In this document: piece by piece, positions 1-64,000 of the stretch
Position numbering within the stretch: position 1 is the first letter of the stretch
Layout: the number at the start of each line of letters is the position of its first letter
Source: Anaerolineae bacterium
Lineage (GTDB): Bacteria; Chloroflexota; Anaerolineae; 4572-78; J111
DNA length: 64,000 bases
Assembly: GCA_020433805.1 (NCBI GenBank)
Contig: JAGRBZ010000007.1
Location: 249 to 64,248 of the forward strand
Reading direction: 5' to 3'
Notes under the pieces: model-generated
Database searches by the model: none
Told to the model about the DNA's origin: nothing
The model's input: only the letters and a program-made list of their open reading frames with translations
Translations under genes and position numbers: made by a program

Positions 1-98
1 CACGGTCCCAGTGCCGGTTTAGTTGTATAGGCTTTTATACATTAAACTGTAGAATTTAGGGGAATAATGGAGAGATAAGCAGCGAATGAACGACCAAA

Positions 99-130
99 CT
101 GGGGCCACAAGGAATTTCTTGTGGCCCCAG
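99..130 (-). terminator. Perfect 13-bp GC-rich hairpin just downstream of the DEAD-box helicase stop (candidate terminator)
   Basis: ctggggccacaag-gaatttc-cttgtggccccag is a perfect inverted repeat. On the minus strand it is followed only by TTTGGTC, so the U-tract is weak. Confidence 0.45.
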
Positions 131-134
131 ACTT

Positions 135-1784
135 TTAGGCTCGCTCTACAGCTATGCGCTGTTTGCCGATGCGAAAAGAACCGGTTTTAGCCAGGACTTG
201 TCCTACAAACTGCTCCGGCACATCAACCAGGGTGTGTTGATCTTGAATGCGAATTTTACCAATGGCATTGCCGGGAATATCGGCATGATAGGCCAGTGTG
301 CCAACCACGTGGTTAACCTGCACCCCGTCGGCTTTACCGGCATCGAGCGATAGTTGAACCATACCGGCCTCTTGCGAACGGTCTTGAAAACGATCGTCTC
401 GGCGGCGGTTTCGAGAGCGGCGGTTCTGTTTACCGTTTTGCTTATCCCTATTTGGGCGCGACGGGCGTACTTCAGCAATTGGCTCGATAGGGCGCTGCTT
501 TTCTTCCGCCCGCGCTACTTTCAAAGCAGAAGCAGCAATATCGGCGATATCGAAGCCTTGTTCGATCAGTTCCGCCACAATTTCTTGCTCGCGGCGGCAG
601 CGATCGCGCCGCAGCCAAATGAGCATTTGTTCGACCAGTTGGGACTCACGGTGCTGTTTAATTTCGGGGATGGTCGGCAGCGTTGCTTGCGTGATGCTTT
701 GTTTGGTGTACGACTCAATTTTGCGCAGGAGCCACCGTTCGCGAGGTGTCACTATTGAAATCGCTACACCCTCTTTGCCGGCGCGCCCCGTTCGACCTAC
801 ACGGTGAACATACACCTCCGGCTCGGGCGGCAAGTCGAAGTTGAAAACGTGCGAAATGTCGTCGATGTCGAGGCCACGGGCGGCCACATCGGTTGCCACC
901 AGTACGGTAATTTGCTGCTGGCGAAATCGATCCAGCACACGCTCACGAGCATCCTGACTGAGGTCGCCGTTAAGCGATTCGGCAGGAAAACCGCGTACGG
1001 TCAGTTCGTTAGCCAGTTCGCCGGTACCAACCCGCGTTCGGGCGAAGATAAGGGCGCTGGTGATTGGCTCAACTTCAAAGAGGCGCGTGAGAGCAGCCAG
1101 CTTATCCGACTCATTAACCAGATAGTAGCGCTGCTCGACGGTTGAAACCGTAAGCTGACTTGCTTCAACCCTAAAGGAGTGGGGTTTGTGCATATATTGG
1201 TTAGCCAGACGGCGAATCTCTGCGGGTAGCGTGGCCGAAAAGAGCGCGGTTTGACGGGCCAGCGGTGTTGCTTCCAGAATAGCTTCAATATCTTCGATGA
1301 AGCCCATACTCAGCATCTCATCCGCTTCGTCGAGCACAACGGTCGAAACCTGGCTGAGATCAAGCGCTTTTTGCCGGATAAGGTCGAGCAGGCGTCCGGG
1401 CGTTCCAACCACAACATCAATCCCTTTCTTGAGGCGATTAATTTGGCGGCTGTACGACTGGCCCCCGTAAACGGGCAGCACCCGCACGTTTATAGCGCGT
1501 CCATATTGGTACATCGCTTGGGCGACTTGCATCGCCAATTCGCGGGTCGGGGCTAGCACCAACGCTTGCACGTGATCCTGATTGGCCTCTAAGTTGTGCA
1601 AAATGGGTAGCGAAAAAGCGGCTGTTTTGCCGGTTCCGGTTTGCGATTGAGCAATGATATCTTGGCCGGTCATCATCGTTGGAATAATGGCGGCTTGGAT
1701 GGGGGTGGGGGTGGTGTAGCCAAGGTCGGCTACGGTCTGCACCAACTCCGGATGCAGACTAAAACTAGAAAATTCGGTTGTCAT
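135..1784 (-). CDS. DEAD-box ATP-dependent RNA helicase with DbpA/DeaD-type C-terminal RNA-binding domain
   Basis: Motifs read in translation: TPTPIQ, Walker A AQSQTGTGKT, PTRELA, VLDEADEML (DEAD), SAT, HRVGRTGRAG. A basic R/K-rich linker precedes a C-terminal GMVQLSLDAGKADGV... domain. Start set at ATG 1784, preceded by AGGAGAAACT, rather than the longest-ORF start at 1826. Confidence 0.93.
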   Translation of the reverse strand: MTTEFSSFSLHPELVQTVADLGYTTPTPIQAAIIPTMMTGQDIIAQSQTGTGKTAAFSLPILHNLEANQDHVQALVLAPTRELAMQVAQAMYQYGRAINVRVLPVYGGQSYSRQINRLKKGIDVVVGTPGRLLDLIRQKALDLSQVSTVVLDEADEMLSMGFIEDIEAILEATPLARQTALFSATLPAEIRRLANQYMHKPHSFRVEASQLTVSTVEQRYYLVNESDKLAALTRLFEVEPITSALIFARTRVGTGELANELTVRGFPAESLNGDLSQDARERVLDRFRQQQITVLVATDVAARGLDIDDISHVFNFDLPPEPEVYVHRVGRTGRAGKEGVAISIVTPRERWLLRKIESYTKQSITQATLPTIPEIKQHRESQLVEQMLIWLRRDRCRREQEIVAELIEQGFDIADIAASALKVARAEEKQRPIEPIAEVRPSRPNRDKQNGKQNRRSRNRRRDDRFQDRSQEAGMVQLSLDAGKADGVQVNHVVGTLAYHADIPGNAIGKIRIQDQHTLVDVPEQFVGQVLAKTGSFRIGKQRIAVERA

Positions 1785-1900
1785 AGTTTCTCCTACTTGC
1801 GTGTTGAATCGTCTGTTGTGCAGCATGCGCCATAAGCGCTATGCCCCAGTTGTTAGCGAACAGCCGACCCTTCCCCGCAAGTATGAGCCACTCTGTTGCA

Positions 1901-1931
1901 ACAAAAACGCCCGATACGGAAAAATCGGGCG
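1901..1931 (-). terminator. Rho-independent terminator of the hydrolase gene
   Basis: cgcccgat-acggaaaa-atcgggcg forms a perfect 8-bp stem (1908-1931). On the minus strand it is followed by TTTTTGT (complement of 1901-1907). It lies about 100 nt downstream of the stop at 2033. Confidence 0.6.
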
Positions 1932-2032
1932 ACCACATTGAACAGCCAAAACAATATGTTATTAGAATATGTGCTCCGTTTCGGGAGCAACGAAGGTATT
2001 ATAGCATACTTTTGCAATTTGCATAGAATCAA

Positions 2033-2677
2033 CTAGCCCAACAAAAACGACCCGGTATGGTCGCCAATCAGAGGTAATTGATCGTTAAGCCGATGGTCCG
2101 AGTCAACTTCGATTAGCGTTACACTGTTGGGGTTGGCTGAGGCGTACTGACGGCTACCGGTGATAGGCACAACGTCGTCATTTCGACCGTGGATGATAAC
2201 CGTTGGCACAGGCGGATGAACCGGTTGATTATACTGCAATCGATCAAGATGAAATTGATAGCGGAGCGGCAGGTCAGCCTGAAGACCATCATGCCAAAGG
2301 GTGCGCACGCCTGAAATTTGCCATTGGGCCAACTCATTGGGCGCATAGCGATTGACACTGTAAAAGAGAGCAGGAGCCAACAGCAATAGTTTTCTAATGC
2401 CACCGTAACGATAGGCATAATGAAGAGCAACTTGACCACCGAGTGAACTACCGATGAGACTCGCTGCTTCAATTTGGTGATCAAGGATATATTGCCGCAG
2501 GCGGTTTATCTGTCCGGTAATAGTCATAAATTCAAAGTCGCGAGGCGTTGGGTTAAATTCAAGAGCGTGAAATTCGACATCGGGGTAGTTAGCCAACCGC
2601 TGCCGCAGGTAATCGGCTTTGGTTCCCTGCGCTGATGATAAAAAACCATGCAGAAAGAGAATTGTCTCGTGTGTCAT
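2033..2677 (-). CDS. alpha/beta-fold hydrolase (small esterase-like)
   Basis: LFLHGF oxyanion region, GSSLGG nucleophile elbow, HGRNDDVV and DSDHRL in Ser-Asp-His order. AAGGAGG Shine-Dalgarno lies upstream of the ATG. Confidence 0.8.
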   Translation of the reverse strand: MTHETILFLHGFLSSAQGTKADYLRQRLANYPDVEFHALEFNPTPRDFEFMTITGQINRLRQYILDHQIEAASLIGSSLGGQVALHYAYRYGGIRKLLLLAPALFYSVNRYAPNELAQWQISGVRTLWHDGLQADLPLRYQFHLDRLQYNQPVHPPVPTVIIHGRNDDVVPITGSRQYASANPNSVTLIEVDSDHRLNDQLPLIGDHTGSFLLG

Positions 2678-2701
2678 CCTCTGGCCTCCTTGACATTATA
2701 G

Positions 2702-2738
2702 AAACAAAAAACTGCTGCTTAGACCGCAACAGTTTTTG
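2702..2738 (-). terminator. Rho-independent terminator downstream of the tRNA cluster
   Basis: aactgctgc/gcaacagtt stem (one mismatch) is flanked by an A-run and a T-run. On the minus strand the hairpin is followed by TTTTTTGTTTC. It sits 15-50 nt beyond the 3' end of tRNA-Asp. Confidence 0.6.
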
Positions 2739-2753
2739 TTAAAGCTATGTGAG

Positions 2754-2826
2754 CGGGAGCGACGGGACTTGAACCCGCGATCTCCGGCTTGACAGGCCGG
2801 CGTGTTGACCACTACACCACGCCCCC
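2754..2826 (-). tRNA. tRNA-Asp (anticodon GTC)
   Basis: Reverse complement GGGGGCGTGGTGTAGTGGTCAACACGCCGGCCTGTCAAGCCGGAGATCGCGGGTTCAAGTCCCGTCGCTCCCG folds as a 73-nt cloverleaf. Anticodon loop is CTGTCAA and T-loop is TTCAAGT. CCA is not encoded. Confidence 0.93.
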
Positions 2827-2886
2827 AATTGAGTACCGATTAATATATTATAACGTCTATCAACCGATTTGGCAAAATTAACCAAA

Positions 2887-2957
2887 CTGGGGAACCAGGA
2901 TTCGAACCTGGATATACGGCTCCAAAGGCCGCTGTCCTACCATTAGACGATTCCCCA
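2887..2957 (-). tRNA. tRNA-Gln (anticodon TTG)
   Basis: Reverse complement TGGGGAATCGTCTAATGGTAGGACAGCGGCCTTTGGAGCCGTATATCCAGGTTCGAATCCTGGTTCCCCAG. It has the U1-A72 pair typical of bacterial tRNA-Gln, anticodon loop CTTTGGA and T-loop TTCGAAT. Confidence 0.9.
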
Positions 2958-2967
2958 CTATTTAAGG

Positions 2968-3040
2968 TGCCGAGGCCCAGACTTGAACTGGGGACCCTTT
3001 GATTTTCAGTCAAATGCTCTACCAACTGAGCTACCTCGGC
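2968..3040 (-). tRNA. tRNA-Phe (anticodon GAA)
   Basis: Reverse complement GCCGAGGTAGCTCAGTTGGTAGAGCATTTGACTGAAAATCAAAGGGTCCCCAGTTCAAGTCTGGGCCTCGGCA is a canonical 73-nt cloverleaf with anticodon loop CTGAAAA. Confidence 0.95.
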
Positions 3041-3099
3041 ATAAATAGTTTTAATTAAAACTAAAAGCTTTTTTGTTGCCAACTATATTCAATTTTAAC

Positions 3100-3133
3100 G
3101 ACCGGTAGTATAACATATTGCCTACTACCGGTC
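3100..3133 (-). terminator. Perfect 11-bp hairpin downstream of the integrase stop (possible terminator or protein-binding palindrome)
   Basis: gaccggtagta-taacatattgcc-tactaccggtc. There is no clear U-tract on either strand. Confidence 0.3.
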
Positions 3134-3189
3134 AAATTCTACCCCATTTGCTCCGATTAACCGGCATTAATTATGCTGTTCTTTTGCTC

Positions 3190-4278
3190 TTACTCTTCCA
3201 AACTGTCATCCGGATTTTTAGCACTATAGGCTCTCTTACGTTCAGGATCTTCGCTGTGGGCGTAAATACGCAGCGTCGTATTTGGAGACTTGTGCCCTGC
3301 CTGTTTGCTAACGTGATGAACGGCAATACCATTATTTAGACTGTGGGTAACATGGCTGTGCCGAATTTCGTGGAACTTGTATGGACCTATACAGGCTTCT
3401 TCTTGCCTAGCTTGCCATGCTTGATAGATACCATATTTTGTGAATGGCTTTTTGGACCAACCGTTTCCCTTTGTTCCCAAAAAAACCTGGCCGCCTATGT
3501 CTGGTCGACTTTTTAGCCACAATTCCAAGGAATGTTGGGCCTGCCGACCAAAATAGACGGTACGCTGCTCTTTTGTTTTGGAGGTTTTGGGTTGGATTAC
3601 CGCTTTACCTTCTTTCAGATAAAAGTCGCGCATCCGTAAACCGGCTACTTCGCCGATACGGCAGCCTGTGGCGTAGGTAAAGCGGAGGATAGCTAAATCA
3701 CGAACGGCCCGTTCATAAGGCAAACCGCGTTGTTGAGGTTCTAAATTGACACTAGCTTGTTCCAAATACTTGATCACTTTGACAAAATCTTGGGGGGCAA
3801 TAACACTGGCTTCAACTTTTGGAAGCTTGGGGCGTTCTATTTGCTCCATTGGGTTAAGAATAATGTAGCCAGCTTTTTGAGCCCACTTGAACCAAGCGTT
3901 AAGTCGGACCCAATATTCAGCCAGAGTAACTTTACTGTATTCTTCTTCATTCCGATAGATATCCAAGAATTGGTTCACTTGCTCTATTGTGGGCGGCCAT
4001 TGTGGGGCAAATTCGGCAAAACTAATTAGTAAAGAATGGTAGCAAGTAATTGTACTTTGACTGACCTCTTCACGCTTTTTGTGAGTCTTGAATTTGTCAA
4101 CTAAGACTACTGTAGGCATTGCTACCTGATTATTGAGAGGTTGATCGTGGATGGTACCCGTTTTGACGTCAACAACAACTTGCCTGCCTGGAAAGACCAG
4201 AGTCACCGTCTGATATACTAATGGCACCGCACAAAAATCAAACTGAACTTGTTCATGGCTTAAATGGGTAATATTCAT
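3190..4278 (-). CDS. tyrosine site-specific recombinase (phage-type integrase)
   Basis: Catalytic signature in order: ATGCRIGEV (Arg), HEIRHSHVTH (H-x-x-R), GHKSPNTTLRIYAH (Tyr). An N-terminal SAM-like core-binding region is present. AAGGAGA Shine-Dalgarno. It sits next to the tRNA cluster. Confidence 0.9.
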   Translation of the reverse strand: MNITHLSHEQVQFDFCAVPLVYQTVTLVFPGRQVVVDVKTGTIHDQPLNNQVAMPTVVLVDKFKTHKKREEVSQSTITCYHSLLISFAEFAPQWPPTIEQVNQFLDIYRNEEEYSKVTLAEYWVRLNAWFKWAQKAGYIILNPMEQIERPKLPKVEASVIAPQDFVKVIKYLEQASVNLEPQQRGLPYERAVRDLAILRFTYATGCRIGEVAGLRMRDFYLKEGKAVIQPKTSKTKEQRTVYFGRQAQHSLELWLKSRPDIGGQVFLGTKGNGWSKKPFTKYGIYQAWQARQEEACIGPYKFHEIRHSHVTHSLNNGIAVHHVSKQAGHKSPNTTLRIYAHSEDPERKRAYSAKNPDDSLEE

Positions 4279-4494
4279 TATTTTGTCTCCTTAATATGCA
4301 ATAACTTTTTCTGTTGAGGTAGAACTGGGGGATGGTGTATGTCATTGCATAAAAGTGAGCAATTCCTTTCGTTTGGTGCCAGTGATTGACGGTGTAACGA
4401 GAGGGCTTGAGTTGTCAAGTAGATCTTTGTCAAGATAGCAAACCCTTAGAGGTGGGCAGGGTACCGAAATACCCTGCCCTAAGCTGAATAGCGA

Positions 4495-4562
4495 CAAAAC
4501 AAAAAACGGCCACCCTCGCCATGCAGGCAGGAGTGACCGTCTGGTTATCTTTGAGCTACCAT
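4495..4562 (-). ncRNA. Candidate small RNA inside the repeat (consensus-like promoter plus intrinsic terminator on the minus strand)
   Basis: Minus strand has TTGACA (4592-4597), a 16-nt spacer and TATCAT (4570-4575). A 14-bp hairpin follows (plus-strand arms 4507-4520 and 4526-4539, one mismatch), then TTTTTTGTTTTG (4495-4506). The same elements are conserved in copy B. No expression evidence. Confidence 0.3.
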
Positions 4563-4579
4563 AAAAGCTATGATAGAAT
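4551..4579 (+). promoter_or_regulatory. Candidate sigma70-type promoter with extended -10, driving a structured leader of about 175 nt upstream of the STAS-GHKL gene
   Basis: TTGAGC (4551-4556), 17-nt spacer, TGA-TAGAAT (4574-4579). The identical hexamers occur in repeat copy B (38095-38100 and 38118-38123). Hairpins lie downstream at about 4593-4613 and 4621-4656. Confidence 0.35.
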
Positions 4580-4760
4580 AGACACCAGCCTTGTCAACTG
4601 CTAAACCCAGTTGGCGGGGTTAGCCGCCGGTGAGTGTTCGTAGCACTCGCCGGTGGCGACGTGGGGTTTGCCCTATTCAACTCTGACTATATGGTACTCC
4701 TTGAATGGAGATGGGTCAAGCCTTTTTCCTACATTGATTTAGACTCGCGAACCTGCTTTT

Positions 4761-5627
4761 ATGAACCCTCAAGTCATTTTTCTTCACCCTTTGAATAAAG
4801 AACTTACCGGTGTCGAAGACTTTTACCAGCAATTGATTCAATCGTCCGGAGCGGCAAGTTTTGCTCTTGATTTCGGTCGGGTAACATATATTCAACCTCA
4901 TTACCTTATGGCCCTAAATATTGGGGTTCGTTATCTATTTCACCACAGCAAAAGCCCGATAGGTTTAAGAAATCTGAATGACCAGGTATTGTCCTATCTA
5001 GAGCGCATGAATTTTTTTTCGATCAGCAGCCAATGGATTGAATTACAGGGGAAACTTCTTGAAGATACGTGGAACCGAAATCCCGACACAGATAACTTAC
5101 TGGAATTAACGACCATTGCCAGTGAGGATGACGTTGTACAAATTGTCGAAAGAACAAGACGTGTCTGCGCTCCCCTCAACCTCTCTAACCTGCCACAGAT
5201 ATTGCAAATCCTAAGCGAATTATGTAGCAATGCTCTATATCATAGTGGTGACAACAAAAGCTGCGCTTTAATCCAGCGATATTGGCAACAAAGAAAGCGC
5301 AAAAGACGCGTCGTATGTATTGCCATCGGAGACATGGGGTGTGGAATCCGCGGAAGTCTAGCCACGCGATTTGGCGAATTCGGCAATGAACAGAGCGATT
5401 ATTTATCAGCGGCGCTTGATGGTAAGACCTCACGAGAGACAGGACGAGGGGGCTTAGGCCTGTCTACCATCGAGACAACGGTTGATCAAGAAGGCGGATA
5501 TTTGTGGCTCAGGTCCGAAACTGCGGCGATTTTCAGCCGCGGAAAATATCAGCGCCGAATATCACCTTCACTTTCCGCTATTCCTGGCGCCCAAGTTGTC
5601 GTCGAGTTTAGCGCCCCAATGAAGTAA
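4761..5627 (+). CDS. STAS-like N-terminal domain fused to a GHKL (HATPase_c, RsbW/SpoIIAB-like) ATPase or kinase
   Basis: N-terminus reads FALDFGRVTYIQPHYLMALNIG...LRNLNDQVLSYLERMNFF (STAS-like). C-terminus has N-box ELCSNALYHS, G1 IGDMGCGIRGS and G2 GRGGLGLSTI. No obvious Shine-Dalgarno. Confidence 0.75.
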   Translation: MNPQVIFLHPLNKELTGVEDFYQQLIQSSGAASFALDFGRVTYIQPHYLMALNIGVRYLFHHSKSPIGLRNLNDQVLSYLERMNFFSISSQWIELQGKLLEDTWNRNPDTDNLLELTTIASEDDVVQIVERTRRVCAPLNLSNLPQILQILSELCSNALYHSGDNKSCALIQRYWQQRKRKRRVVCIAIGDMGCGIRGSLATRFGEFGNEQSDYLSAALDGKTSRETGRGGLGLSTIETTVDQEGGYLWLRSETAAIFSRGKYQRRISPSLSAIPGAQVVVEFSAPMK

Positions 5628-5661
5628 TTTGCTCTCCGATACAAAAATTTAGAAAGGCGAT

Positions 5662-5690
5662 TTGACAAATCCACTTTGATTGAGTAAATT
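5662..5690 (+). promoter_or_regulatory. Candidate internal promoter upstream of gene 2 of the cluster
   Basis: TTGACA (5662-5667), 17-nt spacer, TAAATT (5685-5690), inside the 130-nt AT-rich spacer between genes 1 and 2. Confidence 0.3.
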
Positions 5691-5757
5691 GTAGTTACGA
5701 TTTCACTAATTTTAAGTGAATTGACATATAGACACAGTGAATATTCAGGGAGAAAAA

Positions 5758-6348
5758 ATGATAGGATATAACATTAGTCAATTGCAAAATGAGATCGGTC
5801 TTACAAGTGGGCTATTCATTATGCGTTCCAAGGGGGAAAAGGCCTATCCTATTTTAGAAATGCAACTGCAGAGTATCCCTGAAAACGAAGCCCTGGTGGT
5901 GTGCTTTCCCGATGATCAATTAATGGATGTTTCTTTTGCCGATGAAACCATCATCCGGTTGGGCGAAGAAATCGCTGCCAACAAATTCGATCAACGACGT
6001 TTGCTACTGAAGGGATTAACGCCAGACAGCATTGTAAATATTGATCGAGCCATTCGCGGCCAGAAACTCAAACTAGCATTTATCCATATCACTTCCACGG
6101 GGAAGTGGGAGATTATCGGGCATCTTGAACCCAGCCTGCAAGAAGTGCTGGAAATGCTGGCCAACCGCGAGCGAATAACTGCTCCCGAATTGGTTCAAGC
6201 GTTAGATTTGGCTCTCAACACCGCTAATAATCGCCTCAAGAGACTTTTTAACCAGGGCCTCATTCAACGAGAATATGAGGTGTCGGACAAAGGGCTTCTG
6301 TACTATTACCGTTTTCCAATTCCTGTTTCAGATCGAGTTGACCTATGA
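5758..6348 (+). CDS. STAS-like (DUF4325-type) domain plus C-terminal winged helix-turn-helix protein
   Basis: LVVCFPDDQLMDVSFADETIIRLGEEI... has the pattern I recall for DUF4325 STAS-like domains. C-terminal ERITAPELVQALDLALNTANNRLKRLFNQGLIQREY looks like a MarR/wHTH. Start set at ATG 5758 after GGGAGAAAAA. Confidence 0.7.
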   Translation: MIGYNISQLQNEIGLTSGLFIMRSKGEKAYPILEMQLQSIPENEALVVCFPDDQLMDVSFADETIIRLGEEIAANKFDQRRLLLKGLTPDSIVNIDRAIRGQKLKLAFIHITSTGKWEIIGHLEPSLQEVLEMLANRERITAPELVQALDLALNTANNRLKRLFNQGLIQREYEVSDKGLLYYYRFPIPVSDRVDL

Positions 6349-7496
6349 CCAAAGATGCCGATACCCTCTTCAAATATCTTGTCGCTGGACTAATTGAAGC
6401 TGCTGAAACAGATTTTCGATATCCCTATCCGCCGCTCTGGCAGCAAGCTCTGAACATGCTGACTGCCTTCCAGATACGGCATCGGACACCTATACCCAAT
6501 ACACTTACCGGGACCTTGGCATTGTTAGAAGAGCCGATAGGCGAGTGGTGGCCTGGTGAGCTGCCTGAGGCCGTTACCGCTGAATTGGATCAGGATTTTA
6601 CTTTGCTTTTTGGGGGCCAGCCCGATGACTGGGCTTATGAGTTTTTAGAGTCAGAGGGTGTAGCTGGTATGGCAACACTAGCCCAATTTCAGGATGAGAT
6701 TACGCAAACAGGAATGAAGAGACTGCGTGATCTCTACCGGTCCAATGCTGACACTCTGGGTTACGTTTATGTTGTAACCCGTCGATTTATCGTCGAAAAT
6801 CCTGTTACAACCCTGGCAAACATTCAACAGACATTAGGCAATTTACCTCTAATTCGCCTCAAACAAGTGGCCGATTTTTATGAGGCTGAAGACGAATTTC
6901 TGAATGAAGCCTTACATCAAGGCCAGTTCTGGCGGTGTCCCCATTGTCAATCAATTCTGAATTGGGTCGATGGCACTCCCCGGTGTGAGCGTCACAGTGT
7001 GTGTGGCCGTCTTACAAGCGGCTATCGTGCCTGTAAGTTGTTAGCGCCAACAGGTAACTTACTACGATTAAAGCCGAGTATGGTGCGACGGGTGTGTGTC
7101 CCGGGTTTACCAGAAGTTGAGCTGTACGATTGGGCCAAAAATTTACAAACAGCGAATTCCGGACTGGTGAGTGTTTTCCTCTGGCCAGGGGTGGACCGGT
7201 ATGATCTCCAACTTTGTTTTGCCGACAACACCTCCTGGGCGATTGATGTGAAAGATTACGCCGATCCCATCAACCTGGGCCGGCGAGTCAGTAGCCAGTC
7301 GTTCTATAACCTAGGACAACTGCGCTGGGATCAAGGATATTACGTATTTCCTCAGTATCGCGTTGATTGGAATAAAAACTATGTTGAGCTGTTTAACCGG
7401 GCTGCCGAATTATCTATCCAAGTCAAGGGAGTCAGTGAAGTGGATTTCAAGAACCTGGTTATTCGCAAACTTGCTCAATTAACCGAGGACGCCTGA
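6345..7496 (+). CDS. Zn-ribbon plus PD-(D/E)xK restriction-endonuclease-fold protein (pPIWI-RE-associated REase-like)
   Basis: FWRCPHCQS...TPRCERHSVCGR (four-Cys ribbon). GVDRYDL...WAIDVKDY gives a D...D-x-K nuclease core. ATGA start/stop overlap with the upstream gene. Confidence 0.7.
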   Translation: MTKDADTLFKYLVAGLIEAAETDFRYPYPPLWQQALNMLTAFQIRHRTPIPNTLTGTLALLEEPIGEWWPGELPEAVTAELDQDFTLLFGGQPDDWAYEFLESEGVAGMATLAQFQDEITQTGMKRLRDLYRSNADTLGYVYVVTRRFIVENPVTTLANIQQTLGNLPLIRLKQVADFYEAEDEFLNEALHQGQFWRCPHCQSILNWVDGTPRCERHSVCGRLTSGYRACKLLAPTGNLLRLKPSMVRRVCVPGLPEVELYDWAKNLQTANSGLVSVFLWPGVDRYDLQLCFADNTSWAIDVKDYADPINLGRRVSSQSFYNLGQLRWDQGYYVFPQYRVDWNKNYVELFNRAAELSIQVKGVSEVDFKNLVIRKLAQLTEDA

Positions 7497-7499
7497 CCT

Positions 7500-10400
7500 A
7501 TGTTTGACCAACAATGGTATGACTCTCTGAAACGAAAAATTAGTGCTGCCGATATTGATGCTGAAATCGATAATCCCCGCCTGCTGCTGGAGGTTGAACT
7601 CGCATTTCGGTTACTGGAAATAATCGGCTTGACCGATGAACCGGCTGACGTTATCTGGTCGCTATTGAGCACCTTACCTGTGCCTCACCAGTCACTCACC
7701 AACCTGGACAATAACCAAAAACGGGCGCTGGCCAACGCTCGGGTCTTGCTCCATTTTGGACGCTTCGCCTGGCGCGATGCGCTCTACTGGTATAGCAAGC
7801 TACCCGCTCAATGGCGCGTTTACCAGGTTGACGCAGCTCAACCACTCAGCAAACCGGCACAACGCGAACCTAACGGCCCAGCCTATGTGACCAATCGAAT
7901 AGAAATTTACGACAACCTGTTGCATAAAAAACTCAGTTACAATAAACATTCATATGTCTTGGCAGGACCCGGGCGCATCACCTTCCGCACAACCCGCCAA
8001 CGGCCCCGAACAATCACCGTTGATCTGGATGCTGAAATGGTTTCCGCTGCGACAGCCGGGGATACCATCCCTCAAATTAACGGTGAGGAACGACCCCGCC
8101 AACCAATCATTGTGGATTGGGCCGGACTAAGAAACACGGCTGATATGCTGGATCAAAGAGCCGAGGAACGAAAGCCAGATCAAAACTCTGCTAAATGGAG
8201 CTGGCTGCTTGACCAGGTTATCCGGTTGCGATTTGTCGAAAAAGATGGTGGTTTGAGCCAGCTAAATGGCCATCCGCTCAAAATCGAGGGGATGCTGCAT
8301 CTGGCGGGTATGGTTGGCGCCGGTAAATCCACCTTAATGAAGCTGTTGGCCGCGCATGGAGTCCTTTCCGGCAACTGGCGCACCACTCTGGTGGTCGGCG
8401 ATACCATTACCGCCATCAATTTAGCCGATGAATTCAATCATCTTCTCTCTGACGGCAACTCACCGGTTGCGGTGCCCCTCTTGGGTCGCACTACCCGGCA
8501 TCACCATTTGCAGCGTCTTTACCAATCGAACAGCTTCCGCCCTGACCATTGGGGCTTACGCTGGTTGGATACTCGCTGCGCCATTCAGGGTTCTGCCGTT
8601 GAAAATGATCTAAAAGATGGGCCATTACAGCCCGGCGACGAACCATGTGAACGGTTGCAAGCCGGCCCACCTGATAAACCAGGCTCACTGCTACATTGTC
8701 CGCTCTTTGCCTTATGCCCTTCACGCCAACTTTACCACGATATTCCTGAGGCGATGATCTGGATTACAACGCCTGGGGCAATGGCAACATCCCATTTACC
8801 GGTAGCAACTGACCGGCGTCAGATGCTTTTAGGAGAGATGATTTACCATGAGGCAGATCTTGTAATTTTTGACGAGGTTGATACGGTTCAGCAATGGTTT
8901 GACAACGTCTATGCCTCCGACCAGTGGCTACTCGACGGGGGCCAGGGGCTGCTTGACGTGATGGATGTCAAAACCATCGAGGGTCTCAATCGCGGCTATC
9001 AAATCTCTCGACAGGGGCAGCGCTGGATTACGGCCGAACGGAGCGCCCGGCAGGTCGCCGAACAAGTATGTAGTATGCTGCGCGACCAGGCCGTGTTACG
9101 GGAGTGGCTTGGCGACCGCTACTTCACCGCGCACCGTTTATTTTTTGATTTAGCCTATCGTTTGCAGGTGAAGAGATCGGATGCTGATCAGGAAAAGATT
9201 AATCGGGTAGCTCTGGATTATTTTGACCAATTTCGCCGTGGATCTATTCTCCATCCGGGCGATAGCTATAACAAGGAACCGCTATCTCGACTTCTGGCCA
9301 TTGCCGACCAGGTCTTGGCCCGTGGCGGCAGTCTGGTTGATCGGGAGCGGGTTTTAGCTTTATGCAAGCAATGGTTAGAAGAATATGTACCTGATTCTAA
9401 GGCCATTGCCGGCCAACTGGCGCTTGAAAAAGCAGCCTGGCTTGAGAAGTGGCAGCATCGATCAGCGCGTCGAACCAGAAAACGGCCACCCCCTATGCCT
9501 GATGACTTGGAGACGTTGGCCGTCAGGCTTGAACTGGCGATTTCGGTCGCTATCCTTGAGGAAATGGTGCGAATCACCTTTGATGGTTGGCAACATGCAC
9601 CCTTGTTTATCACCAGTCAGATTGCCGATGATTATCGCTTGAGTCGCATTCCGCGTGACCTGGCCGGTGTCTTGCCCACCTCACCCACCGGTAGTCTCTT
9701 CGGATTTCAATACCTGGAAGAAGCTGGAGCCAGCCCGGATACAGCGGATGGTGAACAAATTCCGCTGAAAGTTCGCAGATTTTCTACGTTTCAATATCGC
9801 AACATCGGCCGCTGGTACGTTGAACACTTCCATGAATTACTCAGTGACCTTGGTTATCCCGGCCCTAATGTGTTGGCCATGTCCGGCACATCCTGGCTTC
9901 CTGACTCGGCAACATGGCATTTTTCGGTTGAACCCGCCGCTGTCCTGGAACCCACAGCGCACAGCCAGCAGGCCATCGAGACCAGCAAATTCTTCTTCAG
10001 GCCGGCTCGAGACAACGAGGGTAAACCCATCTTTGTGTCAGGCAGCGGGCGTTTGAGACAACAACTGGCTTTATTGGGCAAACAGTTGGCCGGCTATCCA
10101 GCCCCAAAGCAAGCTTTTTTGCTGCAAGAGTTGAAACGCCTCACCAATTTAGCCGAGCAGCAGCCGGAAGTGTGGGGCGACCGGGTTCGCCTACTCCTGT
10201 TCGTAAACTCATATGAGCAGGTACAGCCGGTGATGCAAGCCATCTTGAGCCAGCAGCCAGAGTGGAACCAGTTAACCTATGGACTGGTACGCAGTGCCGT
10301 CCCAACCCAGTCGAATGAATGGCAGTGGGCCAGGCTGGATGGTCAGACATTTATTAAGCATGATATAGAGCAATTCGGCCAGACTCAGGGTAACATTCTG

Positions 10401-11000
10401 GTTGCGCCGCTGCAGGCCATTGGTCGTGGTTACAATATTCTCAATGAAAACAATGTTGCTGCCTTTGGAACCGTATTATTTTTGACCCGACCAATGGCGC
10501 CTCCCTTTGATATGCAGGCTCGAGCCCAATGGCTAAACTGGTGTGTCCTGAACAAATGCGGCAGATCTGACGATGAACTTTGGCAGGGAAAAGTAGGCTT
10601 TCACGAAAAAGCTGAAGTCTTGCGTGACTGGGCGCATGATGAGTGGGATAGCTATGATGCCGCCCGCCGATATCAGGATTTGGATGATAAGCGCAAAAAC
10701 GATCTAGCCGCCTCGATGGCCGGTCTTATTATTCAAGCTTGTGGCCGGTTGTTACGGGGAGGTGTTCCGTTTCGGGCGTATTTCGTTGACGCGGCCTGGG
10801 CACCCCATACGGCCACAGGCAATAGGTCTGACACACTTGAAACCAGTCTACTCTTGAGGATGATTTACCTACTAAACTATTATTGTCAAAAGCCAGTCGG
10901 ACAAGCTTTATACGCACCCTTGGCCAGGTCTTTAAACCAAATAGAAGGGCTGGCCAAGCTTGAAACCATTAAAGATGAACCACTTTTAGTAATGGAGTAA
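7500..11000 (+). CDS. Large SF2 (DinG/XPD-like) helicase, pPIWI-RE-associated type
   Basis: Walker A AGMVGAGKST (nt 8304-8333). Walker B VIFDEVD (nt 8862-8882). Motif VI-like QACGRLLRGG lies near the C-terminus. Four Cys (aa 360, 383, 400, 406) lie between motifs I and II. Starts 4 nt after the previous stop. Confidence 0.8.
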   Translation: MFDQQWYDSLKRKISAADIDAEIDNPRLLLEVELAFRLLEIIGLTDEPADVIWSLLSTLPVPHQSLTNLDNNQKRALANARVLLHFGRFAWRDALYWYSKLPAQWRVYQVDAAQPLSKPAQREPNGPAYVTNRIEIYDNLLHKKLSYNKHSYVLAGPGRITFRTTRQRPRTITVDLDAEMVSAATAGDTIPQINGEERPRQPIIVDWAGLRNTADMLDQRAEERKPDQNSAKWSWLLDQVIRLRFVEKDGGLSQLNGHPLKIEGMLHLAGMVGAGKSTLMKLLAAHGVLSGNWRTTLVVGDTITAINLADEFNHLLSDGNSPVAVPLLGRTTRHHHLQRLYQSNSFRPDHWGLRWLDTRCAIQGSAVENDLKDGPLQPGDEPCERLQAGPPDKPGSLLHCPLFALCPSRQLYHDIPEAMIWITTPGAMATSHLPVATDRRQMLLGEMIYHEADLVIFDEVDTVQQWFDNVYASDQWLLDGGQGLLDVMDVKTIEGLNRGYQISRQGQRWITAERSARQVAEQVCSMLRDQAVLREWLGDRYFTAHRLFFDLAYRLQVKRSDADQEKINRVALDYFDQFRRGSILHPGDSYNKEPLSRLLAIADQVLARGGSLVDRERVLALCKQWLEEYVPDSKAIAGQLALEKAAWLEKWQHRSARRTRKRPPPMPDDLETLAVRLELAISVAILEEMVRITFDGWQHAPLFITSQIADDYRLSRIPRDLAGVLPTSPTGSLFGFQYLEEAGASPDTADGEQIPLKVRRFSTFQYRNIGRWYVEHFHELLSDLGYPGPNVLAMSGTSWLPDSATWHFSVEPAAVLEPTAHSQQAIETSKFFFRPARDNEGKPIFVSGSGRLRQQLALLGKQLAGYPAPKQAFLLQELKRLTNLAEQQPEVWGDRVRLLLFVNSYEQVQPVMQAILSQQPEWNQLTYGLVRSAVPTQSNEWQWARLDGQTFIKHDIEQFGQTQGNILVAPLQAIGRGYNILNENNVAAFGTVLFLTRPMAPPFDMQARAQWLNWCVLNKCGRSDDELWQGKVGFHEKAEVLRDWAHDEWDSYDAARRYQDLDDKRKNDLAASMAGLIIQACGRLLRGGVPFRAYFVDAAWAPHTATGNRSDTLETSLLLRMIYLLNYYCQKPVGQALYAPLARSLNQIEGLAKLETIKDEPLLVME

Positions 11001-11006
11001 GATAGC

Positions 11007-13613
11007 ATGAATAAAACAGAGTCGCCGCATCACATTCAGGAATTCCGATTCCGCCTAAATCTGGAAGCATTGGCCAATGAACAGATTGCTTATCTGCGCT
11101 TTCCGTGGGAGAGAGCAATCAATGAATTTACTGACTTCATTAAACAGAAATTGGGCAGAGAGTTAGTTTTCAAAGAGCTGCCGCCATTTCAACCGCTCAA
11201 TGCAGCACTGGTCGCCTTATCAACGACATTGGTTCACGGATTTGAAGAGTATAAATTTGATGAGCAAGAAATCAGATATCTGGTGCTGCCGGCCGACGCG
11301 CCACGACCTCAACTAAGCCAGCTCATAACCGTCGTCCAATTATGGATCGCAAATTGGATTGACAATAAATTCAAGAATGAGATAACTTTGCCCGAAGTGC
11401 AGCAGGCCCGCCTGGAACTGCTAGAGAAGCTCGACCATCCCGAATATGAATGGGAAGAGGCAACGGTTGACTCTCTCTGGCCCCACAGCCCCTTTATTTA
11501 TCAGGCCATTCCCAGCCTATTGGCCAAGTATCTGGTCAAACAGAAGCTGACAATTTTCGACCTCCATCCAGAATGGCGCTTGAGTAAAGGAACGGGAAAG
11601 GGGCATTTATCTCTGGTCAGCCAGCCGCTCCCTTCGGAAGCGGGTAATGACAGATTTGCTTATGTTATTGAATTCATAGTTCAAACCGTGCCGGGCGATG
11701 CCGAGCCTTATGTGGACCTTCATGTTCATTGTCGCCGCTATATGAGCCGTCCGGTTGAGTGGCTGAATCGCAATCGCAAGTCAACAGTTATGGTTGGGCT
11801 TAAGGCACCGCTCATTGATGGTTGGCCTTTCGACACAACCCTTATCCCCTTACAGGTAGACAGACGCGGTAAAAAATTCTTTTGGCGCGATCAAACCCGT
11901 CACCTGCTTGAACAGGTCAATATCCGGGCGTTAATTGAGCCTGATAAATTGGCTGCTAATCCATCAGAACACTGGTTTGCCAATGACCGGGATAAATACT
12001 TCTGGATATACGCCCAGGGTATGCAGCCCGACCATGAATTAGGAACCGGCTTCAGCCCCGGCGAAATGTATGAGGTATTTCAACAGGTAGCCCAATTGAC
12101 AGACTCTATCCTCACGCCAATTGCACCACTTGAACGAGACATGGAAACCTTCGGACGCAGACGCACCGCGGCAGAACTGACGGTTTGGGAACTGATGGAC
12201 GAAGGCAACCGGCAGGTTCGAATATTCGGCCAGTCGCGAAAAACTGAAACGCTTGATGACGCAGCCAAGCAGCAGTTAAAAATCGAGTCCGGGCGGAGAG
12301 CCGTTGATGATAAACCTCTCTATTTGCTGCTGCTGTATCGCGCTGAAAATAGCCGCCTCGAATTACGGAAGCATGCGCAAATGTGTTTGCCTGCACCTGA
12401 TCTAGATACTCATATCATCGAATTACAGCTTCAGGATGAGTTGACAGCTCCTTTTCCGGAGGATGCTTCTACCATAGAGTTCCAGAGGCGTCGGCGTCTC
12501 TGGAAGAAGTTCTTGCAGGAGATAGAATTTCCTAATAACGCCAAAATAATGGCCTTAATTGAAGTCCCGCGTGACAACTTGTCAGATGACGATGAAAAAG
12601 TAAAAACCGTAATCCGTGAGGTGTGTATGCATCTTGATATCGGTTCGCAGTTATTTGTGCAGCCCAAGGCTGAATTCAAGTCAGGTGATACAAGCCGCGC
12701 CAAAAACGCCGTGACAGATTTGCTGGTGCGACAAACCGGCACAATTTTCGGCGACATTCGCGATATCTACCGGGCAGCTGGCCTGCCCGGCGAGGTGGCT
12801 GACCACCTGACGGTCATCGGTCTATACCGCCGCCGGACAAGCGGATCGAAAGCCATTGATTTTCCATTGGCGGTACGGGTTCTCCCCATTGGCAAGGTCG
12901 AGATGTGCTGGCCCGGCCAGATATGGTTGGCCTATCATCAGGCTACCCTGAGTTTGGGCCAGTTCTTCAAAAGCAATCGAGGGAAAAAAAATCACCGGCA
13001 AATTCTCAATCTGAATGGCGATAAAATCTCATCGTTCATTGAGCAGGTTTGCCTGATGACCAACAGCCCAACCCTGGTTCTGGTTGAAGCCCACGATTTT
13101 CGCGGTGTGTGGCCGACACTGCAAAATCCGAAGTTGCTGCGTAATGAGCTTCGCCTGACCACCGGGGATATTTTGACGCCCGCCTCAGTGCCAGACCTAC
13201 GGCTTATTCGCCTACGCACCAGTGAGAATCACGAAACACCTCAATACGTGCGGGTGTTTCCAGGCAATGACGCCGGTCAATATGAGGCTGGACGCAGCGC
13301 GGAAAGTCTACACTTGGCCCGCACGTCTGGCCCTTTCCCGATGTTTCACAGCATTGGCCAGATGCCCCAAACCACCACCTATCAAAAAGCGACTGACCCC
13401 AAGACCCAGAGTGGTGGGGATCGCTCATACAAACACCAACGTATTATGGAAATCATCCCCATTTTTATGCAACCCGGCGACCAGGAACAGGCTTGGGCGC
13501 GGCTGGTAGACTACTTGCGCTATACCCCGGCATGGCACGGCGGCGACCCCACGCTCCCTTTACCCAATCACCTCGCGGTTAACGCTCTGCAGGATGTGCT
13601 GTGTTTACTATAA
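11007..13613 (+). CDS. pPIWI-RE-like prokaryotic Argonaute/PIWI-family protein (RNaseH-fold C-terminal domain)
   Basis: Position is downstream of the REase plus DinG-like helicase. C-terminal strings PTLVLVEAHDFRGVWPTLQN, LIRLRTSENHETPQYVRV, KHQRIMEIIPIF and DPTLPLPNHLA match my memory of the pPIWI_RE RNaseH domain. Not verified by any search. Confidence 0.6.
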   Translation: MNKTESPHHIQEFRFRLNLEALANEQIAYLRFPWERAINEFTDFIKQKLGRELVFKELPPFQPLNAALVALSTTLVHGFEEYKFDEQEIRYLVLPADAPRPQLSQLITVVQLWIANWIDNKFKNEITLPEVQQARLELLEKLDHPEYEWEEATVDSLWPHSPFIYQAIPSLLAKYLVKQKLTIFDLHPEWRLSKGTGKGHLSLVSQPLPSEAGNDRFAYVIEFIVQTVPGDAEPYVDLHVHCRRYMSRPVEWLNRNRKSTVMVGLKAPLIDGWPFDTTLIPLQVDRRGKKFFWRDQTRHLLEQVNIRALIEPDKLAANPSEHWFANDRDKYFWIYAQGMQPDHELGTGFSPGEMYEVFQQVAQLTDSILTPIAPLERDMETFGRRRTAAELTVWELMDEGNRQVRIFGQSRKTETLDDAAKQQLKIESGRRAVDDKPLYLLLLYRAENSRLELRKHAQMCLPAPDLDTHIIELQLQDELTAPFPEDASTIEFQRRRRLWKKFLQEIEFPNNAKIMALIEVPRDNLSDDDEKVKTVIREVCMHLDIGSQLFVQPKAEFKSGDTSRAKNAVTDLLVRQTGTIFGDIRDIYRAAGLPGEVADHLTVIGLYRRRTSGSKAIDFPLAVRVLPIGKVEMCWPGQIWLAYHQATLSLGQFFKSNRGKKNHRQILNLNGDKISSFIEQVCLMTNSPTLVLVEAHDFRGVWPTLQNPKLLRNELRLTTGDILTPASVPDLRLIRLRTSENHETPQYVRVFPGNDAGQYEAGRSAESLHLARTSGPFPMFHSIGQMPQTTTYQKATDPKTQSGGDRSYKHQRIMEIIPIFMQPGDQEQAWARLVDYLRYTPAWHGGDPTLPLPNHLAVNALQDVLCLL

Positions 13614-13640
13614 TCATCAAGCTTAATCCAGGAGACCGAG

Positions 13641-16600
13641 ATGTCTATCCATCTCTACCTTGCCCCAGCCGGGGCCGGTAAAACCGATTATCTAATTGAG
13701 CAAGCTCGCCAGGTCGTTGGGGATTTGTCCACAACCGTGCGCGTTTGTGTCCCCAGCGGACTACAAGCCCAAGTCTGGAAACGCCGATTAGCGGCAGCGG
13801 GTGGCGCGTTGGGGGTGCGGGTGCAGCTCTTTTATGAACTCTATATGGAATGCCTGGATGCCGTGGGCCAGCCATACATCGAACTGAGTGAGCCGGTCCA
13901 ATACCGGCTGCTCCAGGCCACTGTTGATTCCCTGCCCTTAACCTACTACCGTTCCCTCAAACGTCGTCCCGGCTTTATCTCGCTCCTGCAAAATCTCACT
14001 GGAGAATTGAAGGCCGGGCGAATTGATCCTGATTTATTGTCAGCGGCCATCACCCAATTGGGCAACGAAAATCGCCTGGCCGAACTTGCCCAAATTTACG
14101 CCGCTTATCAGACCCAATTGCAGGCCCGTCACTGGACCGACCGGCCCGGCCTGGGCTGGCTGGCCGTAGAAGCGCTGGCTAACCGGCCAACTCTGCCCAC
14201 TTTTACCGACTCCGTGCTGTGGGTGGACGGGTTCGACAACTTCACACCCATGCAGATTGATTTTTTGAAAGAAATCGCTCAGCAGACCCAGCAATTGGTC
14301 ATTACCCTGACCGGCGCTGGCAGACCTACCCGGCCGCTGGTGCATCGTCGTTTCGAGCAAACGCGAGCGCAGCTGGAGGCCGCCCTGCACGTTTCAGCGG
14401 AGCCGCTACCGGTCAGACCACGCCGTTGCCACCCGGTGCTAGCCCACCTGGAAGCCCAGCTGTTCAAGTCGTCTCAGGACTCAGTGCTCGGCGTCGAGGT
14501 CGTGAGCCTGATTGAAGCACCCGACCGGGTCGGCGAGGTGCGCAGCGCGTTACGCTGGCTCAAAAAACGGCTCATTATGGACGGCTTGTCTCCCGGTCAG
14601 GTCGCCCTACTGGCCCGCTCAATTACCCCTTATCGCCCCTTCATCAGCCAAGTCGGGGTCGAGTTTGGTTTGCCCCTGCACCTGATGGAGGGTCAGCCGT
14701 TGCGCAGTAATCCGGCCGTAGCGGCCTTGCTCAATCTGTTGCGGCTGATGCTGCCAGCTTCGGCGACCGATCCCAGGCCGGCGCTGCCTTACCCGCTGGT
14801 ACTTGAAGCCTGGCGGTCACCCTATTTCGATTGGGCAGCCCGGCCAACCCTCGAAGCCGAAGAACCGATTGGAATTGAAGCCGGTGACGCTGCGTTACTG
14901 GCCAACGTTGCCCGCCAGGGGCAGGTGTTGGCGGGCCAGCGCCAATGGCTGGAGGCCTTTGAGCCGTTGACCCGGCGAGACCAGGCTGCCCAAGAAGTCG
15001 GGTTGCCTGACGCCGCCACCGCCCACAAACTTCAGACCATATTTGAGCGATTTATCCGGCGCCTGACGCCGCCGGAGGCAGCAGTTAGCCTGCGCGACTT
15101 TGCCGGGTGGCTGGAAGACCTAATCGGGGCCGACCCGCAGTTTGCGCTACGTTTTTCACAACCCGACCCGGCTGCCCCCATCTCGCTCAAGGTGATTGAC
15201 CGTATCCGGGCCGAGCTAACGACGGCCGCCCGCGACCTGGCCGCGCTCCAGCAACTCAAAGAGATTTTGCGCGGTTTGGTCTGGGCCGAAACTGCCATTA
15301 CCCCAAACCAATCAATGACCTTTAGCCAGTTTTTTGACGAGCTGGCCGGCGCTATTGAAGCCAGCAGCTACTTGCTGCCGTATGACCCGGCTGAGGAAGC
15401 CATCCTGGTCGCCGATGTGGTTCAGGCCCGCGGGGTGCCGTTTCAGGCCGTGGCCGTACTGGGCCTGGCTGAAGGCGAGTTCCCTACCCGCTTAAGCGAA
15501 GACCCGCTGCTGCGGGACAGCGACCGCTTCCGTTTGAACCAACTGGGTATTCCGCTTCGACCTTCCACCGAAAGCGCCGAGATCGAGTTCTTTTACGAAA
15601 CTATTGCCCGACCCTGGGATCAACTCCTGCTGACCCGCCCCCGCCTGGCCGACAATGGCGCGCCCTGGCAGGCCTCCCCATATTGGGAAGAGGTCATCAA
15701 ATTGGTCAAAGTCACCCCCTTGCCCCTGACTCAGGAGCGTTTGCCCCGGCCTGACGAAGTCGCCTCCTGGCCCGAGCTGATGGAGAGTTTGGGACGCTAC
15801 GCCGGTTACGCAGTAGTCAAGCAGTGGATCGCCGAGACCAACCCCGTACGGCAGACGGCTGTGGCTGCAGCTGCCCAAACAATGGCGCAGCGATTGGCCC
15901 AGGCAACGGGCAGTCTGTTTGACGGCAATCTGCACGCCGCCACTGCTGACCTGGCCAATGAGTATGGTCCCACCAGAATCTGGAGCGCCAGCCGTCTGGA
16001 AGATTATCGCACTTGCCCCTTTCTCTTTTTTGTCAGACACCTGCTGGGCGTTGAACCTAGAGGCGAACCGGAAGAAGGGCTGGACGCCCGCCAATTGGGC
16101 CGAATTTACCACGATACTTTTGAAAAGCTTTACCAATCCGTCCTTGACCCGACTGACCTGGAGGAATTGCTGGAAGCGTTGCCGGAAATCGGCGGCGCGA
16201 TTCTGGATAAGGCTCCGGAAAAGGAAGGTTTCCGGGCAACGGCCTGGTGGTCGCAAACCCGGCAGACTATTTTGGACAATGTGCAGCGCTCATTGATTAA
16301 ATTGGCCGAACTGGCCGGCGATTTTGAACCCCTGGCCTATGAGCAGCGTTTTTTTGAACCGGACATGCCGTTGACCCTTCGCGACGGCGATGATTACTTC
16401 CAGCTGCATGGAGTGATTGACCGGATCGACCAAGGGCCAGATAAAACCCTCCGCCTGATCGACTACAAAACCGGCGGTTCTTATGGCTATGATGAGGCTG
16501 CCATTCGAGAAGGGAAAAAGCTGCAACTGCCCCTTTATGCGCTGGCCGCGCAGGAAGCGTTGGAGCTAGGCCAGGCGGTGGATGGCTTTTACTGGCACAT

Positions 16601-16823
16601 CCACCAAGCTGAAGCCAGCCGTTTTAGACTGGCGACGTTCCGAGGCGAGTTTGCCAGCGGGCCAGAGGCGGCGATGCAGGTTGCGGTTGAGAAGGCCTGG
16701 GAAGCGGTGCGGGGGGCTCGAACTGGCCACTTTACACCCCAGCCGCCGGCTGGTGGCTGCCCCACTTACTGCCCGGCCGCGAGCTTTTGCTGGCACTATC
16801 ACCCGGCCTGGGGAGGACGCTGA
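13641..16823 (+). CDS. addB: AddB/RexB-like helicase-nuclease subunit (PD-(D/E)xK nuclease with Fe-S Cys cluster)
   Basis: N-terminal Walker A APAGAGKT. C-terminal SASRLEDYRTCPFLFF, DRID...LIDYKTG nuclease core and GGCPTYCPAASFCWH (1 + 3 Cys layout as in AddB). AGGAGA Shine-Dalgarno. Confidence 0.85.
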   Translation: MSIHLYLAPAGAGKTDYLIEQARQVVGDLSTTVRVCVPSGLQAQVWKRRLAAAGGALGVRVQLFYELYMECLDAVGQPYIELSEPVQYRLLQATVDSLPLTYYRSLKRRPGFISLLQNLTGELKAGRIDPDLLSAAITQLGNENRLAELAQIYAAYQTQLQARHWTDRPGLGWLAVEALANRPTLPTFTDSVLWVDGFDNFTPMQIDFLKEIAQQTQQLVITLTGAGRPTRPLVHRRFEQTRAQLEAALHVSAEPLPVRPRRCHPVLAHLEAQLFKSSQDSVLGVEVVSLIEAPDRVGEVRSALRWLKKRLIMDGLSPGQVALLARSITPYRPFISQVGVEFGLPLHLMEGQPLRSNPAVAALLNLLRLMLPASATDPRPALPYPLVLEAWRSPYFDWAARPTLEAEEPIGIEAGDAALLANVARQGQVLAGQRQWLEAFEPLTRRDQAAQEVGLPDAATAHKLQTIFERFIRRLTPPEAAVSLRDFAGWLEDLIGADPQFALRFSQPDPAAPISLKVIDRIRAELTTAARDLAALQQLKEILRGLVWAETAITPNQSMTFSQFFDELAGAIEASSYLLPYDPAEEAILVADVVQARGVPFQAVAVLGLAEGEFPTRLSEDPLLRDSDRFRLNQLGIPLRPSTESAEIEFFYETIARPWDQLLLTRPRLADNGAPWQASPYWEEVIKLVKVTPLPLTQERLPRPDEVASWPELMESLGRYAGYAVVKQWIAETNPVRQTAVAAAAQTMAQRLAQATGSLFDGNLHAATADLANEYGPTRIWSASRLEDYRTCPFLFFVRHLLGVEPRGEPEEGLDARQLGRIYHDTFEKLYQSVLDPTDLEELLEALPEIGGAILDKAPEKEGFRATAWWSQTRQTILDNVQRSLIKLAELAGDFEPLAYEQRFFEPDMPLTLRDGDDYFQLHGVIDRIDQGPDKTLRLIDYKTGGSYGYDEAAIREGKKLQLPLYALAAQEALELGQAVDGFYWHIHQAEASRFRLATFRGEFASGPEAAMQVAVEKAWEAVRGARTGHFTPQPPAGGCPTYCPAASFCWHYHPAWGGR

Positions 16824-19800
16824 TGGTGTTTCACCCTATCGTGCAGCAGTTATCGCCTAGTGAAGAACAAACCCCGGCTATTCTGGCTCGCAACCAGGAA
16901 GTGGTAGTCACCGCCGGCGCCGGAACCGGCAAAACCCGGACGCTGGTAGCCCGCTATCTGGCCTTGCTCAGCGAGGGAACGGGGCTGCGCAGCATTGTGG
17001 CTATTACGTTTACCCAAAAGGCGGCCCGGGAAATGCGCAATCGCCTGCGGGATGCCATTCGCGAATATCTGGACCGAACTGACTTATCCGAGGACGAGCG
17101 GGGCTTATGGCAAGCGCATTACAGCACGCTCGATGCGGCCCGGGTCAGCACCATCCACAGCCTGTGTGCCGAAATCTTGCGCGCTCATCCCGCTGAGGCT
17201 GGCCTTGATCCTCGCTTTGAAGTACTGGAGGAAGGGCTGACCAACGTCTTGCGAGAACAGGTCATTGCCGAAAGCCTGACCTGGGCGGCCAATCAGCCGG
17301 AGGTAGTCTCGCTGTTTGGGCTACTGGGCGAGGCGGTGTTGCGCCGCACCCTGGCGGTGCTATTAAACCGGCGGCTTGAAACCAGCGCGATTTTTGCCAC
17401 GATGCCGGATAACCTCATCGAACATTGGCACCAGCACCTGAGCCAGACTCAGGCCCAGGTGTTGGCCGTATTGACCAGCAGCACAGCCTGGCAGGCCAAC
17501 CTCGAAACCCTACGACAAAACGAACCAACGAATTCAGCCGACAAATTAGAAGCCCATCGCCAGACGGCGTTAGCCGTGGCGGCTAACCCGACCGGCTTGC
17601 TGGCCCATCTGGACACCATTAAGCTGAATGTTGGCAGTCAGAAAAACTGGCCAGGCGGGGCGGAACAGGTGGCTGAGGTTAAAGCAGCCTTGAAAACCAT
17701 CCGTGAGCTGTGGAAGAAAGAAAAACAATTCTTATTATTGGCCTTGAATGAATTGGACGAGACAGCAGCCGACGCCTTGCCCCGGTTGCGCCGGTTGTTT
17801 CAGTACGGCCATGATCGTTTCATTGCCCTGAAAGAAGCTCAAAACAGCCTTGATTTTGACGATCTCGAGGATAAGACCTTGCGCCTGTTACGTGACCAGG
17901 AAACGGTCCGCCAGCGTTGGCAGCGCGACATCCAGGCCATTCTGGTCGACGAGTTTCAGGACACCAATGACCGCCAGCGAGACTTGGTGGCATTGCTCAA
18001 TGGCGACCAGGGCAAATTGTTCATTGTTGGTGATGCCAAACAATCGATCTATCGCTTTCGCGGCGCTGATGTCAGCGTTTTTCGAGCCGAACGAGACGAG
18101 ATAGTGGCCCGGGGCGGGCAACACGTTCCGCTTGAAACGTCGTATCGGGCCCACAGCGATTTGATTGAGGGCATGAATGAATTGTTGGCCCCGGTGCTGG
18201 GTCGCGCTGCCGACCCGACACGCCCCTGGCTTGAGCCGTTTTCGGCGCTAGAGCCGCATCGCCAAGTAGCCGGCCAGGGCTTCACGGCGCCGCATATCGA
18301 GCTCCATCTCACGGTCGGTAGCAAAAGCGACGGTGCTCTGGACCACGCCGCCAGCGTGTTGGTCAATCGCCTGATCGAACTCGTTGAAGCAGAGGAAATC
18401 TACACCGGTGTAGGTGATAAGGCTCGCCGACTGGATTACGGCCATGTCGCCATCCTGTGCCGCTCATCCACTTCCTTCGCAGCCTATGAGGATGCGCTGG
18501 AAGCAGCCGGCATTCCGTTTTTAACGGTGGCCGGGCGGGGCTTTTATGAGCGGCCGGAAATTCGGGATTTGCTCAATGCCTTGCAAGCCATTGCCGACCC
18601 GACCGACGACTTGGCCCTGGTGGGGCTGCTCCGCTCACCGGCTTTCTCCCTCTCTGATGAAGGGCTGTATCGCCTCCACCAGGCTCGAACCCAGACATCA
18701 AGCTCATTTTGGGAAACCCTCACCTCAAGCGCACTCCATCTGTCTGAGACAGAAAAGCTGCGCCTTGATCGGACCAGGCCCATCATTGACAGGCTGCACC
18801 GCCAGGTGGGCCGTATGCCGGTCGCGGATATTCTGAAGCAATTTCTGGATGAGACGGATTACCGCGCCGCTTTGATCCAAATTGGCCAGCAGCGCAGCGC
18901 CCGCAATGTTAGCAAGTTGCTGGCCGATGCCAACACCGCGGAGTTAGTCAGCGTCAATGAGTTTCTAGCTTATATTAATAACTTGCGTGACAGTGGTAGT
19001 CGTGAAGGTGAAGCCCGGACTCCGGCTGAAGGGGCAGTGCAATTGTTGACTATTCACGCTGCCAAAGGGTTGGAATTTCCGGTCGTGGCCCTGGGCGATG
19101 TTAGTTACAAACCTCCAACCTGGCAAGAAATTCTAATTGACCCCGAATTGAGCCTCTTGATCCCTCATCGGGATGAGGAGAAAAATATAGCGGCCAGTTA
19201 TCTACTGGGCAATCGTACAGACAGCGAGCAGGAGGAGGCCGAATTCAAGCGCCTGCTATATGTGGCCGTTACCCGGGCCGAAGAAAAGGTGCTGTTGAGT
19301 GGAGCCATTAGCTTGAATAAGGACAATAAACTTAAGCGGGCCAGCGGCTGGTTGGCGCTGCTAGCCGAAACCGACAATCTGGGGTTGGGGGATCTGACCA
19401 TTGAACATAATGAGACCGGTGACAAAGCCATTGAATTGACATTAAGCGTGGGACAGAGTCCGGTGAGGTGCACCAATTACGAGCCGGGCTACAGTTTCAC
19501 GCAATCTGGTCGTATCGCCACGGTTGAGCCGGAGATATTGGCTCCGGTGCCGCCGCCTTTGCTCGATCCTGTGACTGTGTCAAAAGCACCGCTTCCGGCT
19601 GAGCGACTACCGCGTATCGCCCGAGTCGTTTCGTCGGCGGTACGCCGGCGTGCGCCGGCCTGGGTGGTGGGGGATTTAACGCACAAAGCCCTGGCGACCT
19701 GGCGTTTTGGCGAGGATGGCTTCGAGGTTTGGCTGGCAGCCCAGGCCCGCAATTATGGTCTGACGGATAATGAGCAGGTCACCGATGCTGTTCAAAAAGC

Positions 19801-20164
19801 GCAGCAAATGTTAGGGCGGTTCCAAAGCCACGAATTGTACCACAGGATGAACAGCGCCGAGCGCTGTCTGCACGAGGTTCCTTATAGTCTGCCCGTGGAC
19901 GGCGCCGTGGAGTCAGGCAGAATGGATGCCTTGTTTCTTCAGGACGATACGTGGCACGTGGTTGAATTCAAAACTGATGCTGTGCGTGACGAGTCTGAAC
20001 GAGAGAGGGTGCTGGCCCAAACCGATTATCTGGCCCAGGTTCAGCGTTACCGGCAGGTAATTGAGGTCATGCTGGGCCAGAAGCCGAAAATCATTTTCTG
20101 CTGGCTCAACTATGCCGGTCGGGTTGAGGTGCGGACTGATTTACGTAGTAAAACAGAAGCTTGA
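16823..20164 (+). CDS. addA: AddA/UvrD-like helicase-nuclease subunit
   Basis: TAGAGTGKT, ITFTQKAAREMRNR, ILVDEFQDTN, FIVGDAKQSIYRFRGA, TIHAAKGLEFPVV, LLYVAVTRAEEKV. C-terminal RecB-type nuclease GRMDALF...HVVEFKTD. Start set at ATG 16823 (TGATG overlap with the addB stop, GGGAGGA Shine-Dalgarno), not the ORF-track start 16787. Confidence 0.9.
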   Translation: MVFHPIVQQLSPSEEQTPAILARNQEVVVTAGAGTGKTRTLVARYLALLSEGTGLRSIVAITFTQKAAREMRNRLRDAIREYLDRTDLSEDERGLWQAHYSTLDAARVSTIHSLCAEILRAHPAEAGLDPRFEVLEEGLTNVLREQVIAESLTWAANQPEVVSLFGLLGEAVLRRTLAVLLNRRLETSAIFATMPDNLIEHWHQHLSQTQAQVLAVLTSSTAWQANLETLRQNEPTNSADKLEAHRQTALAVAANPTGLLAHLDTIKLNVGSQKNWPGGAEQVAEVKAALKTIRELWKKEKQFLLLALNELDETAADALPRLRRLFQYGHDRFIALKEAQNSLDFDDLEDKTLRLLRDQETVRQRWQRDIQAILVDEFQDTNDRQRDLVALLNGDQGKLFIVGDAKQSIYRFRGADVSVFRAERDEIVARGGQHVPLETSYRAHSDLIEGMNELLAPVLGRAADPTRPWLEPFSALEPHRQVAGQGFTAPHIELHLTVGSKSDGALDHAASVLVNRLIELVEAEEIYTGVGDKARRLDYGHVAILCRSSTSFAAYEDALEAAGIPFLTVAGRGFYERPEIRDLLNALQAIADPTDDLALVGLLRSPAFSLSDEGLYRLHQARTQTSSSFWETLTSSALHLSETEKLRLDRTRPIIDRLHRQVGRMPVADILKQFLDETDYRAALIQIGQQRSARNVSKLLADANTAELVSVNEFLAYINNLRDSGSREGEARTPAEGAVQLLTIHAAKGLEFPVVALGDVSYKPPTWQEILIDPELSLLIPHRDEEKNIAASYLLGNRTDSEQEEAEFKRLLYVAVTRAEEKVLLSGAISLNKDNKLKRASGWLALLAETDNLGLGDLTIEHNETGDKAIELTLSVGQSPVRCTNYEPGYSFTQSGRIATVEPEILAPVPPPLLDPVTVSKAPLPAERLPRIARVVSSAVRRRAPAWVVGDLTHKALATWRFGEDGFEVWLAAQARNYGLTDNEQVTDAVQKAQQMLGRFQSHELYHRMNSAERCLHEVPYSLPVDGAVESGRMDALFLQDDTWHVVEFKTDAVRDESERERVLAQTDYLAQVQRYRQVIEVMLGQKPKIIFCWLNYAGRVEVRTDLRSKTEA

Positions 20165-20425
20165 TCCTATAATAAAACTATAACATTTCCTTTGACTGAT
20201 CAGGGTGAAATCACGTAACTTAAATCTCCTACCTAATTGTGAACTATTTTAACCTAACCCAGCCTAATTCCCTGTCCGGCGAATAATCAGATTGATGTGC
20301 ACTTCTAGCGTAAACCAACTAACCTGACGTCATTGAGAAATTAACCTAAGCCTGCTACCATCTATAGTGTACTTTGTTTTTTGAGTACGGCCTCTTGAAT
20401 GGATACCAAAGAAACTGTTTGAGTT

Positions 20426-23400
20426 ATGTCGAAATTCAGAACATTACGAAATAGAGATGCTTCGAGCACTGTTCGGGGATATGTCTATCAAGTTGATCTT
20501 ACAATCGAAAAGTGGTTAAAGTTACAGCCTGAAGAAATTCTTGAACTTGAATGTGGAGAAGATATAGATCTTATTTCACCCTTGCTTACTGTTATTCCTG
20601 AAGAAGAGCAACGACTGCTTGAACAAATCAAGCAGCGAGAGAGGCCAATCACATTACGAAGTGATGAAGCAATTGAAGCGCTTGCTAATTTCTTGGAGCA
20701 TCGCAAGAGCAATCCTAGCATAGAGCTTATTTTTCAGTATACAACCAGTGCTAAAATAGGCAAGGAACAAAAATCACCAATGACAGATAAAATGGCTGCT
20801 ATTGTTGCCTGGGAAAATATTCGTACAGGCATCTGGCGTAATCCAGATGATCCCAAATTTAAGAAGGCGCTGGATGGTATTTGGAGAATTTTGCACACAA
20901 AGCAAAAGCCTCAAAGCGTACCCCAGAAAACTTGGCAAATCTTTAGAGACTTCCTCGAGGAGTCTGATAGGGAAAAGTTGCTTGAAGTAATCCGCAAATT
21001 TATCTGGAACACAAACACTCGTCCTGCCAGTGATATGAGGCTACGTATTCAACAATTACTTGTGGACAATCGATATGCTAGCAGTGAAACCGAAGCCGAA
21101 GCACAGTATCCAAGACTATTTCTATACATATTCAAGCTGCTCTCTAAGAGCGATGAAAAACAACTCACGGTAAAAAACAGGGAAGAGCAATTAGCTTTGC
21201 CCTGGTTGGACAACAATACTCAAGAATTGTTAGACACACTCATGGCAAAACTCGTGAATGTAACCACCGTTGAGCAATTGTTCAGCAACAACCCTGCCTA
21301 TGAGAATATTGAAACGTTATATGTCCCTCCCCTGGAATTTGAGACAATCAAATCTGTACTTCAAGAAAAGAATATGGTTTGTATTGTGGGCGAGCCACAT
21401 ATGGGTAAGACCTTCACGGCCGTATATCTCTTGTTGTCCTATTATCGTCAGGGCTATCACATCCATTTAATGGGGAACGATAATAGAATATCTATTGCCG
21501 GGCGTTATTCCTGGTCAGATTACGACAAAGATGACCTCAGAAAGTTTATCCAACCTGGTCAAATCACTTATATAGACGACCCATATGGTGCGACGGAAGA
21601 AGACTTCAAATATGCTCAAGAGAGATTTGATTTAAAAATACTTCTGGACGCAGTTCAGTCCAATGATAATGATCATCAACCGCCTAAACTTATCGTCACA
21701 ATGCGAAGGTCGGTTTTTGAACGAGTTGTGCAAGATACCCCACAGATAAGACAGCTTATACTCGATATTTACAAAGGCACTTCCTATGATGAGGAAAGCC
21801 GTCGCATCGTTTTAAGTAGATATATCAATTTCCTTGAACCAAAGTGGGCTTCGGACAACCCGATAATGCAAACAGTCCTTGAAACCGCGCCTAATAAATT
21901 GGTTGCTCCGCACAATATTTATTGGTTTGTTGACCACTCTAAAGATCACGAAAAATTAAATGATGTGTTATTGGCAATGAAAAACGCTAAGGAAATTGTC
22001 CCAGCATTAGCAAGTGAGATAAATCATCTTTCATCAGAGCTTGATCAACTTGTATTTGTAACCATGTATATTACTGATTTCAAACCTGGCTTTCAACGTT
22101 TCCCTCACATGGGCTTGCCTGGCCGTAACTGTTTTAATCACTATCAGATTTTTGCCGAAGCATTAGGTCATAATGACCCTGAAAAAGTTCTCCAGAGATT
22201 TAAAGCTACTTTAGCAAATTGGTCGGCTGTATTTATGGCAATTGGGTTGAAGAGCATTGGAACCGAGTCTCAACATATCGCCGGTGCTGTTTTCCAACAT
22301 CCTTCATTTGCAGAAGCAACGGCTCAATTTATTGAGAAAAGCAAGACCAAAGGTGTTTTTGCAGAATTATGTCTTCAATTCCAAAAGCTCATTTTTGATG
22401 CACAAACTTATGATTCAGCGATGATGTTGGTTCACCCATTGTTTAGACACTTTGAATGTTTACGGCCTGCTGTGTTAGACCAAACTCAAGAGTCATTTAG
22501 AACCGGCGAAAAGTTTGCCCAAAGGACGATTGTTGAAGCATTATTGGCAAATTATCATCAACTCCCGAGCCAACTTCAGCCATTTTTTGATGAGCTGGAC
22601 CCTGAAAACGATAAAGAGATCTGGTATATGTTTATGAAGGCTGCTTGGCCGAATCCTAATCTATTAGTTGAACAAAGAATAGAACTCTGGCGACGGGCGC
22701 TGATTGGAGGCGTTGTATATCCGCCTAATCCACTTTCCTCTAATCTGATGGACGGACCATTTTTGTACTATAGACGGTTGCCAAGCGAATTGCAGAAAAT
22801 CATCCTCGCTTATTTTGAGTTACGCAATCAATATGGCTGGTATTGTGTAGCTTATGCTCTTCTTAATAATTACAATTATCTCCCAGAAGAACTCCAAGAA
22901 TGGTTTCCAATATTGGCATCTGAGGGGGATGAGTACGTAGTTTACCAAATTATGTCAGCTTTGAGGAGTAATTATGAGGGTTTGCCTACTGAAGTTCAAG
23001 CTCTGGTAGTAGATTTCGGAACTGATGAAAATTGGAAATATCGTGCTTATATTGCTCAAATGTTTTGGCATAAAACTGAAACTTTACGATCTGATCATGC
23101 TAAACTTGTAATAGATCTAGCATTACAGGACCAAGACAGCCGTGTCCGTTTGTCAGTCGTCTACAGCCGACTTGTCTTAGCAAGTCTACAGAAAATAGAG
23201 GAGATGGATTCGGCGTATCCCTCAAAAATCTTTAATAGTTTGTTTTACTCTGAGTATCCTGAAGATAAGGCCGGCGTTCTTTTCTCAATATTCGATACAG
23301 CTAGATTCTGGAATGGTTCGAGGGAAGCAGAAGTTTATCGGCGACGATTTGCTGATTTGGTGGCAAGTACGGAACCAATCGTCATTGCAATGATGAGATA

Positions 23401-23542
23401 TAAATTGCAGGAAGACTACCCCTCAAGTTTACCACCACTACCACCTATCACATTACCAGAAACGGAATTGTCCCAATACAAGAGCGAGGTTGAATCGTTG
23501 ACGAGTGGATTGGTCAGCGTCAACTATGGGCCAGGCCATTAG
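20426..23542 (+). CDS. Cap4/DUF4297-like PD-(D/E)xK nuclease head + STAND-type P-loop NTPase + HEAT-like repeat tail (Avs-like antiviral NTPase candidate)
   Basis: N-terminus STVRGYVYQVDLTIEKWL...LECGEDIDLI...LEQIKQR. Walker A VGEPHMGKT (aa 321-329). Walker B ITYIDDPYG (aa 380-388). Four spaced repeats carry NY-x-x-LP-[SET]-[EQ]-[LV]-Q (aa 704-864). AT-rich relative to the flanks. Confidence 0.7.
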   Translation: MSKFRTLRNRDASSTVRGYVYQVDLTIEKWLKLQPEEILELECGEDIDLISPLLTVIPEEEQRLLEQIKQRERPITLRSDEAIEALANFLEHRKSNPSIELIFQYTTSAKIGKEQKSPMTDKMAAIVAWENIRTGIWRNPDDPKFKKALDGIWRILHTKQKPQSVPQKTWQIFRDFLEESDREKLLEVIRKFIWNTNTRPASDMRLRIQQLLVDNRYASSETEAEAQYPRLFLYIFKLLSKSDEKQLTVKNREEQLALPWLDNNTQELLDTLMAKLVNVTTVEQLFSNNPAYENIETLYVPPLEFETIKSVLQEKNMVCIVGEPHMGKTFTAVYLLLSYYRQGYHIHLMGNDNRISIAGRYSWSDYDKDDLRKFIQPGQITYIDDPYGATEEDFKYAQERFDLKILLDAVQSNDNDHQPPKLIVTMRRSVFERVVQDTPQIRQLILDIYKGTSYDEESRRIVLSRYINFLEPKWASDNPIMQTVLETAPNKLVAPHNIYWFVDHSKDHEKLNDVLLAMKNAKEIVPALASEINHLSSELDQLVFVTMYITDFKPGFQRFPHMGLPGRNCFNHYQIFAEALGHNDPEKVLQRFKATLANWSAVFMAIGLKSIGTESQHIAGAVFQHPSFAEATAQFIEKSKTKGVFAELCLQFQKLIFDAQTYDSAMMLVHPLFRHFECLRPAVLDQTQESFRTGEKFAQRTIVEALLANYHQLPSQLQPFFDELDPENDKEIWYMFMKAAWPNPNLLVEQRIELWRRALIGGVVYPPNPLSSNLMDGPFLYYRRLPSELQKIILAYFELRNQYGWYCVAYALLNNYNYLPEELQEWFPILASEGDEYVVYQIMSALRSNYEGLPTEVQALVVDFGTDENWKYRAYIAQMFWHKTETLRSDHAKLVIDLALQDQDSRVRLSVVYSRLVLASLQKIEEMDSAYPSKIFNSLFYSEYPEDKAGVLFSIFDTARFWNGSREAEVYRRRFADLVASTEPIVIAMMRYKLQEDYPSSLPPLPPITLPETELSQYKSEVESLTSGLVSVNYGPGH

Positions 23543-23752
23543 CAAATCAAAAACCAGGAAAAGGGCCAAGAATCCTGATGTGCATTTCAACTAACTCCGT
23601 GGTGTAACAATGTGTCAGCAAGCGTCGATGCATTCGATTTGTATGATGGGGTGTACAGCGGTGTTACTCAACGGATTGATGGTGATTCTTATCTAAAATT
23701 TTCGATGTCTTTAAATATTTGGAAAACTATGAAGAAATTATAGTATTTTCCT

Positions 23753-25072
23753 CTTAGTAACAGAGGGGGTAGCCATTTGCCAGTATCTAGGGAGGAAGGA
23801 CGAAATGGGCAACAAGGTCGGGATCAGGTAGAGCTGGCAAAATAGGAAAAGGAACCCCCTGGTTCAAAATATGATCTAAAAAGATAAAACCTAATTGAAC
23901 TAAACTATGATAAAAGGCATCGGTACGCACCAGACAACGAAAGATGCCCGAAAAAATGGCTTCAATGCCTAACAAAATGAGCAGATAATAAGCCACCGCG
24001 GCAGCCAACAAAAAGCGTTCCAGGCGTTCAGGCGTACGAATACGGGTCCGATCCAACTGAAAGCCCCGGCTCTTGAAATCGGCAAAACAGGTTTCAATAG
24101 TAAAGCGGTGTTCATACCACTGTTTGGCCTCTTGTTGAGTGGGACAGTTGGTCACAAAAAAGATATGGTGTTGTTCGGTCTGGTGCCAGGCAATGAAAAT
24201 ATTCAAGCCTGCAACTGGCTGCTTATGAATGAAAGGACAGTGTAGCAACAAAGCTGTATCGGTTGAGGCAAGGCCCAATTCCTGCCCGATTTCCGTCAGC
24301 GACAGCCATTTACCATCAAAATAAGCCAGATGGCTGTGACTGGTACGACAGACAAACTGCCAGTTGGTTTGTTGAGTGAGCCAGGTTAAGACCTGTGTCC
24401 CATCAAACTCAGCATCAGCCACGAACACCACTTGGCTAGCAGTTGGCACTAAAGTGGCCACATATTGTAAAAGTTCAAGTTGTTCCTGTTGAGGGGTATG
24501 TCCTTTCTTGCCTTTCAAACAATGCCAGGCAATTGGAATGGCCCGCTTTTTGTAATAGACACTGACCAGCAAACACAGACAGCGACCGCCCAATTTGGTA
24601 CTATCCATCATTAACACCAGTGGCTGGTTGGGAGCTAGGCGCTGCAACATTTGCCTGGCTAAAGGTTATAGACAGACTTGACCTGCAACCATCGGCTTTT
24701 GATAAAACGTTCAAAACGGCTGACCAGGCTGGGTGTCTTGTAGTCGTACAGGACTTTTTGGGCTATCTTGGTCAACCGTCCATCCCGACTGCGTAACAAG
24801 CCTGTGACCAACATGGCCAGGCTCAGCCGATGTTCTGCCAGCAGGTAGGGAAATTGTTGGCTCAGTTCGTCGACTATGAAACGAAACAAGCGAGCGGCAT
24901 CACTATTATTCTGTCTTTTTTTGTCGTCGTTTACGACGGCGTTGATATTTGTTACATCGGGTCTGGTATTGTTTTCGGATCGTTTGCATTTCTCAGCTCC
25001 TTCATATTTTTTAGCTGTACTTTGCTAAACTTTATCCGTTTTTGTCAATTCCTGACCCCCTACGTTACTAAG
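23753..25072 (-). mobile_element. IS4-family insertion sequence (1320 bp) with imperfect terminal inverted repeats (IRs) and 8-bp target duplication
   Basis: Ends are CTTAGTAACAGAGGGGG (23753-) and the reverse complement of CCCCCTACGTTACTAAG (-25072). ATTTTCCT flanks both sides directly (23745-23752 and 25073-25080). The transposase carries a Y-x2-R-x3-E-x6-K motif (YEHRFTIETCFADFK). Confidence 0.85.
23787..24889 (-). pseudogene. IS4-family DDE transposase, split by a 1-nt deletion
   Basis: ORFs 24659-24889 and 23787-24650 are one gene. Copy 2 reads ...VYEPLARQMLQR... continuously. This copy reads ...VYNL* and then restarts at MLQR in another frame (aacctttagcc versus gagcccttggcc). Confidence 0.75.
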
Positions 25073-25130
25073 ATTTTCCTCTTGGAGATTTTTTGAGGGC
25101 ATAGCAAACCTTTTTGCACGAAACCACTGG

Positions 25131-25374
25131 TTACAACTTGCGATCAATAACAACCAAGATTTTCATCCAGTTTGTACCATTCTCTAGTCGTTTCTGATGA
25201 TAGACTTGATATTCGGGTACTGTTCGTACGATACCAACCGCCAATAACCATAAAATCCGAGGCCTGAAACGATTGCCTTGATGGGACATTGTCTTCTGTT
25301 CTTGACAAGCCAAAGTAACTGAGGAGATGTTTAAGAGGATGAAACCGGTCGAGTGAGTCTAACTCAGCCAACAC
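25131..25374 (-). pseudogene. IS110-family transposase C-terminal remnant (frameshifted)
   Basis: Two overlapping frames give ...LDRFHPLKHLLSYFGLS... and ...GNRFRPRILWLLAVGIVRTVPEYQVYHQKRLENG...VVIDRKL, which resembles the IS110 C-terminal domain. No N-terminal part is present. Confidence 0.5.
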
Positions 25375-25544
25375 TGTGCCCAGTGACAGATAGCTACCAT
25401 AGCCTAAGTTACCATGAAAAGAGTCAAGAGAGTATCTTAGGTTAAGATAATTTTATGATTAAGATTTAGACTGGTTTCACATAGAAATAATGTTCTGATA
25501 CAATAGTTATTATTGTCCCAATAAGGTTGCAAGAGGAACCAAGT

Positions 25545-28500
25545 ATGCCGACGTTTGCTACAAGTCCGTTACCTGTACCCGAATCGTGGAAAGAGTTTGA
25601 AAAAATAGCCAGAGACATATACGCACGCCTTTGGCAAGATCCTAATGCTGAACTCAATGGACGTGACGGCCAATCGCAGCATGGCGTAGATGTTTATGGT
25701 CAACCTTGGGATTTGCAAGGTAGATATGTAGGTGTTCAATGCAAACGTTACAGAGAGACTAAACTCACCAAAACAAAGATCATAAAGGAAATTAAAAAAG
25801 CTGAACAATTCACCCCAAAGTTATTTGAGTATATTATCGTCACGACAGAGGTCAAAGATGGTGCTTTGCAAGAAATCGTTCGGGAAATAAATGTTGAACG
25901 TCTGGCAAACCAAAAGTTTCCTGTTCGTTTAGTCTTCTGGGAAGATCTATGTACCAACTATTTAGCCCATCCCGATTATCGCGATCTCCTACGTGAAATT
26001 GCTCGAAAACATTACTCGGATTGGGTAAACCTTTTTTCAGAAATAAAAGCTTTAGAAAGTTCGTCAATTTTTCAAATCAGTGTCGAGCGTGAACATAATC
26101 TTGGATCCCTCACCTTGCAAGAACGCCATCTCCAAGAACGATTGGAGGTTTTGAGAGCTGAAGCTAATAATGGCTACAAAGAAGCCATACAACCACAGGT
26201 AAGTGCATTGGTTTCAGATATGGAAAATATTGCTCAAGATGCTAACCTTGACTCGGAATTACAGGGACAGGTTTATCGGCTTGCAGCAAATGTTGTCTTA
26301 CCCAATCGTCCTGGTGGAGATACCAAGCAATGTAGAAATTATCTCTTGAAAGCACGAACATTTTCATCTTCAGGTGACGGACTTGTCAAGTGTCAGATCA
26401 TCGAAGCTTTATTGGCCTATCTAACACGTGGCTTAGACGTTGCTCTGGCAATGGTGGATGACATCGAGGGTAAAGAAGCTGACCGTTTCCGATTTAGCAT
26501 GTATTTGGAGAATAATGAATGGGCCGCTTGCACGACGTTGCTGCAAACCTATAAAGAAACCGACTTGTCCAACACGAAGGACTGGTTGCGATTGTTGGTC
26601 TTGTATTATGCAGGGGTTGGCAATCGGGTAAAGCTAGAGGAAATATCAGAACAATTGCTGGCTTCCATTAGTCATGCAGACCACTATATGATGGCCGGAT
26701 TCGCCTGGGTACGTTTGGCCTACCGACAGTACCAACATTTTTGCGAAAAACATGATGTTTGTCCCGCTTTACATATAGAACTAGCTCTGGATGAGTTAAT
26801 AGATTTTGAGGCTCGACAACAAGCCCTAGATATGTTCGCCCGAGCTTTTGAGATATATCGCGAGAAAAACTGTATTTTAACCGCGCAGCAAGCTCTACTA
26901 ACAGCAATACAATTAGCAATGGATGAGTCAGACTCCAAACGATTAGACCAGCTCCTTGAGCAGCTACAGGCACTTGATCCACAACACCCTCTCGTGATAT
27001 TGAAAAGGGATGAAATTAGGTTATCCAAACTAGCCAAACCGGAAGCTGTAACTGAGCAATTAGAGAAGTTACTCATTGATTCTGAAACTGACCTAGCCCT
27101 TGGTCTTGCCCTTGATGTGTCTCAAGAGGATGAAACTATAACCAAACAAGTTGCTTACCTGCTGGCACATCATCAGACACGTTTTGAACACGACGATATT
27201 GCTTCTGTCCAGTTTTTATACAAAGTCTTTCACTTGCATATGCAAGCAGATGCTCAGCCAGAAGCAAAAACTTGGCTAGATAGCCTATCCCCCCCAGAAC
27301 GTTATGGTCATCTACAACCACTTTTACAATTTATATTCTATATCAAACATGATCCACCCTTAGCTCCTCAATACTTAGAGCAAGCATTAGAAAAGTACCC
27401 GGAACACCCAGAAATTTTGGCGGTTGCAACAAAATATTATTGGGGGCAAGGGGATTATCAGCGACAGATTGAGTATGCCAGAAAACTATTCGCAATTCTA
27501 CCTATTGCGTCAGTTGCCATAGAAATTCTCAATGCGTTGATAGCTGCTCAGAATTATGACGTATTTTTGCAAGGTGTTAGTGAATTTGAAAGTCTATCCA
27601 TTCCTGAAGAAGCCATAAAGTCCAAGTGTGCCTACGCCCATCTTCGTTTAGGGCAGCCTCTGAACGCTTTGGAGCATCTAGAATGGTTGCATAATCAGAA
27701 TAAAGCGCGATTGGATGAATTAATAAACTTGGCTCGCATTCTTCAATATTTGGGACAATGGGGAGACGCTTTTGCTGTATTGGGTGATTGTGTCCAACTT
27801 TATCCAGAAGAACCTGAAGCATATTTAGAATTATCGCAAGCTTATTTAGACGCAGGCCAACGCGATGAGAGTTTCCAATGGGCTATGAAAGCTCGCAGTC
27901 GTTTCCGGTATAACGCGAATGTAGCAGTTCATCTTGTCCAGGTAAGCCACCTAACCGGATTTGAACATCGCTCTGACATTCAAAAAGTGTTTCAAGAATT
28001 TTCACTTGGCGGTCGTTTTGAAAGTACAGGGTATATGAGACCCGCATCACTAGAAGAAATCAGGTCAGCACTTAAGTCTCATCGGGATTTTTCTGAAAGT
28101 TTAGAGACCTCATATCGTCAAGGAAAGATATCTTCCATGATGTTATGCTATCTCCAACCAGGTTTCCCTAATGCTCTTTTCCGCTTTCATATCATCAGCA
28201 CTCAGTTTAAGCTTCCTCGATATGTGGCGGCCGGAGATCAACCCTTTGATGCGGCTTGGTTAAAAAAGAATAATCCCAAAGAGGTTGTTCTTGATTACAC
28301 GGCCATCTTGACCTTATGGTCATTGTATCGTGATGACTGGCTTGATACATTGCGTCACAATTTTCGCCAAGTCTGGGTTCCCGATAAACTCCTCCAGGCT
28401 ATGTACTCCGAGCAAAGGTTGATGAGGCAATATGGTCAACCATCACAATACAAAATACAAAGAGCCATTAGAGATGTCATCGAACAAAAACCGGGGAAAT

Positions 28501-31500
28501 TTCACATTCATTCTCAGGCCGATTCAGTAGATAGTTGGGGTGTAACGGGGATACACGCCGAAGCTCTAATTGCAGAGGAGAAAAATCTACCATACTTGAG
28601 TGAATACGACAATGATGAATTGATATCAACAACCCAAAACATAGGTTTGCGCTCCGTAGCCAGAGTCTTAAAAAAGAGTGGGGAAATCAATAATAAGACT
28701 CATCAACACTTAACCTCACAAGCTCGTCGACGTACCCGCTCAGAAAACAGATTGGTTTTACCAAAAGAAAGTGGTCTAGTAGTAGCTATGCCTGCTCTAA
28801 TTACCATTGTAAATGCTGGTGCGCTTGAGGAATTCTGTGATTATTTCGGTGAGATCCACCTCTCCCAATCTGCCTGGCAAAGAATTTTGGCCCAAATAGC
28901 AGAATTTGAGCGTACAGAAGAAATGATTCGTGAATTGCGCCACTTGCAAAGCATGTTGGGAGAAGCTGTACAGGATGGTTTTGTACAAGTTGGGGCCGCG
29001 TCGCCTGACCAAAGATTACTTTTACAGGCGGAACAAGACAAAAAAGATGACAATACACCTACCGAAGATGCTAATTCTTTAAGAGACATCAAGCAATTTT
29101 TGTCCGAATATCTTGATGACTTGCTGTGGATTGCCCATTCTCGTCAACTTTCAATTTGGGCAGATGATCGCTGGATGAGCAAATTTTATCCCAATGAGCG
29201 TAGACCAATATTTATCTTCGGCACAGACTCATTTCTAGAATGGGCACGAAGAAAGTCTTCAGATGATGATGAATATTTTGACAGATACAGTCGCATAATT
29301 GAGTGGGGATACCTAGGTCTACCATTACACCCAAACTACATTCTGTGGTTATTGAATCAAGACTTGCAACCGGAAGCCAAGATTTTTGCAGCTGCACTAT
29401 CCCTCTATCGTCAATATGTGATAGATATTTGGAATGCTTTCCGAATCACAGGAGAAATATCAGCCGAGTTCGGAACCAAACTTTTTGATCTATATAATCA
29501 GGCAATTATCTCAACGCTATTTCAATGTTTTGAGCAGGGAATTCTTTTAAAGACTTGCGCAGATATCTTTCGAGCTTTGGATTTGACTCGAAATACCTCA
29601 TTGGCGGAAGGCAATGAACCTCAATTCTTGGCAAGTCTGATAATTAGGGGTGTTAATGATGATTGCCTTGCACAATTGGATGGTGTCGAAGAATATTTAA
29701 CAAATTGGGCTCAATTTGTGAATTTCAACCGTTGGCTCGATAAAGTATTGCAAACATCCGGGGTTACGACGGAAGTAATACAGGAGGCTTGGTATGAGTT
29801 GTTGCAATCGCCTATTGCGATGTATGACAGTGCTAAAAATGAACAGGATAGGTTGATTGCTACACTTTTTTCACAAAGATTATTTGATGCAGCTCCAGAT
29901 CATGCTAAAGATTATTTGGTCAACAGCACCCTTGAGCCAACAATGCGACAAGCTTTTGGGTTTGATGCTCAATATTCTATCATTTTTACCAGTTCTGACG
30001 GCACGATACGAGCCAAAATTCCAGCCGAAGAATGGTCAAAAGACATTAACCAAGCAATTACAGAATTTGTAACCACCGAGTCCTCAGATCCTATAACTGT
30101 AGGAACTGCCACTATACAGGCCAACTGGGTAGCTTACGGATCAATATTCCTGCGATATAAAGAGTTTCCCTCAGAACTGCACAATGATCAGCCTGACGCT
30201 AAATTCCTTGACGGAGACTCCATCAGCATTCTACCGTATGCTACTTCGGAAAATATGAAAGAACGTTTAGGCTTCTGGTTTCAGGGGCTACGAAAACTAA
30301 AAAAGATGGACGGTGACTATGACGAATGGTTAATGTTATGTAACGACATCGAGTCTGAATCATCGGCGGACGTTACAGAAGCCGGACATCGACTCCAGTG
30401 TATTTTGTTTGGTCAGTTGACAATAGCGAAAGATTACCTTACTGAAGCAACGCAAATAGGGTCTCAAGCCATCTTACATGTATTAGCTCACATAGAACCT
30501 CAAGTAGTTCGGCGATGGTTAGATCTGCCCCAGTTAGATTGGGAAACCTCGGATAGCCTGACAACTTGGGCCAAGACCGGAATAGATGAGTTGTTATCAA
30601 ATGCAAACGACACCGCAAGAATTGATTTGCTCATAAACAATTATTCGAGTTTTGGATACTCAATTTTTCCGGATGCTTTGGTTTGGCAAGAGGCTATTGA
30701 TCAATCACTAGAAGATTGCAGCCTAGCAGAGTTGCGACGTGCAATTGATGATTTAGCGATTTTGAGCGAAAAAAGCCGATCGATGCCACTAAAAGCGAAC
30801 GTCCTTTTATCACTACTTCGTTTGGAACAAATAATTGATGATGCTGAGCTTGAAGCCAGTATCTCTGAACGTATCCATAAACTAACAGCCTGTATCGCAC
30901 AACCTTGGAAATCTACTGATGAGCAGGATCGATCCTATCAAAAATTAGAACAGACGCTATGTGATTACCTTTACATGGCTTGGCTCAAACAAAATAGCTC
31001 TGATCAAGATGTATTGCGAGAAATTGCATATCTCGCCTATCTGGGCGCTGCGATTATCACAGATATGTTGGCTAGTTCCGGTTTGTTGCTACTTGAATAT
31101 ATTGATGATCTAATAAGGGAGTTAACTACAGTTGCTCAAAAACGTTGGACAAAGGAAGGCATTGTGGCCCGGCAACCACACGGTATATTTAAACCAAGGT
31201 GGGGTGTAAACCTAAATTACGCTCTTGCATATTTGCTTAGGGTTAACATCCTGAACCAGCTACATTTAGGCAAACTTGCTACTAACTCAACAACTCGTCA
31301 AACATTACTTGATGCTGGTTCACTCTACCGTCTCATTCAAGCATACATTCCTAATCTTAGCCCTAAAGAAGATTGGCTTGACTCCTTACTCGTGGCAGAC
31401 ATTGGGCAAGGGATAGCTTACATCATATCAACAGCACTTGGGGACGAATTGGAGATTTGGCCAGAGGAAGAGCAAGTAAAATTCAACATCTGTAGTACGC

Positions 31501-32090
31501 CGGAAACTGGTGTTGCTATGATCGCTGAAAGGTTAAGAAATCTTCCTGCAGCCAATGAAAATGAGATTTCACATATCGTTGGTATGTCATTCGTCTCAGC
31601 GCCAACTTGGAGTGAAGAAGCCTATCAGCTTGTTGCTGTTTTATTGTATCCAGATATTCTTAATCAAATCATGCGTTTTCCAGTTGCCTATGGAGAACTT
31701 GTGGCACAGCTTATCTATTTGCTAGCAACCGATGAAACACTTTCTACCGAGCTTGCAAATCAGGCAAAAAACCTGGTATTTGGCTTGCCACCACAACTGG
31801 ATAATAGAAGCGATCTTATAGTAACACAGGCGAGGGTATTGTCAGGGGTAATCAACTTTACCCCATACACAAAAAACATAGAAACTTGGCTAAAAGATTT
31901 GACAACTGATACGGTGATAGAGACTTCTATGGTGAGACGTGGCCTAATGCCGTTTGTAAAGTCATGGCCTCATTATGAATATGAGATTAAACAAATTGTT
32001 GGAAAAGCCCTTGCTGAAATTGCAACTATCCCACGATTTTCAAATCTATGGGAACTTAAACGAATTAGCCGCGAGTTTACTCCACAATAG
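25545..32090 (+). CDS. Giant (about 2181 aa) Mrr-like PD-(D/E)xK nuclease + TPR array + PIN-like domain + long helical C-terminal region; no P-loop detected
   Basis: N-terminus HGVDVYG...YVGVQCKRY...YIIVTT (D...Q-x-K core). TPR-like helices, for example PEAYLELSQAYLDAGQRDESFQWAMKA. VVLDYTAIL...SEQ...SEYDNDEL at aa 915-1060. No GK[ST] appears anywhere. Start set at ATG 25545 after AAGAGGA. AT-rich. Confidence 0.75.
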   Translation: MPTFATSPLPVPESWKEFEKIARDIYARLWQDPNAELNGRDGQSQHGVDVYGQPWDLQGRYVGVQCKRYRETKLTKTKIIKEIKKAEQFTPKLFEYIIVTTEVKDGALQEIVREINVERLANQKFPVRLVFWEDLCTNYLAHPDYRDLLREIARKHYSDWVNLFSEIKALESSSIFQISVEREHNLGSLTLQERHLQERLEVLRAEANNGYKEAIQPQVSALVSDMENIAQDANLDSELQGQVYRLAANVVLPNRPGGDTKQCRNYLLKARTFSSSGDGLVKCQIIEALLAYLTRGLDVALAMVDDIEGKEADRFRFSMYLENNEWAACTTLLQTYKETDLSNTKDWLRLLVLYYAGVGNRVKLEEISEQLLASISHADHYMMAGFAWVRLAYRQYQHFCEKHDVCPALHIELALDELIDFEARQQALDMFARAFEIYREKNCILTAQQALLTAIQLAMDESDSKRLDQLLEQLQALDPQHPLVILKRDEIRLSKLAKPEAVTEQLEKLLIDSETDLALGLALDVSQEDETITKQVAYLLAHHQTRFEHDDIASVQFLYKVFHLHMQADAQPEAKTWLDSLSPPERYGHLQPLLQFIFYIKHDPPLAPQYLEQALEKYPEHPEILAVATKYYWGQGDYQRQIEYARKLFAILPIASVAIEILNALIAAQNYDVFLQGVSEFESLSIPEEAIKSKCAYAHLRLGQPLNALEHLEWLHNQNKARLDELINLARILQYLGQWGDAFAVLGDCVQLYPEEPEAYLELSQAYLDAGQRDESFQWAMKARSRFRYNANVAVHLVQVSHLTGFEHRSDIQKVFQEFSLGGRFESTGYMRPASLEEIRSALKSHRDFSESLETSYRQGKISSMMLCYLQPGFPNALFRFHIISTQFKLPRYVAAGDQPFDAAWLKKNNPKEVVLDYTAILTLWSLYRDDWLDTLRHNFRQVWVPDKLLQAMYSEQRLMRQYGQPSQYKIQRAIRDVIEQKPGKFHIHSQADSVDSWGVTGIHAEALIAEEKNLPYLSEYDNDELISTTQNIGLRSVARVLKKSGEINNKTHQHLTSQARRRTRSENRLVLPKESGLVVAMPALITIVNAGALEEFCDYFGEIHLSQSAWQRILAQIAEFERTEEMIRELRHLQSMLGEAVQDGFVQVGAASPDQRLLLQAEQDKKDDNTPTEDANSLRDIKQFLSEYLDDLLWIAHSRQLSIWADDRWMSKFYPNERRPIFIFGTDSFLEWARRKSSDDDEYFDRYSRIIEWGYLGLPLHPNYILWLLNQDLQPEAKIFAAALSLYRQYVIDIWNAFRITGEISAEFGTKLFDLYNQAIISTLFQCFEQGILLKTCADIFRALDLTRNTSLAEGNEPQFLASLIIRGVNDDCLAQLDGVEEYLTNWAQFVNFNRWLDKVLQTSGVTTEVIQEAWYELLQSPIAMYDSAKNEQDRLIATLFSQRLFDAAPDHAKDYLVNSTLEPTMRQAFGFDAQYSIIFTSSDGTIRAKIPAEEWSKDINQAITEFVTTESSDPITVGTATIQANWVAYGSIFLRYKEFPSELHNDQPDAKFLDGDSISILPYATSENMKERLGFWFQGLRKLKKMDGDYDEWLMLCNDIESESSADVTEAGHRLQCILFGQLTIAKDYLTEATQIGSQAILHVLAHIEPQVVRRWLDLPQLDWETSDSLTTWAKTGIDELLSNANDTARIDLLINNYSSFGYSIFPDALVWQEAIDQSLEDCSLAELRRAIDDLAILSEKSRSMPLKANVLLSLLRLEQIIDDAELEASISERIHKLTACIAQPWKSTDEQDRSYQKLEQTLCDYLYMAWLKQNSSDQDVLREIAYLAYLGAAIITDMLASSGLLLLEYIDDLIRELTTVAQKRWTKEGIVARQPHGIFKPRWGVNLNYALAYLLRVNILNQLHLGKLATNSTTRQTLLDAGSLYRLIQAYIPNLSPKEDWLDSLLVADIGQGIAYIISTALGDELEIWPEEEQVKFNICSTPETGVAMIAERLRNLPAANENEISHIVGMSFVSAPTWSEEAYQLVAVLLYPDILNQIMRFPVAYGELVAQLIYLLATDETLSTELANQAKNLVFGLPPQLDNRSDLIVTQARVLSGVINFTPYTKNIETWLKDLTTDTVIETSMVRRGLMPFVKSWPHYEYEIKQIVGKALAEIATIPRFSNLWELKRISREFTPQ

Positions 32091-32446
32091 GTGGGTAATT
32101 CTCGTGAAATTGGTAGATCATTGCCAAAACTACGTATAGGCTATGACACCGTCGTCGACCCCATTACCACTACGTTTTTAATTCTAAACCCTCGATATCA
32201 TTCGAAACAAAACCCTTGAACCAACCTTTCTCATCTAATATGCTGCTCCTGTAACCACAAAATCGACGTCTTCTAATTGCTCTTGTGCGGCCAAGTTTCT
32301 GACCATAGGTTCCAAATTACCACTTTTTTGGGTCCGTAACGCCAATATTTTTGGCCGTAAAACACAAACGAGAGGTATTGACCCAACTCGCCAGGAATGA
32401 TACGCTGACAAAAATCTCTAATGAAATTACGGGACAGGAGGCCAGC

Positions 32447-33364
32447 GTGAATATCGAGGCTTTTCTACAGTTTCTGCAGGCGGAAGATCGGGCCGAGCGG
32501 ACCATTGCCGGCTATGCGCGTGATCTGACCAAATTTCTGGCATGGTTTGAACAAACCACCGGCCGGCAACCCCAGCCGGCGATTGTCACCCCGCTAGACA
32601 TCCGCGAATATCGCCGCCATTTGCAGCAGGAAAAACGGCTCAAACCGGCCAGCGTCAATCGCCGTCTGGCCGCGCTGCGGGTCTATTTCCGCTGGGCTAC
32701 CGAAACCGGTCTCATTGCCGCCAACCCGGCGGCATCCATCAAGATGCTGCCCCAAATCGGGCAAGGTCCCCGCTGGCTGGAGCGGGACGAAGCCTACGCC
32801 CTGATCCGGGAAGCGGATGCGACCATTCGATTGGCCAAGGCTAAAGAACTGACCCCCTCAGCCAATCTGGCCACCCGCAACGCCGCGATTTTGTCGTTGT
32901 TGCTGCACGGATTGCGAGTGTCGGAAGTGTGTGCGCTACGTCTGGAAGATGTAACCATCAGGGAGCGAAGCGGCAAGGTAGTGGTTCATGCCGGCAAGGG
33001 CAACAAATACCGGGAGGTGCCGATCAATGTCGATGCCCGCCAGACCGTGTCGGCCTGGTTAAAGGTACGGCTGGATGATAACGGCATCTACCTTTTCACC
33101 GGACGGCGCGATCAACAGTTGCAACCCCGGGCCGTTCAGCGCTTTTTGGATCGGCTGGCCCGGCGGGCCGGTCTTGATCCACAGAAAGTGACGCCCCACG
33201 CCTGCCGCCATACCTTCGGCAAGAGTTTGGTCGATGCCGGCGAGTCGCTGGACCGGGTAGCGATCTTGATGGGGCATAATGACCTGTCGACGACTGCCCT
33301 TTACACCACCCCCTCGCGGACGGACCTGGCCAGTGCGGTTGAGAAAATTGCCTGGCAGGATTGA
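32447..33364 (+). CDS. XerC/XerD-like tyrosine recombinase
   Basis: LHGLRVSEV (Arg), HACRHTFG (H-x-x-R), GHNDLSTTALYT (Tyr). Start proposed at GTG 32447 (GGAGG 7 nt upstream); the longest ORF starts at 32351. Confidence 0.88.
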   Translation: MNIEAFLQFLQAEDRAERTIAGYARDLTKFLAWFEQTTGRQPQPAIVTPLDIREYRRHLQQEKRLKPASVNRRLAALRVYFRWATETGLIAANPAASIKMLPQIGQGPRWLERDEAYALIREADATIRLAKAKELTPSANLATRNAAILSLLLHGLRVSEVCALRLEDVTIRERSGKVVVHAGKGNKYREVPINVDARQTVSAWLKVRLDDNGIYLFTGRRDQQLQPRAVQRFLDRLARRAGLDPQKVTPHACRHTFGKSLVDAGESLDRVAILMGHNDLSTTALYTTPSRTDLASAVEKIAWQD

Positions 33365-33366
33365 CC

Positions 33367-34027
33367 TCAATTACGCAGATCAGTGAGTCGTTGTTGACTG
33401 CCGGTGCCGGGCGAAAAAGTCCCAGATCTCAGCCAGGCCGTCAATGTCTTGATTTTTGGGGCCGAGGAACCACGCCCCAGACGGCCCAGGGGATCCGGTC
33501 CGGGTAAGGTGTGACCTCCATTTTTGATGCGATAAAAGATGACCTCTGGCGCAAATGCGTTGGGCATCGATGGTGAACGTGCTTTCTGCCCAGTTAATCA
33601 GGGCCAGGATGAAGCCAACATCATCGGCAGTTGTGGCCAGGTCGGGGCTGGTTGCGCCGGTGCGGCAGTCGTTCCAGTGGTGGCTGCCGGCGTTGTTCGG
33701 ATCAGGCTGCCCTTCCGGCAAAAGGAGAATGAACCGGTGTTCATCGGCCAGCGTTTTCCAGCGCTGTCCCGCCTCAAACGTCCAGGTGTTGTGGGCGTTC
33801 TGACCGCCACCGTGTAACAAGATGACCAACGGTACCGGGCTGTCCGGCAAGTCGGGCGGCACATAGTAGGCAAAGGTACGGGTTAGCTGGTCGTAACCAA
33901 GGCTGCCCCACTGCAACTGTTCAGCCGCGATTTGCATCCGGTGCGGGCCGGGGTTGAGCTGGCAGCCCAGCAGCATTACCAGCATTAAGCCTACAAGCCT
34001 GATCAATCTGTAGTCGAAACGGTTCAT
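33367..34027 (-). pseudogene. PHB-depolymerase/LpqC-family esterase lipoprotein, internally deleted and frameshifted
   Basis: Signal peptide with LLGC lipobox, then VILLHGGGQNA...ADDVGFI...IDAQRI. The nucleophile-Ser segment is missing. A second frame (33367-33567) carries ...NGGHTLPG, and the first frame ends ...IDGLAEIWDFFARH. Confidence 0.6.
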
Positions 34028-34192
34028 CGTAACATCCTTGAAGCATTGGTAAAATTGTGCTTGTTACTATGTATACAGCCTGACGCGCGAAAAGTTGCAG
34101 TCTCGAGTTAAGCGGGTCAGGCCATCTATTTTGAGCGCCGGGGCCGTCCGGCTAGAATACCCTTCTGAATTTAATGGTAAAGGAATGAATTG

Positions 34193-34414
34193 ATGAATAG
34201 CCTACCCCCTGAATTTGAGGCATTGAACCCCCAGATCGAGGGCATGCCGGCTGAAGTAGTTCAAGCCTTCCGCTACAGCCTAGCCCGGTTGCTGGTTGAA
34301 GCAGGCCGATTAAGTGATGTCTCTAGCGGTGGCAATACGGCCAGTTCTGGACTGCTGGCGGTTCTGAATTTGAATTGCCGAACCCCCACTTGCCGGCAGC
34401 ACAGGCCAAAATGA
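34193..34414 (+). CDS. Small hypothetical protein, possibly frameshifted (alternative C-terminus runs to 34449)
   Basis: AAGGAA lies upstream of ATG 34193. A protein-like continuation ...YGQFWTAGGSEFELPNPHLPAAQAKMMEDHLRWLMGL sits in another frame and ends at TAG 34447-34449. Confidence 0.3.
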   Translation: MNSLPPEFEALNPQIEGMPAEVVQAFRYSLARLLVEAGRLSDVSSGGNTASSGLLAVLNLNCRTPTCRQHRPK

Positions 34415-34961
34415 TGGAAGACCACCTGCGTTGGCTGATGGGGTTGTAGCTTTGATCAGGCTTCCTGCCGGGGCAGTGACGCCATCCACTCAACCCGCAG
34501 ATTGGTCACCTCAGCTTGCTGCTGGATAGTTGTTTTTTGGCCCACCGCTATCGGTTCGTTGTGATGGTCACCAGGGGTTGAGCTTTGCTCAAGTCGTCCC
34601 CGGTTACGCGGCTTTTAGCCGGCTCCTCTGGGCTGACCTGGCCTATCAAGGTACGGTCATTTACATCTGTCCCAACAGCACCACCCCCGCCGATGTGCGG
34701 CAGATATATGGTCAGATCCACCTGACCCGGCCGGATGTGGGGTACGGTTGGTGTAGCAAAGTTGGCCTACCGCAACTGGTCACAGTGAGACGACCAAGCC
34801 GCGCCTGAAATATATTGAAGTCTGGTTTTCTTCGGTGCTGCCGGATATCTTGGAATTCCGAAGTTCGCAGGATATCCAATAGCCAGCGCAAAATTTTCTT
34901 GTATTTTCACTATTATGGAGTATACTCAGGATAAATCAGCTTACGGTAAGGAATAGAGCTT

Positions 34962-35423
34962 ATGACAATTGTCCTTGATTCCTACATCATCCCCGAAAAG
35001 GGAATGGTTGAACTCAAAGTCGACCGCGCGTTCGAGATCAAGGTGACAGCCGAAGAAGCACGACGCCGGGTTAATCGTTGGCTGCACGACGAGGTTAGTA
35101 TGCTGATGCGTGCTCTGTCACCCAGCCTGGTTGTCGGAGAGCAGATTGTCTGGCGTGTCCCTGCCTCGCTTGGGATGCCTCATCTTGGACAGGTCGGGAC
35201 AGTGGGGACGGTTGATGTCGATGTCACCACTGGCGAAATGACCAATACGTCGGAATACAAGGCGGAACTTGAACGCTGCGCCAAGGCGCTGGCCACCCGG
35301 CTGCCACCCTATCAACCTCGAAAAAAGACCCCTCCTGAGTATGTGGCGAAAAATGTGCCACCTGCTCCGAACTTACACATCCCTGAAGATGAGCAAGCAC
35401 CGCTCGTTATTTCTGAAGAATGA
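34962..35423 (+). CDS. Hypothetical protein (153 aa), no recognisable motif
   Basis: Clean ORF with AAGGAA upstream. It sits 100 nt upstream of the C39-like peptidase gene on the same strand. Confidence 0.55.
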   Translation: MTIVLDSYIIPEKGMVELKVDRAFEIKVTAEEARRRVNRWLHDEVSMLMRALSPSLVVGEQIVWRVPASLGMPHLGQVGTVGTVDVDVTTGEMTNTSEYKAELERCAKALATRLPPYQPRKKTPPEYVAKNVPPAPNLHIPEDEQAPLVISEE

Positions 35424-35526
35424 CATTAACCCCAAAGCAAAAGCTACTCTACGGCTATATATTCCACTTAATGCCGGTACTTAAAGTGGCCGGGGCAGAG
35501 ATAACTATGACGACTGGAAGTTTTCG

Positions 35527-35991
35527 ATGTCTCCTGTGATGTTGCCTGTGCCGCATATGCGGCAGCGTCATCCTGGTGAATGTCTTGCTGCTTGTGCAGC
35601 CATGGTACTCACCTACCTGGGTTTCTCCACGAGCTACGAACGACTGTTGAAATTGCTGCGGGTGGAGCAAGGCATCGGTACACCGGCCTCCAATATTCGC
35701 GAACTTGGCCAGTTGGGCGTAACCGTCATCTATAAACAGGGCACTTTGGCCGAGCTCCACGATCATCTAACGAATGATCGGCCATGTATTGCCTTTGTGC
35801 AAAGTGGCGAACTTCCCCACTGGAATACCGACACCGATCACGCCATTGTGGTGGTTGGCTTGGATGAGACGTATATTTATCTAAACGATCCCGAATTTCC
35901 TGATGCCCCGCTCCAGGTTCCGCATGGTGACTTTGACCTGGCCTGGCTTGAGTGGGATGAATGTTACGCCACATTCATAAGCTCTACGTGA
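35527..35991 (+). CDS. Stand-alone peptidase C39-like (papain-fold cysteine peptidase) domain protein
   Basis: QRHPGECLAACAAMVLTYLG (Gln...Cys catalytic region) and DHAIVVVGLDETYIYLNDP (His...Asp region), in the order typical of C39 bacteriocin-processing domains. Confidence 0.7.
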   Translation: MSPVMLPVPHMRQRHPGECLAACAAMVLTYLGFSTSYERLLKLLRVEQGIGTPASNIRELGQLGVTVIYKQGTLAELHDHLTNDRPCIAFVQSGELPHWNTDTDHAIVVVGLDETYIYLNDPEFPDAPLQVPHGDFDLAWLEWDECYATFISST

Positions 35992-36294
35992 TTGCTGTAT
36001 TTTTTCTCATTGTCGGCTAGACAACTCAAAACAAAAAAACTCGTCTGATATACTTTCAACAAAGCGGCTTGATAAGGTCGTTTTTCACCTTGGAGCCGGC
36101 CATGTCTGGCTATAGAAAGTTGGGTAAAATTTAAGGTATCCCGAAAAAAGATATATCAGAGTCCGGGCGAAGGCGTTCAGAATCGACATCATAGTCGATT
36201 CATAGTAATATGCCGGACACTCGCTAAAAATGTATTTCGGTGTCCTGCCTATAAGCGTTAGGCACCATCTACGGATTCCAGGACGTCTTGAATT

Positions 36295-36861
36295 ATGGAT
36301 GACAAGCTACTTAAAAGATATCTTGAATACGCAAACACCGAAGAGTCCTTTGCAGTTCTCTTTGTGAAGAAGCATCTCGCTCAAGCAAAAGGGCATTGGG
36401 TAGATATTGTCGATTGCCGACGCTATGAGATGTCCTCGGATAATTTACATTTCCGATTCGTTGTAGGCCGCCTGTATAAGAGAAAAATAAAACCGCAGTA
36501 TCCCTCAAAATCCGCATACACCATTGATGGCAAATTTGACGAACGTGGATATTACTTGATGACACGAGCCATAACGTGGGAAACCGCACACAAGGACATA
36601 GAGCAGCAACAGTCAAAGAACGTGGCGGTGTCGAAATTCAAGATAACAGGCGTGAGCTACGATAAGAATCGAGGCAACAAGAACTATTTTCGGGACGACG
36701 CACCACCCGAGATAAAGGCTCTTGCAAGGGATCTTAACGACCGTACAGACCCACTGTGGGACAAGGCCATGCAATATGTTAACAAGCCGGAGTTTGTTTA
36801 TGAAATAAAACAGGTTTCGATGGTAAAGCGGTGTTCATACCAATATTTGGCCTGCTGTTGA
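36295..36861 (+). CDS. Orphan hypothetical protein; its 3' end runs into the truncated IS4 copy
   Basis: AT-rich ORF with no motif recognised. The last roughly 18 codons are read from IS-derived sequence (homology to 24084 onward starts near 36806), so the native C-terminus is probably lost. Confidence 0.4.
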   Translation: MDDKLLKRYLEYANTEESFAVLFVKKHLAQAKGHWVDIVDCRRYEMSSDNLHFRFVVGRLYKRKIKPQYPSKSAYTIDGKFDERGYYLMTRAITWETAHKDIEQQQSKNVAVSKFKITGVSYDKNRGNKNYFRDDAPPEIKALARDLNDRTDPLWDKAMQYVNKPEFVYEIKQVSMVKRCSYQYLACC

Positions 36862-37795
36862 GTAGAACAGTTCGTCAAAAAAAAGATATGTCGTTGCTCA
36901 ACCTGATGTCAGGCAATGAAAATGTTCAAGCCTATAACCGGCTGTTTATGGATGAAAGGAGACTGGAACAACAAGGCTGTTTGGGCTGAGGCCAGGGCCA
37001 GTTCCTGCACAATTTCCGTCAGGGAGAGCCATTTACCCGCAAAGTAAGCCAGATGGCTTTGGCTGGTACGACAGACAAACTGCCAGTTGGTCTGCTCAGT
37101 GAGCCAGGTTAGCACTTGTGTGCCATCAAATTCAGCATCAGCCACAAAGACCACTTGGCTGGCGGCTGGTAATAAAGTGGCCACATATTGTAAAAGTTCA
37201 AGTTGTTCTTGTTGCGGTGTGTGTCCTTTCTTGCCTTTCAAACAACGCCAAGCAAGCGGAATGGCTCGTTTTTTGTAATAGACACTTACCAGCAAACACA
37301 GACAACGACCGCCCAGTTTGGTACTGTCCAGCATTATCACAAGTGGCTGGTTGGGAGCGATGCGCTGCAACATCTGCCTGGCCAAGGGCTCATAGACCGG
37401 CTTGACCTGCAACCACCGGCTTTTGATAAAGCGTTCGAAACGGCTGATCAGGCTGGGCGTCTTGTAGTCGTACAGTACCTTTTGGGCTATCTTGGTCAAC
37501 CGTCCATCCCGGCTGCGCAACAGACCGGTGACCATCATGGCCAGGCTCAAGCGATGTTCCGGCAGCAGCTTTGGTAATTGGTTGCTCAGTTCGCTGGCTA
37601 TGAAGCGAAACAGGCGGGCCGCATCACTCTTATTTTGCCTTTTTTTGTTTGTCGTTTTCGACGGCGCTGCTGTTTGTTACATCGGGTCTGGTATCGTTCT
37701 CGGATCGTTTGCATCTGTTAGCTCCTTCATATTTTTGAGGGTACTTTGCTAAACTTTATCCCTTTTTGTCAATTCCAGACCCCTACGTTATTAAA
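36806..37795 (-). mobile_element. Truncated second copy of the IS4-family element (lacks about 330 bp, including one terminal IR and the transposase C-terminus)
   Basis: Aligns to 24084-25072 of copy 1, roughly 85-90 percent identity by eye. Transposase ORF 36909-37550 is continuous across the copy-1 frameshift site. Terminal ...ccctacgttattaa corresponds to ...ccccctacgttactaag. Confidence 0.8.
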
Positions 37796-37992
37796 ATCAT
37801 ACATATGTCATTTGCTTTTAACATTGGTATTCTTTGTGATTTCAACTTCAACTCACATTTAGCCTGAGCCTGTAATGGAATCATAAAAGTTTGTTGCATT
37901 TTTTATGCTCCTTTGCAATAAAATTATTGGGATGAAAGCGGACAATTGAATAATTACATTGCGAAGGAGCCGACAACTTCTTGGCAACTTTT

Positions 37993-38295
37993 GAGGGCAG
38001 GTGGGGCTTTGACGCACCCCACCCTGAGCTGAATAGCGACAAAACAAAAACGGCCACCCTCGCCATGCAGGCAGGAGTGACCGTCTGGTTATCTTTGAGC
38101 TACTATAGAAGCTATGATAGAATAGACACCAGCCCTGTCAACTGCTAAACCCAGTTGGCGGGGTTAGCCGCCGGTGAGTGTTCGTAGCACTTGCCGGTGG
38201 CGAATTGGGATTTGTCCTATTCAACTCTTACTATATGGTACCCCTTGATTGGAGATGGGTCAAGCCTTTTTTATATTGTTTCAGTCTCGTGAATT
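37993..38295. repeat. Direct repeat copy B (partner of 4452-4752)
   Basis: Same order of elements as copy A: an edge hairpin with different sequence, A-run, long hairpin, TTGAGC-17-TAGAAT, two leader hairpins, ...ggagatgggtcaagcctttttt. Confidence 0.9.
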
Positions 38296-38700
38296 AGCTC
38301 CCCTACACAAATCTAGTCATCAATCTGTACAATAAATTGAATAACTTGGCCTGAAGAGTTGATGAAGCTCTCTTTATGAGGTTTCAATACCCATCGACAT
38401 CTATCCTGCTATAGCTCTCTTGCCAGAAATTTCAGTATTTCCACTATTGATGAATGTGGCTGATTTTTTTCTTGTAGATAACGATGCGCTTAATGCCCAC
38501 CGCTGTATTTGGCCCATCGCATTGAGACGGTCATCTGAGATTTCAAATTGTCCCCACTATTCTATAATTAAGTCTTTTATATAGTCTGAGACAAAAGTCA
38601 CATACCCTCATAATTACGCTTGTTATAGTAGCAACAGCTTCGCCTGATGTCTTATCTGGCAACTAACGGCTGATACTAATGATTACTATAGAGGAGATAT

Positions 38701-40143
38701 ATGGCAAAGATCCTATGGGTAGAAAAGCAGATTGACTATGAGCCGCAGGGTATCATGTCAATGTCGGCGGTGTTGAAGGAGGCTGGGCACGATGTTAGAC
38801 TGACCATTGCAGCCCAAGAAGATCCGGTGCAGATAGCCGAAAAACTCCAGCCGGATATCGTTGGCTATAGCGTGATGACCGGTTCACAAAATTATTATTT
38901 CCGGCTCAACAATGCCATCCGCGAGAATCTAAACGGCAAAGGTGTCTTTTCGGTTTTCGGTGGGCCACACCCTACCTTTTTCCCGGAAATGATACAGAAA
39001 CCGGGCGTTGACGGGGTTTGTGTGGGTGAGGGCGAAGGCCCTATTGTTGACTTGGCTAACGCACTGGACAACGGCGGCTTTCATCCCGACATCCCTAATT
39101 GGTGGTTTAAGGTTGATGGTGAAATTATCCAAAACCCGGTGCGTCCGCTTATCAGAACTCTAGGTGACTTGCCGATGCCGGATCGCGAAATCATCTACAG
39201 TAAACACGCGCCTACCCGTAACAGCCCCATTAAACATTTTATGGCCGGACGTGGCTGTCCCTATCACTGCACGTACTGCTTTAACCATGCCTGGTATCAA
39301 ATTTACAAGCGTGAAAAAAGAGGCTACCAACGCCCGGTTGATGCGGTCATTGAGGAGGTCAACTGGATTCGGGCGCGTTATCCGCTGGAACAAGTGATCT
39401 TTTTAGATGATCTTTTCATTATTTTTATAGACTGGTTGGAGGAGTTTGCTGACAGATTTCCCAAAGAGGTAGGCCTCCCGTTCTTTTGCAATGTGCGCTC
39501 TAACCTGATTACTCCGGAAAAGGTAGCATTGCTCAAGAAGGCTGGGGCTAACACGGTTAGCATGGGCGTTGAGTCCGGCAATGATAGGCTGCGTAACGAG
39601 TTGCTAAAGCGCAAAATGCCCCGCGAGACCATCATTGAATCGGGCCGAATGCTGCACGAGGCCGGTATTAATTTAACATCCACTAACATTCTAGCCCTGC
39701 CTACCAGCACACTAGAAGATGATCTTGACACCATGCGTTTAAACGCCGAAGCCAAAGTAAAATACGCCCACGCCTTTCTGTTTCAACCCTACCCAGCTAC
39801 AGAATTGGGGGAGTTCACCCAACAAAACGGATTGATGGCCGGCAGTTTTGAAGATATAGGCTCCATTGCTTGGGATACCTCTATCATCATTCGGGATGAA
39901 AAAGAGAAGCAACAGATGGAATATTTACAGCGCTGGTTTGCTCTAGGGGTGGAGTTCCCTTGGCTGGAGCCAGCCATCCATATGCTTGTTAAAGCACCCA
40001 AAAACAAATTTGTTGACAACTTATACTGGTGGGTTCACAAACTGTGGAAGGGCTGGGCCATTGCTCGCCGGGTGCATCCCATCAAGATTACGCCCAAAAT
40101 CATCTGGGACAACGCTCGCCATTTTCTACAACTGGAAGCTTAG
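38701..40143 (+). CDS. B12-binding domain radical SAM protein
   Basis: N-terminal cobalamin-binding-like domain ([29 protein letters not shown]). Radical SAM motif [11 protein letters not shown] (C-x3-C-x2-C). GAGGAG Shine-Dalgarno. Confidence 0.85.
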
Positions 40144-40581
40144 GTGGCAAATGATAAATTATCGCTGAGTAAACACGCTATTTCATTGGAAGTCATTGGT
40201 AATGAAGATATGATCGACTCGCTTTCACTCAAGAGCACCAACACGATATTATATTGTAAGAAATGGCGAGAAACCGTCCACTTTTACGAACACCAGTTAG
40301 GGTTATCCATAACATTTGCTGCGGATTGGTTTGTGGAATTTCGGTTAACAGAGGCAGCCCATTTGAGTGTTGCCGATGAACGGCGAGCGACGATAAAAAG
40401 CAGTGGCGGTGCAGGTTTGACCCTAACCTTACGGGTCAATGATGCTGATGAAGCGTGGTCTAAATTACACAACCAAGGCTTGGCGCTGGAACCGGTCAGA
40501 GATCATGCCTGGGGCGCACGGGTATTTTACTTTTTTGACCCTGAGGGAAATCGTCTGGAAATTTGGTCCGCCAAATCGTGA
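40144..40581 (+). CDS. VOC/glyoxalase-family protein
   Basis: FYEHQLGLSITF...HLSV...LTLRV...HAWGARVFYFFDPEGNRLEIW is a typical paired beta-alpha-beta-beta-beta module ending. Confidence 0.7.
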   Translation: MANDKLSLSKHAISLEVIGNEDMIDSLSLKSTNTILYCKKWRETVHFYEHQLGLSITFAADWFVEFRLTEAAHLSVADERRATIKSSGGAGLTLTLRVNDADEAWSKLHNQGLALEPVRDHAWGARVFYFFDPEGNRLEIWSAKS

Positions 40582-40719
40582 TTGTTCATTATACTCGGTC
40601 CGAATTGCCAAGTCCACAACATGTTAGCTAACCCTGAAGGTGGAGGTTCTCTTACTGGAGGATGTCGATCATAAATTATTGTAACAGAGGAGGATATCAA
40701 GCATTTAACGATAAGTCAG

Positions 40720-41663
40720 ATGAATCGTCTCTTGATTATCGTCATTTTAGCAAGCGTTACCATTCTCCTCTGGGGAACGGTACAGACTTCCCGTTCCCTA
40801 CCCCACTGCCTGAAGCATTTCTTATCCCAGACGGACAGGTGGTGTTTACCCGTACCGATATCAAGACCAGGCAGGCCGCCTTTCACCGGTATGATCTAAT
40901 GAGGTTTAGCACTCTGCTGGGTAATGGTAGCTACTTTGGGCCTGATTTTACAGCTGAGTATCTGGAAGGAACATTGGTACTGCTGGCTGGCTTTTTGGTC
41001 ATCGGTCATCACTTCTGGTGGGTTGGAGAACCAACGATATGGCTGGGTGTTGGTAGTGTCTTCAGCACCCTGGAGGTATTGCTCCTCTTCATGCTGTTAA
41101 TCAGCGCCCTGCGTGTAATAAAAGCAAGAGCTAACATTCTGCCTACCCAACACCGTTTACCCTTCTATTTCTTTTTAGCAGCAGCCATTTGGCAGTTTAT
41201 CGGATCAGGTATTTTGGTGTTGTTAATTAACTTGCCGGTGGTGAACTACTATGAGCACGGCACGTTCCTGACCGTGGCTCACTCGTATGTCTCATTCTTA
41301 AGTGGATTTGGATTCATCGCTCTGGGACTATTGCTTTACGCGATACGCCATACCAGGTCGGATACCTGGAGCGAGCGTCGCCTATTTTGGGGTTTTTGGG
41401 CACTCAACGTTGGTTTGGCATTGATGGTGGTGGTCTCAGTAGTGCCGGTAGGAGTACTACAACTGTTGGAAGCAGTGCAGATGGATTATGCCGCCAGGTC
41501 GCTGGCTTTTTATCAGCAGCCGCTGGTGTATCTATTGAACGAATTGCGGCTGCCCGGAGACACCTTGATTATTCTCGGCGCGGTCTTGCTGGCTTGGGAG
41601 GTCGTGCCCAAAACTGGACGTATTTTGCCGGGACAAAGAACTCAACCGTTTACAGGACAATGA
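40720..41663 (+). pseudogene. Quinol-dependent nitric oxide reductase (qNOR/NorZ-like) remnant: N-terminal frameshift plus a large internal deletion
   Basis: Frame A from ATG 40720 gives the N-terminal TM helix [19 protein letters not shown]. Frame B gives [45 protein letters not shown] (qNOR N-terminal periplasmic segment). That is joined directly to [26 protein letters not shown]...[18 protein letters not shown] (helices VII-XII). Heme His ligands are degraded (HGH to HSY). Confidence 0.7.
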
Positions 41664-42943
41664 GCATGAATGAACGTCCTAAAGTAGTGATTGTTGGGGC
41701 CGGTTTTGGAGGCCTATGGGCCACCAAAACGCTAGCTCGCTCTTCGGTCGAGGTGATTCTTATTGACCGGAACAATTACCATACCTTCTTTCCCTTGCTC
41801 TATCAGGTGGCTGCAGCTGAGCTGGAGCCGGTAGACATTGCCTACCCAGTACGGACCACTCTACGGAAGCTATCGAACGTCCGCTTTATCATGGCAGAAG
41901 TAAATAAGGTGGATCTCGTAGCCCAGGTTGTAGAAACCGATGGTTCCGCAATTGCGTACGATTATCTTATCCTAGCAATGGGCAGTCGTGTGCACTTCTT
42001 CGGTGTGCCCGGCGTTGACGAGTTTGCCTATCCTTTACGAACCCTTGAACAGGCCATTACACTACGCAACCATATCCTCTCTTGTTTTGAGCAGGCCTCT
42101 TGTGCGGCTGACGCCAATCATCGCCGCCGGTTACTGACATTTGTCATTGTTGGAGGGGGCCCTACAGGGGTAGAATTTGCCGGAGCCTTGGCCGAGCTGG
42201 TCTATGGCTCTTTTATGGAAGATTATCCAACCCTAAATACCCAAGATGTGCGCATCGTGCTTCTGGAAGCTATTGGTACTGTGCTATCCAACTTACCGGA
42301 GCGACTTCAGCATTATACTCTGACCCGCCTACATGAGAAACATATTGAAGTGCGCTTGAAAGCCCAGGTCACCCGGGTCACTTATAAGACAGTCCAGCTC
42401 AATGATGGCGAGATTATCCCTGCAGAAACCGTAATTTGGACGGCGGGAGTATGTGGCGACCCACTAGCTCAAATATGGGGGCTACCAGTTACCCGTACGG
42501 GGCAGGTGAGGGTCAAGCCCACCCTTCAAGTCGAAGGCCATCCAGAAGTTTATGTCATTGGAGACCTGGCTTCGGTAGCAGAGAATAATCATCCACTTCC
42601 AATGGTCGCTCCTGTGGCTATTCAGCAAGGCATGCTAGCTGCCCGGAATATCATCCGGCAAATTAACACTCAGGCCCTACACGCCTTCGATTATAAAGAT
42701 ATGGGAACGATGGCCGTCATTGGACGTAATGCGGCTGTAGCTAATCTACTCAGTCGGTGGAGTTTTACAGGTTTTCCAGCTTGGTTACTTTGGCTAGGTG
42801 TCCACCTGCTCCGGCTGATTGGTTTCCGCAATCGCTTAGTGGTGCTCATCAATTGGGCCTGGGATTATCTCTTCTACGAACGGGTCGTACGTTTGATCCT
42901 ACCTCGAAAGAGGAAGCCAGTTTCGAAGGGCATTTTGCAATAA
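41660..42943 (+). CDS. ndh: Type II NADH dehydrogenase (NDH-2) / FAD-dependent pyridine nucleotide-disulfide oxidoreductase
   Basis: Two Rossmann motifs, [10 protein letters not shown] and [14 protein letters not shown], plus IWTAGV and VIGD. Start set at ATG 41660 (ATGA overlap with the upstream stop) rather than ORF-track 41387. Confidence 0.88.
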
Positions 42944-43040
42944 TACACTTGAGTTTTAATATGAGCGGAGAAAAAGAGTCCCAGATTCTTAAAAGTATAT
43001 CAGAGATAAGCAACAGAGACCAGCCCAATCTGGATTAGCC

Positions 43041-44360
43041 CAGGGCTATTGCAAAGTCGGGCAAGGATTAAGAAAAATAAGATTGAGCGCCTCCAAAGGC
43101 TTAGCCGAGAATCTCCGCCTGGCATCAGGCACGGTTTGGAAATCAAGGCGATCAATGAGAGCCAGGACCAAATTGTTGAGAATGGCCATAACGCGTGGCG
43201 CATTGCCAGTACGCAAGCGAGAGCTATCTTCATTGAGGGAGACATCCCGTCGATAATGGAGCCGATTTTCAATGGCCCAATAGCTGCGTTTGAAGGCCAA
43301 CAACTGTTCCGGGCCAGCTTCAGCAGCAGCCAAACTGGTCAAGCCATAATCGGTTTGAGATTGCACCTGACCGCTTTTACAATTGACGGAGCGATAATCC
43401 AGCTTGAAGACTTGTTGGAGGTAAGGCCAGTCCAAATAATCTTTGAGCATACTACTGGTGGTGATGGTTCGGCTTTCATAGCGACCGTGACCATAGTTAT
43501 GGCGGGTCAGGCTCTGAAAGTCAGTCGGTAAAGGACTGGTCGCTGGTGGACATTCCTGTGGCGCAAACAGGTGGGCAATGTCTTGTTTCAACTGGGCTTG
43601 ATTATCTTTGGCAAGCCACAAATAGTCACCACCTGCCGTGACAATCTCGATGGAAAGCTGGCGTTGGGTATGCATGGCATCGCCAATGACCACTTTGCCC
43701 CGTAAATCGATGGTCTGCAACAATTTAGGGGCAGCCACAATCTCATTTTCTTTCCGCTCAACCTCAACTTGCATCAACACCAGACCTTCTGCCGGCAGAT
43801 AGGCCGCTAACAGATGTAGTCCCTGACTTTGACCAAGCTCAATCGTGCCCCGTAAGCTTTTGCCATCAATCGCGATCACGATTTCTTGGCTGAGTTGGCT
43901 TTGACCATCAAAATAGTGTTGTAACAGCCGCTCCAATTCTTCTGGCTCGATGGCGCCCGCTAATATCCGGCCAATCGTGACCTGATGGGGCATACTTTCC
44001 CGTGGTAACTTTAAGGCTTTGACCAGTTGTTCTGCCCGATGGCTCAACCAGTCTGCTATCCCGCGGGGTTTATCTTCCCCACCCAGTTTGGCCAGGATGA
44101 TCAGACTTAAGACATCAGCCAATTGATACCGAACCCCCCGCCGGTCTCGGCCATCTGTCAACCGTTCTAAGTGAGCGTACAAGCTCCTCAGATCAAAGAC
44201 ATACTCGCCCAACATAAATTTCTCTAAGGCCTGATTGTATTCCACTCGACTTGTGCTACACTCCATTTTTAGCCTCCTATAGTGTTTTGTTTCATTTGTC
44301 AGTGAAACTTCACTATTGGAGGCTTTTTCTTTTTTGTCAAGTGACTTTGCAACAGCCCTG
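43041..44360 (-). mobile_element. ISAs1-family insertion sequence (1320 bp) with 18-bp IRs and 10-bp target duplication
   Basis: CAGGGCTATTGCAAAGTC (43041-) versus the reverse complement of GACTTTGCAACAGCCCTG (-44360). TGGATTAGCC directly flanks both ends (43031-43040 and 44361-44370). Confidence 0.88.
43046..44266 (-). CDS. ISAs1-family DDE transposase (apparently intact)
   Basis: RRGVRYQLADVLSLIILA, IAIDGKSLRG, VIGDAMHTQ, YWAIENRLHYRRDVSLNEDSSRLR. Confidence 0.88.
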   Translation of the reverse strand: MECSTSRVEYNQALEKFMLGEYVFDLRSLYAHLERLTDGRDRRGVRYQLADVLSLIILAKLGGEDKPRGIADWLSHRAEQLVKALKLPRESMPHQVTIGRILAGAIEPEELERLLQHYFDGQSQLSQEIVIAIDGKSLRGTIELGQSQGLHLLAAYLPAEGLVLMQVEVERKENEIVAAPKLLQTIDLRGKVVIGDAMHTQRQLSIEIVTAGGDYLWLAKDNQAQLKQDIAHLFAPQECPPATSPLPTDFQSLTRHNYGHGRYESRTITTSSMLKDYLDWPYLQQVFKLDYRSVNCKSGQVQSQTDYGLTSLAAAEAGPEQLLAFKRSYWAIENRLHYRRDVSLNEDSSRLRTGNAPRVMAILNNLVLALIDRLDFQTVPDARRRFSAKPLEALNLIFLNPCPTLQ

Positions 44361-44488
44361 TGGATTAGCCCAATTCAGAGAAAAAGCTGAACAGAGTTTG
44401 GCTAATAAAGTCCGCAGGATATAGTCATAGGAGAGACCAGCTTAGGTCTGCCGAACAATCCAATAGTTAACGTTTACAACAAGAGAAA

Positions 44489-45584
44489 ATGAAGTTGAAT
44501 AAAAGAATGATCCTCCAATATGAATACCTCAGAAAAAACAAAACAGTGTTCCAAGCAATGACGGGATTGCAGCTGGTTGAATTTGAGCAATTAGTCGATG
44601 ATATGTTGCCGCTGTTTAGTGAAGCCGAAACAGAACGGCTAAGTCACCCCAATCGTAAACGCAACATTGGTGGTGGGCCAAACTTTGAACTGAGCCCACG
44701 CAACCAATTGTTGCTGACGGTGGTTTGGTTACGGCAATATCCGACCCACGAAGTGTTAGGCTATCTTTTCGGGGTCAGTGATACCACCGCCGGTCGCTGT
44801 ATAAAACGGTTCTTACCCCTGTTGGAGGTAGCTGGTCAAGATACGATGCGTATGCCAGGATCCAGGTCATAAAAGACGACGACAATTGTCCGAATTGCTG
44901 GCTGAGATGCCCGAATTAGCGGTTATCATTGATACCTTTGAATAACGGGTCCAGCGCCATCAAGGATCGGTCTGAAGCCGACTAGTACTGCATTTCGCAA
45001 GTCTTTAGGGTTTAGACCTTGTATGACAAGCGAATTATGTAAAGTAAAAAGCGGAAGGGCTAAAGAAAAGAGTCCTGGTGAAACTAAAGACCTGACAGGT
45101 CTTTTCCCCCAATTATTTATGAAACGCAGTACTAGTACTACAGTGGAAAAAACATACGCTTAAAGCTACGTAATCGTGGACGAACTCACCAGCCAAATTG
45201 TTGATATTGCCCCCAATGTCCAGGGGCCAACCACTGATTTGACCCTGCTTGACCAATCAGGCCTCTTATCGCGCTTGTCCGAGGATGTTGGCGCTTTAGG
45301 CGACTGAGCTAATCTGGGGATCGCCGAGTTGCATCCCAAGGCTTGGCTGCCACCCCTCGTCGTAACCCACACGGCAAAGCGCATCTACCTGAAGATGTGG
45401 TCTTTAACAGCCAGTTTGCCAGTCGATGTATTAGGTCGAACACACCATTGACCGCATCCGCCGCTATGAAGCCTTGAGTCAGACCGATCGCAATCATCAG
45501 CATTATCATTCCCAACGGGTGGTCGCTGTTGCTGGCTTGGTCAATCGTCAACTTCAGCATCGCTTACCGGATCTTGATTGTTAA
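44489..45584 (+). pseudogene. IS5-like (DDE_Tnp_4 / Harbinger-type) transposase, multiply disrupted
   Basis: The N-terminal HTH part is intact to 44872. It then continues in other frames: ...ELAVIIDTFE*RVQR..., YYSGKNIRLK, VDELTSQIVDIAP...GPTTDLTLL, ...RTHH*, ...GLVNRQLQH. It is interrupted by a 148-bp insertion. Confidence 0.65.
44985..45132. mobile_element. MITE-like 148-bp insertion inside the IS5-like pseudogene
   Basis: Terminal IR GTACTGCATTTC ... GAAACGCAGTAC is flanked by TA/TA. The boundary is ambiguous by about 4 bp because ACTAGTAC is also repeated. Internal palindrome agacctg-a-caggtct. Removing the element restores ...EAD*YYSGK... Confidence 0.55.
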
Positions 45585-45889
45585 ACCGTTACTGGGTTAG
45601 AGACCTTGTTCCCCTCACCCTTATTATGAAAGTTAACTAATGGACTTAATAGCCCGATATTTCATCATTTTATCAACGCCCGTCTGACAATATTGACTGG
45701 ATGATTGAAACTGGCCTCGAACGGTCCAATGAGAACGACCAGGTATCCCTTGGTTACCAAGAAAAGTCCAGGCTCCGCTTGCCATCTTCATCGAAGGCAG
45801 CGCAATATTTCGGAAAATTGGGTCAAGATTGGTAAAGTGTTGGTGAAATCGAGAGGCATGAGGTACAATAGATAATGAGGAGGTGTACA

Positions 45890-47041
45890 GTGAAATCAGA
45901 AGTGGTCAAGGCCACCCTCTGGGGCCTATTGGTTACAATAGGGTTGGCCGCTTTAGTTATCATTGGCTCACGCAACCTTTCCCATTTTGACGCAGCTCTG
46001 GTTGCTTATACCTTCTCCATTCTATTTGCCACCTTTGGCCTAACCTATCGCTACAGTATGTGGTTGCAGCGCCCACCCACAGCCACTTACTGGAAACGTG
46101 GCTGGCAGGTCTTTTTCAAACAAGGCTACCGGCGGCTTAATTTTGGCAACTGGTTCAAATGGGTTACGGCTGATATTGCTCTCAATCGTTTCATTTGGTC
46201 CCGCGATATCTTGCGGGGACTGGCTCACGGCCTGATCATGTGGGGTTGCGCCCTGGCTGTAACCATCACATTTCCCCTGGTTTTTGGCTGGCTCCATTTT
46301 GAAACACTACCCAATAATCTGGAATATTATCGCACCATTGTGTTTGGCTTCCCCACTTTTTCCTTTCCTGTTGACTCCTTTATCGGCTTTTTACTCTTCC
46401 ACGGACTGGTCTGGGCCTCGTTTCTGGTCATTGCCGGGGTGATGCTGGCCATGCGCCGCCGTATGCGCGATGAAGGTGCGGCCGCCTTACAACTATTTGG
46501 CGAAGATATTCTGCCGCTGGTTCTACTGTTTGCCATTAGCCTGACCGGTCTGATGCTGACCGCTAGTTACACCTGGATGAAGGGCTACGCCTATGATTTT
46601 CTGGCCATTCTACACGCCATCACCGTGATTTTCACCTTCCTGTGGCTGCCCTTTGGTAAATTTTTTCACATCTTTCAGCGACCTGCTCAAATCGGCGTAC
46701 GTTTTTACAAAGATATCGGCCAGCGAGAAGAAGCTGCTCACTGCCGGCGCTGCGGCCAGCCCTTCACTTCCCGCATGCACGTCGAAGACCTGATTCTGGT
46801 AGAACAGGCGCTTGGTTACCACTACGAAATAAATAACGATACAGAACATTACCAATGGATTTGTCCCCCTTGTCGCCGGGCAATGTTTGCCCTGGCTCAG
46901 GGCCGCTTGTGGCAGGGCCAACGCGGTGGCATTGCTCTTGATAGTGATGGTCACCCGTCCACACCAACCCCTCAATTCGTCAACCCTGCCCCTGGCGAAG
47001 GGCCACTTGGTAAGGAAGACGCCCAGAATTTTCATCCATAG
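45890..47041 (+). CDS. Polytopic membrane protein, NarI/DsrM-like (putative di-heme b quinol-interacting subunit) with C-terminal CxxC...CxxC ribbon
   Basis: Multiple TM helices. [14 protein letters not shown] resembles the conserved end of nitrate-reductase-gamma-like domains. C-terminal CRRCGQPF...WICPPCRR. Start GTG 45890 after AGGAGG; ATG 45875 is the alternative. Confidence 0.55.
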
Positions 47042-47139
47042 AACGTAGCACCTGGACCCAATGGGACAGGAACGTAAAGTCTTCCACGTTTTACGTCCTA
47101 CAATTTACGAATTAGCCTCATACAAAAAGGAAGTTCTCT

Positions 47140-49386
47140 ATGACCACCATCCCGGTCGAAACTATAAACATCATAGAACAGTTTGGCCCCCACCTGGCCC
47201 ATACCAAAGCCACTAACCTGGATACCAGCCTGGAACCCGACAAAATTGTGCAGACCCACTGCTGCTTTTGCGGCCAGCAATGCGGTATCCAGCTAAAAGT
47301 CAAAGATAATGAAGTGATTGGTTTTGAACCGTGGTACGACTTTCCCTTCAACCAGGGCAAGCTCTGTCCTAAAGGGGTCAAACGTTATCTGCAAGGAGCG
47401 CATCCCGACCGGCTGCTGCACGCCTACCAACGTGATGGGTCCGCCTCCGGCGGCTTTAGCCCACTGTCCTACGAGCAGGCCATTAGCCGCGTAGCCGCCG
47501 AAATCGAACGCATTCAGACGCAGTATGGGCCACATGCCTTTGGCCTGCTGAGTGGGGCCAGCCTGACCACCGAGAAAACTTACCTGATGGGCAAGTTCGC
47601 CCATATGTGCCTCAAAACGTCCAATATTGACTACAATGGGCGGTTGTGTATGGTCAGCGCCGCTGCCGGTAACAAAAAAGCTTTCGGTATCGACCGGGCG
47701 GCCAATCCCTGGAGCGACATCCTCAAAGCCGAGGTGGTCTGGATTAGCGGGGCTAATGTGGCCGAGTGCGCCCCTATCACCACCGATTACGTCTGGCAAG
47801 CCCGCGAAAATGGGGCCAAAATCATTGTGGTTGACCCGCGCATCACGCCTATCGCCCGTACCTGCGACCTGTTCTTACCGGTCAAACCGGGCCGCGATGT
47901 AGCCCTGTTTAACGGCATCCTGCATTTGATGATTGAGAAGGATTGGCTGGATCACGACTTCATCGAGCAGCAGACAACGGGCTTTGAGGCCGTGGCCGAA
48001 CATGTTAAACAGTGGACTCCGCAGCGCACCGCCCAGGTAACCGGCATCGCCGAAAAAGCTATCCATCGGGCCGCCGAGTTGTGGGGCACGGCCAGCACCA
48101 GCTTTCTGATGCACGCTCGGGGCATCGAGCATCACAGTCACGGGGTACAGAACGTACTAGGGGCTATTAACATCGTGCTGGCCTCCGGGCGGATTGGCCG
48201 GGAGTATTGCGGCTATGCCACCATCACCGGCCAGGGCAATGGCCAGGGCGGGCGCGAGCACGGGCAAAAGTGCGACCAGCTTCCCGGCGCCCGTGACCTG
48301 GGCAACCCGGAACATCGGGCCTACGTGGCCAGCGTGTGGGGCATCAGCCCGGACGACCTGCCCCCACCGGGGGTAGACGCCTACGAGATTATGCGCAAAA
48401 TTGAGGCGGGCGAAATTAAGGGGCTGCTGGCTATCTGTTTCAACCCACTGGTCTCTCTGCCCGACAACAACTACGTGCGGCAGCAGTTAGAGAAGCTGGA
48501 ATTCTTCGTCGCCATCGACTTTTTTCTCAACGAAAGCGCACGCCACGCCGACATCATCCTGCCCGGCTCGCTGCACGAAGAGGATGAAGGAACCGTCACC
48601 ACCGCCGAAGGGCGAGTCATCAAGATCAACAAAGCCGTTGACTGTCCCGGCGAAGCTCGCCAGGATTGGCGCATTATTCAGGACCTTGCCAGGGCGTTGG
48701 GCCGAGAGCAGGGTCTGACCTTTACCGGTCCGGCGGAGATTTTTGACGAGCTGCGTCAGGCTTCTAAGGGCGGGGTAGCCGACTATTCTGGCATCAGCTA
48801 CGAAAAAATCGAGCAGCAGCACGGCATCTTCTGGCCCTGTCCCGACGATGATCACCCCGGCACGCCCCGGCTGTTCGAGCCGGGATCATGGAATCCGGTG
48901 GCTCAGGGTCAGGGCTCGTTTTATTTTCCCGACGGCAAGGCTCGCTTTAACGTGGCCGAGTATAGCCCGCCCGCCGAAGATGTAGACGCCGACTATCCAA
49001 TCATCTTGACCACCGGGCGAGTAGTCAGCCAGTTTTTATCGGGTACGCAAACGCGGCGCATCGGCCCACTTATTGACCAATACCCGGAGCCGCGTCTGGA
49101 GATACATCCCCGGCTGGCAGAGCGATTGGGCCTTGCTGATGGTGATTGGGCCACAACCGAATCCCGACGAGGAAGCTGTACATTGCGAGCGCGGGTACTC
49201 AAGACAATCCGGCCTGACACAGTATTTATTCCCTACCACTGGGCCGGAGGCAAAAGCGCTAACCAGTTGACCATCTCGGCCCAAGACCCTATCTCCAAAA
49301 TACCGGAGTTCAAAGTTTGCGCCGTGCGAGTAAAAAAAGCAGACGCGCCGCCAGCGTATGCCAGCGAACTGGAAGCGCAACAGTAA
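47140..49386 (+). CDS. Molybdopterin (bis-MGD) oxidoreductase catalytic subunit, NarB/NasA/Fdh-like, no Tat signal
   Basis: N-terminal 4Fe-4S motif [10 protein letters not shown]...GKLCPKG (C-x2-C-x3-C...C). Length and overall pattern fit the MopB superfamily. There is no RR-motif leader. Confidence 0.85.
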
Positions 49387-49401
49387 TAAAGGAGGATACC
49401 C

Positions 49402-50049
49402 TTGCCCACCCCAATCGGCAAAACTTTCTTCATTGATCCCGGCCGCTGTATTGGCTGCCAGGCATGCGTACAGGCCTGCAGCGAGTGCGACACCCATAAA
49501 GGCCAGTCGATGATTCAGCTTGATTTTATTGACCAGTTAAACTCGCCCCAAACCGTGCCGGTGGTGTGCATGCACTGTACTTCACCGACCTGCGCCGAGG
49601 TGTGTCCTGCCGACGCTATCAAAGTCACCGATGACGGGGTGGTGCAGACGGCCCGTAAACCGCGCTGCATTGCCTGCAATAACTGCGTACTGGCCTGCCC
49701 CTTTGGCGTACCCAAGATGCATACAAAAATGAATCTGATGATGAAGTGCGATATGTGCTATGATCGTACGTCGGTGGATCTGAAGCCAATGTGCGCCTCG
49801 GTTTGTCCCAGCCAGGCTCTCTTCTATGGCACCTGGGCCGAGTTGGAAGAGTTGCGGCCCCGCTCCAGACCGGTCAATAGCTTTCAGTTTGGAGGACAGC
49901 TTATCCAGACCCGGGTCAATATGATGATACCCAGCGCGAGTCTGGTTGAACATATTGATGTAACCGCTGCTATGTTTGAGCCAACCGTTGGCCACGATAT
50001 TTTTGCCGATATTTTGCTAGATAATATTAACCAGGAGGAGCCACTATGA
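49402..50049 (+). CDS. Four-cluster 4Fe-4S ferredoxin-type electron-transfer subunit (DmsB/NrfC/FdhB-like)
   Basis: [44 protein letters not shown]...CASVCP. TTG start after AAGGAGGA. Confidence 0.85.
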
Positions 50050-50594
50050 TCACCCAAGACCCGGACCGTCTGACCGTTCCCCCTGACGGACGCTCGCACA
50101 GCGAGCAACCGCGCTGGCGGCAGGATTTTCCTATTGAGTGGGCGCAGGATAATTACGTTTCCCGGCGCGACTTCACCCGTTTTATGGTGCTGACCAGCCT
50201 GGCTTTTGTGGTGGGTCAGTTTGTTATCCTGTTTCAAAGTATTCTGCGCCGCAACCAGGGCGAACCGCCCAGGCAAGAGATTGCCAGCGTGAATGAGATT
50301 CCGGTTGGCAGCTCGCAGGTGTTTCACTACCCCAATGAACGTACCCCGAGCATTTTGGTGCGGCTGGATGAGTCGACTTTTGTAGCCTATGAGCAGCAGT
50401 GTACACATCTGGCATGTCCGGTCATTCCCCAGCCGGAAACGGGCCATTTACACTGCCCCTGTCACGAGGGGGTGTTTGACCTGCACACCGGCCAACCGTT
50501 AGCCGGCCCACCCCGCCGCCCATTAGCGCGGGTGAAATTAGAAGTGCAAGCAGGCAAAATTTACGCGGCCGGCGTAGAGGAGGCTTTTGCATGA
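50046..50594 (+). CDS. Rieske [2Fe-2S] protein with N-terminal RRDF motif plus TM anchor
   Basis: CTHLACPV...CPCHEGVFD (C-x-H...C-x-x-H). [25 protein letters not shown] looks like a Tat-type signal anchor. ATGA overlap with the upstream gene. Confidence 0.85.
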
Positions 50595-50818
50595 GAGGAC
50601 GCTCTCGCTTTGCCCGAAAACAGCGTATGACCATAGTGTTGGGAATTTTAAGCATTGTGGTCATAATTGTTATTTTGCAACTGTGGCTGCTGACCGCCAC
50701 CATGAATGCATATCTGGGAGGCGACGAGTCGGTTTTGATTCCGGCAGCGCTGGCCAGCCTGGCTTGTCTGGGGCTAAATGCCGGCCTATTATGGTACCTC
50801 TACGGGCTGGAGCAGTAG
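50591..50818 (+). CDS. Small two-TM hydrophobic protein
   Basis: ATGA overlap with the Rieske stop. Basic N-terminus followed by two hydrophobic helices. No homology recognised. Confidence 0.4.
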   Translation: MRGRSRFARKQRMTIVLGILSIVVIIVILQLWLLTATMNAYLGGDESVLIPAALASLACLGLNAGLLWYLYGLEQ

Positions 50819-50821
50819 ACT

Positions 50822-51871
50822 TTGAAAAACAGCAAAATTGGGCAGGCTGCCGCCAATCTGTTTCCCGCTTATTTTGCATTCGTGATGGCCACCGGTATCG
50901 TGTCCATTGCCTCGTACCTGCTGGGGATGAGGCCCATTGCCTGGGGGCTGCTGGTCATCAACCTAGTGGCTTATGGGGTGTTGTGGCTGCTAACGATTGT
51001 CCGCTTAATCTGGCACTTTCCCCGGCTGCTGGCCGATTTGACCAGCCATGCTCGTGGACCTGGTTTTTTTACGCTGGTGGCCGGCACCTGCGTGCTGGGC
51101 AGCCAATTGATTGTCGTAGCCGGTTATTACCCGGCGGCGCTGTGGCTGTGGCTTTTGGGGTTGCTACTGTGGTTGCTGATTATGTATGCCTTCTTTACCG
51201 CTGTTACCGTGCAAGAGAACACTCCCGGCCTGGAAAGCGGTCTCAATGGGGCCTGGCTCATCGCCATAGTGGCTACGCAGTCGGTCTCCATTTTGGGGAC
51301 GATGCTCGCCTCGCAGCTCCTATTTGACGATGTTAGAGAGATTCTGCTGTTTTTTACGCTCAGCATGTACCTGATTGGCTGCATGCTCTACCTGCTGATT
51401 ATCACTCTAATTTTTTACCGCTTCACATTTCTGCCACTAACCAGTGCCGCTCTTACACCGCCCTACTGGATTAACATGGGGGCAGTAGCTATCACTACGT
51501 TAGCAGGGGCCACGCTGATACTCAATAGCTCGCAAATGGCCTTTTTACAGGAAATTCTGCCCTTCCTCAAAGGCTTCACACTCTTCTTTTGGGCCGCCGG
51601 CACATGGTGGATTCCGTTGTTGTTTATTTTGGGGGCATGGCGACATCTATATAAACGATATCCCCTGATCTATGATCCCCAATATTGGGGGATGGTATTC
51701 CCCCTGGGGATGTACACTACCTGCACCTTCCAGTTGGCAAAAGCAATTAACTTGCCGTTTCTGGTTATGATTCCTCGCTATTTTATCTACATTGCCCTAA
51801 TCGCCTGGGGGGCAACATTTGTTGGTTTGGTTGCTAGCCTGGTGCGTAACCTGGCCGGGGTGAAAGTGTAA
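50822..51871 (+). CDS. TDT (TehA/Mae1/SLAC1) family anion transporter
   Basis: N-terminal [19 protein letters not shown] is typical of the tellurite-resistance/dicarboxylate transporter family. About 10 TM helices. TTG start is uncertain. Confidence 0.7.
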
Positions 51872-52027
51872 ATAGGCCGGTCAAGTGATTTTCAGCCCAA
51901 GTCCGGCAAATGCTGGCCGATGGCCATGCCATGCCGGTACCCATCCTTTCCAACTGGGATGAGTCCGACACAACTGATAATATTGGCAACGAATACCGAT
52001 AGAATAGCAATACAAAAGGAAAATGCT

Positions 52028-53184
52028 ATGCGCATTGAAAATACCTATTTATTGGAAACGCTGATAAAGGCAATTCAAATCAATTCAGTTATTCCTCATG
52101 AAGAGGCGCTGGCGACGTTTTTTGCCGATGAGGTGCGGAAGCTGGGCCTCGAACCTGAGTGGCACCTGGTCGCTCCTGGCCGGCCAAATGTGTACGTCAC
52201 CGCCGACCTCGGTTCGTCCGACGACCTGTTGCTGCTCACCGGCCACCTCGACACGGTTGATGTGGCCGCAAACTGGAGCACAAACCCGTTTGAAGCTGTT
52301 GAAAAGAATGGGCGGTTGTATGGATTAGGCTCGTTTGATATGAAATCGGGCCTTGTCTGTGCCTTTGCGGCTTTCAAGGCACTGGTCGAGGATACATCAC
52401 TACACGGCTAGCTTGGCAAAATCGGCTTTGCAGCCACGGTTGACGAAGAGGGATTGGGCCTTGGGGCCAGGGCGCTGCTGACCACGGGTTATCGCCAGAG
52501 TACGGGTATTCTGCTGACAGAGCCATTTGGGGGTCGTAATCTAAATGCATCGGTGCCACTCGGATTGACCGGCAAGGCATTGTACCGGCTTCGGGTTGAG
52601 GGCAAGATGGCACACGGTTTCTATCCTGAGCGCGGGCACAACGCGGTCGAAGCCGCCAGCAAGATTGTGGCTGCGCTCGATCAGCTGCATCTACATACCC
52701 ATTCAATATACGGACGCGGTAACATCTCTACTCTAAAGATCGAGGGTGGTTATAAGGAATATGCTATTGTCGTGCCTGAATATTGCGAGGTGATCCTTAC
52801 TCGTTTGACAGTTCCGGGGGAGACTCGAGAGATAGTGGAAAATGATATGCGTCGGCTCATCGACTCGCTCCAACTCGATTGTACTGTGACTATTGAAACG
52901 CCTGACCCATTTTATGATCCGTATGTTGTCGACACCAATTCAAAATTAGCAACCAGCTTTAGCGCCGCCTATCAGACCACACTCGGCTCGCAGCCAACTT
53001 TGGTTTTCTGACCGGTATCACTGACGCCAATATCTATGTTACCGAGGGCAACATCCCGACCATTACCTATGGACCAGGCGGTAACGACGCCCATGAGTGT
53101 AATGAGTATGTTGAAATCGACTCGCTCCTGCCGGTGGCCCAAATCCTGGCTGATAGCTGCCTAAAATACTTTCAAGCTGTTTAA
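52028..53184 (+). pseudogene. M20-family metallopeptidase (ArgE/DapE-like) with an in-frame TAG and a downstream frameshift
   Basis: LLLTGHLDTV, GLGSFDMKSG, then TAG at 52409-52411. The same frame continues ...FAATVDEEGLGLGA...MAHGFYPERGHNAVE.... The frame changes near 53005 to ...GFLTGITDANIY...TYGPGGNDAHECNEYVEI... Confidence 0.75.
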
Positions 53185-53498
53185 TGTCCAAGTAGTCAAA
53201 AACTTGAGAAGTAATAGCCCCGACTCTCGGCAGGCTCATGTGGGATATAGTACAAGTTATGTCAAATAAGGGGTGGTCTCGTGGTCCGATGTGGACTGCG
53301 GGCCTTTTTTTTCGAAAGGGAGGTAGACAGGCTCTTCCGGACTGGGGTAGGATGCAAACCGCAGGCAGATACAGTGAGATAAGGTTGAGACAAAAGTCAC
53401 ATCTTATTGTGGCTACGCTTGTTACAGTAGCTATGTACTACGTAAAAAGATACGTGGTTTGAAAGTTCTCTACGCAACTAATGTCAAGAGGAAGAGGT

Positions 53499-53697
53499 GT
53501 GGCTAAAATTTTATGGGTAGAAAAAACTAACTTATGAACCACAGGGCGCACCCAAAAACAGATTTATTAACGGCCTGTACTGGTAGATCTGCAAACTGTG
53601 GAAAGGCTGGGCCATTGCCCGCCGGGTTCATCCCATCAAGGTTACACCCAAAATTATCTGAGACAGCATTCATCATTTTTTACAGTTAGAAACGTGA
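53499..53697 (+). pseudogene. Remnant of a second B12-radical SAM gene (paralogue of 38701-40143) with about 1.2 kb deleted
   Basis: gtggctaaaattttatgggtagaaaaa... aligns to atggcaaagatcctatgggtagaaaag.... The sequence then jumps to ...acccaaaaacagatttatt...ctgtggaaaggctgggccattgcccgccgggttcatcccatcaag..., which aligns to 39983-40143. Upstream similarity starts at 53383 versus 38588. Confidence 0.7.
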
Positions 53698-53747
53698 GTG
53701 GGAAGTGACATATAAAAATCAAAGTCTATCAATAAGGAAACTCAACA

Positions 53748-54074
53748 ATGAAAACAATCCAATTGTTAGAAAATTTAGAATTTCACGACAAGAACCCGTA
53801 CGCAGAACCTCTGCACGTGGCTAAAACGGGCCGAATTTTGCGCTTCACCTTGAAACCCAGCCAGGAGGTGGTCGAGCACAGCGCACCCGACTCGCCCGTA
53901 TATTTGGTAGTGTTGCAAGGACAAGGTTACTTTAGCGGCGGCGATGGTGAGGAAGCGCAATTTGGCCCCAACAGTCTACTCGTTTTTGAGCCGGGCGAGA
54001 CACATTCTATCCGGGCCGAAGACGAAGAGTTGGTATTTCTAGCTTTCCTGCATGGCGCGTCAAGCTGGCAGTAA
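53748..54074 (+). CDS. Cupin-domain protein
   Basis: VVEHSAPDSPVYLVVLQGQGYF...FEPGETHSIRAEDEELVFLAF is a cupin_2-like two-motif pattern. Confidence 0.7.
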   Translation: MKTIQLLENLEFHDKNPYAEPLHVAKTGRILRFTLKPSQEVVEHSAPDSPVYLVVLQGQGYFSGGDGEEAQFGPNSLLVFEPGETHSIRAEDEELVFLAFLHGASSWQ

Positions 54075-54165
54075 GCAGATGACAGCCCATTATAAAGTGA
54101 TTGACGCTAACCAACGAGCCACTGTTTCAAGCAGCAGAATCAATTAGACAAGGAGATTATTATTT

Positions 54166-55155
54166 ATGGGAATACAACTCATACCCCCCAAACCTACCGC
54201 CGAAAAGACGGTGGGCGAGATTGTAGCAGCCGACTACCGCGCAGCAGAGGTCTTTAACACTTACGGCATTGATTTCTGCTGCGGTGGCCAGATGCCACTG
54301 GGCGAAGCCTGCACGGAACAGGGGGTCCGTGTGGAGGAGGTGCTGCAGGAACTGGAACAGGTGACCCAGGCTGCCAGTAGTCCATTTGAGCGCTACGATC
54401 AGTGGGAACAGGATTTTTTGACCGACTACATTGTCAACCAACACCATGCCTATACCAAGAGAATGATCCCCCAATTGAGAGAATTTTCCGCCACCGTGGC
54501 TGACGTTCACGGAGACAGCCACCCGGAGACGTGCTCCATCGCCCAATTGTGGCAAGAAGCTAGCGGAGACCTGGCCGCCCATATGCAGAAGGAAGAGCTG
54601 TTGCTGTTCCCTTACATCAAGCGACTCGTTCAAGGGCAAAAAGAGGGTCGTCCACCGGTCGCGCCGCCATTTGGCTCGGCCCGCCAGCTAATTCAAGAGA
54701 TGGAGGATGACCACGAAGCCACCGGCGACCATTTGGCCCAAATTGAAACCTTGAGCAACGGCTTCACCCCGCCGCAGGATGCCTGTAACACCTACCGGGC
54801 GCTATACGCCTATCTGGCTGAGTTCGATGCCAGCACCAAGAAACATGTTCACCTGGAGAACAACATTCTCTTTCCCAAAACAATTGATTTAGAAGAACAA
54901 CTACGGAGCTCAGCAATCGATACCGAGACTCTTGATTTACGCCAGCTTCCGCCGCCGGAGCGGCATCCTCTTATTTTTCAAACCTTTGAAAACCTGGAGC
55001 CGGGTCGGAGCTTTATTCTGATTAACGACCATGACCCCAAGCCGCTCTACTACCAATTTCAATTTGAGCGGGAGGGGCAGTTCACCTGGGAATATCTGGA
55101 GCAGGGCCCGCGTGACTGGCGCGTCCGCGTTGGGCGGGCAGACCCGGCATCTTAA
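54166..55155 (+). CDS. Iron-sulfur cluster repair di-iron protein (RIC, ScdA/YtfE-like) fused to a C-terminal DUF2249-like domain
   Basis: ScdA_N-type TVGEIVAADYRAAEVFNTYGIDFCCGG. Hemerythrin-like His/Glu-rich middle (HHAYTKR...HMQKEE...EDDHE...HVHLENN). C-terminal LDLRQLPPPERHPLIFQTFENLEPGRSFILINDHDPKPLYYQF. Confidence 0.8.
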   Translation: MGIQLIPPKPTAEKTVGEIVAADYRAAEVFNTYGIDFCCGGQMPLGEACTEQGVRVEEVLQELEQVTQAASSPFERYDQWEQDFLTDYIVNQHHAYTKRMIPQLREFSATVADVHGDSHPETCSIAQLWQEASGDLAAHMQKEELLLFPYIKRLVQGQKEGRPPVAPPFGSARQLIQEMEDDHEATGDHLAQIETLSNGFTPPQDACNTYRALYAYLAEFDASTKKHVHLENNILFPKTIDLEEQLRSSAIDTETLDLRQLPPPERHPLIFQTFENLEPGRSFILINDHDPKPLYYQFQFEREGQFTWEYLEQGPRDWRVRVGRADPAS

Positions 55156-55169
55156 GGAGGCAACACGCT

Positions 55170-55361
55170 ATGAATATCATTGAAGCCTGGCCACCCTCCT
55201 TTTTTAAGCGAGGGGTGCATGGGTTAGGTGGTATTCGCATTCTGGATCAGCGTAAACTGCTTCAAGTGGTGAGTGAAGGGGGCTCCGACTACTTTTTTGA
55301 AAAAGAGGCTGAAAAACTCTGCCTGGTTTGCCATTCGTTAGTTGAAACCATACATTGGTAG
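55170..55361 (+). CDS. Small hypothetical protein (63 aa)
   Basis: Strong AAGGAGG lies 8 nt upstream of the ATG, immediately after the RIC stop. No motif recognised. Confidence 0.45.
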   Translation: MNIIEAWPPSFFKRGVHGLGGIRILDQRKLLQVVSEGGSDYFFEKEAEKLCLVCHSLVETIHW

Positions 55362-55442
55362 ATATAGTGATCTTTTTTGGGAGTTAGCAATGACATAGTT
55401 ACAATATTATCTTAGAACCTCTATTCACTGTAGGGTAACAAG

Positions 55443-56956
55443 ATGATTGAAACTATTCAGCAATCGGTAAAATTACATGACCAATATCAAGTGGAAATAA
55501 AGCTGGATTATGAGTTGCTTAAGGCTAAACAGACTTATTATAAGATCACAACCTATTTCTTTGTGCCCCAAAGTTTGGGAATCACCAAAGACAGCTATAG
55601 CAAAGCCAACTTTTATCAGGACGTTCAAAACTATATTCGGTTGAAAACGCCTACGTTTACCCTGAGAGATTTCACCGAGAATTCAGCTTCTCCACTAGCT
55701 GTTATCGAAAGAATGATCTCATTTGAGAATTGGACCAGCAATCCTGACTGTAGAGACAAAATTATTAGTCAATTCAAGATTTTAAGTGCGATGCTCAAAA
55801 GCTCAATTAGAGACCTTTCAACCTCATCAAGCATAGAATAGACGAAGCCACCCCTGATAGTAAAATTTACTTGATTATCCATAATTTGGTTGAAGGATTT
55901 CTGGTGGAAAGCCAGAAAATAACCGATAAGTTTCGCTCGTTTTACCCAATCTTCAATCGGCCCAATATGGATACCGAGGTGTTCACAGCCTATGCCTTCA
56001 CCGATGAATCTATCAGCTTGTTGTTTGAAGAAAGTGCGACAGAGATGTTTAGGATCGTTGGAGATTACTCAAAGAAGAGCCAAAGGGTTAACTACAGGCA
56101 ACAACTAATCGCAATGGTCAAAGCCGAAACTAAACACCGGCGTTCTTTTGGCTATCGCTCCATTTTAAGTATCGGTAGCGACAATGAAGAATATGTCTTC
56201 AGAACCTCTGTTCTTAAAAAATACGCCGCTAGTGTGCTATACCTGTCAACAGCAGTACGACGCGAAGGAGTAGGTTTGGAGCAGATGTTATTTGCCATTG
56301 CAGCAGGAATATCGATGATATTTGCTACCCTTGTTGCTTTCTATTTTCAGTGGTGGTACGGTAACTTTACTTTTACTTTTTTCATTGCCCTGGTCATTGG
56401 CTATATGTTCAAGGATCGTATCAAGGAAATTGGCCGGGCTTTATTCAGCCGGTATCTGGACAACAAATTGTATGACCGGCGCATCGTGATTAAGACGCAG
56501 GACGGCAAACACAAATTGGGAACGCTGAAGGAGAAAGTAAGATTCATTAGGGAAGATGAGGTACCCAATCGAGTGATTAGAACTCGAAATAAGGGTCACT
56601 TTACCGACTTGGGTAATGATGGACAAGGAGAGAATGTTATCCGCTACACAAAAGAGGTTGTCTTATATACCGATGCATTCAAAAGAGCTTTTGTTGATAT
56701 CCCGAACACTTCCGGCATCAATGACATTATGCGTTATGATATTCGGGCTTATCTCAACAAAATGGCAGACCCGACTCAAGAACACTACTATCTACAAGAT
56801 GAACAATTGTTGTCGCTTCAATGTCACAAGGTTTATCACTTGAATATTATCTGTCGTTATGCCTCTCCTAATACTGACAAAGACAAATTGTTTACCCGCA
56901 CTCGCCTTGTTTTGAATCGAGAGGGAATAAAAAGAATTGAACAAGTACCGGTGTAG
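55443..56956 (+). pseudogene. Hypothetical membrane-associated protein, apparently one gene split by a frameshift near 55805-55835
   Basis: ORF 55443-55841 ends ...SSIRDLSTSSSIE*. The frame of ORF 55871-56956 is already open from 55811 (RPFNLIKHRIDEATPDSKIYLIIHNL...). Two TM helices lie around LFAIAAGISMIFATLVAFYF. AT-rich. Confidence 0.5.
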
Positions 56957-57014
56957 AAAAAAAGAGATCGAAAAAATCTACTTGGTGTGAGAGGGGTTAG
57001 GAAAAGATTAAAAT

Positions 57015-58112
57015 ATGAAAGTTATTCGCCTCCCGTTGATGGTTATGGGGATGGTAGCCTTGCTAGCTGGTATGTGGGCCGGATTAGTTCGCCTGGGCTG
57101 GGGCTGGCCGCCATTGCAGCCTGCGCTGCCTATCGCCCATGGCCCGTTGATGATTAGCGGCTTTCTGGGAACCGTCATCGGCTTAGAGCGAGCCGTGGCC
57201 CTTTCGGCAATCTCACCCGGTCGTCTCTGGACTTATTGCGTGCCACTGCTGGCCGGCCTGGGTGGTCTGAGTCTGATCGTGGGCCTGCCTCAACCCGTTG
57301 GGGCGGTGTTGATCAGCCTGGCCAGTCTGGGATTGGTCATCATTTTTGTCCTGATCCTCCGCCTGCAGCTGACCCGCTTCACACTCACGATGGCTATAGG
57401 TGCCCTACTTTGGCTTATAGGGAATGGCTTATGGGGATTAGGCTGGCCCATTTACCAGGTGGTATATTGGTGGCTCGGTTTCCTGCTGTTGACCATCGCC
57501 GGAGAACGGTTGGAGTTGAATCGGGTTCTCCGGCTATCCAGACCAGCCCAGATAATTTTTCTAGCCGGAATAGGGCTTTTTCTAATTGGCCTGGTAACGA
57601 CTATCTTTGCCCTTGACCAGGGTGTTCGTGTGGCTGGAACGGCAATGCTAATGCTTGCCGGGTGGTTACTGCGCTATGACATCGCCCGCTACACCGTGCG
57701 AAAAACCGGGCTAACTCGCTTCATCGCGATCTGCCTGCTCTCCGGTTACGTCTGGTTGGGAGTGAGTGGTATATTGGCTATGATGTTGGGCGGGGTCACC
57801 GCCGGGCCATACTATGATGCGATACTCCATACGGTTTTTGTCGGCTTTGTTATGGCCATGATTTTCGGTCACGCCCCGATTATCTTTCCGGCGATCACCG
57901 GCAAAGCGATGCCTTTTCGACCGGTCTTTTATAGTCATCTGAGCCTGCTCCATTTTTCGTTGCTCTTGCGGCTCAGCAGTGACCTGATGGTTTGGCCGCT
58001 CGGGCGGCAGTGGGGCGGCCTGCTCAACGGGGTAGCCATTTTGCTCTTTATAGCCAACACCGGATACGCTATGCTTGGGGCAAACAAAACGCCTCTATTT
58101 CAAATAAGTTGA
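57015..58112 (+). CDS. Polytopic membrane protein (10-12 TM), possibly NnrS-like; function not assigned
   Basis: Repeated His-containing TM motifs (AHGPLMISGFLGTVIGLERA, LTIAGERLEL, FGHAPIIFPAITG). It sits among NO-stress genes. Confidence 0.55.
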   Translation: MKVIRLPLMVMGMVALLAGMWAGLVRLGWGWPPLQPALPIAHGPLMISGFLGTVIGLERAVALSAISPGRLWTYCVPLLAGLGGLSLIVGLPQPVGAVLISLASLGLVIIFVLILRLQLTRFTLTMAIGALLWLIGNGLWGLGWPIYQVVYWWLGFLLLTIAGERLELNRVLRLSRPAQIIFLAGIGLFLIGLVTTIFALDQGVRVAGTAMLMLAGWLLRYDIARYTVRKTGLTRFIAICLLSGYVWLGVSGILAMMLGGVTAGPYYDAILHTVFVGFVMAMIFGHAPIIFPAITGKAMPFRPVFYSHLSLLHFSLLLRLSSDLMVWPLGRQWGGLLNGVAILLFIANTGYAMLGANKTPLFQIS

Positions 58113-58226
58113 AGCCAGGTTGGTGTGAAAAGTGATAAGCTATGATTGAGCATGGGGAAATCACGAGGAGGTATACTTCCCACCTACGCAAGTTATAGCC
58201 CCAAAAACCATAGAGGCAAAGCCGCG

Positions 58227-59030
58227 CTAAAGCAGTTCTCGCAGCCCCTCTCTGTCCAGAATTTTTATCTGGTGCCGGTCAAAGGCGATAAGCCCGGCCT
58301 GCTCTAGCTCTCTAAAAGAACGGACAACCATTTCCCGAACAGTGCCCAAATGGGCCGCAATTTCATCCTGTGTCCAACGATGACGGTCCAAAATAGCACC
58401 GTCGCGCCCCTCACGCAGCAAGAAAGCAGCCAACCGGCCCGTTACCGAGAGGAAGGAAACGGTGTAAATTCGTTTGACCAGATGGCGAGAATGTTGGGCC
58501 AGATTATTGATGATGACATCATTAAGTTGGGGATATTGCCGGCGCAGGCGGTCCATAGAATCCTTGGTAACCACCCAGACCGTCGAGTCCTCAATAGCGG
58601 CCAGGTTGGCCGGGTTGGGGCCGCCATCTACTGCCGCCACCTCGTTGCAAAAATTACCCGGCCTCAACAAGTGCAGAATGTGCTCACGTCCCTCACTAGA
58701 CATATGGTAAATCTTACCCAACCCCTCTACCACTAAATGCAGACCCCGGCCCGGCTCCCCTTCTAGAAAAATCACTTGGCCAGTGCTGTAATGCCGAACA
58801 ATTATCTCCTGGGCTACGCTTCTAAGGCCGTCATCATCTAAAGCCTGAAAATAGGGTATCCCGCTTATTAATGATTTTGTTTGAACATCAAATAGGGTTG
58901 GTATCGTCAATACCGTCTCCTCAAAAATTTTTACCGTAGACAGCCTTTCGGGAAGGTTGTGACAAAAGTCGCATTGTTCAAGGAAAGGAGTTGGTAGACT
59001 CACTTTATTCAATAAGTTTAATCCCGACAC
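58227..59030 (-). CDS. Crp/Fnr-family transcriptional regulator
   Basis: cNMP-binding beta-barrel (VIFLEGEPGRGLHLVVEGLGKIY...GREHILHLLRPGNFCNE). C-terminal HTH TQDEIAAHLGTVREMVVRSFRELEQAGLI. GTG start is uncertain. Confidence 0.85.
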   Translation of the reverse strand: MSGLNLLNKVSLPTPFLEQCDFCHNLPERLSTVKIFEETVLTIPTLFDVQTKSLISGIPYFQALDDDGLRSVAQEIIVRHYSTGQVIFLEGEPGRGLHLVVEGLGKIYHMSSEGREHILHLLRPGNFCNEVAAVDGGPNPANLAAIEDSTVWVVTKDSMDRLRRQYPQLNDVIINNLAQHSRHLVKRIYTVSFLSVTGRLAAFLLREGRDGAILDRHRWTQDEIAAHLGTVREMVVRSFRELEQAGLIAFDRHQIKILDREGLRELL

Positions 59031-59064
59031 TCAAGGGATGCAAAATAGCATAGGAGTATATCTA

Positions 59065-59364
59065 ATGACTCACGTAATTACAGCTTTATGCACTCGCGAA
59101 GGAGACTGTGTAGAAGTCTGCCCGGTCGACTGCATTGTTCCCGGTCCTAAAGAGGATGCTAACTGGGGTGATCTCTTCTTTATTGACCCCGATATCTGCA
59201 TTGATTGCGGCGCTTGTGTACCCGTTTGCCCGCCGGAAGCCATCTTCCCGGAAGAAGATATACCAGGCGAGTACGAGGATGATATCGCCCGCAACGCCAA
59301 CTACTTTGATGAAGGCCCCGGCTACTGGGATTATGATTTGGATGAAGAGCGAAGACAAACGTAG
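59065..59364 (+). CDS. FdxA-type (7Fe-like) ferredoxin
   Basis: CVEVCPVDCI and CIDCGACVPVCP with an acidic C-terminal tail. TAGGAG Shine-Dalgarno. Start set at ATG 59065. Confidence 0.85.
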   Translation: MTHVITALCTREGDCVEVCPVDCIVPGPKEDANWGDLFFIDPDICIDCGACVPVCPPEAIFPEEDIPGEYEDDIARNANYFDEGPGYWDYDLDEERRQT

Positions 59365-59386
59365 TTGGCTGGACAGGGACCTTACA

Positions 59387-59602
59387 ATGGTCGATTTCAA
59401 ACGTTCAATTAGTGGCTTTCATCAGGATGAGCTGGGGGATTGGGTTGCCGAGCTGGCCTGCGGCCACCAGCGCCATGTGCGCCACAATCCTCCTTGGACA
59501 AACCATCCCTGGGTTACTACTCCAGCAGGTCGCCGGAGTTTTATTGGGATTGAAATAGAATGCAAGTATTGCAGAGAAGAAAAATCTCAGGAGAATAATT
59601 GA
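59387..59602 (+). CDS. DUF3565-like small protein
   Basis: ISGFHQDELGDWVAELACGHQRHVRHNPPWTNHPWVTT...CKYC matches my memory of the DUF3565 pattern. Start ATG 59387 lies within the longer ORF-track entry. Confidence 0.7.
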   Translation: MVDFKRSISGFHQDELGDWVAELACGHQRHVRHNPPWTNHPWVTTPAGRRSFIGIEIECKYCREEKSQENN

Positions 59603-59605
59603 TTT

Positions 59606-61096
59606 ATGCGCGTTATGATTGTAAACCCCCGCTTTCATCTCCCCATCGACACTCGCACTAGCCCCCATCTGGGACTGGCCTATCTGGCCGCCGTTTCTGA
59701 GCAGCGCGGTGATGATGTGCTGGTGTACGATGCCGATGTGGAAGACGATCCGATTACAGAAGTTATTAACCGGTTTGACCCCCAAATTGTGGGCATTACC
59801 GCCAATACTCCCCAGGTTAAATCGGCCTGGCGCACGGCCCAAGCGGTCAAATCTATTAAAGATGTGCCGGTGGTGCTAGGCGGCCCTCATGTTTCCGTGT
59901 TGCCCGCCGAAAGCGCAGTCAAGCCCCAGGTTGATGTGGTAGTACGCGGCGAGGGCGAAGCCGTGTGGATCAAACTATGTGAAATTATCGAGCAAGCTGG
60001 TCAACAGACCTCTCACTTTTCGGCTCGAAACCTGCTCAATTCGGAAGCCGGGCTACTGGACGGGCTTTTGGGCATTAGCTACGTTACCACCGATGGCCGG
60101 GAGCGTCACAACCCCGACCACCCGCCCATTGCCGATTTGGATACCCTGCCATTTCCGGCTTACCACTTTTTCAAAATGGAGCGTTACACCAACCTGCAAC
60201 CGGCCACCGATGCGGTAGACGGGGCCAAATCCTTCTCGGTGATGACGTCGCGGGGCTGCCCCTATCGCTGCACGTTTTGCTCGCAAAGCATTATGCCCGT
60301 AAAATGGCGCGCCCGCAGCCCGGAGAGTGTGCTAGCCGAGTGGCAACATTTGGTCCACAACTTGGGCGCACAGGAGATTGGCGTGCTTGACGACTCGGCC
60401 AATATCCAGGTTAACCGGCTGGAAAAAATTGCCGACTTGCTGATTGAACACAAAATAAACCACGTGCCCTGGATATTTGTCAACGGTATTCGGGCTAACC
60501 TGGCTACGGTTCCACTGCTAACCCGGCTGAAACAAGCCGGGCTGAAGCGGGTGGCCTTTGGCGTGGAAAGTGGTGATCCAGGTGTGCTGCTCTCAATTGA
60601 TAAAAAGATTGATCACGACACCATCCGCCAGGCATTTAAAAACGCCAAACAGGCCGGGTTGGAAACCATCGGTTTTTTCATCATTGGCCTGCCCGGCGAA
60701 AATGAAGAAAGTATGGAACGAACCATCCAGTTTGCTTGCGAGGTTAACCCGCTCATAGCCAATTTCTCGATGATGACCCCCTACCCCGGCACCAAAGTGT
60801 ACGAGATTGTGAAACGGCAAGGCACACTTCTGCTGCAAGATTGGGAGGATTATGTCTTTTTTGACGGCAAAGCCCGCTACGAGTTAGGCGAGATGACCGC
60901 TGAAGTCGTTGAACGCAAATGGAAAGAAGCCTATCGCCGCTTTTATCTGCGCCCGCACCGGATAGCCCAAACCCTTACCCGCAAAGATTTCTGGCTCAAC
61001 TGGCAACGCACCTTCAAAGTAGCCTTCAAAACCATCTTTCCCAAAAGAGAAAAGGCCGGCTTGCGCGAGTCGGTAGAAGCCGGGCAGATTGTATAA
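59606..61096 (+). CDS. B12-binding domain radical SAM protein
   Basis: N-terminal B12-like domain (VMIVNPRF...LGLAYLAAVSEQRGDDV). GCPYRCTFCSQ radical SAM motif. Confidence 0.85.
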   Translation: MRVMIVNPRFHLPIDTRTSPHLGLAYLAAVSEQRGDDVLVYDADVEDDPITEVINRFDPQIVGITANTPQVKSAWRTAQAVKSIKDVPVVLGGPHVSVLPAESAVKPQVDVVVRGEGEAVWIKLCEIIEQAGQQTSHFSARNLLNSEAGLLDGLLGISYVTTDGRERHNPDHPPIADLDTLPFPAYHFFKMERYTNLQPATDAVDGAKSFSVMTSRGCPYRCTFCSQSIMPVKWRARSPESVLAEWQHLVHNLGAQEIGVLDDSANIQVNRLEKIADLLIEHKINHVPWIFVNGIRANLATVPLLTRLKQAGLKRVAFGVESGDPGVLLSIDKKIDHDTIRQAFKNAKQAGLETIGFFIIGLPGENEESMERTIQFACEVNPLIANFSMMTPYPGTKVYEIVKRQGTLLLQDWEDYVFFDGKARYELGEMTAEVVERKWKEAYRRFYLRPHRIAQTLTRKDFWLNWQRTFKVAFKTIFPKREKAGLRESVEAGQIV

Positions 61097-61182
61097 CCCA
61101 GGATACCGCAATCTGTTTTCTTGCCTCGCCTATCCTGTGTTAGAATATTTAGACAAACAGATAGTAGGATAATAGACCCAAA

Positions 61183-61428
61183 ATGAAACAAACCGCCGAT
61201 CGTCAAAAATATGAAGAATTGAGTGAGCCACACCAATTGGCCGAAACCATCCGGGCGGCCTGTATTCAAGCCGCTGTCGATGGTTACGAGGATGCCAGTA
61301 TGAGCGGTCTTTGCCATGAGGGAGCCTGGGAGCTTGCGATTGACGCGATTCGCAGTCTGAATATCAATGCCATTTTTGAGCAGATGGCGACAGATTTAAA
61401 GGATGGCCTGTCCCAGGAGTCTGGCTAG
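61183..61428 (+). CDS. Hypothetical protein (81 aa)
   Basis: ORF only. Its stop overlaps the GTG start of the kinase gene (TAGTG). Confidence 0.45.
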   Translation: MKQTADRQKYEELSEPHQLAETIRAACIQAAVDGYEDASMSGLCHEGAWELAIDAIRSLNINAIFEQMATDLKDGLSQESG

Positions 61429-62741
61429 TGTCTGCTTCCAACACTAATGACCGACAAACCAGTGAGCTATATGTTCTAACCGAGGTCGCCAAGGCGTTGA
61501 CCACGTCGCTGGCCCTCCCGGCGTTACTTGAAGCGGTGATGGAACGTATTGCCGAAGTGCTGGCCCCGGCTGAGTTTGGGGTGGTGCTGCTATGGGACCC
61601 ATCCACCGGGCTGTTTCGTCCTCAAGCCGTTTACGGCCCAACCTTTCCTAATCTGCAGGCGCTTCGCCAACTGAGTTTGCAAGAGGGCGAGTCGGTTACC
61701 GGAAAAGTTCACACCCGGGGCGAAACTATTGTCCTGAGCAATGAGATGGCCATTGCCGAGTTTATGGGTGATCTTCGGCCGGCTAATCGGGCCGCTTGGA
61801 ACCAGGCCCTGGATGTAGACATGTTGCCGCGCAGTATATTGGCCGGGCCATTGTGGGCCGGCGGTCACAAATTTGGGGTACTCATTTTAGGTACTATCCA
61901 GCGTAAAAAAGTATTCTCAGCCAATGATATTCCTTTTGTTCAGACCCTGGCCGACTTAATTGCCCTGGCCATTGACCGGGCCCGGCTGGAAGCTGAAGCG
62001 CTGGCTAGTTATGAAGCAAAACAGGCTGACCGGCTCAGAGCCGAAGCGCTGGCCACCCTGTCTCACGAACTCCGCACGCCTCTGGGGGCCATTAAAGGCT
62101 ACAGCACCGCCCTCCTGCTGGATGAGGTCGCCTGGTCTACCGAGAAACGGCGCGAGTTTCTACATCTCATCGAGGAAGAATGTGAAAACCTGGAAACAAT
62201 GATTGGTGATCTCCTTGACTCTTCACTCATTGACGCCGGCCAACTGACGCTCGAATACCAGCCGGTGCGCCTGGAGCGTCTGGCTCACGAGGTGGCTGAT
62301 GAAATGCAGCGCCAGAGTAATCAGCATACCATCGTTCTTGATTTCCCCGGAGCCTTTCCAATTATTGACGCCGACCCCTTGCGGCTTAAGCAGGTGCTGC
62401 GAAACATTGTCCACAATGCCATTAAATATGCCCCGAATGGTGGCCTGGTGATGATTCGTGGTCAGGTACGTCCCACCGATATCGTCATCAGCATTGCCGA
62501 CCAGGGCATTGGTATCTCGCCTGAAGATTTGATTCCCTTGTTTGAAAAGTACTTTCGGGTTAAATCGCCGGCCGGGCACCGCGTGCCGGGCACCGGCCTG
62601 GGGCTACCCGTCGCCAGAACCATTGTGGAGGCCCACCAGGGACGTATTTGGGCCGAGAGCAAGGTCGGTAAAGGGACAACGCTCTATTTCTCCTTGCCTC
62701 GCCAGGGTTTGAGTGCTGACCTGGAGCGCGACAATGAGTGA
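61428..62741 (+). CDS. GAF-domain sensor histidine kinase
   Basis: H-box LSHELRTPLGAIKGY, N-box HNAIKYAPNGG, G1 DQGIGISPEDL, G2 GTGLGLPVARTIVEAHQGRIW. An N-terminal GAF-like region is present. Confidence 0.88.
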   Translation: MSASNTNDRQTSELYVLTEVAKALTTSLALPALLEAVMERIAEVLAPAEFGVVLLWDPSTGLFRPQAVYGPTFPNLQALRQLSLQEGESVTGKVHTRGETIVLSNEMAIAEFMGDLRPANRAAWNQALDVDMLPRSILAGPLWAGGHKFGVLILGTIQRKKVFSANDIPFVQTLADLIALAIDRARLEAEALASYEAKQADRLRAEALATLSHELRTPLGAIKGYSTALLLDEVAWSTEKRREFLHLIEEECENLETMIGDLLDSSLIDAGQLTLEYQPVRLERLAHEVADEMQRQSNQHTIVLDFPGAFPIIDADPLRLKQVLRNIVHNAIKYAPNGGLVMIRGQVRPTDIVISIADQGIGISPEDLIPLFEKYFRVKSPAGHRVPGTGLGLPVARTIVEAHQGRIWAESKVGKGTTLYFSLPRQGLSADLERDNE

Positions 62742-63441
62742 AGGGCGTATTCTGATTGTTGATGACGAACCCAAACTGGTGCGTCTCGTTTCCGAAGTGC
62801 TCACCGCCACCGGCTACACCGTCGTGACCACGGCCAAGGGTGAGAAAGCGATTGAGCTGACGGCGGTGGAACAGCCCGACCTGATTGTATTGGACATTGT
62901 GCTGACCGGAGACCTGGATGGTTTTGAAGTGGCCCATCGGATACGCGAATTTAGTAGTGTGCCGATTATCATGCTTACCGCCAAAGCCCGCGAGTCTGAT
63001 CTATTGCGGGGCTTTGACGCAGGCGCCGACGACTACCTGACCAAGCCCTTTAGTGCCAAAGAGCTATTGGCCCGGGTGCGAGCACTTCTTAAACGGACAC
63101 GCCTCGAGGCGGTTGAACCCGGCCAGACAAAGATTGAATGTGGCCCGCTGCAGATTGATCCCGCCCGGCGGCGGGTCACGGCCGCCGGGCAAGAAGTCCG
63201 GCTGACCCGCACAGAGTATAACTTGTTGCATGAGTTGGCAACCCACGCCAACCAGGTTTTGCTTCACGAACAGCTTTTGACGGCGGTGTGGGGCTTTGAA
63301 TACCAGGATGATATTGACTATCTGCGCGCATACATTCGCTATTTGCGCCGCAAGCTTGAAGTTGAACCGGACACTCCCAGGCTAATCATCACTCAACCCG
63401 GCGTGGGTTACGTGCTGGAGTGTCCAGAAGAGCAGGCTTGA
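62734..63441 (+). CDS. OmpR/PhoB-family response regulator
   Basis: ILIVDDEP...DLIVLDIVL...MLTAKA receiver domain. C-terminal winged helix LTRTEYNLLHEL...VGYVL. ATG 62734 overlaps the kinase stop. Confidence 0.9.
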   Translation: MSEGRILIVDDEPKLVRLVSEVLTATGYTVVTTAKGEKAIELTAVEQPDLIVLDIVLTGDLDGFEVAHRIREFSSVPIIMLTAKARESDLLRGFDAGADDYLTKPFSAKELLARVRALLKRTRLEAVEPGQTKIECGPLQIDPARRRVTAAGQEVRLTRTEYNLLHELATHANQVLLHEQLLTAVWGFEYQDDIDYLRAYIRYLRRKLEVEPDTPRLIITQPGVGYVLECPEEQA

Positions 63442-63501
63442 TTTTGTTCGATAAGGGATAGTTTCCCTGAACAGTCCGGCTCACATCTGAGACCCAAAAA
63501 A

Positions 63502-63530
63502 GACCGCGGTTATGATATCGCGGTTTTTTT
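63502..63530 (+). terminator. Rho-independent terminator of the two-component operon
   Basis: gaccgcg-gttatgatat-cgcggt stem-loop followed by TTTTTTT. Confidence 0.7.
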
Positions 63531-63774
63531 CATGGTTTTTTCATGATTTACCCCTCACTTTCTATGAGTTTTTCATTGGATATGTCATATAATCGTAGAT
63601 GTGAGGGGCGCTGATATTCCTCCTCAGGGATAATGGTGACTGGAAAGTAACGTATGCCGCCCGGTTCCAGATCTCCAGTTGATATGTTTGCCCCTCACAC
63701 CATGAAGATAATCAACAGGCAGATGGGAGTACCCAATGATTATGTCCTTCAACACAAAACTAAGGAGGTTTACG

Positions 63775-64000
63775 ATGACGCCGGCAATTTCTGCTGTCGA
63801 GGTAAAGGAAACCCTACCTATCAGCCAGGTAACTCAACTGCGAGACCTGGCCCAGAATATCCAGGACAAGGCGCTGTTCCAAACGTATGCCAAGATGGTC
63901 CCGGTGCAGCGATCTCTGGGGTTGGAGCATCTGTTAAAAAATCGTGATTTCTTTGAGAGCTTCAAATACTCCCTGGCCAAAGCTGTAGCCCAAACACTCG
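63775..64000 (+). CDS. Hypothetical protein, 5' partial (runs off the window)
   Basis: TAAGGAGG lies 6 nt upstream of ATG 63775. The open frame MTPAISAVEVKETLPISQVTQLRDLAQNIQDK... continues to the window end. It is not in the ORF track because no stop is reached. Confidence 0.5.
   Translation, partial: MTPAISAVEVKETLPISQVTQLRDLAQNIQDKALFQTYAKMVPVQRSLGLEHLLKNRDFFESFKYSLAKAVAQTL

Follow-up and report, generated by a model that had tools for sequence, protein, structure and literature searches.

The addB and addA genes in the 64,000-nt stretch of DNA analyzed here (the window) are probably an integral, co-inherited module of a rare pPIWI-RE variant that is headed by a CapK/CapS-like gene pair. 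Four lines of sequence comparison point to this reading: linkage to the PIWI gene in 7/7 close relatives, identities that co-vary across the block, DNA homology that ends at the addA stop, and a clade that unites the PIWI-linked AddA proteins. Our literature search found no paper describing addBA as a module of a pPIWI-RE variant. If the reading is correct, the locus would provide genomic evidence that Argonaute-like pPIWI-RE proteins cooperate with DNA-break-processing enzymes.

Organization of the seven-gene block

The conserved order of the block is capK-like, capS-like, REase, DinG helicase, pPIWI-RE, addB, addA. The block and its borders in the window are as follows.

2753..3040, minus strand: tRNA-Asp/Gln/Phe cluster (ARAGORN); the final DNA that is syntenic with same-genus genomes
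3190..4278, minus strand: tyrosine integrase int1 (Pfam Phage_integrase 4.6e-26; GC 0.44)
4452..4752, no strand assigned: promoter-bearing repeat of ~300 nt, upstream of the putative operon
4761..5627, plus strand: GHKL ATPase/kinase-like gene (CapK-like, shortened; Pfam HATPase_c 6.5e-9)
5737..6348, plus strand: STAS-wHTH repressor-like gene (CapS-like; Pfam HTH_24/MarR)
6345..7496, plus strand: pPIWI_RE-associated restriction-endonuclease-fold protein with Y and REase domains (PF18154 8.3e-22, PF18156 9.4e-9; PADLOC PprRE 1.1e-21)
7500..11000, plus strand: pPIWI_RE-associated DinG-type helicase with Z domain (PF18155 1.6e-26; PADLOC PprDinG 7.6e-126)
11007..13613, plus strand: pPIWI-RE protein with X, MID and RNaseH/PIWI domains (PF13111 2.5e-38, PF13032 7.4e-35, PF18157 7.1e-9)
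13614..13640, plus strand: PIWI-addB spacer of 27 nt, carrying AGGAGA and neither terminator nor promoter
13641..16823, plus strand: addB, 1060 aa (PF21445 3e-18, PF12705 1e-39; PDB 3U44_B 1e-18)
16823..20164, plus strand: addA, 1113 aa from the ATG at 16823 (PF00580 7.6e-61, PF13361 1.1e-26; aligned to TIGR02784 over residues 38-1098)
20165..20425, no strand assigned: AT-rich intergenic region, where GC drops to 0.41; right boundary of the conserved block

The integrase gene int1 forms the left edge of a non-syntenic region. The ~300-nt element is a direct repeat with a second copy at 38016-38271 (94% identity); it occurs five times in this genome, also has copies in the same-genus genome G001, and contains promoter-like sites at 4551-4579 (plus strand) and 4597-4570 (minus strand). 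The capK-like gene also heads the related blocks L123, L144 and L126 (39-61% identity), and the window's wHTH protein matches CapS over residues 30-192 (PDB 9Z72/9Z73/9Z71, E 6.6e-6). The window also holds other defense genes, including an nSTAND3 Avs-like gene and an Mrr-TPR-PIN giant.

As an earlier note on this DNA had claimed, addB begins 27 nt after the PIWI gene (stop TAA at 13611-13613, addB ATG at 13641) with its own AGGAGA (13630-13635, 5 nt before the ATG), and addA is coupled to addB, whose TGA (16821-16823) is overlapped by the in-frame addA ATG at 16823 (TGATG). A GGAGG precedes this ATG at 16812-16816. The ORF lister had placed the addA start at a TTG (16787), which is probably false; the ATG, with its GGAGG and TGATG overlap, is preferred. 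Scans found no plus-strand promoter-like site from 11574 to 20333 and no terminator-like site at the PIWI/addB junction; promoter-like sites at 20333-20368 would serve the gene after addA. The block from the capK-like gene to addA can be read as a single operon, presumably co-transcribed.

Every catalytic motif is intact in sequence, in agreement with what the note had said of the nuclease cores, the AddB Fe-S cysteines and the AddA helicase motifs. AddB has a Walker A motif (GAGKT, residue 11), an Fe-S cysteine (C792) aligned with C801 of B. subtilis, a C-terminal Cx3Cx5C cluster, and a GVIDRI...IDYK segment aligned with the B. subtilis D961-Y-K site (PDB 3U44_B, E 1e-18). The AddA motifs are AGAGTGKT, DEFQDT, GDAKQSIYRFRGA, TRA, D1035...E1048-F-K1050 and Y..Q...Y.

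Linkage and co-divergence of addBA with pPIWI-RE

Among pPIWI-RE homologues of at least 48% identity (48-90%) with visible downstream DNA, 7/7 have addB-addA after the PIWI gene; these seven sequences, all Chloroflexota-like metagenomic contigs, represent about four deep lineages, and kin among them are not independent. No addBA was present in five distant three-gene pPIWI-RE modules (27-38% identity; G407, G222, G066, G263 and P0006). The PIWI-addB gap is 27 nt in L122 and L142, the same as in the window, 42 nt in L126/L127 and 51 nt in L129. Such tight coupling is not universal, as L143 has a gap of 424 nt, and two small ORFs are inserted between PIWI and addB in L123 and L144.

The genes of the block have diverged together. 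Identities co-vary across all of them, and pairwise AddB identities in five blocks track those of the RE (r 0.93) and DinG (r 0.95) proteins. Window DNA is collinear with L122 and L142 (83-86%) across the PIWI/addB junction, and the DNA homology between L123 and L144 (85%) breaks off 17 nt short of the addA stop. The seven PIWI-linked AddA proteins form one clade (UFBoot 99 / SH-aLRT 97), as do the seven AddB proteins (91/75, moderate support by itself), and both clades branch from within (95-100) the free-standing AddAB of Anaerolineae, the same-genus G001 enzyme among them. In L126, a DUF6361-PLD-helicase (Azaca-like) trio follows addA. Within the phylum, hosts of the classical three-gene pPIWI-RE system likewise lack this AddB, so the distribution does not discriminate the idea that the block brings AddAB because its host has none.

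AddAB is dispensable in this lineage

The earlier note weighed two scenarios: recruitment of addAB into the island, for which the 7/7 linkage and co-divergence argue, and a resident housekeeping locus, which did not hold up. Its suggestion of a dedicated paralogue does not apply within this genome, a 90%-complete MAG, where we found only one AddAB/RecBCD-type enzyme and no second addAB or recBCD. The note would have taken a sole copy as the mark of a housekeeping gene, which is misleading here because AddAB is dispensable in this lineage: AddB was found in only 12/31 relatives, RecB was found in 0/31, and AddA was not found in G002, G003, G008, G014 or G018, several of which are near-complete and some of the same genus. 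The same-genus G003 (94% complete, 50 contigs) and G002 lack both subunits.

Conserved flanks in relatives had likewise been proposed as a housekeeping sign; when synteny was compared, the flanks were not conserved. DNA matches to G002 and G003 (78-80% identity) stop at 3041, beside the integrase, and the next genes of those genomes map elsewhere in this one (contigs C450 and C512). AddB is 57% identical to that of the same-genus G001, compared with 77% for the control protein PcrA, which is 77-88% identical within the genus. The addAB genes here are not a conserved housekeeping locus, and lie in non-syntenic DNA that begins with an integrase.

The base composition contrast noticed earlier is real, with GC rising at addB and falling after addA. 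GC/GC3 values are 0.46/0.44 for the capK-like gene, 0.45/0.46 for the capS-like gene, 0.49/0.47 for RE, 0.52/0.53 for DinG, 0.51/0.55 for PIWI, 0.60/0.66 for AddB, 0.57/0.63 for AddA and 0.41/0.37 for the next gene (nSTAND3). As a sign of separate origin the contrast fails, since addAB lies within the genome's normal range: among 3436 long ORFs, AddB and AddA fall at the 86th and 77th percentiles for GC3 and at the 68th and 72nd for codon-usage fit. Moreover, addAB was GC-richer than its own flanks in 43/43 related Anaerolineae loci (mean 5.5 points), and the PIWI-to-addB step was seen again in other copies of the block; composition is therefore uninformative on origin. The addBA genes are closer to host codon usage than the PIWI genes are, which alone would suggest a resident gene.

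Proposed mechanism and alternative explanations

From this conserved linkage we infer that AddBA is coupled, physically or functionally, to the PIWI protein, in a role that may be as follows. The block probably circulates among Anaerolineae within defense-island DNA. Its addBA genes, which retain all helicase, nuclease and Fe-S motifs, go back to a single recruitment of an ordinary AddAB from an Anaerolineae chromosome; that they supply the only AddAB-type enzyme of this genome would be happenstance. Invading DNA would be recognized and cut by pPIWI-RE, DinG and the REase. AddBA could then load on the resulting double-strand ends, or alternatively on free ends present in foreign DNA that is linear or replicating, and unwind and degrade them, destroying the target and releasing single-stranded DNA fragments. 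These fragments could serve the PIWI protein, and could also switch on the CapK-like kinase, which would de-repress the operon in a feed-forward loop. The precedents for pAgos and CapK described below and the match of the window's wHTH protein to CapS structures, together with the guided nuclease activity and ciprofloxacin-sensitive knockout of PsPIWI-RE (PMC10991935), lend this scheme plausibility. The guide-generation version is weakened because PsPIWI-RE, a guided nuclease, uses RNA guides in vitro (PMC10991935), and AddAB would not be a supplier of RNA guides.

Instead of acting against invaders, the block might be a genome-maintenance module that DNA damage induces, with PIWI-RE and DinG handling R-loops, replication-transcription conflicts or topoisomerase-poison lesions and AddBA repairing the ensuing breaks under CapK/CapS-like damage control. 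We consider this unlikely. Its appeal is that the P. stutzeri PIWI-RE knockout is ciprofloxacin-sensitive (PMC10991935), that pAgos make cells more resistant to ciprofloxacin, an effect that depends on RecBCD (PMC11555693), that CapK/CapS respond to DNA damage (PMC13373217), and that the only AddAB of this genome comes from the block. However, the block includes a restriction-fold nuclease, has defense genes as neighbors (those after addA in L126 and the nSTAND3 and Mrr-TPR-PIN genes of the window), and occurs sporadically and on islands instead of being conserved by lineage; CapK/CapS pairs, moreover, mostly head immune operons (PMC13373217).

It is quite improbable that the linkage arose without function, through a pPIWI-RE cassette that landed upstream of addBA once, or prefers that site, followed by passive co-carriage of an AddBA that acts only in general recombinational repair. 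AddBA does lack an accelerated stem branch or motif changes relative to free-standing homologues, the junction tolerates the inserted ORFs and the 424-nt gap, and compositional heterogeneity persists within the block. Nevertheless, the linkage is kept down to 48% PIWI identity while outside flanks turn over completely, the L144 lineage has apparently exchanged its PIWI gene while retaining addBA, and 4/7 sequences have a 27-51 nt spacing without a detectable promoter. Since these lineages can dispense with AddAB and have often lost it, long passive retention of 6.5 kb is unlikely.

The remaining alternative, that addAB is the cell's usual double-strand-break repair locus hemmed in by insertions unrelated to it (pPIWI-RE cassette to its left, AT-rich nSTAND3/IS/TPR-PIN block to its right), is largely refuted and has very little probability left: the sole copy, typical codon usage and GC3, nearest free-standing relatives in Anaerolineae, an AT-rich right-hand block that looks like a separate insertion, and a DeaD orthologue adjoining addA in one relative (L043) would all suit it, but the co-diverging 7/7 linkage, the separate clades of PIWI-linked AddA and AddB, the absence of addAB from G002 and G003, the unconserved flanks and the low AddB identity relative to PcrA do not.

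Comparison with known systems

The pPIWI-RE three-gene island (Burroughs, Iyer & Aravind 2013, PMC3702460), modeled in PADLOC as PprRE/PprDinG/PprPIWI, has the same signature genes in the same canonical order, and none of the signature domains (Y+REase, Z+DinG, X+MID+RNaseH_pPIWI_RE) is missing from the window. As described, the system comprises three genes or a PIWI gene on its own; the window and every close relative differ in having addB-addA after PIWI and a CapK/CapS-like pair before the REase gene. The 2013 paper makes no mention of RecB or AddA partners.

The enzyme itself has the two-subunit layout and addB-addA order of B. subtilis AddAB (PDB 3U44, 3U4Q, 4CEH), with a UvrD-type motor and RecB-type nuclease in AddA, and a Walker A motif, an Fe-S cluster and a DYK nuclease aligned to the active site in AddB. 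The pair belongs to a Chloroflexota lineage, and scores far under the NCBIfam equivalog cut-offs of both the Gram-positive and alphaproteobacterial types. Unlike B. subtilis AddAB, it lies within a putative defense operon in non-syntenic, integrase-flanked DNA, and not in a conserved repair locus.

Long pAgos (CbAgo, SeAgo, LrAgo, TtAgo; PMC11555693) likewise tie the Argonaute superfamily to a double-strand-end helicase-nuclease: guide loading is RecBCD- and Chi-dependent, loaded small DNAs follow RecBCD/Chi polarity, and AddAB co-purifies with TtAgo. In those systems the helicase-nuclease is the host's own, encoded elsewhere and acting in trans, whereas in the window it is inherited with, and probably co-transcribed with, the PIWI gene; PIWI-RE is also a separate, distant PIWI family.

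The head of the block resembles CapK/CapS immune operons (Chambers et al. 2026, PMC13373217), which likewise begin with GHKL kinase-like and STAS-wHTH repressor-like genes. The window's kinase-like protein differs in being only 288 aa long and in lacking a match among PDB sequences of solved structures. Neither pPIWI-RE nor AddAB is among the CapK/CapS cargoes named in the main text of that paper, which reports that CapK is activated by ssDNA of about 20 nt and that deletion of recB lowers CapK/CapS induction.

Gene order and integrity of addB and addA

The source MAG (G000) is large and fragmented (9.78 Mb in 1248 contigs, GC 0.503, 89.6% complete, 2.8% contaminated). In the window, addB and addA are the last two of seven co-directional genes:

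to 3040, DeaD, hydrolase and a tRNA-Asp/Gln/Phe cluster
3190-4278, minus strand, integrase
from 4761, GHKL kinase-like gene (capK-like), first of the seven-gene run
from 5737, STAS-wHTH gene (capS-like), second
from 6345, pPIWI-RE REase gene, third
from 7500, DinG-type helicase gene, fourth
11007-13613, pPIWI-RE gene, fifth
13641-16823, addB, sixth
16823-20164, addA, last
20426-32090, AT-rich block with an nSTAND3 protein, an IS transposase and a 2187-aa Mrr-TPR-PIN protein
32351, second integrase, then further genes

As had been read from the sequence alone, addB begins 27 nt after the PIWI stop codon, with an AGGAGA 5 nt upstream of its ATG, and the two add genes appear translationally coupled. 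The stop codon of addB shares bases with an in-frame ATG of addA (TGATG), and a GGAGG lies just ahead. This overlap and the GGAGG make 16823 a better addA start than the TTG at 16787. Scans for sigma-70-like sites detected none on the + strand from 11574 to 20333, and the PIWI/addB junction showed no terminator-like hairpin. The two genes are adjacent as one unit, in identical order, in 47 related loci.

The catalytic and cofactor motifs, judged intact by eye in the earlier note, are all present. AddA is an SF1 UvrD-type helicase (PF00580, 7.6e-61; PF13361, 1.1e-26) with conserved motifs I, II, III and VI, and a C-terminal RecB-type nuclease that retains D1035...EFK1050 and Y..Q...Y (Y1069, Q1072, Y1076). 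AddB has an N-terminal helicase-like domain (PF21445, 3e-18) with a Walker A GAGKT at residue 11, and a C-terminal PD-(D/E)XK nuclease (PF12705, 1e-39) whose IDYK aligns with D961-Y-K of B. subtilis AddB (3U44_B). The first Fe-S cysteine, C792, aligns with B. subtilis C801, and the C-terminal CPTYCPAASFC cluster is kept in all relatives; AddB is thus predicted to carry a four-cysteine Fe-S cluster bracketing the nuclease domain. Compared with the Gram-positive type (TIGR02773/TIGR02785) and alpha type (TIGR02786/TIGR02784) NCBIfam equivalogs, AddB scored 139.8 bits against a cut-off of 903.7, and AddA scored 336.1 against 707.65 and 289.4 against 860.75, all below threshold. The close relatives of AddA are all from Anaerolineae/Chloroflexota. 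Within the superfamily, this AddAB represents a Chloroflexota lineage of its own and belongs to none of those equivalogs.

Composition does not distinguish the origin of addAB

The GC contrast noted by eye was confirmed: addAB has a GC of 0.584, against 0.493 in the 10 kb to its left and 0.419 in the 10 kb to its right. Among the 3436 long ORFs of G000, AddB and AddA stand at the 86th and 77th percentiles for GC3 and at the 68th and 72nd for synonymous codon usage, a better-than-average fit to the genome. The corresponding codon-usage fit is at the 7th-30th percentile for the PIWI-module genes and at the 2nd for the nSTAND3 and Mrr-TPR genes. The GC of addAB exceeds that of its own flanks in 43/43 related Anaerolineae loci (mean +5.5 points, sd 2.9). 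High GC relative to the flanks is thus characteristic of this gene family across the class, and not the scar of a separate arrival. The step from PIWI to addB also recurs at other blocks of this kind, from 0.52 to 0.64 in compared loci L126 and L129, and more weakly in L143, L123 and L144. Composition was therefore discarded as a marker of origin.

Several further features of the region were recorded. The second integrase, a tyrosine recombinase, and a gene for an esterase-like protein (32351-34027) share the high GC of addAB (0.59); they lie just past the AT-rich insertion, so that the region is compositionally a mosaic, with four or more blocks. A promoter-bearing element of ~280-300 nt forms a direct repeat (4452-4752 and 38016-38271, 94% identity, 33.5 kb apart) that brackets the entire defence region, with more copies on G000 contigs C376, C1025 and C1153 and in the same-genus genome G001. 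The B12-binding radical SAM gene at 38701-40143 is a diverged second copy, with only ~74% DNA identity to the genus copies; the orthologue of the gene from same-genus G003 (95% amino acid identity) is on G000 contig C199. Three recA-family matches in G000 exceed the TIGR02012 cut-off (contigs C804, C694 and C682), which reflects a strain mixture or else genuine multiple copies in a genome of this size.

The sole AddAB found in the genome is very probably not a housekeeping locus

The earlier note had reasoned that a second addAB elsewhere would indicate a dedicated paralogue, and a sole copy with conserved flanks a housekeeping gene. No second addAB or recBCD was found in the 89.6% complete G000: whole-MAG tblastn and profile searches (including PF00580 and PF12705) returned no AddA, AddB or RecC elsewhere, and the only other strong UvrD-family match was PcrA (contig C594), the remainder being weak or unrelated proteins. 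AddAB is thus the sole copy, but the conserved flanks are absent. DNA synteny with same-genus G002 and G003 (78-80% identity) ends at 3041, the tRNA-Phe edge, and no flanking genes are common to the window addAB and the loci of G001 or other relatives. AddB was found in only 12/31 relatives and in five of the 16 best-quality genomes; both AddB and AddA are absent from G003 (94% complete, 50 contigs) and G002, as they are from relatives G008, G014 and G018, and RecB scored above cut-off in none of the relatives. The one same-genus copy, in G001, has an AddB of 57% identity and unrelated neighbours; for PcrA, identity within the genus is 77-88% and falls off steadily in more distant taxa. On these grounds, addAB does not behave as a vertically inherited housekeeping repair locus.

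Beyond the tRNA cluster, G002 and G003 continue with genes that map to other G000 contigs. A simple empty-site reconstruction failed: these genes sit inside the 37.6-kb contig C450, and the region has been rearranged and not cleanly inserted into.

A UvrD-like protein of ~1100 aa, found conserved across the family, was considered as a second AddA and rejected, as it has neither a nuclease domain nor an AddB partner. It joins a 500-aa unknown N-terminal region to a UvrD helicase core (locus L120:5488-10172; G002 contig C75), and a fragment of its gene lies on G000 contig C794. An AAA_21/AbiEii-type ATPase follows it in G002, so the two may be another defence pair. At an AddA locus of one Anaerolineae MAG (L043:9687-14786), a 64%-identical orthologue of the window DeaD helicase lies convergent to and directly after addA; across the 80 AddA loci, no other flank gene had a counterpart beside the window addAB. 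A different Anaerolineae AddAB clade has, in four genera (L026-L029, from G010, G011, G015 and G004), a conserved SWIM-zinc-finger SNF2 helicase of ~955 aa directly upstream of addB, with no orthologue in G000.

addBA follows pPIWI-RE in its close homologues

Searching outward from AddA gave a picture of no linkage, with pPIWI-RE genes near 0/80 of the closest AddA loci in GTDB species genomes. This picture was overturned by the reciprocal search from PIWI; carriers of the block are rare and mostly fall outside the species-representative set, so that only the PIWI-first search revealed the linkage. Close PIWI homologues were few, and in each with visible downstream DNA, addB-addA came next. 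L122 and L142 are nearest (PIWI 85-90%, AddB 85-87% identity) and share the 27-nt spacer, followed by L123 (Chloroflexota MAG BroJett011) and L144 (PIWI 62% and 55%, AddB 61%), L143 (PIWI 53%, AddB 62%), and L126/L127 and L129 (PIWI 48-49%, AddB 54%). In all cases with visible upstream DNA (L123, L144 and L126), the block begins with the capK/capS-like pair. These observations support the recruitment alternative of the earlier note, in which addAB joined the system, and addBA is very probably a genuine component of the block, within a sample that is small and metagenomic.

Five distant pPIWI-RE modules (27-38% identity), four in Chloroflexota genomes and one on a metagenomic contig, are plain three-gene units without addAB. 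The proposal that the block brings AddAB because its hosts lack it was not discriminated by these data, since hosts of the classical three-gene module are also without this AddB. No PIWI gene was seen in the short flanks upstream of L145 and P0012 (AddB 58%). A metagenome scan for further blocks yielded one extra locus, which ends within PIWI, and a profile search for further block members added nothing.

The block is modular at its junctions. In one sub-lineage, L123 (11727-12897) and L144 (8800-9970), two small AT-rich ORFs of 154 and 243 aa (GC 0.42), with no Pfam match, lie between PIWI and addB. In L126 (metagenomic contig SRR28719896_99), the capS-like gene and the REase are separated by four additional genes, one of them for a trypsin-like protease; directly after addA, at 19267-22655, come genes for DUF6361, a PLD-like protein and a ResIII helicase, an Azaca-like trio that places addBA between two defence modules.

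addBA has been inherited with the block

Pairwise identities across five blocks, in which pairs are not independent, showed AddB tracking the REase (r 0.93) and DinG (r 0.95). The window and L122/L142 are collinear at 83-86% DNA identity across the PIWI/addB junction. Between L123 and L144, an 85%-identical stretch stops 17 nt before the addA stop codon and the DNA beyond is unrelated; the genes beyond the block differ in every locus.

Under a site-heterogeneous model, the seven PIWI-linked AddA proteins group in a single clade (UFBoot 99, SH-aLRT 97) that recurs in 100% of bootstrap trees. The seven AddB proteins likewise group together (91/75). Both clades are nested within Anaerolineae AddAB with support of 95-100, closest to the free-standing pairs of G022, of G001 (same genus) and of L145/P0012. 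The short stem of the PIWI-linked clade and the lack of any altered motif suggest a working AddAB and not a degenerate derivative. The simplest reading of these trees and alignments is that a pPIWI-RE operon captured a chromosomal Anaerolineae addBA once, and that the two then spread jointly.

Within the L144/L123 pair, PIWI (L144:6063-8669 and L123:8978-11593) is 57% identical and all other block genes 79-93%, with DNA homology lost over most of the PIWI gene. This pattern suggests that PIWI alone was exchanged by recombination while addBA was kept.

Assignment of the partner genes and a possible role for AddBA

The pPIWI-RE protein has X, MID and RNaseH_pPIWI_RE domains (PF13111, PF18157 and PF13032), and is preceded by the REase (Y+REase: PF18154, PF18156) and the DinG-type helicase (Z: PF18155; PprDinG 7.6e-126). 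The STAS-wHTH protein matches CapS over residues 30-192 of 203 (PDB 9Z72/9Z73, E 6.6e-6; 9Z71, E 3.1e-5). For the CapK-like protein, at 288 aa shorter than described CapK, Pfam gave the GHKL domain only (6.5e-9) and PDB sequences no match.

AddAB and RecBCD load on double-strand ends and degrade DNA up to their cognate Chi, and restriction-cut foreign DNA is cleared via this degradation. RecBCD/Chi polarity is reflected in the guide populations of pAgo proteins, and TtAgo co-purifies with AddAB (PMC11555693). In vitro, a PIWI-RE protein acts as a guided nuclease (PMC10991935), and pPIWI-RE has been predicted to direct the REase and DinG helicase onto invading DNA (PMC3702460). CapK is turned on by ~20-nt ssDNA, and its response is lower in a recB mutant (PMC13373217).

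We propose that AddBA would process DNA ends that the PIWI-RE/DinG/REase machinery creates or encounters, thereby destroying the target and releasing ssDNA. This ssDNA may supply the PIWI protein or the CapK-like switch, or the two together. We regard the outline of end processing, target destruction and ssDNA release as evenly poised, and hold its single sub-roles less confidently than the whole. A fuller scheme, tentative and on balance doubtful, would have AddBA discriminate self from non-self and amplify the signal: it would enter free ends or ends made by PIWI/REase and degrade DNA without the lineage's Chi, the ssDNA fragments would serve PIWI as guides or primers and turn on the CapK-like kinase, and the operon would induce itself only during degradation of foreign DNA. 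If true, this would be the first Argonaute-family system to encode its own guide-generating helicase-nuclease.

The whole block, with its DNA-damage-type regulator, may instead, or in addition, have a role in DNA damage or genome maintenance. Passive hitch-hiking of addBA without functional coupling is a less likely reading; it fits poorly with 6.5 kb having been kept where AddAB is otherwise easily lost. A resident addAB sandwiched by insertions, for all its sole-copy status and native-looking codon usage, is very unlikely given the repeated linkage to PIWI.

Comparison with known systems

Our survey of the open-access literature found no paper describing AddAB/RecB-type genes as partners in pPIWI-RE operons, or pPIWI-RE/AddAB as CapK/CapS cargo. 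The locus indicates that a mobile defence system can capture a full-size canonical repair enzyme, and it carries a lesson for annotation: a sole genome copy with native-looking composition does not prove that a repair gene is housekeeping.

Bacterial Argonautes depend on RecBCD/AddAB for guide acquisition and for protection from DNA damage, a dependence that, to our knowledge, has so far been seen only in trans. Here, an Argonaute-superfamily protein, its helicase/nuclease partners and a complete AddAB are inherited together with a DNA-damage-type regulator in one compact, naturally selected, predicted operon. It is a defined cassette of 5-7 genes that allows a direct test of how PIWI and AddAB are related.

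What the first reader, a model, noticed from the sequence alone, without database searches (positions are those of the whole stretch)
20165..32350. AT-rich block with two nuclease-headed giants, possibly one acquired two-gene unit later split by IS insertion
**Seen.**
- Composition drops sharply at about 20165 (end of addA) and rises again at about 32100-32350.
- Within the block the 1038-aa and roughly 2181-aa genes are co-directional and similarly AT-rich. Each begins with a PD-(D/E)xK domain.
- Only the first has a P-loop.
- They are separated by an IS4 element with its own intact 8-bp TSD, which marks a secondary insertion, and by an IS110 scrap.

**Inference.** Before the IS arrived the genes were only a few hundred bp apart. 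They may function together, with an NTPase switch and a large TPR/PIN scaffold.
Basis: partly seen in the sequence, partly recalled or inferred. Interest (0 to 1): 0.7.

Follow-up and report, generated by a model that had tools for sequence, protein, structure and literature searches.

The report
Two independent immune genes, one AT-rich insert
A 12-kb AT-rich insert in an Anaerolineae defence island carries two large nuclease-headed genes that look like separate one-gene anti-virus systems, not a working pair. The larger gene belongs to a very rare, unstudied giant family.

Summary
GC falls from 0.58 to 0.41 at about 20140 and rises again at about 32430. Gene A (1038 aa) and gene B (2181 aa) are co-directional and have statistically indistinguishable codon usage, unlike the flanking genes. 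Only A has a Walker A motif. A 1320-bp IS4 element with an 8-bp target duplication lies between them; its transposase is frameshifted. The "IS110 scrap" could not be verified.

The functional two-gene reading is not supported.
- A is a complete Avs-like STAND protein: DUF4297/Cap4-type nuclease, nSTAND3 NTPase and helical repeats.
- Its modules recombine freely elsewhere.
- B is homologous (hhalign E 1.6e-60) to the predicted stand-alone "effector–TPR–GreA/B-C–PIN" conflict proteins.
- B lacks the GreA/B-C domain, has two PIN-like units, and carries a 920-aa HEAT-like C-terminal module.
- That module has only 45 matches among 1.84 billion representative proteins.

In the six independent B-clade loci with usable flanks there is no A-like or STAND neighbour and no conserved partner.

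Verdict: two independent single-gene defence systems, probably acquired together, inside a tRNA-side island that also holds pPIWI-RE. B is a new variant of a predicted kind. Interest is moderate.

The parts
20140..32430 (.). AT-rich block (GC 0.42) between the addA-like stop and the tyrosine recombinase start
   Evidence: Composition profile and change-point fit. Codon usage is distinct from the flanks.
20426..23542 (+). Gene A, 1038 aa: Avs-like STAND protein
   Evidence: ORF. Exact match to Anaerolineae MAG protein KDJ65_01915.
20426..21295 (+). A aa 1-290: DUF4297/Cap4-type PD-(D/E)xK nuclease effector
   Evidence: PADLOC LmuA 1.3e-11 and DUF4297 2.6e-8. NCBIfam DUF4297_antiphage 3.7e-7, far below its cut-off. 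PDB 8xav E = 0.0097. Motifs RGYVYQVDLT, GEDID and EQVK are conserved.
21320..21829 (+). A aa 299-468: nSTAND3 NTPase with Walker A GEPHMGKT
   Evidence: Pfam PF20720 E = 1.8e-16, 60.6 bits against a cut-off of 27.2. Motif scan.
21830..23539 (+). A aa 469-1038: helical (HEAT-like) putative sensor region
   Evidence: Only weak HEAT_2 hits (E = 0.2 here; 0.001-0.005 in homologues P0072 and P0073). Collinear with P0072 and P0073 over 99%.
23745..23752 (.). Left copy of the 8-bp target-site duplication ATTTTCCT
23753..25072 (-). IS4-family element, 1320 bp, with a frameshifted transposase (76-aa and 287-aa ORFs)
   Evidence: Inverted repeats. DDE_Tnp_1 and NCBIfam IS4 match. 1-nt deletion relative to copy 2.
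25073..25080 (.). Right copy of the 8-bp target-site duplication ATTTTCCT
25131..25374 (-). Alleged IS110 remnant (unverified)
   Evidence: No Pfam, NCBIfam or tblastn support; no other copy in the window or loci.
25476..25504 (+). Best sigma-70-like match in 20100-25600 (10 of 12, extended -10), about 40 nt upstream of B
   Evidence: This is a consensus match only; the number of sites is not above chance.
25545..32090 (+). Gene B, 2181 aa: giant REase-TPR-PIN-PIN-solenoid protein
   Evidence: ORF. 100% match to P0001. Collinear with five full-length homologues.
25545..26039 (+). B aa 1-165: Mrr-type PD-(D/E)xK nuclease (variable effector position)
   Evidence: Mrr_cat 22.3 bits (cut-off 21) and Mrr_cat_2 22.4 bits (cut-off 22). 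D49 and Q65-C66-K67 invariant. About 55% identical heads on many other proteins.
26082..27959 (+). B aa ~180-805: TPR/helical array
   Evidence: TPR_19 and TPR_14 hits. PDB consensus-TPR hit 8.7e-10. hhalign to canonical family.
28251..28679 (+). B aa ~903-1045: PIN-like alpha/beta unit 1 (D917, E956, E1006 invariant)
   Evidence: Alignment. Full-length hhalign places the canonical PIN here. AF2 strand/helix pattern.
28740..29330 (+). B aa ~1066-1262: PIN-like unit 2 (DD1207-8 and D1228 invariant; first Asp is Ala in B)
   Evidence: PF20698 E = 7.4e-5, 23.5 bits, below the 27.8 cut-off. Sub-alignment hhalign 83%, E = 9.4e-6. Foldseek VapC/PIN hits for the model of aa 791-1290, which spans both PIN-like units: prob 0.98, E = 0.05.
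29331..32087 (+). B aa 1263-2181: clade-specific C-terminal HEAT/ARM-like solenoid
   Evidence: AF2 pLDDT 80.9, pTM 0.70. Foldseek CAND1/karyopherin hits at about 1e-4. 45 hits among 1.84e9 representatives.
29970..30224 (+). B aa ~1476-1560: small beta-hairpin/helix/three-strand domain inserted in the solenoid
   Evidence: DSSP on the AF2 model. No Pfam hit. hhalign to the canonical GreA/B-C segment 0.3%.
32447..33364 (+). Flanking tyrosine recombinase (GC 0.59, host-like codon usage); not part of the AT-rich block
   Evidence: Phage_integrase 1.8e-32. Codon usage matches addA at p = 0.17.
36807..37794 (-). Second, partial copy of the same IS4 element (86% identical)
   Evidence: blastn; NCBIfam IS4 3.7e-21.

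Best explanation
The block is a horizontally acquired piece of a tRNA-side defence island in an Anaerolineae genome. It carries two self-contained, single-gene immune proteins.

**Gene A** is an Avs-type STAND sensor.
- Inferred mechanism: its C-terminal helical repeats bind a phage-derived ligand.
- The nSTAND3 NTPase then drives oligomerisation.
- Oligomerisation switches on the N-terminal DUF4297/Cap4-type DNase, giving abortive infection.

**Gene B** belongs to a rare giant sister clade of the predicted 'variable effector + TPR + GreA/B-C + PIN' conflict proteins.
- It has a swappable N-terminal effector, here an Mrr-type DNase.
- Behind it lies a constant core of about 2000 aa: a TPR array, two PIN-like units and a HEAT-like solenoid with a small beta domain.
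- Inferred mechanism: the core is an NTPase-free sensor and autoinhibitory scaffold that releases the DNase, and perhaps PIN RNase activity, on infection.

The two genes probably arrived together or from the same donor pool, because their codon usage is the same. An IS4 element already resident in the host later inserted between them and then decayed. They are neighbours, not partners.

**Shown:** domains, homology, composition, IS anatomy, and the absence of conserved adjacency.
**Inferred:** the defence role, ligand sensing and the activation steps.
For: **Gene A**
- nSTAND3 E = 1.8e-16. LmuA/DUF4297 nuclease head 1.3e-11.
- nSTAND3 is the NTPase of experimentally studied Avs5 (bioRxiv 10.1101/2025.07.08.663546).
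- Modules shuffle. The head occurs at 40-50% identity on ~1430-aa proteins with no nSTAND3 hit; two carry NACHT/AAA_16 hits. The NTPase core occurs with SIR2 (P0075) or with unknown heads (P0072, P0073).

**Gene B**
- hhalign of the giants against the canonical family: probability 100%, E = 1.6e-60 over about 1000 columns.
- The canonical family was described as stand-alone with swappable effectors (PMC8195603).
- The giant clade shows the same pattern. A giant HMM aligns from position ~180 onward in relatives headed by SIR2, TIR+SIR2, DUF4062 or unknown domains.
- Catalytic D49/QCK67 and D917/E956 are invariant.

**Context**
- Giants sit next to a type I R-M system (L002), next to pP_pnuc and PHP-AAA genes (L001), or alone among housekeeping genes (L007). 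Most have lower GC than their flanks.
- The window holds a complete pPIWI-RE system and an integrase beside three tRNA genes.

**Independence**
- No A-like hit in 61 loci and no conserved flanking gene.
- B has its own promoter-like site.

**Co-acquisition and IS order**
- Codon usage of A against B gives p = 0.26; each differs from addA at p < 0.001.
- The IS has a target duplication, a second diverged copy in the host DNA, and codon usage unlike A or B.
Against: - No experiment exists for A, B or even the canonical TPR-GreA/B-C-PIN family. None was found in the paper library, and PADLOC has no model for them.
- The sample of giant neighbourhoods is small: six independent B-clade loci, several on short contigs.
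- A has no other full-length homologue, so its own partner preferences are known only from relatives of its NTPase core.
- In a deeper, SIR2-headed branch the giant is followed by a ParA-like ATPase and a conserved ~450-aa protein. Some relatives therefore do use an NTPase partner.
- The PIN assignments are weak: below the Pfam cut-off, on a model of pLDDT 64.
- Equal codon usage cannot separate one acquisition event from two events with similar donors.
Confidence: 0.7

Rival explanations
1. First reader's model. A and B form one two-gene system: A's NTPase acts as the switch and B as a large TPR/PIN scaffold and effector. An IS split the operon.
For: - The genes are adjacent and co-directional, with identical codon usage.
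- They were about 670 nt apart before the IS.
- B has no NTPase of its own.
- A deeper branch of B's family is operonic with an NTPase, but a ParA-like one, not a STAND.
Against: - No STAND or DUF4297 gene lies beside any of six independent B-clade giants.
- No giant lies beside relatives of A's core.
- A is a complete effector-switch-sensor protein.
- B's canonical relatives were reported as stand-alone.
- The intergenic space holds a promoter-like site for B.
- The pair is seen only in this one lineage, as identical sequence in three assemblies.
Confidence: 0.08
2. A and B were acquired separately. Two independent insertions hit the same hotspot of the island, and similar composition only reflects similar AT-rich donors or the general AT bias of mobile defence genes.
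For: - Giants are also lower in GC than their flanks in most other loci (L002 0.556 against 0.64-0.66; L007 0.519 against 0.58-0.65).
- The closest relatives point in different directions. A's head is closest to cyanobacterial proteins. B is closest to Anaerolineae and Chloroflexi MAG proteins.
- The gap between the genes holds an IS and unexplained extra sequence.
Against: - Synonymous codon usage is indistinguishable (p = 0.26) and GC3 is 0.373 against 0.357.
- There is a single sharp boundary on each side and no GC-rich host sequence between the genes.
Confidence: 0.2
3. Assembly or binning artefact: the AT-rich block is a chimeric join of DNA from another organism.
For: - There is a sharp 17-point GC step at both ends.
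- A's nuclease head is most similar to cyanobacterial proteins.
Against: - Both junctions recur base-for-base in separate assemblies and samples. ERZ27309110, ERZ28655559 and the NCBI MAG carry the block, and five further contigs span the B-xer junction.
- A diverged second copy of the same IS lies in the neighbouring host DNA.
- B's relatives occur in other Anaerolineae MAGs.
Confidence: 0.02

Closest known systems
AVAST/Avs STAND defence proteins, especially Avs5 (SIR2 + nSTAND3 + repeats)
   Same: Gene A has the same three-part layout: N-terminal effector, STAND NTPase of the nSTAND3 type (PF20720, E = 1.8e-16), and C-terminal helical repeats. A relative of its NTPase core (P0075) has the Avs5 architecture SIR2_2 + nSTAND3.
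   Different: The effector is a DUF4297/Cap4-type nuclease, not SIR2. From my own knowledge, this head resembles the Cap4-like heads reported for some Avs3 proteins. No PADLOC Avs model matched; only the candidate PDC-S73 matched weakly. The full-length combination is unique in 5.8e9 clusters. It is untested experimentally.
Effector-TPR-GreA/B-C-PIN conflict system (Kaur, Iyer, Burroughs, Aravind 2021, eLife 10:e70394; Pfam PF20698)
   Same: Gene B is homologous over its first ~1100 residues (hhalign E = 1.6e-60). It has the same Mrr-type head as members such as P0012 and P0019, a TPR array, a PIN-like domain, swappable N-terminal effectors, and stand-alone gene organisation.
   Different: - No GreA/B-C domain: there is a gap in the profile alignment, and the model of aa 791-902 is all helical.
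- Two PIN-like units instead of one.
- An extra 920-aa HEAT-like module with an inserted beta domain, giving 2181 aa against about 1300.
- The proposed docking onto the RNA polymerase secondary channel therefore cannot be carried over.
Lamassu LmuA and DUF4297-HerA nucleases
   Same: A's head matches the PADLOC LmuA and DUF4297 models and PDB 8xav.
   Different: There is no LmuB/SMC or HerA partner nearby. The head is fused to a STAND NTPase instead.
IS4-family insertion sequences
   Same: DDE_Tnp_1 transposase, terminal inverted repeats and an 8-bp target duplication.
   Different: The transposase is inactivated by a 1-nt deletion.

Membership tests
Avs/AVAST-type STAND defence protein (gene A) | STAND NTPase core with Walker A | tested here: met
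   PF20720 nSTAND3, 60.6 bits against a cut-off of 27.2; GEPHMGKT at aa 322.
Avs/AVAST-type STAND defence protein (gene A) | N-terminal effector domain (nuclease, SIR2 or similar) | tested here: met
   PADLOC LmuA 1.3e-11 over aa 8-263 and DUF4297 2.6e-8. The GEDID...EQ(V/I)K motif is conserved in 16 homologues. Pfam itself gave no DUF4297 hit.
Avs/AVAST-type STAND defence protein (gene A) | C-terminal repeat (TPR-like) sensor | tested here: inconclusive
   Only weak HEAT_2 hits (E = 0.2; 0.001-0.005 in P0072 and P0073). No structure was predicted for A.
Avs5 specifically (gene A) | SIR2 effector | tested here: not met
   A has no SIR2 hit. SIR2 is present in the relative P0075.
Avs/AVAST-type STAND defence protein (gene A) | Protects against phage | not testable with these tools
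   Needs a plaque or infection assay.
Effector-TPR-GreA/B-C-PIN system (gene B) | Variable N-terminal effector on a constant core | tested here: met
   Mrr head in B; SIR2, TIR+SIR2, DUF4062 and unknown heads on relatives that align to giant HMM positions ~180-2170.
Effector-TPR-GreA/B-C-PIN system (gene B) | TPR array | tested here: met
   TPR_19 and TPR_14 above their cut-offs; PDB consensus-TPR hit 8.7e-10.
Effector-TPR-GreA/B-C-PIN system (gene B) | GreA/B C-terminal domain | tested here: not met
   The canonical GreA/B-C columns (P0012 ~800-885) are a gap in the giants. Sub-alignment hhalign gives 0.1-0.3%. There is no Pfam hit. The AF2 model of aa 791-902 is helical but of low confidence.
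Effector-TPR-GreA/B-C-PIN system (gene B) | PIN domain of the PF20698 type | tested here: inconclusive
   23.5 bits against a cut-off of 27.8. hhalign of unit 2 gives 83%. Foldseek VapC hits have prob 0.98 but E = 0.05 on a model of pLDDT 64. Which unit is the orthologue is unclear.
Effector-TPR-GreA/B-C-PIN system (gene B) | Stand-alone gene with few conserved neighbours | tested here: met
   No shared flanking gene among the independent loci L001, L004, L005, L007, L008 and L015; the called genes around L002 are also different. The SIR2-headed deep branch is an exception, with a ParA-like gene downstream.
Hypothetical A+B two-gene system | Homologues of both genes recur as neighbours | tested here: not met
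   tblastn with A against 61 loci hit only the window's own contig. The neighbourhoods of P0072 and P0075 lack giants.
IS4 insertion sequence | DDE transposase, terminal inverted repeats and target-site duplication | tested here: met
   The transposase is frameshifted.
IS110 remnant | Similarity to an IS110 transposase | tested here: not met
   No hit in Pfam or NCBIfam at E up to 5, and none by tblastn against plasmids.

The most novel reading that the evidence does not exclude
The B-type giants are a distinct, uncharacterised immune family.
- They have a ~2000-aa NTPase-free constant core: a TPR array, two PIN-like units, and a HEAT-like solenoid with an inserted beta domain.
- This core has replaced the GreA/B-C polymerase-docking domain of its smaller relatives with a new sensing module, so it would recognise infection by a mechanism not yet described.
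- The deeper SIR2-headed branch works as a three-gene operon: giant (sometimes split in two), ParA-like ATPase and a conserved ~450-aa protein.
- B's branch would then have become autonomous.
Probability: 0.4. Interest if true: 0.6.

Novelty: new variant of a known kind. Interest (0 to 1): 0.45.

Why it matters
- The result corrects a tempting operon call. Adjacency plus shared composition here reflects co-transfer inside a defence island, not a shared mechanism.
- It places a 2181-aa orphan in a family frame. B is a rare giant offshoot of the predicted TPR-GreA/B-C-PIN conflict proteins, with about 45 detectable relatives among 15 billion proteins.
- That offshoot keeps the swappable-effector logic but has lost the domain on which the only published mechanistic proposal rests.
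- If giants of this clade protect against phage, they would be among the largest single-chain, NTPase-free bacterial immune sensors.
- The ParA-linked branch offers a natural comparison for how activation is controlled.
- Gene A adds a nuclease-headed member to the nSTAND3 (Avs5-type) group.

Tried and rejected
- **IS110 remnant.** Single frames and a frameshift-merged peptide gave nothing in Pfam, NCBIfam or tblastn against plasmids. No second copy exists in the window or in the loci.
- **att-like repeats at the block ends.** The two borders share no direct or inverted k-mer of 9 nt or longer.
- **Repeat of the tRNA/integrase region elsewhere.** Nothing of 16 nt or longer is repeated.
- **Empty-site or IS-free alleles.**
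  - Exact look-ups of A, B and the recombinase returned only the same arrangement or fragments of it.
- **GreA/B-C domain relocated to the beta domain at aa ~1476-1560.** hhalign gave 0.3% and Pfam gave no hit. The order of secondary-structure elements (hairpin, helix, three strands) remains compatible with an FKBP-like fold, but a domain-level fold search was not possible.
- **Orthology of the two PIN units.** Full-length hhalign favours unit 1, while the sub-alignment and Pfam favour unit 2. This is left open, with tandem duplication as a possibility.
- **Other database searches for B.**
  - PADLOC gave no hit for B or for the canonical family.
  - The PDB sequence search gave only TPR hits.
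- **ParA-like partner.** None is present in the window or in the closer giants' loci.
- **Literature.** One search was wasted on the substring 'nstand'.
Full report
**1. The observation**

A 500-nt GC profile shows 0.52-0.63 across the addB-like and addA-like genes (13641-20164). It shows 0.39-0.48 from 20000 to 32499 and about 0.60 from 32500.
- Segment means are 0.584 (left flank), 0.419 (block; 0.413 without the IS) and 0.587 (right flank).
- Two-segment likelihood fits put the steps at 20139 and 32430. The first is 25 nt before the addA-like stop. The second is just before the recombinase start used in public gene calls (32447).
- The window as a whole is heterogeneous (0.40-0.62 per kb), but this is its longest and lowest stretch.

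- A is 20426-23542 (1038 aa).
- B is 25527 or 25545 to 32090 (2187 or 2181 aa). The database version starts at the ATG at 25545.
- Both are on the plus strand.

**2. The IS and the gap**

The IS element spans 23753-25072. Its ends are CTTAGTAAC.../...GTTACTAAG and it is flanked by ATTTTCCT on both sides.
- Its transposase matches DDE_Tnp_1 and the NCBIfam IS4 model.
- The transposase is split into 76-aa and 287-aa ORFs by a 1-nt deletion. This shows in a comparison with a second, 86%-identical partial copy at 36807-37794.
- The IS family is therefore resident in the host DNA, the insertion came after the block, and this copy is now dead.

Removing the IS leaves about 670 nt between A and B. 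The proposed IS110 remnant found no support in any search. The best promoter-like match of the whole 20100-25600 interval lies about 40 nt upstream of B, but that is a consensus match only.

**3. Composition test**

Within-amino-acid permutation of synonymous codons gave the following.

| Comparison | p |
|---|---|
| A against B | 0.26 (RSCU r = 0.72) |
| A or B against addA | < 0.001 |
| addA against addB | 0.15 |
| addA against recombinase | 0.17 |
| IS4 transposase against A or B | < 0.001 |

The block is therefore one compositional class set into a different, internally uniform background, and the IS is a third class. This supports the 'acquired' part of the reading and fits a single acquisition, but it cannot prove one.

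The block is not an assembly artefact. Both junctions recur identically in other assemblies and samples.

**4. Gene A**

- Pfam finds nSTAND3 at aa 299-468 (E = 1.8e-16).
- PADLOC finds an LmuA-type/DUF4297 nuclease at aa 8-263 (1.3e-11).
- NCBIfam and PDB 8xav give weak DUF4297 matches to the first 50 residues.
- An alignment with 16 homologous heads shows conserved RGYVYQVDLT, GEDID and EQ(V/I)K motifs. This is a PD-(D/E)xK-type signature.
- The exact protein is annotated in an Anaerolineae MAG.

No other full-length homologue exists in 5.8 billion clusters.
- The head recurs at 40-50% identity on ~1430-aa proteins that lack an nSTAND3 hit, many of them cyanobacterial; two carry NACHT/AAA_16 hits.
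- The NTPase-plus-repeat core recurs in P0072 and P0073 with an unknown head, and in P0075 with a SIR2_2 head.
- SIR2 + nSTAND3 + repeats is the architecture of Avs5, which has been shown to defend against jumbo phages (bioRxiv 10.1101/2025.07.08.663546).

A is thus a complete effector-switch-sensor protein of the Avs kind with a swapped effector.

**5. Gene B**

Pfam gives borderline Mrr_cat and Mrr_cat_2 hits, TPR hits, and a sub-threshold PIN-TPR-GreABC hit. PADLOC gives nothing.

Only five other full-length homologues (31-60% identity) turned up among 5.8 billion clusters. A set of ~1300-aa TPR/PF20698 proteins also matched locally. Those belong to the system described by Kaur et al. 2021. 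That system has a variable N-terminal effector fused to a constant TPR + GreA/B-C + PIN region. It occurs mostly as stand-alone genes and is proposed to dock on the RNA polymerase secondary channel (PMC8195603).

Profile-profile comparison of the six giants with 13 canonical members gives probability 100% and E = 1.6e-60 over about 1000 columns. It includes the same Mrr head. There are three differences.
- **No GreA/B-C domain.**
  - The canonical GreA/B-C columns are a gap in the giants.
  - The corresponding stretch is helical in the model and has no GreA_GreB signal.
- **Two PIN-like units.**
  - Unit 1 (aa ~903-1045) has invariant D917, E956 and E1006.
  - Unit 2 (aa ~1066-1262) has invariant DD1207-8 and D1228, but its first Asp is Ala in B.
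  - The model (pLDDT 64) draws VapC/PIN hits at weak E-values.
  - Which unit is orthologous to the canonical PIN is unresolved.
- **An extra 920-aa C-terminal module.**
  - It models well (pLDDT 80.9, pTM 0.70) as a HEAT/ARM-like solenoid with a small inserted beta domain.
  - Foldseek returns only generic karyopherin/CAND1-type matches.

**6. How rare, and how modular**

HMMER with the C-terminal module against 1.84 billion representatives found 45 proteins. About 20 of these are full-length giants of 2070-2426 aa.

A giant HMM aligns to them from position ~180 onward. Their heads differ: SIR2_2, TIR+SIR2, DUF4062 or unknown. This swappable-effector pattern is the strongest argument for a conflict or immune role.

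**7. The co-occurrence test**

I examined six independent B-clade giant loci with usable flanks.
- L001: pP_pnuc and PHP-AAA genes upstream.
- L002 (identical to L009): directly after a type I R-M system.
- L004 and L005: small unknown genes.
- L007: between a radical-SAM gene and an argininosuccinate lyase gene.
- L008 (identical to L016): TPR proteins and an unknown 384-aa gene upstream.

L015 is a seventh locus, but its giant is cut at the contig start, so only the downstream flank was seen.

- No flanking protein is shared between loci.
- tblastn with A against all 61 loci hit only the window's own contig.
- The neighbourhoods of P0072 and P0075 contain no giant.
- All contigs that carry A are the same sequence as the window.

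The functional-pair hypothesis therefore fails its own test.

**8. A qualification**

In the distant SIR2-headed branch the giant is followed, with overlapping start and stop codons, by a ParA-like ATPase.
- L079 carries a single 2333-aa giant gene followed by the ParA-like gene and a ~450-aa gene.
- L069 carries a 1414-aa gene plus a 920-aa gene, followed by the same two genes.
- The ~450-aa protein is conserved between L079 and L069 (29% identity, E = 3e-39).
- L068 shows a C-module gene, cut at the contig start, followed by a ParA-like gene; its contig ends 250 nt after that gene.

An NTPase partner does therefore exist in part of the wider family, but it is not a STAND. It is absent from the window and from the closer loci.

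**9. Context**

- Three tRNA genes (2753-3040) abut an integrase (3190-4278).
- They are followed by a complete pPIWI-RE system: PprRE, PprDinG and PprPIWI.
- Next come the AddB/AddA-like pair, the AT-rich block, and a second tyrosine recombinase.
- The finding therefore sits inside a larger defence island.

**10. Verdict**

- The description is accurate apart from the IS110 item.
- The 'acquired together, later split by an IS' part is plausible.
- The 'work together' part is not supported.
- A is a new member of a known kind. B is a new variant of a predicted kind that remains untested.
- The defence function and the activation mechanism are inferences from domain logic and context.
- I found no experimental work on B's family.

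Noticed in passing
window 2753-4278: A cluster of tRNA-Asp, tRNA-Gln and tRNA-Phe (minus strand) lies directly beside a tyrosine integrase (3190-4278, minus strand). It looks like the edge of a tRNA-side genomic island running to at least about 33.4 kb. No att-like repeat of the tRNA region was found downstream.
   Followed up: partly
window 6345-20164: A complete pPIWI-RE system is present: PprRE 6345-7496, PprDinG 7500-11000 and PprPIWI 11007-13613. It is followed after 28 nt by a co-directional AddB-like/AddA-like pair at a higher GC of 0.58-0.60. The 'addAB' genes may belong to the defence island rather than to housekeeping recombination.
   Followed up: partly
window 36807-37794: A second, partial copy of the same IS4 element is 86% identical over 990 nt. 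Its reading frame is intact across the site where the copy between A and B has a 1-nt deletion.
   Followed up: yes
L069 884-10437; L079 331-10062; L068 1-3943: SIR2-headed relatives of B form an operon with overlapping start and stop codons: the giant, a ParA-like ATPase and, in L069 and L079, a conserved ~450-aa protein of unknown function. In L069 the giant is split into a 1414-aa and a 920-aa gene. In L068 only a C-module gene cut at the contig start and the ParA-like gene are seen before the contig ends.
   Followed up: partly
L001 507-5104: The closest homologue of B (60% aa identity; 71% nucleotide identity over 4 kb) lies beside a pP_pnuc_1 nuclease gene and a PHP + AAA_23/SMC_N gene. 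Components linked to pPIWI-RE thus sit near giants in two separate loci.
   Followed up: no
L010-L061 (N-terminal matches only): B's Mrr-type head (aa 1-160 to 210) recurs at 45-56% identity on dozens of metagenomic and Chloroflexota or Anaerolineae genes whose downstream parts do not match B. This head is therefore much more common than the giant core.
   Followed up: no
window 20249-20263 and 20341-20355: An imperfect 15-nt direct repeat (TTAACCTAACCCAGC / TTAACCTAAGCCTGC), 92 nt apart, lies in the AT-rich leader upstream of gene A. The second copy overlaps promoter-like hexamers.
   Followed up: no
window 4761-6348: A HATPase_c protein and a winged-helix (MarR/CARF-like HTH) protein at GC of about 0.44 lie between the integrase and the pPIWI-RE genes. 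This is another low-GC patch of the island.
   Followed up: no

Follow-up and report, generated by a model that had tools for sequence, protein, structure and literature searches.

A candidate Avs-like STAND receptor from an Anaerolineae bacterium joins a predicted Cap4-type nuclease head to an nSTAND3 body

One gene in the window, as we call the whole 64,000-nucleotide stretch of DNA analysed here, probably encodes a stand-alone, Avs-like antiviral STAND receptor built from three exchangeable modules. The gene (20426..23542, on the plus strand, as are all protein features given below) starts with ATG and encodes 1038 amino acids and a stop, with no in-frame stop. Its homologues align starting at residue 1, which supports this ATG as the start. 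The product is identical to MCB0190675.1, an NCBI hypothetical protein from an Anaerolineae bacterium metagenome-assembled genome (MAG), and follows the broad Avs layout, in which a single polypeptide from a stand-alone gene combines an effector with a STAND NTPase and a sensor. As judged from sequence comparison, what is new is the combination of head and body, together with the rarity of the exact sensor tail; the protein opens no new mechanism class.

Genomic setting

Upstream of the gene, an AddA/UvrD-like gene with host-like GC content ends at 20164, and an IS4-family transposase is encoded downstream, on the minus strand. These neighbours agree with the initial annotation, which had seen no adjacent partner gene. 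The gene is carried by a low-GC insert of about 12 kb (20165..32350, with no strand assigned), at approximately 41% GC compared with 52–62% in the flanks, which also contains the IS4-family element and encodes a TPR-GreABC-PIN protein of 2187 aa. The surrounding defence island is flanked by tRNA/integrase and also contains a complete pPIWI-RE system. Our analysis shows that the low-GC insert was acquired horizontally and lies within this defence island. No direct repeats were found bordering the insert, and a promoter and terminator scan gave signals that were not above shuffle expectation.

The 2187-aa protein, which also carries Mrr, is encoded on the same strand of the same insert and at the same GC content of approximately 41%, as might be expected if the two genes were parts of one multi-gene system. 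We regard such a system as very improbable: the two genes are separated by an IS4-family element that lies on the other strand, a full-length metagenomic relative of the body (P0053, see below) has no TPR-GreABC-PIN neighbour, relatives of the giant protein lack an nSTAND3 neighbour, and TPR-GreABC-PIN proteins have been described in the literature with no STAND partner gene.

The nuclease head

The N-terminal module (20426..21250, residues 1–275) had been proposed to be a Cap4/DUF4297-type nuclease, and profile searches, modelling and structural comparison all bear this out. PADLOC matched residues 8–263 to LmuA (E = 1.3e-11) and gave a second match to DUF4297 (2.6e-8), and a profile of the head family matched DUF4297 structures, with 8xav at 2.9e-7 and another at 4e-4. 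The AF2 model of the head (pLDDT 89.7) shows an alpha-beta-beta-beta-alpha-beta core at about residues 16–107, followed by a helical subdomain. In Foldseek, this model matched LmuA (9nxx), HerA-DUF4297 (9c1m), Cap4 (6wam), Hachiman (8zue_A) and Avs3 with E values of 1e-6 to 4e-4, the Avs3 chain 8dgc_A at 3.7e-4; both the model and its nuclease matches point to a nuclease fold at the N terminus. Pfam gave no match on the head at E ≤ 10, including its own DUF4297/Cap4 model, and the NCBIfam model DUF4297_antiphage scored 29.5 bits, below its cut-off of 300. No SIR2 match was found in the protein.

The motifs of the putative active site are GYVYQ (residues 18–22), EDID (45–48) and EQIK (66–69). 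Asp46 in the GEDID motif (20561..20563) is invariant in 31 homologues and aligns with D40 of DUF4297. In the EQIK motif, Q67-I-K69 (20624..20632), of which Q67 and K69 are invariant, corresponds to Q53 and K55 of DUF4297 by motif order and by the aligned QCK of 9c1m. D40, Q53 and K55 have been validated experimentally, in a D40A/Q53A/K55A mutant in which the three residues were changed together. Together, the profile matches and the model show residues 1 to about 275 to be a predicted PD-(D/E)xK nuclease of the Cap4/DUF4297/LmuA type with an intact D46...Q67-x-K69 site.

A long linker helix (21212..21295, residues ~263–290; helix 263–288 in the AF2 model) marks the junction between head and body. 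Homology to the relatives of the head stops at about residues 273–290, and homology to the body of P0053 begins at about residue 294.

The NTPase switch

The STAND middle section described in the initial annotation, with its two nucleotide-binding motifs, is present as an nSTAND3 NTPase core (21320..21829, residues 299–468; Pfam PF20720 at E = 1.8e-16, with a score of 60.6 bits, above the curated cut-off of 27.2). Walker A, GEPHMGKT (21389..21412, residues 322–329), has its G, K and T invariant in alignment A3, as are the D and P of Walker B, ITYIDDP (21563..21583, residues 380–386). The sensor arginine R427 also falls at an invariant column of this alignment, and the sensor motif around it reads TMR, the serine of the usual TSR being replaced. 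Helical and winged-helix domains follow (21833..22300, residues ~470–625), modelled by AF2 as a beta-hairpin and then a helix. At the end of the winged-helix domain, His625 (in FQHPSF) is nearly invariant across 68 relatives, and we take it to correspond to the histidine of the STAND MHD motif.

The AF2 model of the body, from NTPase to tail, has a pLDDT of 87.7. Its Foldseek matches include Cdc6/Orc1, the STAND-TPR protein 6mfv and Avs4/Avs3, the whole-chain matches to Avs3 and Avs4 being weak (E ~5e-3), as well as the HEAT solenoids CRM1, CAP-G and TNPO3. Residues ~292–625 are thus shown, at the level of profile and model, to comprise a predicted nSTAND3 P-loop NTPase and, after it, a helical and a winged-helix domain, with Walker A, Walker B and R427 intact. 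PADLOC, which had been suggested as a check on the Avs assignment, did not support it by name: no Avs/AVAST model matched the protein at E ≤ 1, and the lone NTPase match was a partial one of 27 bits to the candidate system PDC-S73. NCBIfam returned nothing relevant to Avs.

The sensor tail

The presumed sensor (22301..23407, residues ~626–994) had been described as HEAT-like, and the AF2 helices and Foldseek matches to HEAT solenoids agree with this description. All four spaced motif copies reported for the tail were found, between residues 708 and 861, by a motif scan and a family repeat HMM: ANYHQLPSQLQPFF (22547..22588, residues 708–721), YYRRLPSELQKII (22766..22804, residues 781–793), NNYNYLPEELQEWF (22865..22906, residues 814–827), which is the best match to the HMM (i-E 4e-5), and SNYEGLPTEVQALV (22967..23008, residues 848–861). 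Their LP-to-LP spacings are 72, 34 and 34 residues, and four LPxx[LVI]Q matches never arose when the protein sequence was shuffled 20,000 times. Pfam HEAT_2 is weak here (E = 0.15), reaches 2e-4 in the tail relative P0202, and matches the repeats of P0067, which have the same N[FY]xxLP motif, at 1e-25. The model and these matches show residues ~626–994 to be a predicted HEAT-like alpha-solenoid with four degenerate N[FY]xxLP repeats typical of nSTAND3 tails.

The suggestion that a HEAT sensor with this particular repeat defines a new subtype stood only in part. HEAT_2 tails are common among the nearest nSTAND3 relatives, nSTAND3 itself is already defined, and N[YF]xxLP is a general 32–34-aa repeat of that family, present in at least four copies in 44 of 150 relatives, with as many as 14 copies in some; the four copies here are degenerate versions of it. 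What remains new is that this head sits on this body and that the tail is rare.

Relatives and modular origin

The tail is common to only four other database entries, of which P0053 is full-length and P0202, P0054 and P0055 are shorter or fragmentary. P0053 (964 aa, from a JGI metagenome) is the only full-length relative of the body, at 52% identity. The similarity runs through the NTPase, the helical domain, the winged-helix domain and the entire tail, with three of the four repeat motifs kept. P0053 differs in having its own head of about 205 aa, for which Pfam gave no match at E ≤ 10; a D...FQFK motif suggests that this head is another candidate PD-(D/E)xK nuclease.

The head has a different distribution. 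A full-length homologue search returned homologues of the head only, the body relatives coming from a separate exhaustive search. At 40–50% identity, the head occurs on over 50 further STAND proteins, whose NTPases are of the NPHP3_N, AAA_16, nSTAND1 or nSTAND5 types; a Cap4-type head was found on none of 147 nSTAND3 relatives. The STAND-TPR proteins of about 1400 aa from cyanobacteria, Paenibacillus and plasmids (P0002–P0052 and the Sphingopyxis protein WP_037555877.1) have heads 26–50% identical, with the invariant residues kept, and share the single-gene order of effector, NTPase and repeats, but their NTPases are of the types just listed, their tails are TPR-like, and no similarity extends past residue ~290. 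In the nearest relatives of the NTPase, the head is SIR2, Mrr or trypsin and the tail is HEAT_2. The different head of P0053, the lack of Cap4-type heads among the 147 nSTAND3 relatives and the presence of the head on other STAND clades together identify the protein as a head-swapped chimera.

Such a chimera could be recent and non-functional or decaying, a cyanobacterial-type Cap4 head and an nSTAND3 body having been joined by recombination and transferred horizontally without selection. The combination has been seen once and forms a sequence cluster of one member, its GC content departs from that usual in the host, it adjoins an IS element, TSR has become TMR and the repeat copies are degenerate, all of which would fit. 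We nevertheless consider a decaying gene quite improbable, as the 1038-codon reading frame is intact, every catalytic and nucleotide-binding residue is conserved, both AF2 models are confident and three independent assemblies contain the locus in identical form. Moreover, Avs proteins normally evolve by shuffling their modules.

Further searches returned few relatives. A word-index search with the tail found one protein, and metagenome contigs scanned with the tail alignment gave nothing. A genome scan with a 10-sequence NTPase alignment found 38 loci, none close to the protein. A phage collection held no match, and plasmids gave only distant, single-module matches; for the SIR2-nSTAND3 relative P0062, no enterobacterial or Pseudomonas match was found among plasmids.

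The locus of the gene itself is strongly associated with defence. Some head homologues adjoin DarT-Macro or sit in a mobile element with toxin–antitoxin and TRADD-N genes. Around 13 distant nSTAND3 relatives, most of the 126 neighbouring genes are housekeeping genes and few belong to defence, which does not establish defence-island enrichment for the wider NTPase family. The protein might instead be a STAND conflict or programmed-cell-death protein that applies the same logic of sensor, switch and nuclease to a non-phage trigger, directed against plasmids or mobile elements or, in multicellular bacteria that form filaments, acting as a kin or altruistic-death switch of the Kaur/Aravind type. 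The sequence comes from an Anaerolineae MAG, most head homologues cluster in filamentous cyanobacteria, one of them adjoins a TRADD-N/pentapeptide gene and mobile-element genes, a defence-island setting is not clear for the distant nSTAND3 relatives, and there is a literature on NTP-dependent conflict systems. Set against this, the neighbouring pPIWI-RE and TPR-GreABC-PIN are recognised anti-invader systems, and the characterised effector–STAND–repeat proteins of the same layout are all phage sensors; on balance, a role that is not primarily anti-phage seems rather unlikely to us.

Comparison with known systems

Cap4 of CBASS, LmuA of Lamassu and DUF4297 of HerA-DUF4297 share the fold and the catalytic D...QxK of the head, and all three nucleases are activated by oligomerisation, DUF4297 activity requiring dimerisation. 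They differ in their control, which falls to SAVED with a CD-NTase, to SMC-like LmuB/C or to a HerA hexamer, whereas here the control module is a fused STAND NTPase. No CD-NTase, SAVED, HerA or SMC/LmuB genes were seen near the gene. We therefore rejected all three assignments because the partner genes are absent: a CBASS Cap4 effector, as the protein has no SAVED domain and its neighbours include no CD-NTase; Lamassu, as no SMC-like LmuB/C gene lies beside it; and HerA-DUF4297, as no HerA gene does.

Cap4-type heads are already known on the antiviral STAND proteins Avs3 and Avs7, in which they become active through tetramerisation. Both resemble our protein in having an N-terminal Cap4-like PD-(D/E)xK nuclease, a STAND NTPase and a helical-repeat sensor. 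They differ in that their NTPase belongs to another STAND family, with no sequence-level match, and in that their TPR sensor is unrelated; our protein is also much shorter, at 1038 aa compared with about 2000 aa for the Avs3 chain. The NTPase points instead to Avs5, whose own NTPase is reported to be nSTAND3 (PF20720), a link at the level of the shared Pfam family. Avs5 has the same order of effector, NTPase and helical repeats in a single polypeptide, and SIR2-headed proteins are among the nearest NTPase relatives found here. The Avs5 effector, however, is a SIR2 NADase and not a Cap4-type nuclease, and its tail is TPR, Sel1 or PPR and not HEAT-like with an N[FY]xxLP repeat. Filaments have been reported for EfAvs5.

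Proposed mode of action and implications

As a stand-alone Avs-like receptor, the protein would probably work by analogy with Avs3, Avs4, Avs7 and Avs5. At rest, the NTPase would be ADP-bound and closed, with the nuclease head sequestered. Binding of a phage-encoded protein by the solenoid would lead to nucleotide exchange and oligomerisation, into tetramers like those of Avs3/4/7 or filaments like those reported for EfAvs5. Oligomerisation may then join the Cap4-type heads as active dimers or tetramers, which would degrade double-stranded DNA indiscriminately and abort the infection.

If active, the protein would show the Avs5-type (nSTAND3) switch to be capable of driving not only a SIR2 NADase but also a Cap4-type nuclease, and would extend the rule that antiviral STAND proteins evolve through the exchange of heads and sensors. 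At 1038 aa, it would also be a compact example from the phylum Chloroflexota, in which hardly any phage defence has been characterised. More tentatively, the protein and its four tail relatives could be the founders of an Avs family with a rare HEAT-like sensor for a trigger new to Avs, such as a protein of Chloroflexota phages, and, more broadly, N[FY]xxLP-tailed nSTAND3 proteins could be a large class of prokaryotic pattern-recognition receptors; we regard this as possible, with considerable doubt.

The N[FY]xxLP repeat offers a simple sequence handle for locating nSTAND3 sensors, many of them archaeal. The majority head of the proteins with such tails is an unannotated domain of about 209 aa, for which Pfam gave no match at E ≤ 10 and a profile search of the PDB returned only a spurious match to a designed repeat. 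Many N[FY]xxLP-tailed nSTAND3 proteins occur in methanogens, ANME, Bathyarchaeia and Asgard archaea.

A Cap4-type nuclease head

The gene at 20426–23542 (+) starts with ATG and encodes an uninterrupted 1,038-aa protein; NCBI MCB0190675.1, a ‘hypothetical protein’ from an Anaerolineae bacterium MAG, has the identical sequence, and two additional assemblies contain the same locus. The open reading frame reported in the initial annotation is real, and all the motifs quoted there occur in their assigned places: GYVYQ (aa 18–22), EDID (aa 45–48) and EQIK (aa 66–69) in the head, Walker A GEPHMGKT (aa 322–329), Walker B ITYIDDP (aa 380–386), and four LPxx[LV]Q-containing motifs in the tail (aa 708–721, 781–793, 814–827 and 848–861).

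The PADLOC LmuA model spans aa 8–263 of the protein (E = 1.3e-11), and the PADLOC DUF4297 model spans aa 8–50. The head alone (aa 1 to approximately 275) is common to 51 database proteins at 29–50% identity. Residues D11, G18, Q22, E42, G44, E45, D46, D48, R63, Q67 and K69 are invariant in 31 aligned homologues, and the profile of this alignment matches two DUF4297 nucleases of solved structure, 8xav (E = 2.9e-7) and 9c1m (4e-4). D46 is the alignment counterpart of D40 in Escherichia coli DUF4297, and motif order, together with the QCK aligned in 9c1m, equates Q67 and K69 with its Q53 and K55; a D40A/Q53A/K55A mutant of that protein loses both nuclease activity and defence (PMC11291478). The AlphaFold2 model built from the head alignment is confident (pLDDT 89.7, pTM 0.86) and shows an alpha-beta-beta-beta-alpha-beta core plus a helical subdomain. 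Foldseek matches of this model in the PDB (E = 1e-6 to 4e-4, TM about 0.5) include LmuA (9nxx, 9hr5), HerA–DUF4297 (9c1m) and CBASS Cap4 (6wam, 6vm6, 6vm5, 7yib), and further a Hachiman chain (8zue_A) and an Avs3 chain (8dgc_A). Pfam's own models do not detect the head, and the NCBIfam DUF4297_antiphage score falls far under its cut-off. The profile matches, the invariant residues, and the model with its structural matches therefore establish the proposed reading as a Cap4-type nuclease head.

An nSTAND3 NTPase with a HEAT-like tail

Pfam assigns aa 299–468 to nSTAND3 (PF20720; E = 1.8e-16, 60.6 bits versus a cut-off of 27.2), bearing out the STAND P-loop NTPase read from the sequence. An exhaustive HMMER search of aa 290–1038 against 1.84 billion representatives returned 380 relatives, nearly all aligning only over aa ~292–550. 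In the closest of them, an nSTAND3 NTPase is combined with a SIR2_2, Mrr_cat or trypsin head and a HEAT_2 tail. When the NTPase module is placed in a neighbour-joining tree (without bootstrap), the protein pairs with P0053, a 964-aa database relative, inside a 19-leaf clade with nine SIR2-headed leaves. In a published study, Pseudomonas Avs5 consists of SIR2, nSTAND3 (PF20720) and TPR/Sel1/PPR repeats. The Pfam assignment and the relatives rule out a housekeeping AAA+ or ABC identity and, with the composition of Avs5, place the NTPase by sequence in the Avs5 type, at the level of the Pfam family only. No PADLOC Avs model matches the protein or its SIR2-headed relatives, the only hit being a partial PDC-S73 match, and PDB and plasmid searches found no Avs5 reference sequence.

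The AlphaFold2 model of aa 290–1038 (pLDDT 87.7) runs from a P-loop core through a helical domain, then a winged-helix hairpin followed by the nearly invariant H625 (FQHPSF), to an all-alpha solenoid. Its Foldseek matches, although weak, fall where expected: Cdc6/Orc1, the STAND–TPR protein 6mfv, Avs4 and Avs3, as well as the HEAT solenoids CRM1, CAP-G and TNPO3.

The HEAT-like character of the tail was guessed correctly. The LP-to-LP spacings are 72, 34 and 34 residues, and four such matches arose in none of 20,000 shuffles of the protein. An HMM of the repeat, trained on 142 units from 21 other proteins, locates exactly the same four sites (aa 699–715, 783–794, 805–825 and 839–858), with a whole-protein E of 2.7e-9 versus 0.16 or worse in controls. 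In the AlphaFold2 model, each helix-turn-helix unit has the motif proline at the start of its second helix. Repeats with the same motif in P0067 match HEAT_2 at 1e-25; the HEAT_2 match of the target reaches only E = 0.15. Contrary to the earlier suggestion that they may do so, tail and motif do not mark a new subtype, both being typical of the nSTAND3 family: NFxxLP recurs many times in the consensus of 68 relatives, and 44 of 150 relatives carry at least four copies at a 32–34-aa period, some up to 14 (P0073 and P0117, with VAWAVAYNFDKLPEKVKNLLFQLSEKDK, are high-copy examples), whereas none of 51 other-STAND controls has three or more. The motif is thus not peculiar to this protein. The exact tail is very rare, being common only to P0053 (52% identity across NTPase and tail), the 542-aa P0202 and the fragments P0054 and P0055.

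A head-swapped chimera

Homology of the head stops at aa ~273–290, and that of the body to P0053 begins at aa ~294. P0053 and the more distant P0063, P0074 and P0118 have a different head of ~200 aa, without a Pfam match. A Cap4-type head occurs in none of 147 nSTAND3 relatives (best head-HMM E = 0.046); the NTPases that share the target's head type are NPHP3_N/AAA_16, nSTAND1 and nSTAND5 STANDs, mostly from cyanobacteria, and also from Paenibacillus, Chloroflexia, Deinococcus and a Sphingopyxis plasmid. The protein is a head-swapped chimera, and antiviral STANDs are documented to evolve by such module exchange. Avs3 and Avs7 already provide known cases of Cap4 heads, and a census counts at least 90 defence-associated STAND families; the novelty lies in a previously unseen domain combination and a rare sensor, within a kind that is itself well explored. 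That so unusual a join left a non-functional protein is the less likely reading; the frame is intact, and the head keeps its invariant residues.

A defence island in mobile surroundings

The gene sits on a 12-kb insert (20165–32350) of ~41% GC, versus 52–62% in the flanks, between an AddA-like gene and an Xer-like recombinase (32351–33364); no direct repeats were found flanking it. The cyanobacterial origin of the best head homologues hints at a low-GC donor. The insert also carries an IS4-family element (~23750–25080). Its terminal inverted repeats (CCCCCT..GTTACTAAGA), near 23755–23775 and 25055–25075, are imperfect, and its transposase looks split between ORFs of 287 aa (23787–24650) and 76 aa (24659–24889).

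Further along the insert lies a giant 2,187-aa Mrr_cat–TPR–PIN–TPR–GreABC protein (25527–32090, +), a member of the TPR–GreAB-C–PIN counter-invader family described in the literature and ~900 aa longer than the usual ~1,300-aa members. It has only five full-length relatives (31–60% identity); of two looked up, one adjoins type I R–M genes and the other pP_pnuc_1 and PHP–SMC-type genes. A two-gene system of the target and this neighbour is less probable than a stand-alone gene; the two share the insert, but no nSTAND3 gene lies near the giant's relatives that were looked up.

Upstream, on the same strand, is a complete three-gene pPIWI-RE system (REase 6345–7496, DinG-like 7500–11000, pPIWI_RE 11007–13613, all +), followed by an AddB-like nuclease (13641–16823, +), weakly matching a PADLOC Argonaute-associated Cas4-like nuclease, and an AddA/UvrD-like helicase (16787–20164, +). 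With gaps below 30 nt or overlaps from pPIWI-RE to the AddA-like gene, 6345–20164 may be one extended operon. A tRNA-Asp/Gln/Phe cluster followed directly by a phage-type integrase (2753–4278; integrase 3190–4278, minus strand) precedes it, and the entire defence region, ~30 kb long, may constitute a genomic island integrated at a tRNA. These neighbours, with the giant and the recombinase, mark the locus as a defence island in mobile surroundings.

Elsewhere, head homologues adjoin DarT–Macro or lie within a region of mobile-element, toxin–antitoxin and TRADD-N genes, and one has a housekeeping context. The 126 neighbours of distant nSTAND3 relatives in 13 genomes are mostly housekeeping, the exceptions being one pAgo, one or two MTases, two EAD8 and two trypsin proteins, so defence enrichment of the wider family is only a possibility. 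With such surroundings, a role in a conflict other than with phage is conceivable, if less likely than an antiviral one.

A proposed sensing–switch–nuclease model

The anatomy of the protein and the behaviour of Avs3/4/7, Avs5, Cap4, LmuA and DUF4297 support a model in which the solenoid would sense a phage protein, the nSTAND3 switch would exchange nucleotide and then oligomerize, and the assembled Cap4-type heads would degrade DNA and abort infection. Our data bear directly on architecture and residue conservation only; we infer trigger, assembly state and substrate by analogy.

Other heads among nSTAND3 relatives

The head of P0053 (locus L001, 2531–5425), the sole full-length body relative, spans ~205 aa; no model matches it, and its GGD-LVVEF...CFQFKS pattern suggests a different PD-(D/E)xK-type nuclease. 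The commonest head, in 80 of 147 nSTAND3 relatives (P0065, P0073, P0117 and 77 others; loci L013–L050), is an unannotated ~209-aa domain with no sequence match in Pfam or the PDB. Besides an invariant D-I-L-G-F near the N terminus, it has a further invariant Asp and a P-x-E-I motif; as a guess, the DIxGF...D arrangement is reminiscent of class III nucleotidyl cyclases. Many carriers are archaeal (Methanothrix, Methanoperedens, ANME-1, Bathyarchaeia and Asgard).

Follow-up and report, generated by a model that had tools for sequence, protein, structure and literature searches.

The TPR-GreA/B-C-PIN (TGP) conflict proteins are defined by a layout in which an N-terminal effector (13 are listed, including REase) is combined with TPR and PIN regions and no NTPase (Kaur et al., eLife 2021, PMC8195603), and canonical members are described there as stand-alone genes. 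In the source table of that work, 'REase+TPR+GreAB-C+PIN' gives 906 matches, the most among the architecture strings searched. The TGP source table also holds a single 'PIN+PIN' row, MBI4846278.1, a protein of 2304 aa from a Candidatus Omnitrophica MAG annotated as 'TM+SIR2+TPR+PIN+PIN+TM', which is not discussed in the text of the paper. Another TGP member, Agp, found with Bab in E. coli ECOR25, mediates abortive-infection defence against T5, and this defence requires an intact GreA/B-C domain (bioRxiv 10.1101/2024.11.07.622273).

The window considered here, a stretch of 64,000 nucleotides from an Anaerolineae contig, encodes a protein of 2181 aa (the giant) composed of a swappable effector (here Mrr-type, with D...QxK intact), a linker, a TPR region, two HTH-PIN modules and a predicted solenoid of ~900 aa. 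It belongs to a rare long clade of TPR-PIN (TGP-like) conflict proteins and, by analogy, is probably a stand-alone, NTPase-independent anti-invader protein (phage defence or abortive infection). An earlier sequence-only reading had likened it to sensor-effector conflict proteins, which agrees with its nuclease-type domains, the lack of an NTPase switch and the mobile and defence context. The same reading regarded a nuclease with TPR and PIN regions and no NTPase as unusual, but this is the standard TGP layout. The truly unusual features of the giant are the loss of GreA/B-C, the duplication of HTH-PIN and the clade-specific C-terminal solenoid.

The gene, its surroundings and its clade

The giant is encoded by a complete ORF at 25545..32090 (+), comprising 2181 aa and a stop codon. 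The ORF list places the frame at 25527..32090 (+); the ATG at 25545 gives exactly the 2181 aa proposed earlier and is preceded by a Shine-Dalgarno-like AGAGGAA. The top-scoring promoter-like site of the scanned region, TTCACA-17-TACAAT with a TG-extended -10, is located at 25476..25504 (+), 40 nt 5' of the ATG; it is a consensus match only, and the counts of promoter-like sites in this region are not above shuffled expectation. Neither GK[ST], whose absence had been pointed out, nor GxxxxGK[ST] occurs anywhere in the protein, and no NTPase family matches any of 18 clade members.

A scan of 1.84 billion representatives yielded 57 clusters (50% identity), about 20 of them full length, and 2 matches were obtained among 185,579 species genomes; the hosts, where identified, are mostly Chloroflexota MAGs. 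The same end-to-end architecture is found in ~20 full-length proteins of 2070-2426 aa (ENA, Logan, JGI and NCBI MAGs), and an identical protein, P0001, is present on an independent ENA metagenome scaffold. These findings bear on the possibility, raised by the sequence-only reading, that the ORF is an assembly chimera or fusion artefact joining a TGP-like gene to an unrelated downstream gene, as could be suspected of a metagenome-assembled contig and from a search in which the C-terminal part alone gave no matches. Colinear full-length homologues in ~20 independent assemblies, from independent samples and assemblers, argue against a chimera; in addition, conserved residues are distributed across the domain junctions, GC is uniform along the ORF (41-43%), and the AF2 model is confident throughout aa 1070-2181. 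A chimera is thus effectively refuted.

The gene belongs to an island of 41% GC in a contig that otherwise has ~55-58% GC. It is flanked, as had been read from the sequence, by IS debris and a recombinase: a truncated IS4-family transposase at 23787..24650 (-), whose 287 aa match positions 51-316 of a 340-position model, and an XerC/D-like tyrosine recombinase at 32351..33364 (+), at the high-GC edge of the island. The same island contains, upstream of the giant, a DUF4297-nSTAND3 gene (20426-23542, +), and a pPIWI_RE three-gene system is located ~6.5 kb upstream of the island, with AddAB-like genes between. A scan of ORFs of 150 aa or more from 16.8 to 37.5 kb detected no methyltransferase, consistent with the earlier statement that none is nearby.

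The presence of the nSTAND3 gene on the same strand and in the same island, next to a giant without an NTPase, would suit a two-gene system in which the NTPase switch is given in trans and the IS4 insertion merely parted the genes. This arrangement is very improbable, because an nSTAND3 gene adjoins the giant in 0 of 7 other clade loci, the nSTAND3 protein here is self-contained with its own LmuA/Cap4-like nuclease effector, and canonical TGP genes are described as stand-alone (PMC8195603). No neighbour is conserved across the clade over the 7 loci examined, which suggests that the giant gene acts alone.

Defence genes adjoin the giant in 4 of 8 loci. P0002 adjoins pP_pnuc_1 and PHP-AAA_23 genes, P0012 directly follows a type I R-M operon, and P0015 has an integrase on one side and RloB+AAA_21, Macro and SIR2 genes on the other; the neighbourhoods of L004 and L005 show no obvious defence genes, and the neighbours of L004 are metabolic. 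Those metabolic genes, the function of large solenoids with PIN domains in RNA metabolism, and the fact that the best Foldseek matches are eukaryotic scaffold proteins would be in line with a non-immune housekeeping protein of Chloroflexota, involved in RNA processing or scaffolding like eukaryotic SMG6- or Nob1-type factors. Such a role is improbable in view of the sparseness of the clade, the swapping of N-terminal toxin domains, including SIR2 and TIR, the low-GC island with its IS fragment and recombinase, and the adjacent defence genes. Conserved housekeeping homologues, which had been considered at the outset, did not emerge; clade members are sporadic and not housekeeping.

Interchangeable effectors on a constant core

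In the query, the swappable effector position is occupied by an Mrr-type PD-(D/E)xK nuclease domain (aa ~14-145; 25584..25979, +), matched above cut-off by Pfam Mrr_cat, which scores 22.3 bits over aa 14-117 (cut-off 21), and by Mrr_cat_2, with 22.4 bits over aa 29-125 (cut-off 22). D49 (HGVDVYG) and Q65-x-K67 (VGVQCKRY) are invariant in 11 of 11 REase-bearing relatives, which confirms the Mrr/REase-like core first recognized from the sequence alone. Among the 18 giants, an Mrr REase N-terminus is found in five by Pfam, and in more by alignment, and SIR2_2 in another five (E 5e-27). Further N-termini include TIR_2 + SIR2 in P0041 (E 7.5e-24) and DUF4062 in P0027; P0024 starts with a TM helix, and P0015 and P0021 share an unassigned domain of ~230 aa.

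The constant core starts with a conserved helical linker (aa ~160-245; 26022..26279, +), which carries the motif LRxxxNxGY...YRLAA in the alignment consensus. The sequence ahead of YRLAA ranges from 123 to 507 aa across the clade, and all that follows the motif is colinear. Such a constant core with interchangeable N-terminal toxin domains is a hallmark of conflict systems. The linker is followed by a TPR/helical-repeat superhelix (aa ~246-800; 26280..27944, +) recognized by Pfam TPR families. The TPR-like repeats reported previously are supported by TPR_19 and TPR_14 above cut-offs at aa 724-775, with a weaker TPR signal from ~aa 447, and PDB sequence matches at aa ~630-810 are to TPR/PPR proteins only.

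Tandem HTH-PIN modules, loss of GreA/B-C and the C-terminal region

The 18 giants were compared with a canonical set of eight REase-TGP proteins (P0004-P0011; Pfam PF20698), including a Ktedonosporobacter rubrisoli protein. In hhalign the two groups match with a probability of 100% (E 1.9e-45, giants 1-1284), a separate alignment of the PIN region extends to aa ~1315 in the giant and aa ~1260 in the canonical proteins, and the TPR superhelix of the giant is colinear with the TPR region of canonical TGP. Beyond the superhelix lies HTH-like module A (aa ~822-885; 28008..28199, +), which aligns to the canonical HTH in the second hhalign match, gives a weak match to PF24407 'HTH_upstream_double_PIN' in P0003, and stands where canonical TGP proteins carry GreA/B-C and then HTH. 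Across the GreA/B-C columns the alignment shows a clean gap in the giants, and PF01272 (GreA/B-C) is found in 0 of 18 giants, in contrast to its detection in canonical P0004, P0006 and P0008. At the sequence level, GreA/B-C, the RNA-polymerase-docking part of canonical TGP, is absent from the giant clade.

The single PIN-like segment that had been proposed is instead two tandem HTH-PIN-like modules, although the PIN assignment as such is upheld. PIN-like module A (aa ~905-1025; 28257..28619, +) contains D917 in VVLDYTAILTLW, E956, and E1020 in YLxEY; at least 90% of the 18 giants have D917 and all 18 have E956, but no clearly conserved third acidic residue follows the third strand. The module matches canonical HTH+PIN (hhalign 93.4%, E 2.5e-7), and its AF2 model has a beta-alpha-beta-alpha-alpha-beta-alpha pattern (pLDDT ~60-85). 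In Pfam only the N-terminal third of PF20698 is matched (E 0.12).

HTH-like module B (aa ~1030-1062; 28632..28730, +), which the first hhalign match pairs with the HTH immediately before PIN in canonical TGP, precedes PIN module B (aa ~1075-1245; 28767..29279, +), the counterpart of the PF20698 TGP PIN (hhalign 96.2%, E 2e-9). PF20698 'PIN-TPR-GreABC' matches aa 1084-1214 of the query at E 7e-5 with 23.5-24.4 bits, below the 27.8-bit cut-off, and is found in 8 of the 18 giants, scoring highest in L004 (28.0 bits). In four of five members tested the match covers positions 1-135 or 6-135 of 138, in P0012 only positions 1-37, with E values across the five of 1e-5 to 0.02. The AF2 model of PIN-B has four short parallel-type strands (1077-79, 1103-05, 1204-05 and 1224-25; pLDDT 65-85). 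Foldseek returned no significant PIN match; confidence in the first model was low, and the matches of the second were dominated by solenoids.

D1207, D1208 and D1228 are invariant, and the conserved acidic residues show PIN-like spacing (D917-39-E956 and D1208-20-D1228). At the fourth acidic position, giants have GTD and the canonical set W[TL]Q. The first-strand Asp of PIN-B (clade consensus IVAD) is Met-1082 in the query, as also in its closest relative P0002; consequently, the PIN chemistry of this protein may depend on PIN-A (D917/E956) or be reduced.

The post-PIN helical module (aa ~1246-1330; 29280..29534, +), with conserved Y1248, W1254 and Y1256, is common to the giants and canonical TGP. 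The unassigned stretch starts past aa ~1250 and amounts to ~930 aa, not the more than 1100 aa estimated originally. The post-PIN module is followed by a clade-specific alpha-helical region (aa ~1331-1470; 29535..29954, +; AF2 model mc440016e18b9, pLDDT mostly 85-94) that has no Pfam, NCBIfam, PADLOC or PDB sequence match. Next comes a small beta-rich insert domain (aa ~1478-1561; 29976..30227, +), modelled by AF2 as beta-beta-alpha-beta-beta-beta-beta with pLDDT ~85-95.

This domain is relevant to the view that the giant is a canonical TGP working via RNA polymerase, in which a cryptic or relocated GreA/B-C-like element, such as the beta-domain, would dock in the RNAP secondary channel and PIN would cleave the extruded transcript. 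The overall TGP homology speaks for it, as do the size of the beta-domain, which approximates GreA/B-C, and the RNAP sensing indicated by TGP theory (PMC8195603) and by Agp mutants (bioRxiv 10.1101/2024.11.07.622273). It is nonetheless unlikely, given the clean deletion and missing PF01272 described above, an hhalign probability of 0.1% between the beta-domain and the canonical GreA/B-C profile, by which a relationship was rejected, and a position ~230 aa downstream of PIN-B, not upstream.

The remainder is a HEAT/ARM-like alpha-solenoid (aa ~1570-2181; 30252..32087, +; pLDDT mostly >85, and 86 for the C-terminal region). Foldseek against the PDB gave 37 matches at E<1e-3 for the C-terminal model, all to large alpha-solenoids, including CAND1, importin-beta, SF3B1 and transportin, with TM-scores of 0.1-0.2. 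The C-terminal ~900 aa are confidently predicted to form a HEAT/ARM-like alpha-solenoid with a small beta-domain. The conserved residues of the solenoid are mostly W/Y/L/P/G, and the absence of a conserved catalytic constellation in the clade over these ~900 aa fits a binding or scaffold role.

Proposed mechanism and comparison with known systems

Because Agp requires GreA/B-C and the giant is devoid of it, the anti-invader function is carried over from canonical TGP by analogy. For the trigger, oligomerisation and nucleic-acid targets of the giant, we infer the following course. At rest, the nucleases would be kept inactive by the helical-repeat regions. An infection cue would be sensed by the TPR region and/or the clade-specific C-terminal solenoid, which would assume the sensor or docking role ascribed to GreA/B-C in canonical TGP. 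Binding of the cue could induce a conformational change or self-association, after which the PIN module(s) would cleave RNA and the Mrr-type domain DNA. Cleavage would halt the phage and probably the cell too.

Canonical REase-TGP proteins share with the giant a colinear order of TPR superhelix, HTH, PF20698-type PIN and post-PIN helical tail, as well as the lack of an NTPase, the stand-alone gene and an N-terminal effector that varies among relatives; their N-terminal domain is 37-42% identical to that of the query, with the same D...QxK. They differ in length (~1300 aa against 2181 aa), in carrying GreA/B-C between TPR and HTH, in having one HTH-PIN instead of two in tandem, and in ending ~160 aa past PIN, where the giant runs on for ~930 aa.

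Judging from annotation alone, MBI4846278.1 appears, by its length, SIR2 N-terminus, double PIN and lack of GreAB-C, to be a member of the same long clade; it matches P0038 in length and in the type of its N-terminal domain, and its 'PIN+PIN' annotation gives independent support to the double-PIN reading. It carries SIR2 where the query has REase, and, save for TM calls that are probably spurious, there is no annotation over its C-terminal ~1000 aa.

Agp, the sole experimentally validated relative, is likewise a sensor protein of TGP type with TPR and PIN regions. It comprises 1094 aa and signals via an N-terminal amyloid motif to the separate executioner Bab and, unlike the giant, has no fused nuclease effector, double PIN or C-terminal solenoid.

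A kindred logic is seen in STAND/Avs-type antiviral ATPases (effector, NTPase and TPR sensor), such as the neighbouring DUF4297-nSTAND3 protein, which share with the giant the swappable N-terminal effector, the large helical-repeat sensor, the single gene and residence in defence islands. In these ATPases the switch is a P-loop NTPase, whereas the giant, with no Walker A motif or NTPase Pfam match, carries PIN modules centrally instead.

Gene model, family relationship and distribution

The reading frame is open from 25527 to 32090 on the forward strand, and its first ATG, at 25545, is preceded by AGAGGAA and yields exactly 2181 residues. The giant protein of about this length placed at 25545-32090 by the sequence-only reading is therefore confirmed. 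To judge from profile comparison, its first 1250-1300 residues are related to the TGP (TPR-GreA/B-C-PIN) family of conflict proteins. Members of this family possess a constant yet rapidly evolving core, in which TPR repeats are joined by a GreA/B C-terminal domain and a novel PIN domain. Ahead of this core stands one of 13 interchangeable effectors, REase included. The proteins are mostly encoded by a stand-alone gene and have no NTPase (Kaur et al. 2021, PMC8195603). In the source table of that study, the string 'REase+TPR+GreAB-C+PIN' gives 906 matches, the highest number among the architecture strings searched. When 18 long proteins, referred to here as the long clade, are aligned with eight canonical REase-TGP proteins of about 1300 aa, hhalign matches residues 1-1284 of the former with a probability of 100% and an E-value of 1.9e-45. 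The earlier view that a giant with two nuclease-type domains and no NTPase is unusual does not survive this comparison, since the TGP family is normally devoid of an NTPase. The parent family is already known, and the giant is not categorically new.

A word-indexed search with the whole protein returns three full-length matches, namely the query itself, P0002 (60% identity, 2200 aa) and P0003 (40%, 2165 aa), together with eight canonical proteins of about 1300 aa whose similarity is confined to the N-terminal nuclease domain (33-42% identity). The same type of search with residues 1221-2181 (window 29205-32087) gives no match at E<=0.01 and misses even P0001, an identical copy of the query. 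This empty result is a limitation of the method rather than biology, because an HMMER profile of residues 1084-2181, scanned against 1.84 billion representatives, finds 57 proteins at E<1e-3, 32 of them below 1e-30. About 20 of these relatives are full length (2070-2426 aa), the others are contig-truncated fragments, and none of the 57 is a canonical 1300-aa TGP protein. A set of 185,579 species-representative genomes yields just two loci, both in Anaerolineae or Anaerolineales MAGs; one member of the clade is annotated from an Ardenticatenaceae MAG.

The scan thus delimits a clade made up of 57 clusters, most of which come from Chloroflexota-type MAGs; PADLOC lacks this clade, and PADLOC-DB v2 contains no family that matches the giant at E<=0.1. 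Many independent assemblies contain the same colinear architecture from end to end, which excludes a misassembled chimera, one of the scenarios that had been named as a possible refutation. The only long protein found in the PMC8195603 table is MBI4846278.1 (2304 aa, 'TM+SIR2+TPR+PIN+PIN+TM'), which appears as a table row and is not discussed in the text of the paper. The long clade, with no GreA/B-C, a probable double HTH-PIN and a solenoid of about 900 aa, is effectively undescribed.

Domain architecture of the long clade

Two Pfam models recognise the N-terminus of the query just above their curated cut-offs: Mrr_cat (PF04471) at residues 14-117, with 22.3 bits against 21, and Mrr_cat_2 (PF13156) at residues 29-125, with 22.4 against 22. 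The catalytic motif, D49 (HGVDVYG) and Q65-x-K67 (VGVQCKRY), is invariant in all 11 sequences that carry the domain, and we take it to be the D...QxK variant of PD-(D/E)xK that is typical of Mrr. The Mrr/REase-like core recognised by eye is thereby borne out, and by its sequence the N-terminus is an Mrr-type PD-(D/E)xK nuclease domain with an intact motif and predicted activity.

Across the long clade, between 123 and 507 aa of sequence lie ahead of a conserved YRLAA motif; this stretch holds varied toxin-type domains, while the core is otherwise colinear. The Mrr REase is found in the query, P0002, P0003, P0012, P0013, P0018 and the relative at locus L004. Its place is taken by SIR2_2 in P0034, P0038, P0040 and P0045, by TIR+SIR2 in P0041, by DUF4062 in P0027, by a TM helix in P0024 and by an unknown domain in P0015 and P0021; P0019 and L005 have almost no N-terminal domain. 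The 18 aligned giants therefore display the TGP trait of a variable N-terminal effector joined to a constant C-terminal core. Among the genomic relatives, L005, from an Anaerolineales MAG, diverges most, with 30% identity. Its giant (7034-13378) is overlapped upstream by a 384-aa ORF (5917-7071) without a Pfam match, and three TPR_12-rich proteins also precede it; the effector at this locus may be encoded by a separate gene.

The helical repeats that had been read as TPR-like are matched by Pfam TPR families at residues 724-790. TPR_14 and TPR_19 score above cut-off in the query and match 15-16 of the 18 giants, and in hhalign the region is colinear with the canonical TGP array. PF01272 (GreA/B-C) occurs at residues of about 815-890 in the canonical proteins P0004, P0006 and P0008 and in none of the 18 giants, for which the corresponding alignment columns are a clean gap. 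The GreA/B-C domain is thus missing from the long clade. A motif search confirms that GK[ST], and with it a Walker A motif, is absent from the whole query, and no NTPase match to the giant is obtained in Pfam, NCBIfam or PADLOC.

The PIN-like segment proposed earlier is matched by PF20698, the Pfam model of the PIN domain associated with the TPR-GreAB-C-PIN system, at residues 1084-1214 of the query with E 7e-5, though at 23.5-24.4 bits against a cut-off of 27.8. Current Pfam models catch the long clade only below threshold; for PF20698, L004 attains 28.0 bits and 8 of the 18 giants match at E<0.01. In a local hhalign alignment, the canonical HTH, PIN and tail align with residues 1016-1315 of the giant (96.2%, E 2e-9), and an independent second alignment places the same canonical region on residues 809-1243 (93.4%, E 2.5e-7). 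When five diverse members are examined (overall E 1e-5 to 0.02), the downstream module, PIN-B (residues of about 1075-1245), is matched by PF20698 over nearly its full length in four and partially in the fifth. For the upstream module, PIN-A, the match is confined to the first third of the model. A weak match to PF24407, 'HTH_upstream_double_PIN', is consistent with tandem HTH-PIN modules.

Proteins of the PIN superfamily adopt an alpha/beta/alpha fold with about four conserved acids (D, E, D, D) at the C-terminal ends of strands. Of the 18 giants, at least 90% retain D917 and all have E956, D1207, D1208 and D1228, with spacings of 39 and 20 that are usual between PIN catalytic residues. The predicted strand-helix pattern of the region fits a PIN fold, but the acids are divided between the two modules. 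Secondary structure is the only feature taken from a first AF2 model of residues 790-1330, which was built from a shallow 8-row alignment (mean pLDDT 56) and for which Foldseek returned nothing significant, VapC/PIN chains appearing only at E~2-3.

Two arrangements could account for these observations. A single PIN domain with a large insert is disfavoured, and a duplicated HTH-PIN unit is the favoured reading of the alignments, because the canonical HTH+PIN profile aligns to both halves and the 2021 table already contains a 'PIN+PIN' architecture; the annotation of MBI4846278.1 fits this picture. A literature search on 'double PIN' found nothing relevant. Given how the conserved acids are distributed over both modules, the two may form separate active sites or share a composite one. 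The first-strand Asp of PIN-B (clade consensus IVAD) is replaced by Met-1082 in the query and P0002. At this position (residues 1081-1082, window 28785-28790), the query and P0002, its closest relative, have Ala-Met, and most other members have D/E. In this sub-lineage, one of the PIN sites may have partly decayed.

Downstream of PIN-B, the protein continues for about 930 residues. Up to about 1315-1330 they align with the canonical post-PIN tail, and the remainder is specific to the clade. It has no sequence match in Pfam, NCBIfam, PADLOC or the PDB, where sequence searches gave TPR only, and its conserved residues are overwhelmingly W, Y, L, P and G. An AF2 model of residues 1070-2181 from a 29-row alignment (mean pLDDT 85.9, pTM 0.74) now assigns a fold to these formerly unannotated residues: a helical stretch from about 1260 to about 1470, a small beta-rich domain at about 1478-1561, and an alpha-solenoid that extends to the C-terminus. 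In a Foldseek search of the PDB, all 37 matches at E<1e-3 are HEAT/ARM-type solenoids (CAND1, importin-beta, SF3B1, transportin, DNA-PKcs), and their TM-scores are low, 0.1-0.2; this is a likeness of fold class and not homology. The structural search suggested earlier thus identified the class of the C-terminal solenoid and gave no significant PIN match, as generic solenoids dominate the result and leave PIN-B and the beta-domain uninformed. The beta-domain as a relocated GreA/B-C was rejected (hhalign probability 0.1%).

Genomic setting

The giant lies in a block of about 20.2-32.1 kb with a GC content of 41-43%, compared with about 57% upstream and about 55% just downstream. A DeaD helicase encoded at the beginning of the contig shows 100% identity to an Anaerolineae MAG protein, which places the host among the filamentous Chloroflexota. 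As had been noted, the gene sits between insertion-sequence debris, a truncated IS4 transposase (23787-24650, minus strand), and a XerC/D-like recombinase (32351-33364). No direct or inverted repeats delimiting the low-GC island were found; there are only two short matches, probably due to chance. A 30-nt inverted repeat with 83% complementarity, probably a chance match, has its arms at 24829-24858, where an 88-aa ORF preceding the giant begins, and at 27145-27174, within the TPR region of the giant.

The same 41% GC island holds a 1038-aa nSTAND3 protein (20426-23542, forward strand) with an N-terminal DUF4297/LmuA (Cap4-like) nuclease (nSTAND3 Pfam E 1.8e-16; PADLOC LmuA 1.3e-11), which is a STAND-type defence gene complete in itself. 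The idea that it serves the giant as an NTPase partner in trans was rejected, because it is absent beside the giant at the other loci examined and carries its own nuclease effector. Further upstream lies a complete pPIWI_RE three-gene island (6345-13613, forward strand), itself a short way downstream of a tRNA-Asp/Gln/Phe cluster (2753-3040) and a tyrosine integrase (3190-4278). The island encodes an REase plus domain Y protein (6345-7496), a domain-Z protein (7500-11000) and the Argonaute-like pPIWI_RE protein with X, MID and RNaseH-like domains (11007-13613). Flanked by these two defence loci, an AddB-like gene (PDDEXK_1, ADDB_N) and an AddA-like gene (UvrD helicase) at 13641-20164 (forward strand) overlap by 37 nt and reach the GC maximum of the window, 57-62%; they may be housekeeping AddAB or a component of the island. 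Elsewhere, 40662-42943 (forward strand) contains two overlapping ORFs, one covering the C-terminal part of a NorB/COX1-like oxidase (profile positions 247-434), which looks like a truncated or frameshifted gene, and the other an NDH-2-type oxidoreductase. An IS4-like transposase (43046-44266, minus strand) adjoins this pair.

Eight loci (the window, L001, L002, L004, L005, L006, L008 and L010) have no neighbouring gene family in common, as is characteristic of a stand-alone TGP gene. The neighbours are not conserved, yet they are often defence genes: the pPIWI_RE island and the DUF4297-nSTAND3 gene in the window, pP_pnuc_1 and PHP-AAA_23 beside P0002, a type I R-M operon directly ahead of P0012, and an integrase, RloB+AAA_21, Macro and SIR2 around P0015.

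Proposed function and comparison with known systems

Taken together, the giant is probably a TGP-related defence protein. The sequence-only reading had likened it to a sensor-effector conflict protein without the usual switch; the swapped toxin domains and defence neighbours speak for the conflict role, while the missing NTPase no longer counts as an oddity. In the proposed mechanism, the TPR array and the clade-specific solenoid with its beta-domain would hold the nucleases off, and the same helical-repeat parts would recognise an infection cue. Cue binding or self-association would then release PIN-type RNA cleavage and Mrr-type DNA cleavage, with direct or abortive defence as the outcome.

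Canonical TGP proteins are thought to sense hijacked RNA polymerase through GreA/B-C (PMC8195603). The sole tested member, Agp, protects E. coli from T5 together with Bab; mutations in its GreA/B-C abolish defence, and a PIN mutant also fails, but the protein is destabilised (bioRxiv 10.1101/2024.11.07.622273). Since GreA/B-C is gone and a large new module has been gained, the simplest reading is that the sensor or docking role has moved to the C-terminal solenoid. It is conceivable, if rather doubtful, that the solenoid of about 900 aa and the beta-domain form a new NTPase-independent pattern-recognition module that replaces the RNAP-docking GreA/B-C. If so, the long clade would sense a cue other than hijacked RNAP, such as a phage protein or a nucleic-acid structure, would fire interchangeable effectors (REase, SIR2, TIR) plus a duplicated PIN, and would count as a defence system in its own right, not as a subtype of TGP.

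TGP is widespread, with GreA/B-C as the proposed sensor of its one tested member. Canonical TGP carries this domain between TPR and PIN, whereas the long clade does not. The clade therefore offers a natural experiment, in which GreA/B-C was lost, HTH-PIN probably doubled, a huge helical module gained and effector swapping kept, so that the role of the TPR-PIN core alone can be separated from that of the accessory sensor. STAND/Avs antiviral NTPases, in contrast, contain a central P-loop NTPase (GxxxxGK[ST]) that the giant does not have, which makes it a testable case of an immune sensor-effector working without an NTPase switch.
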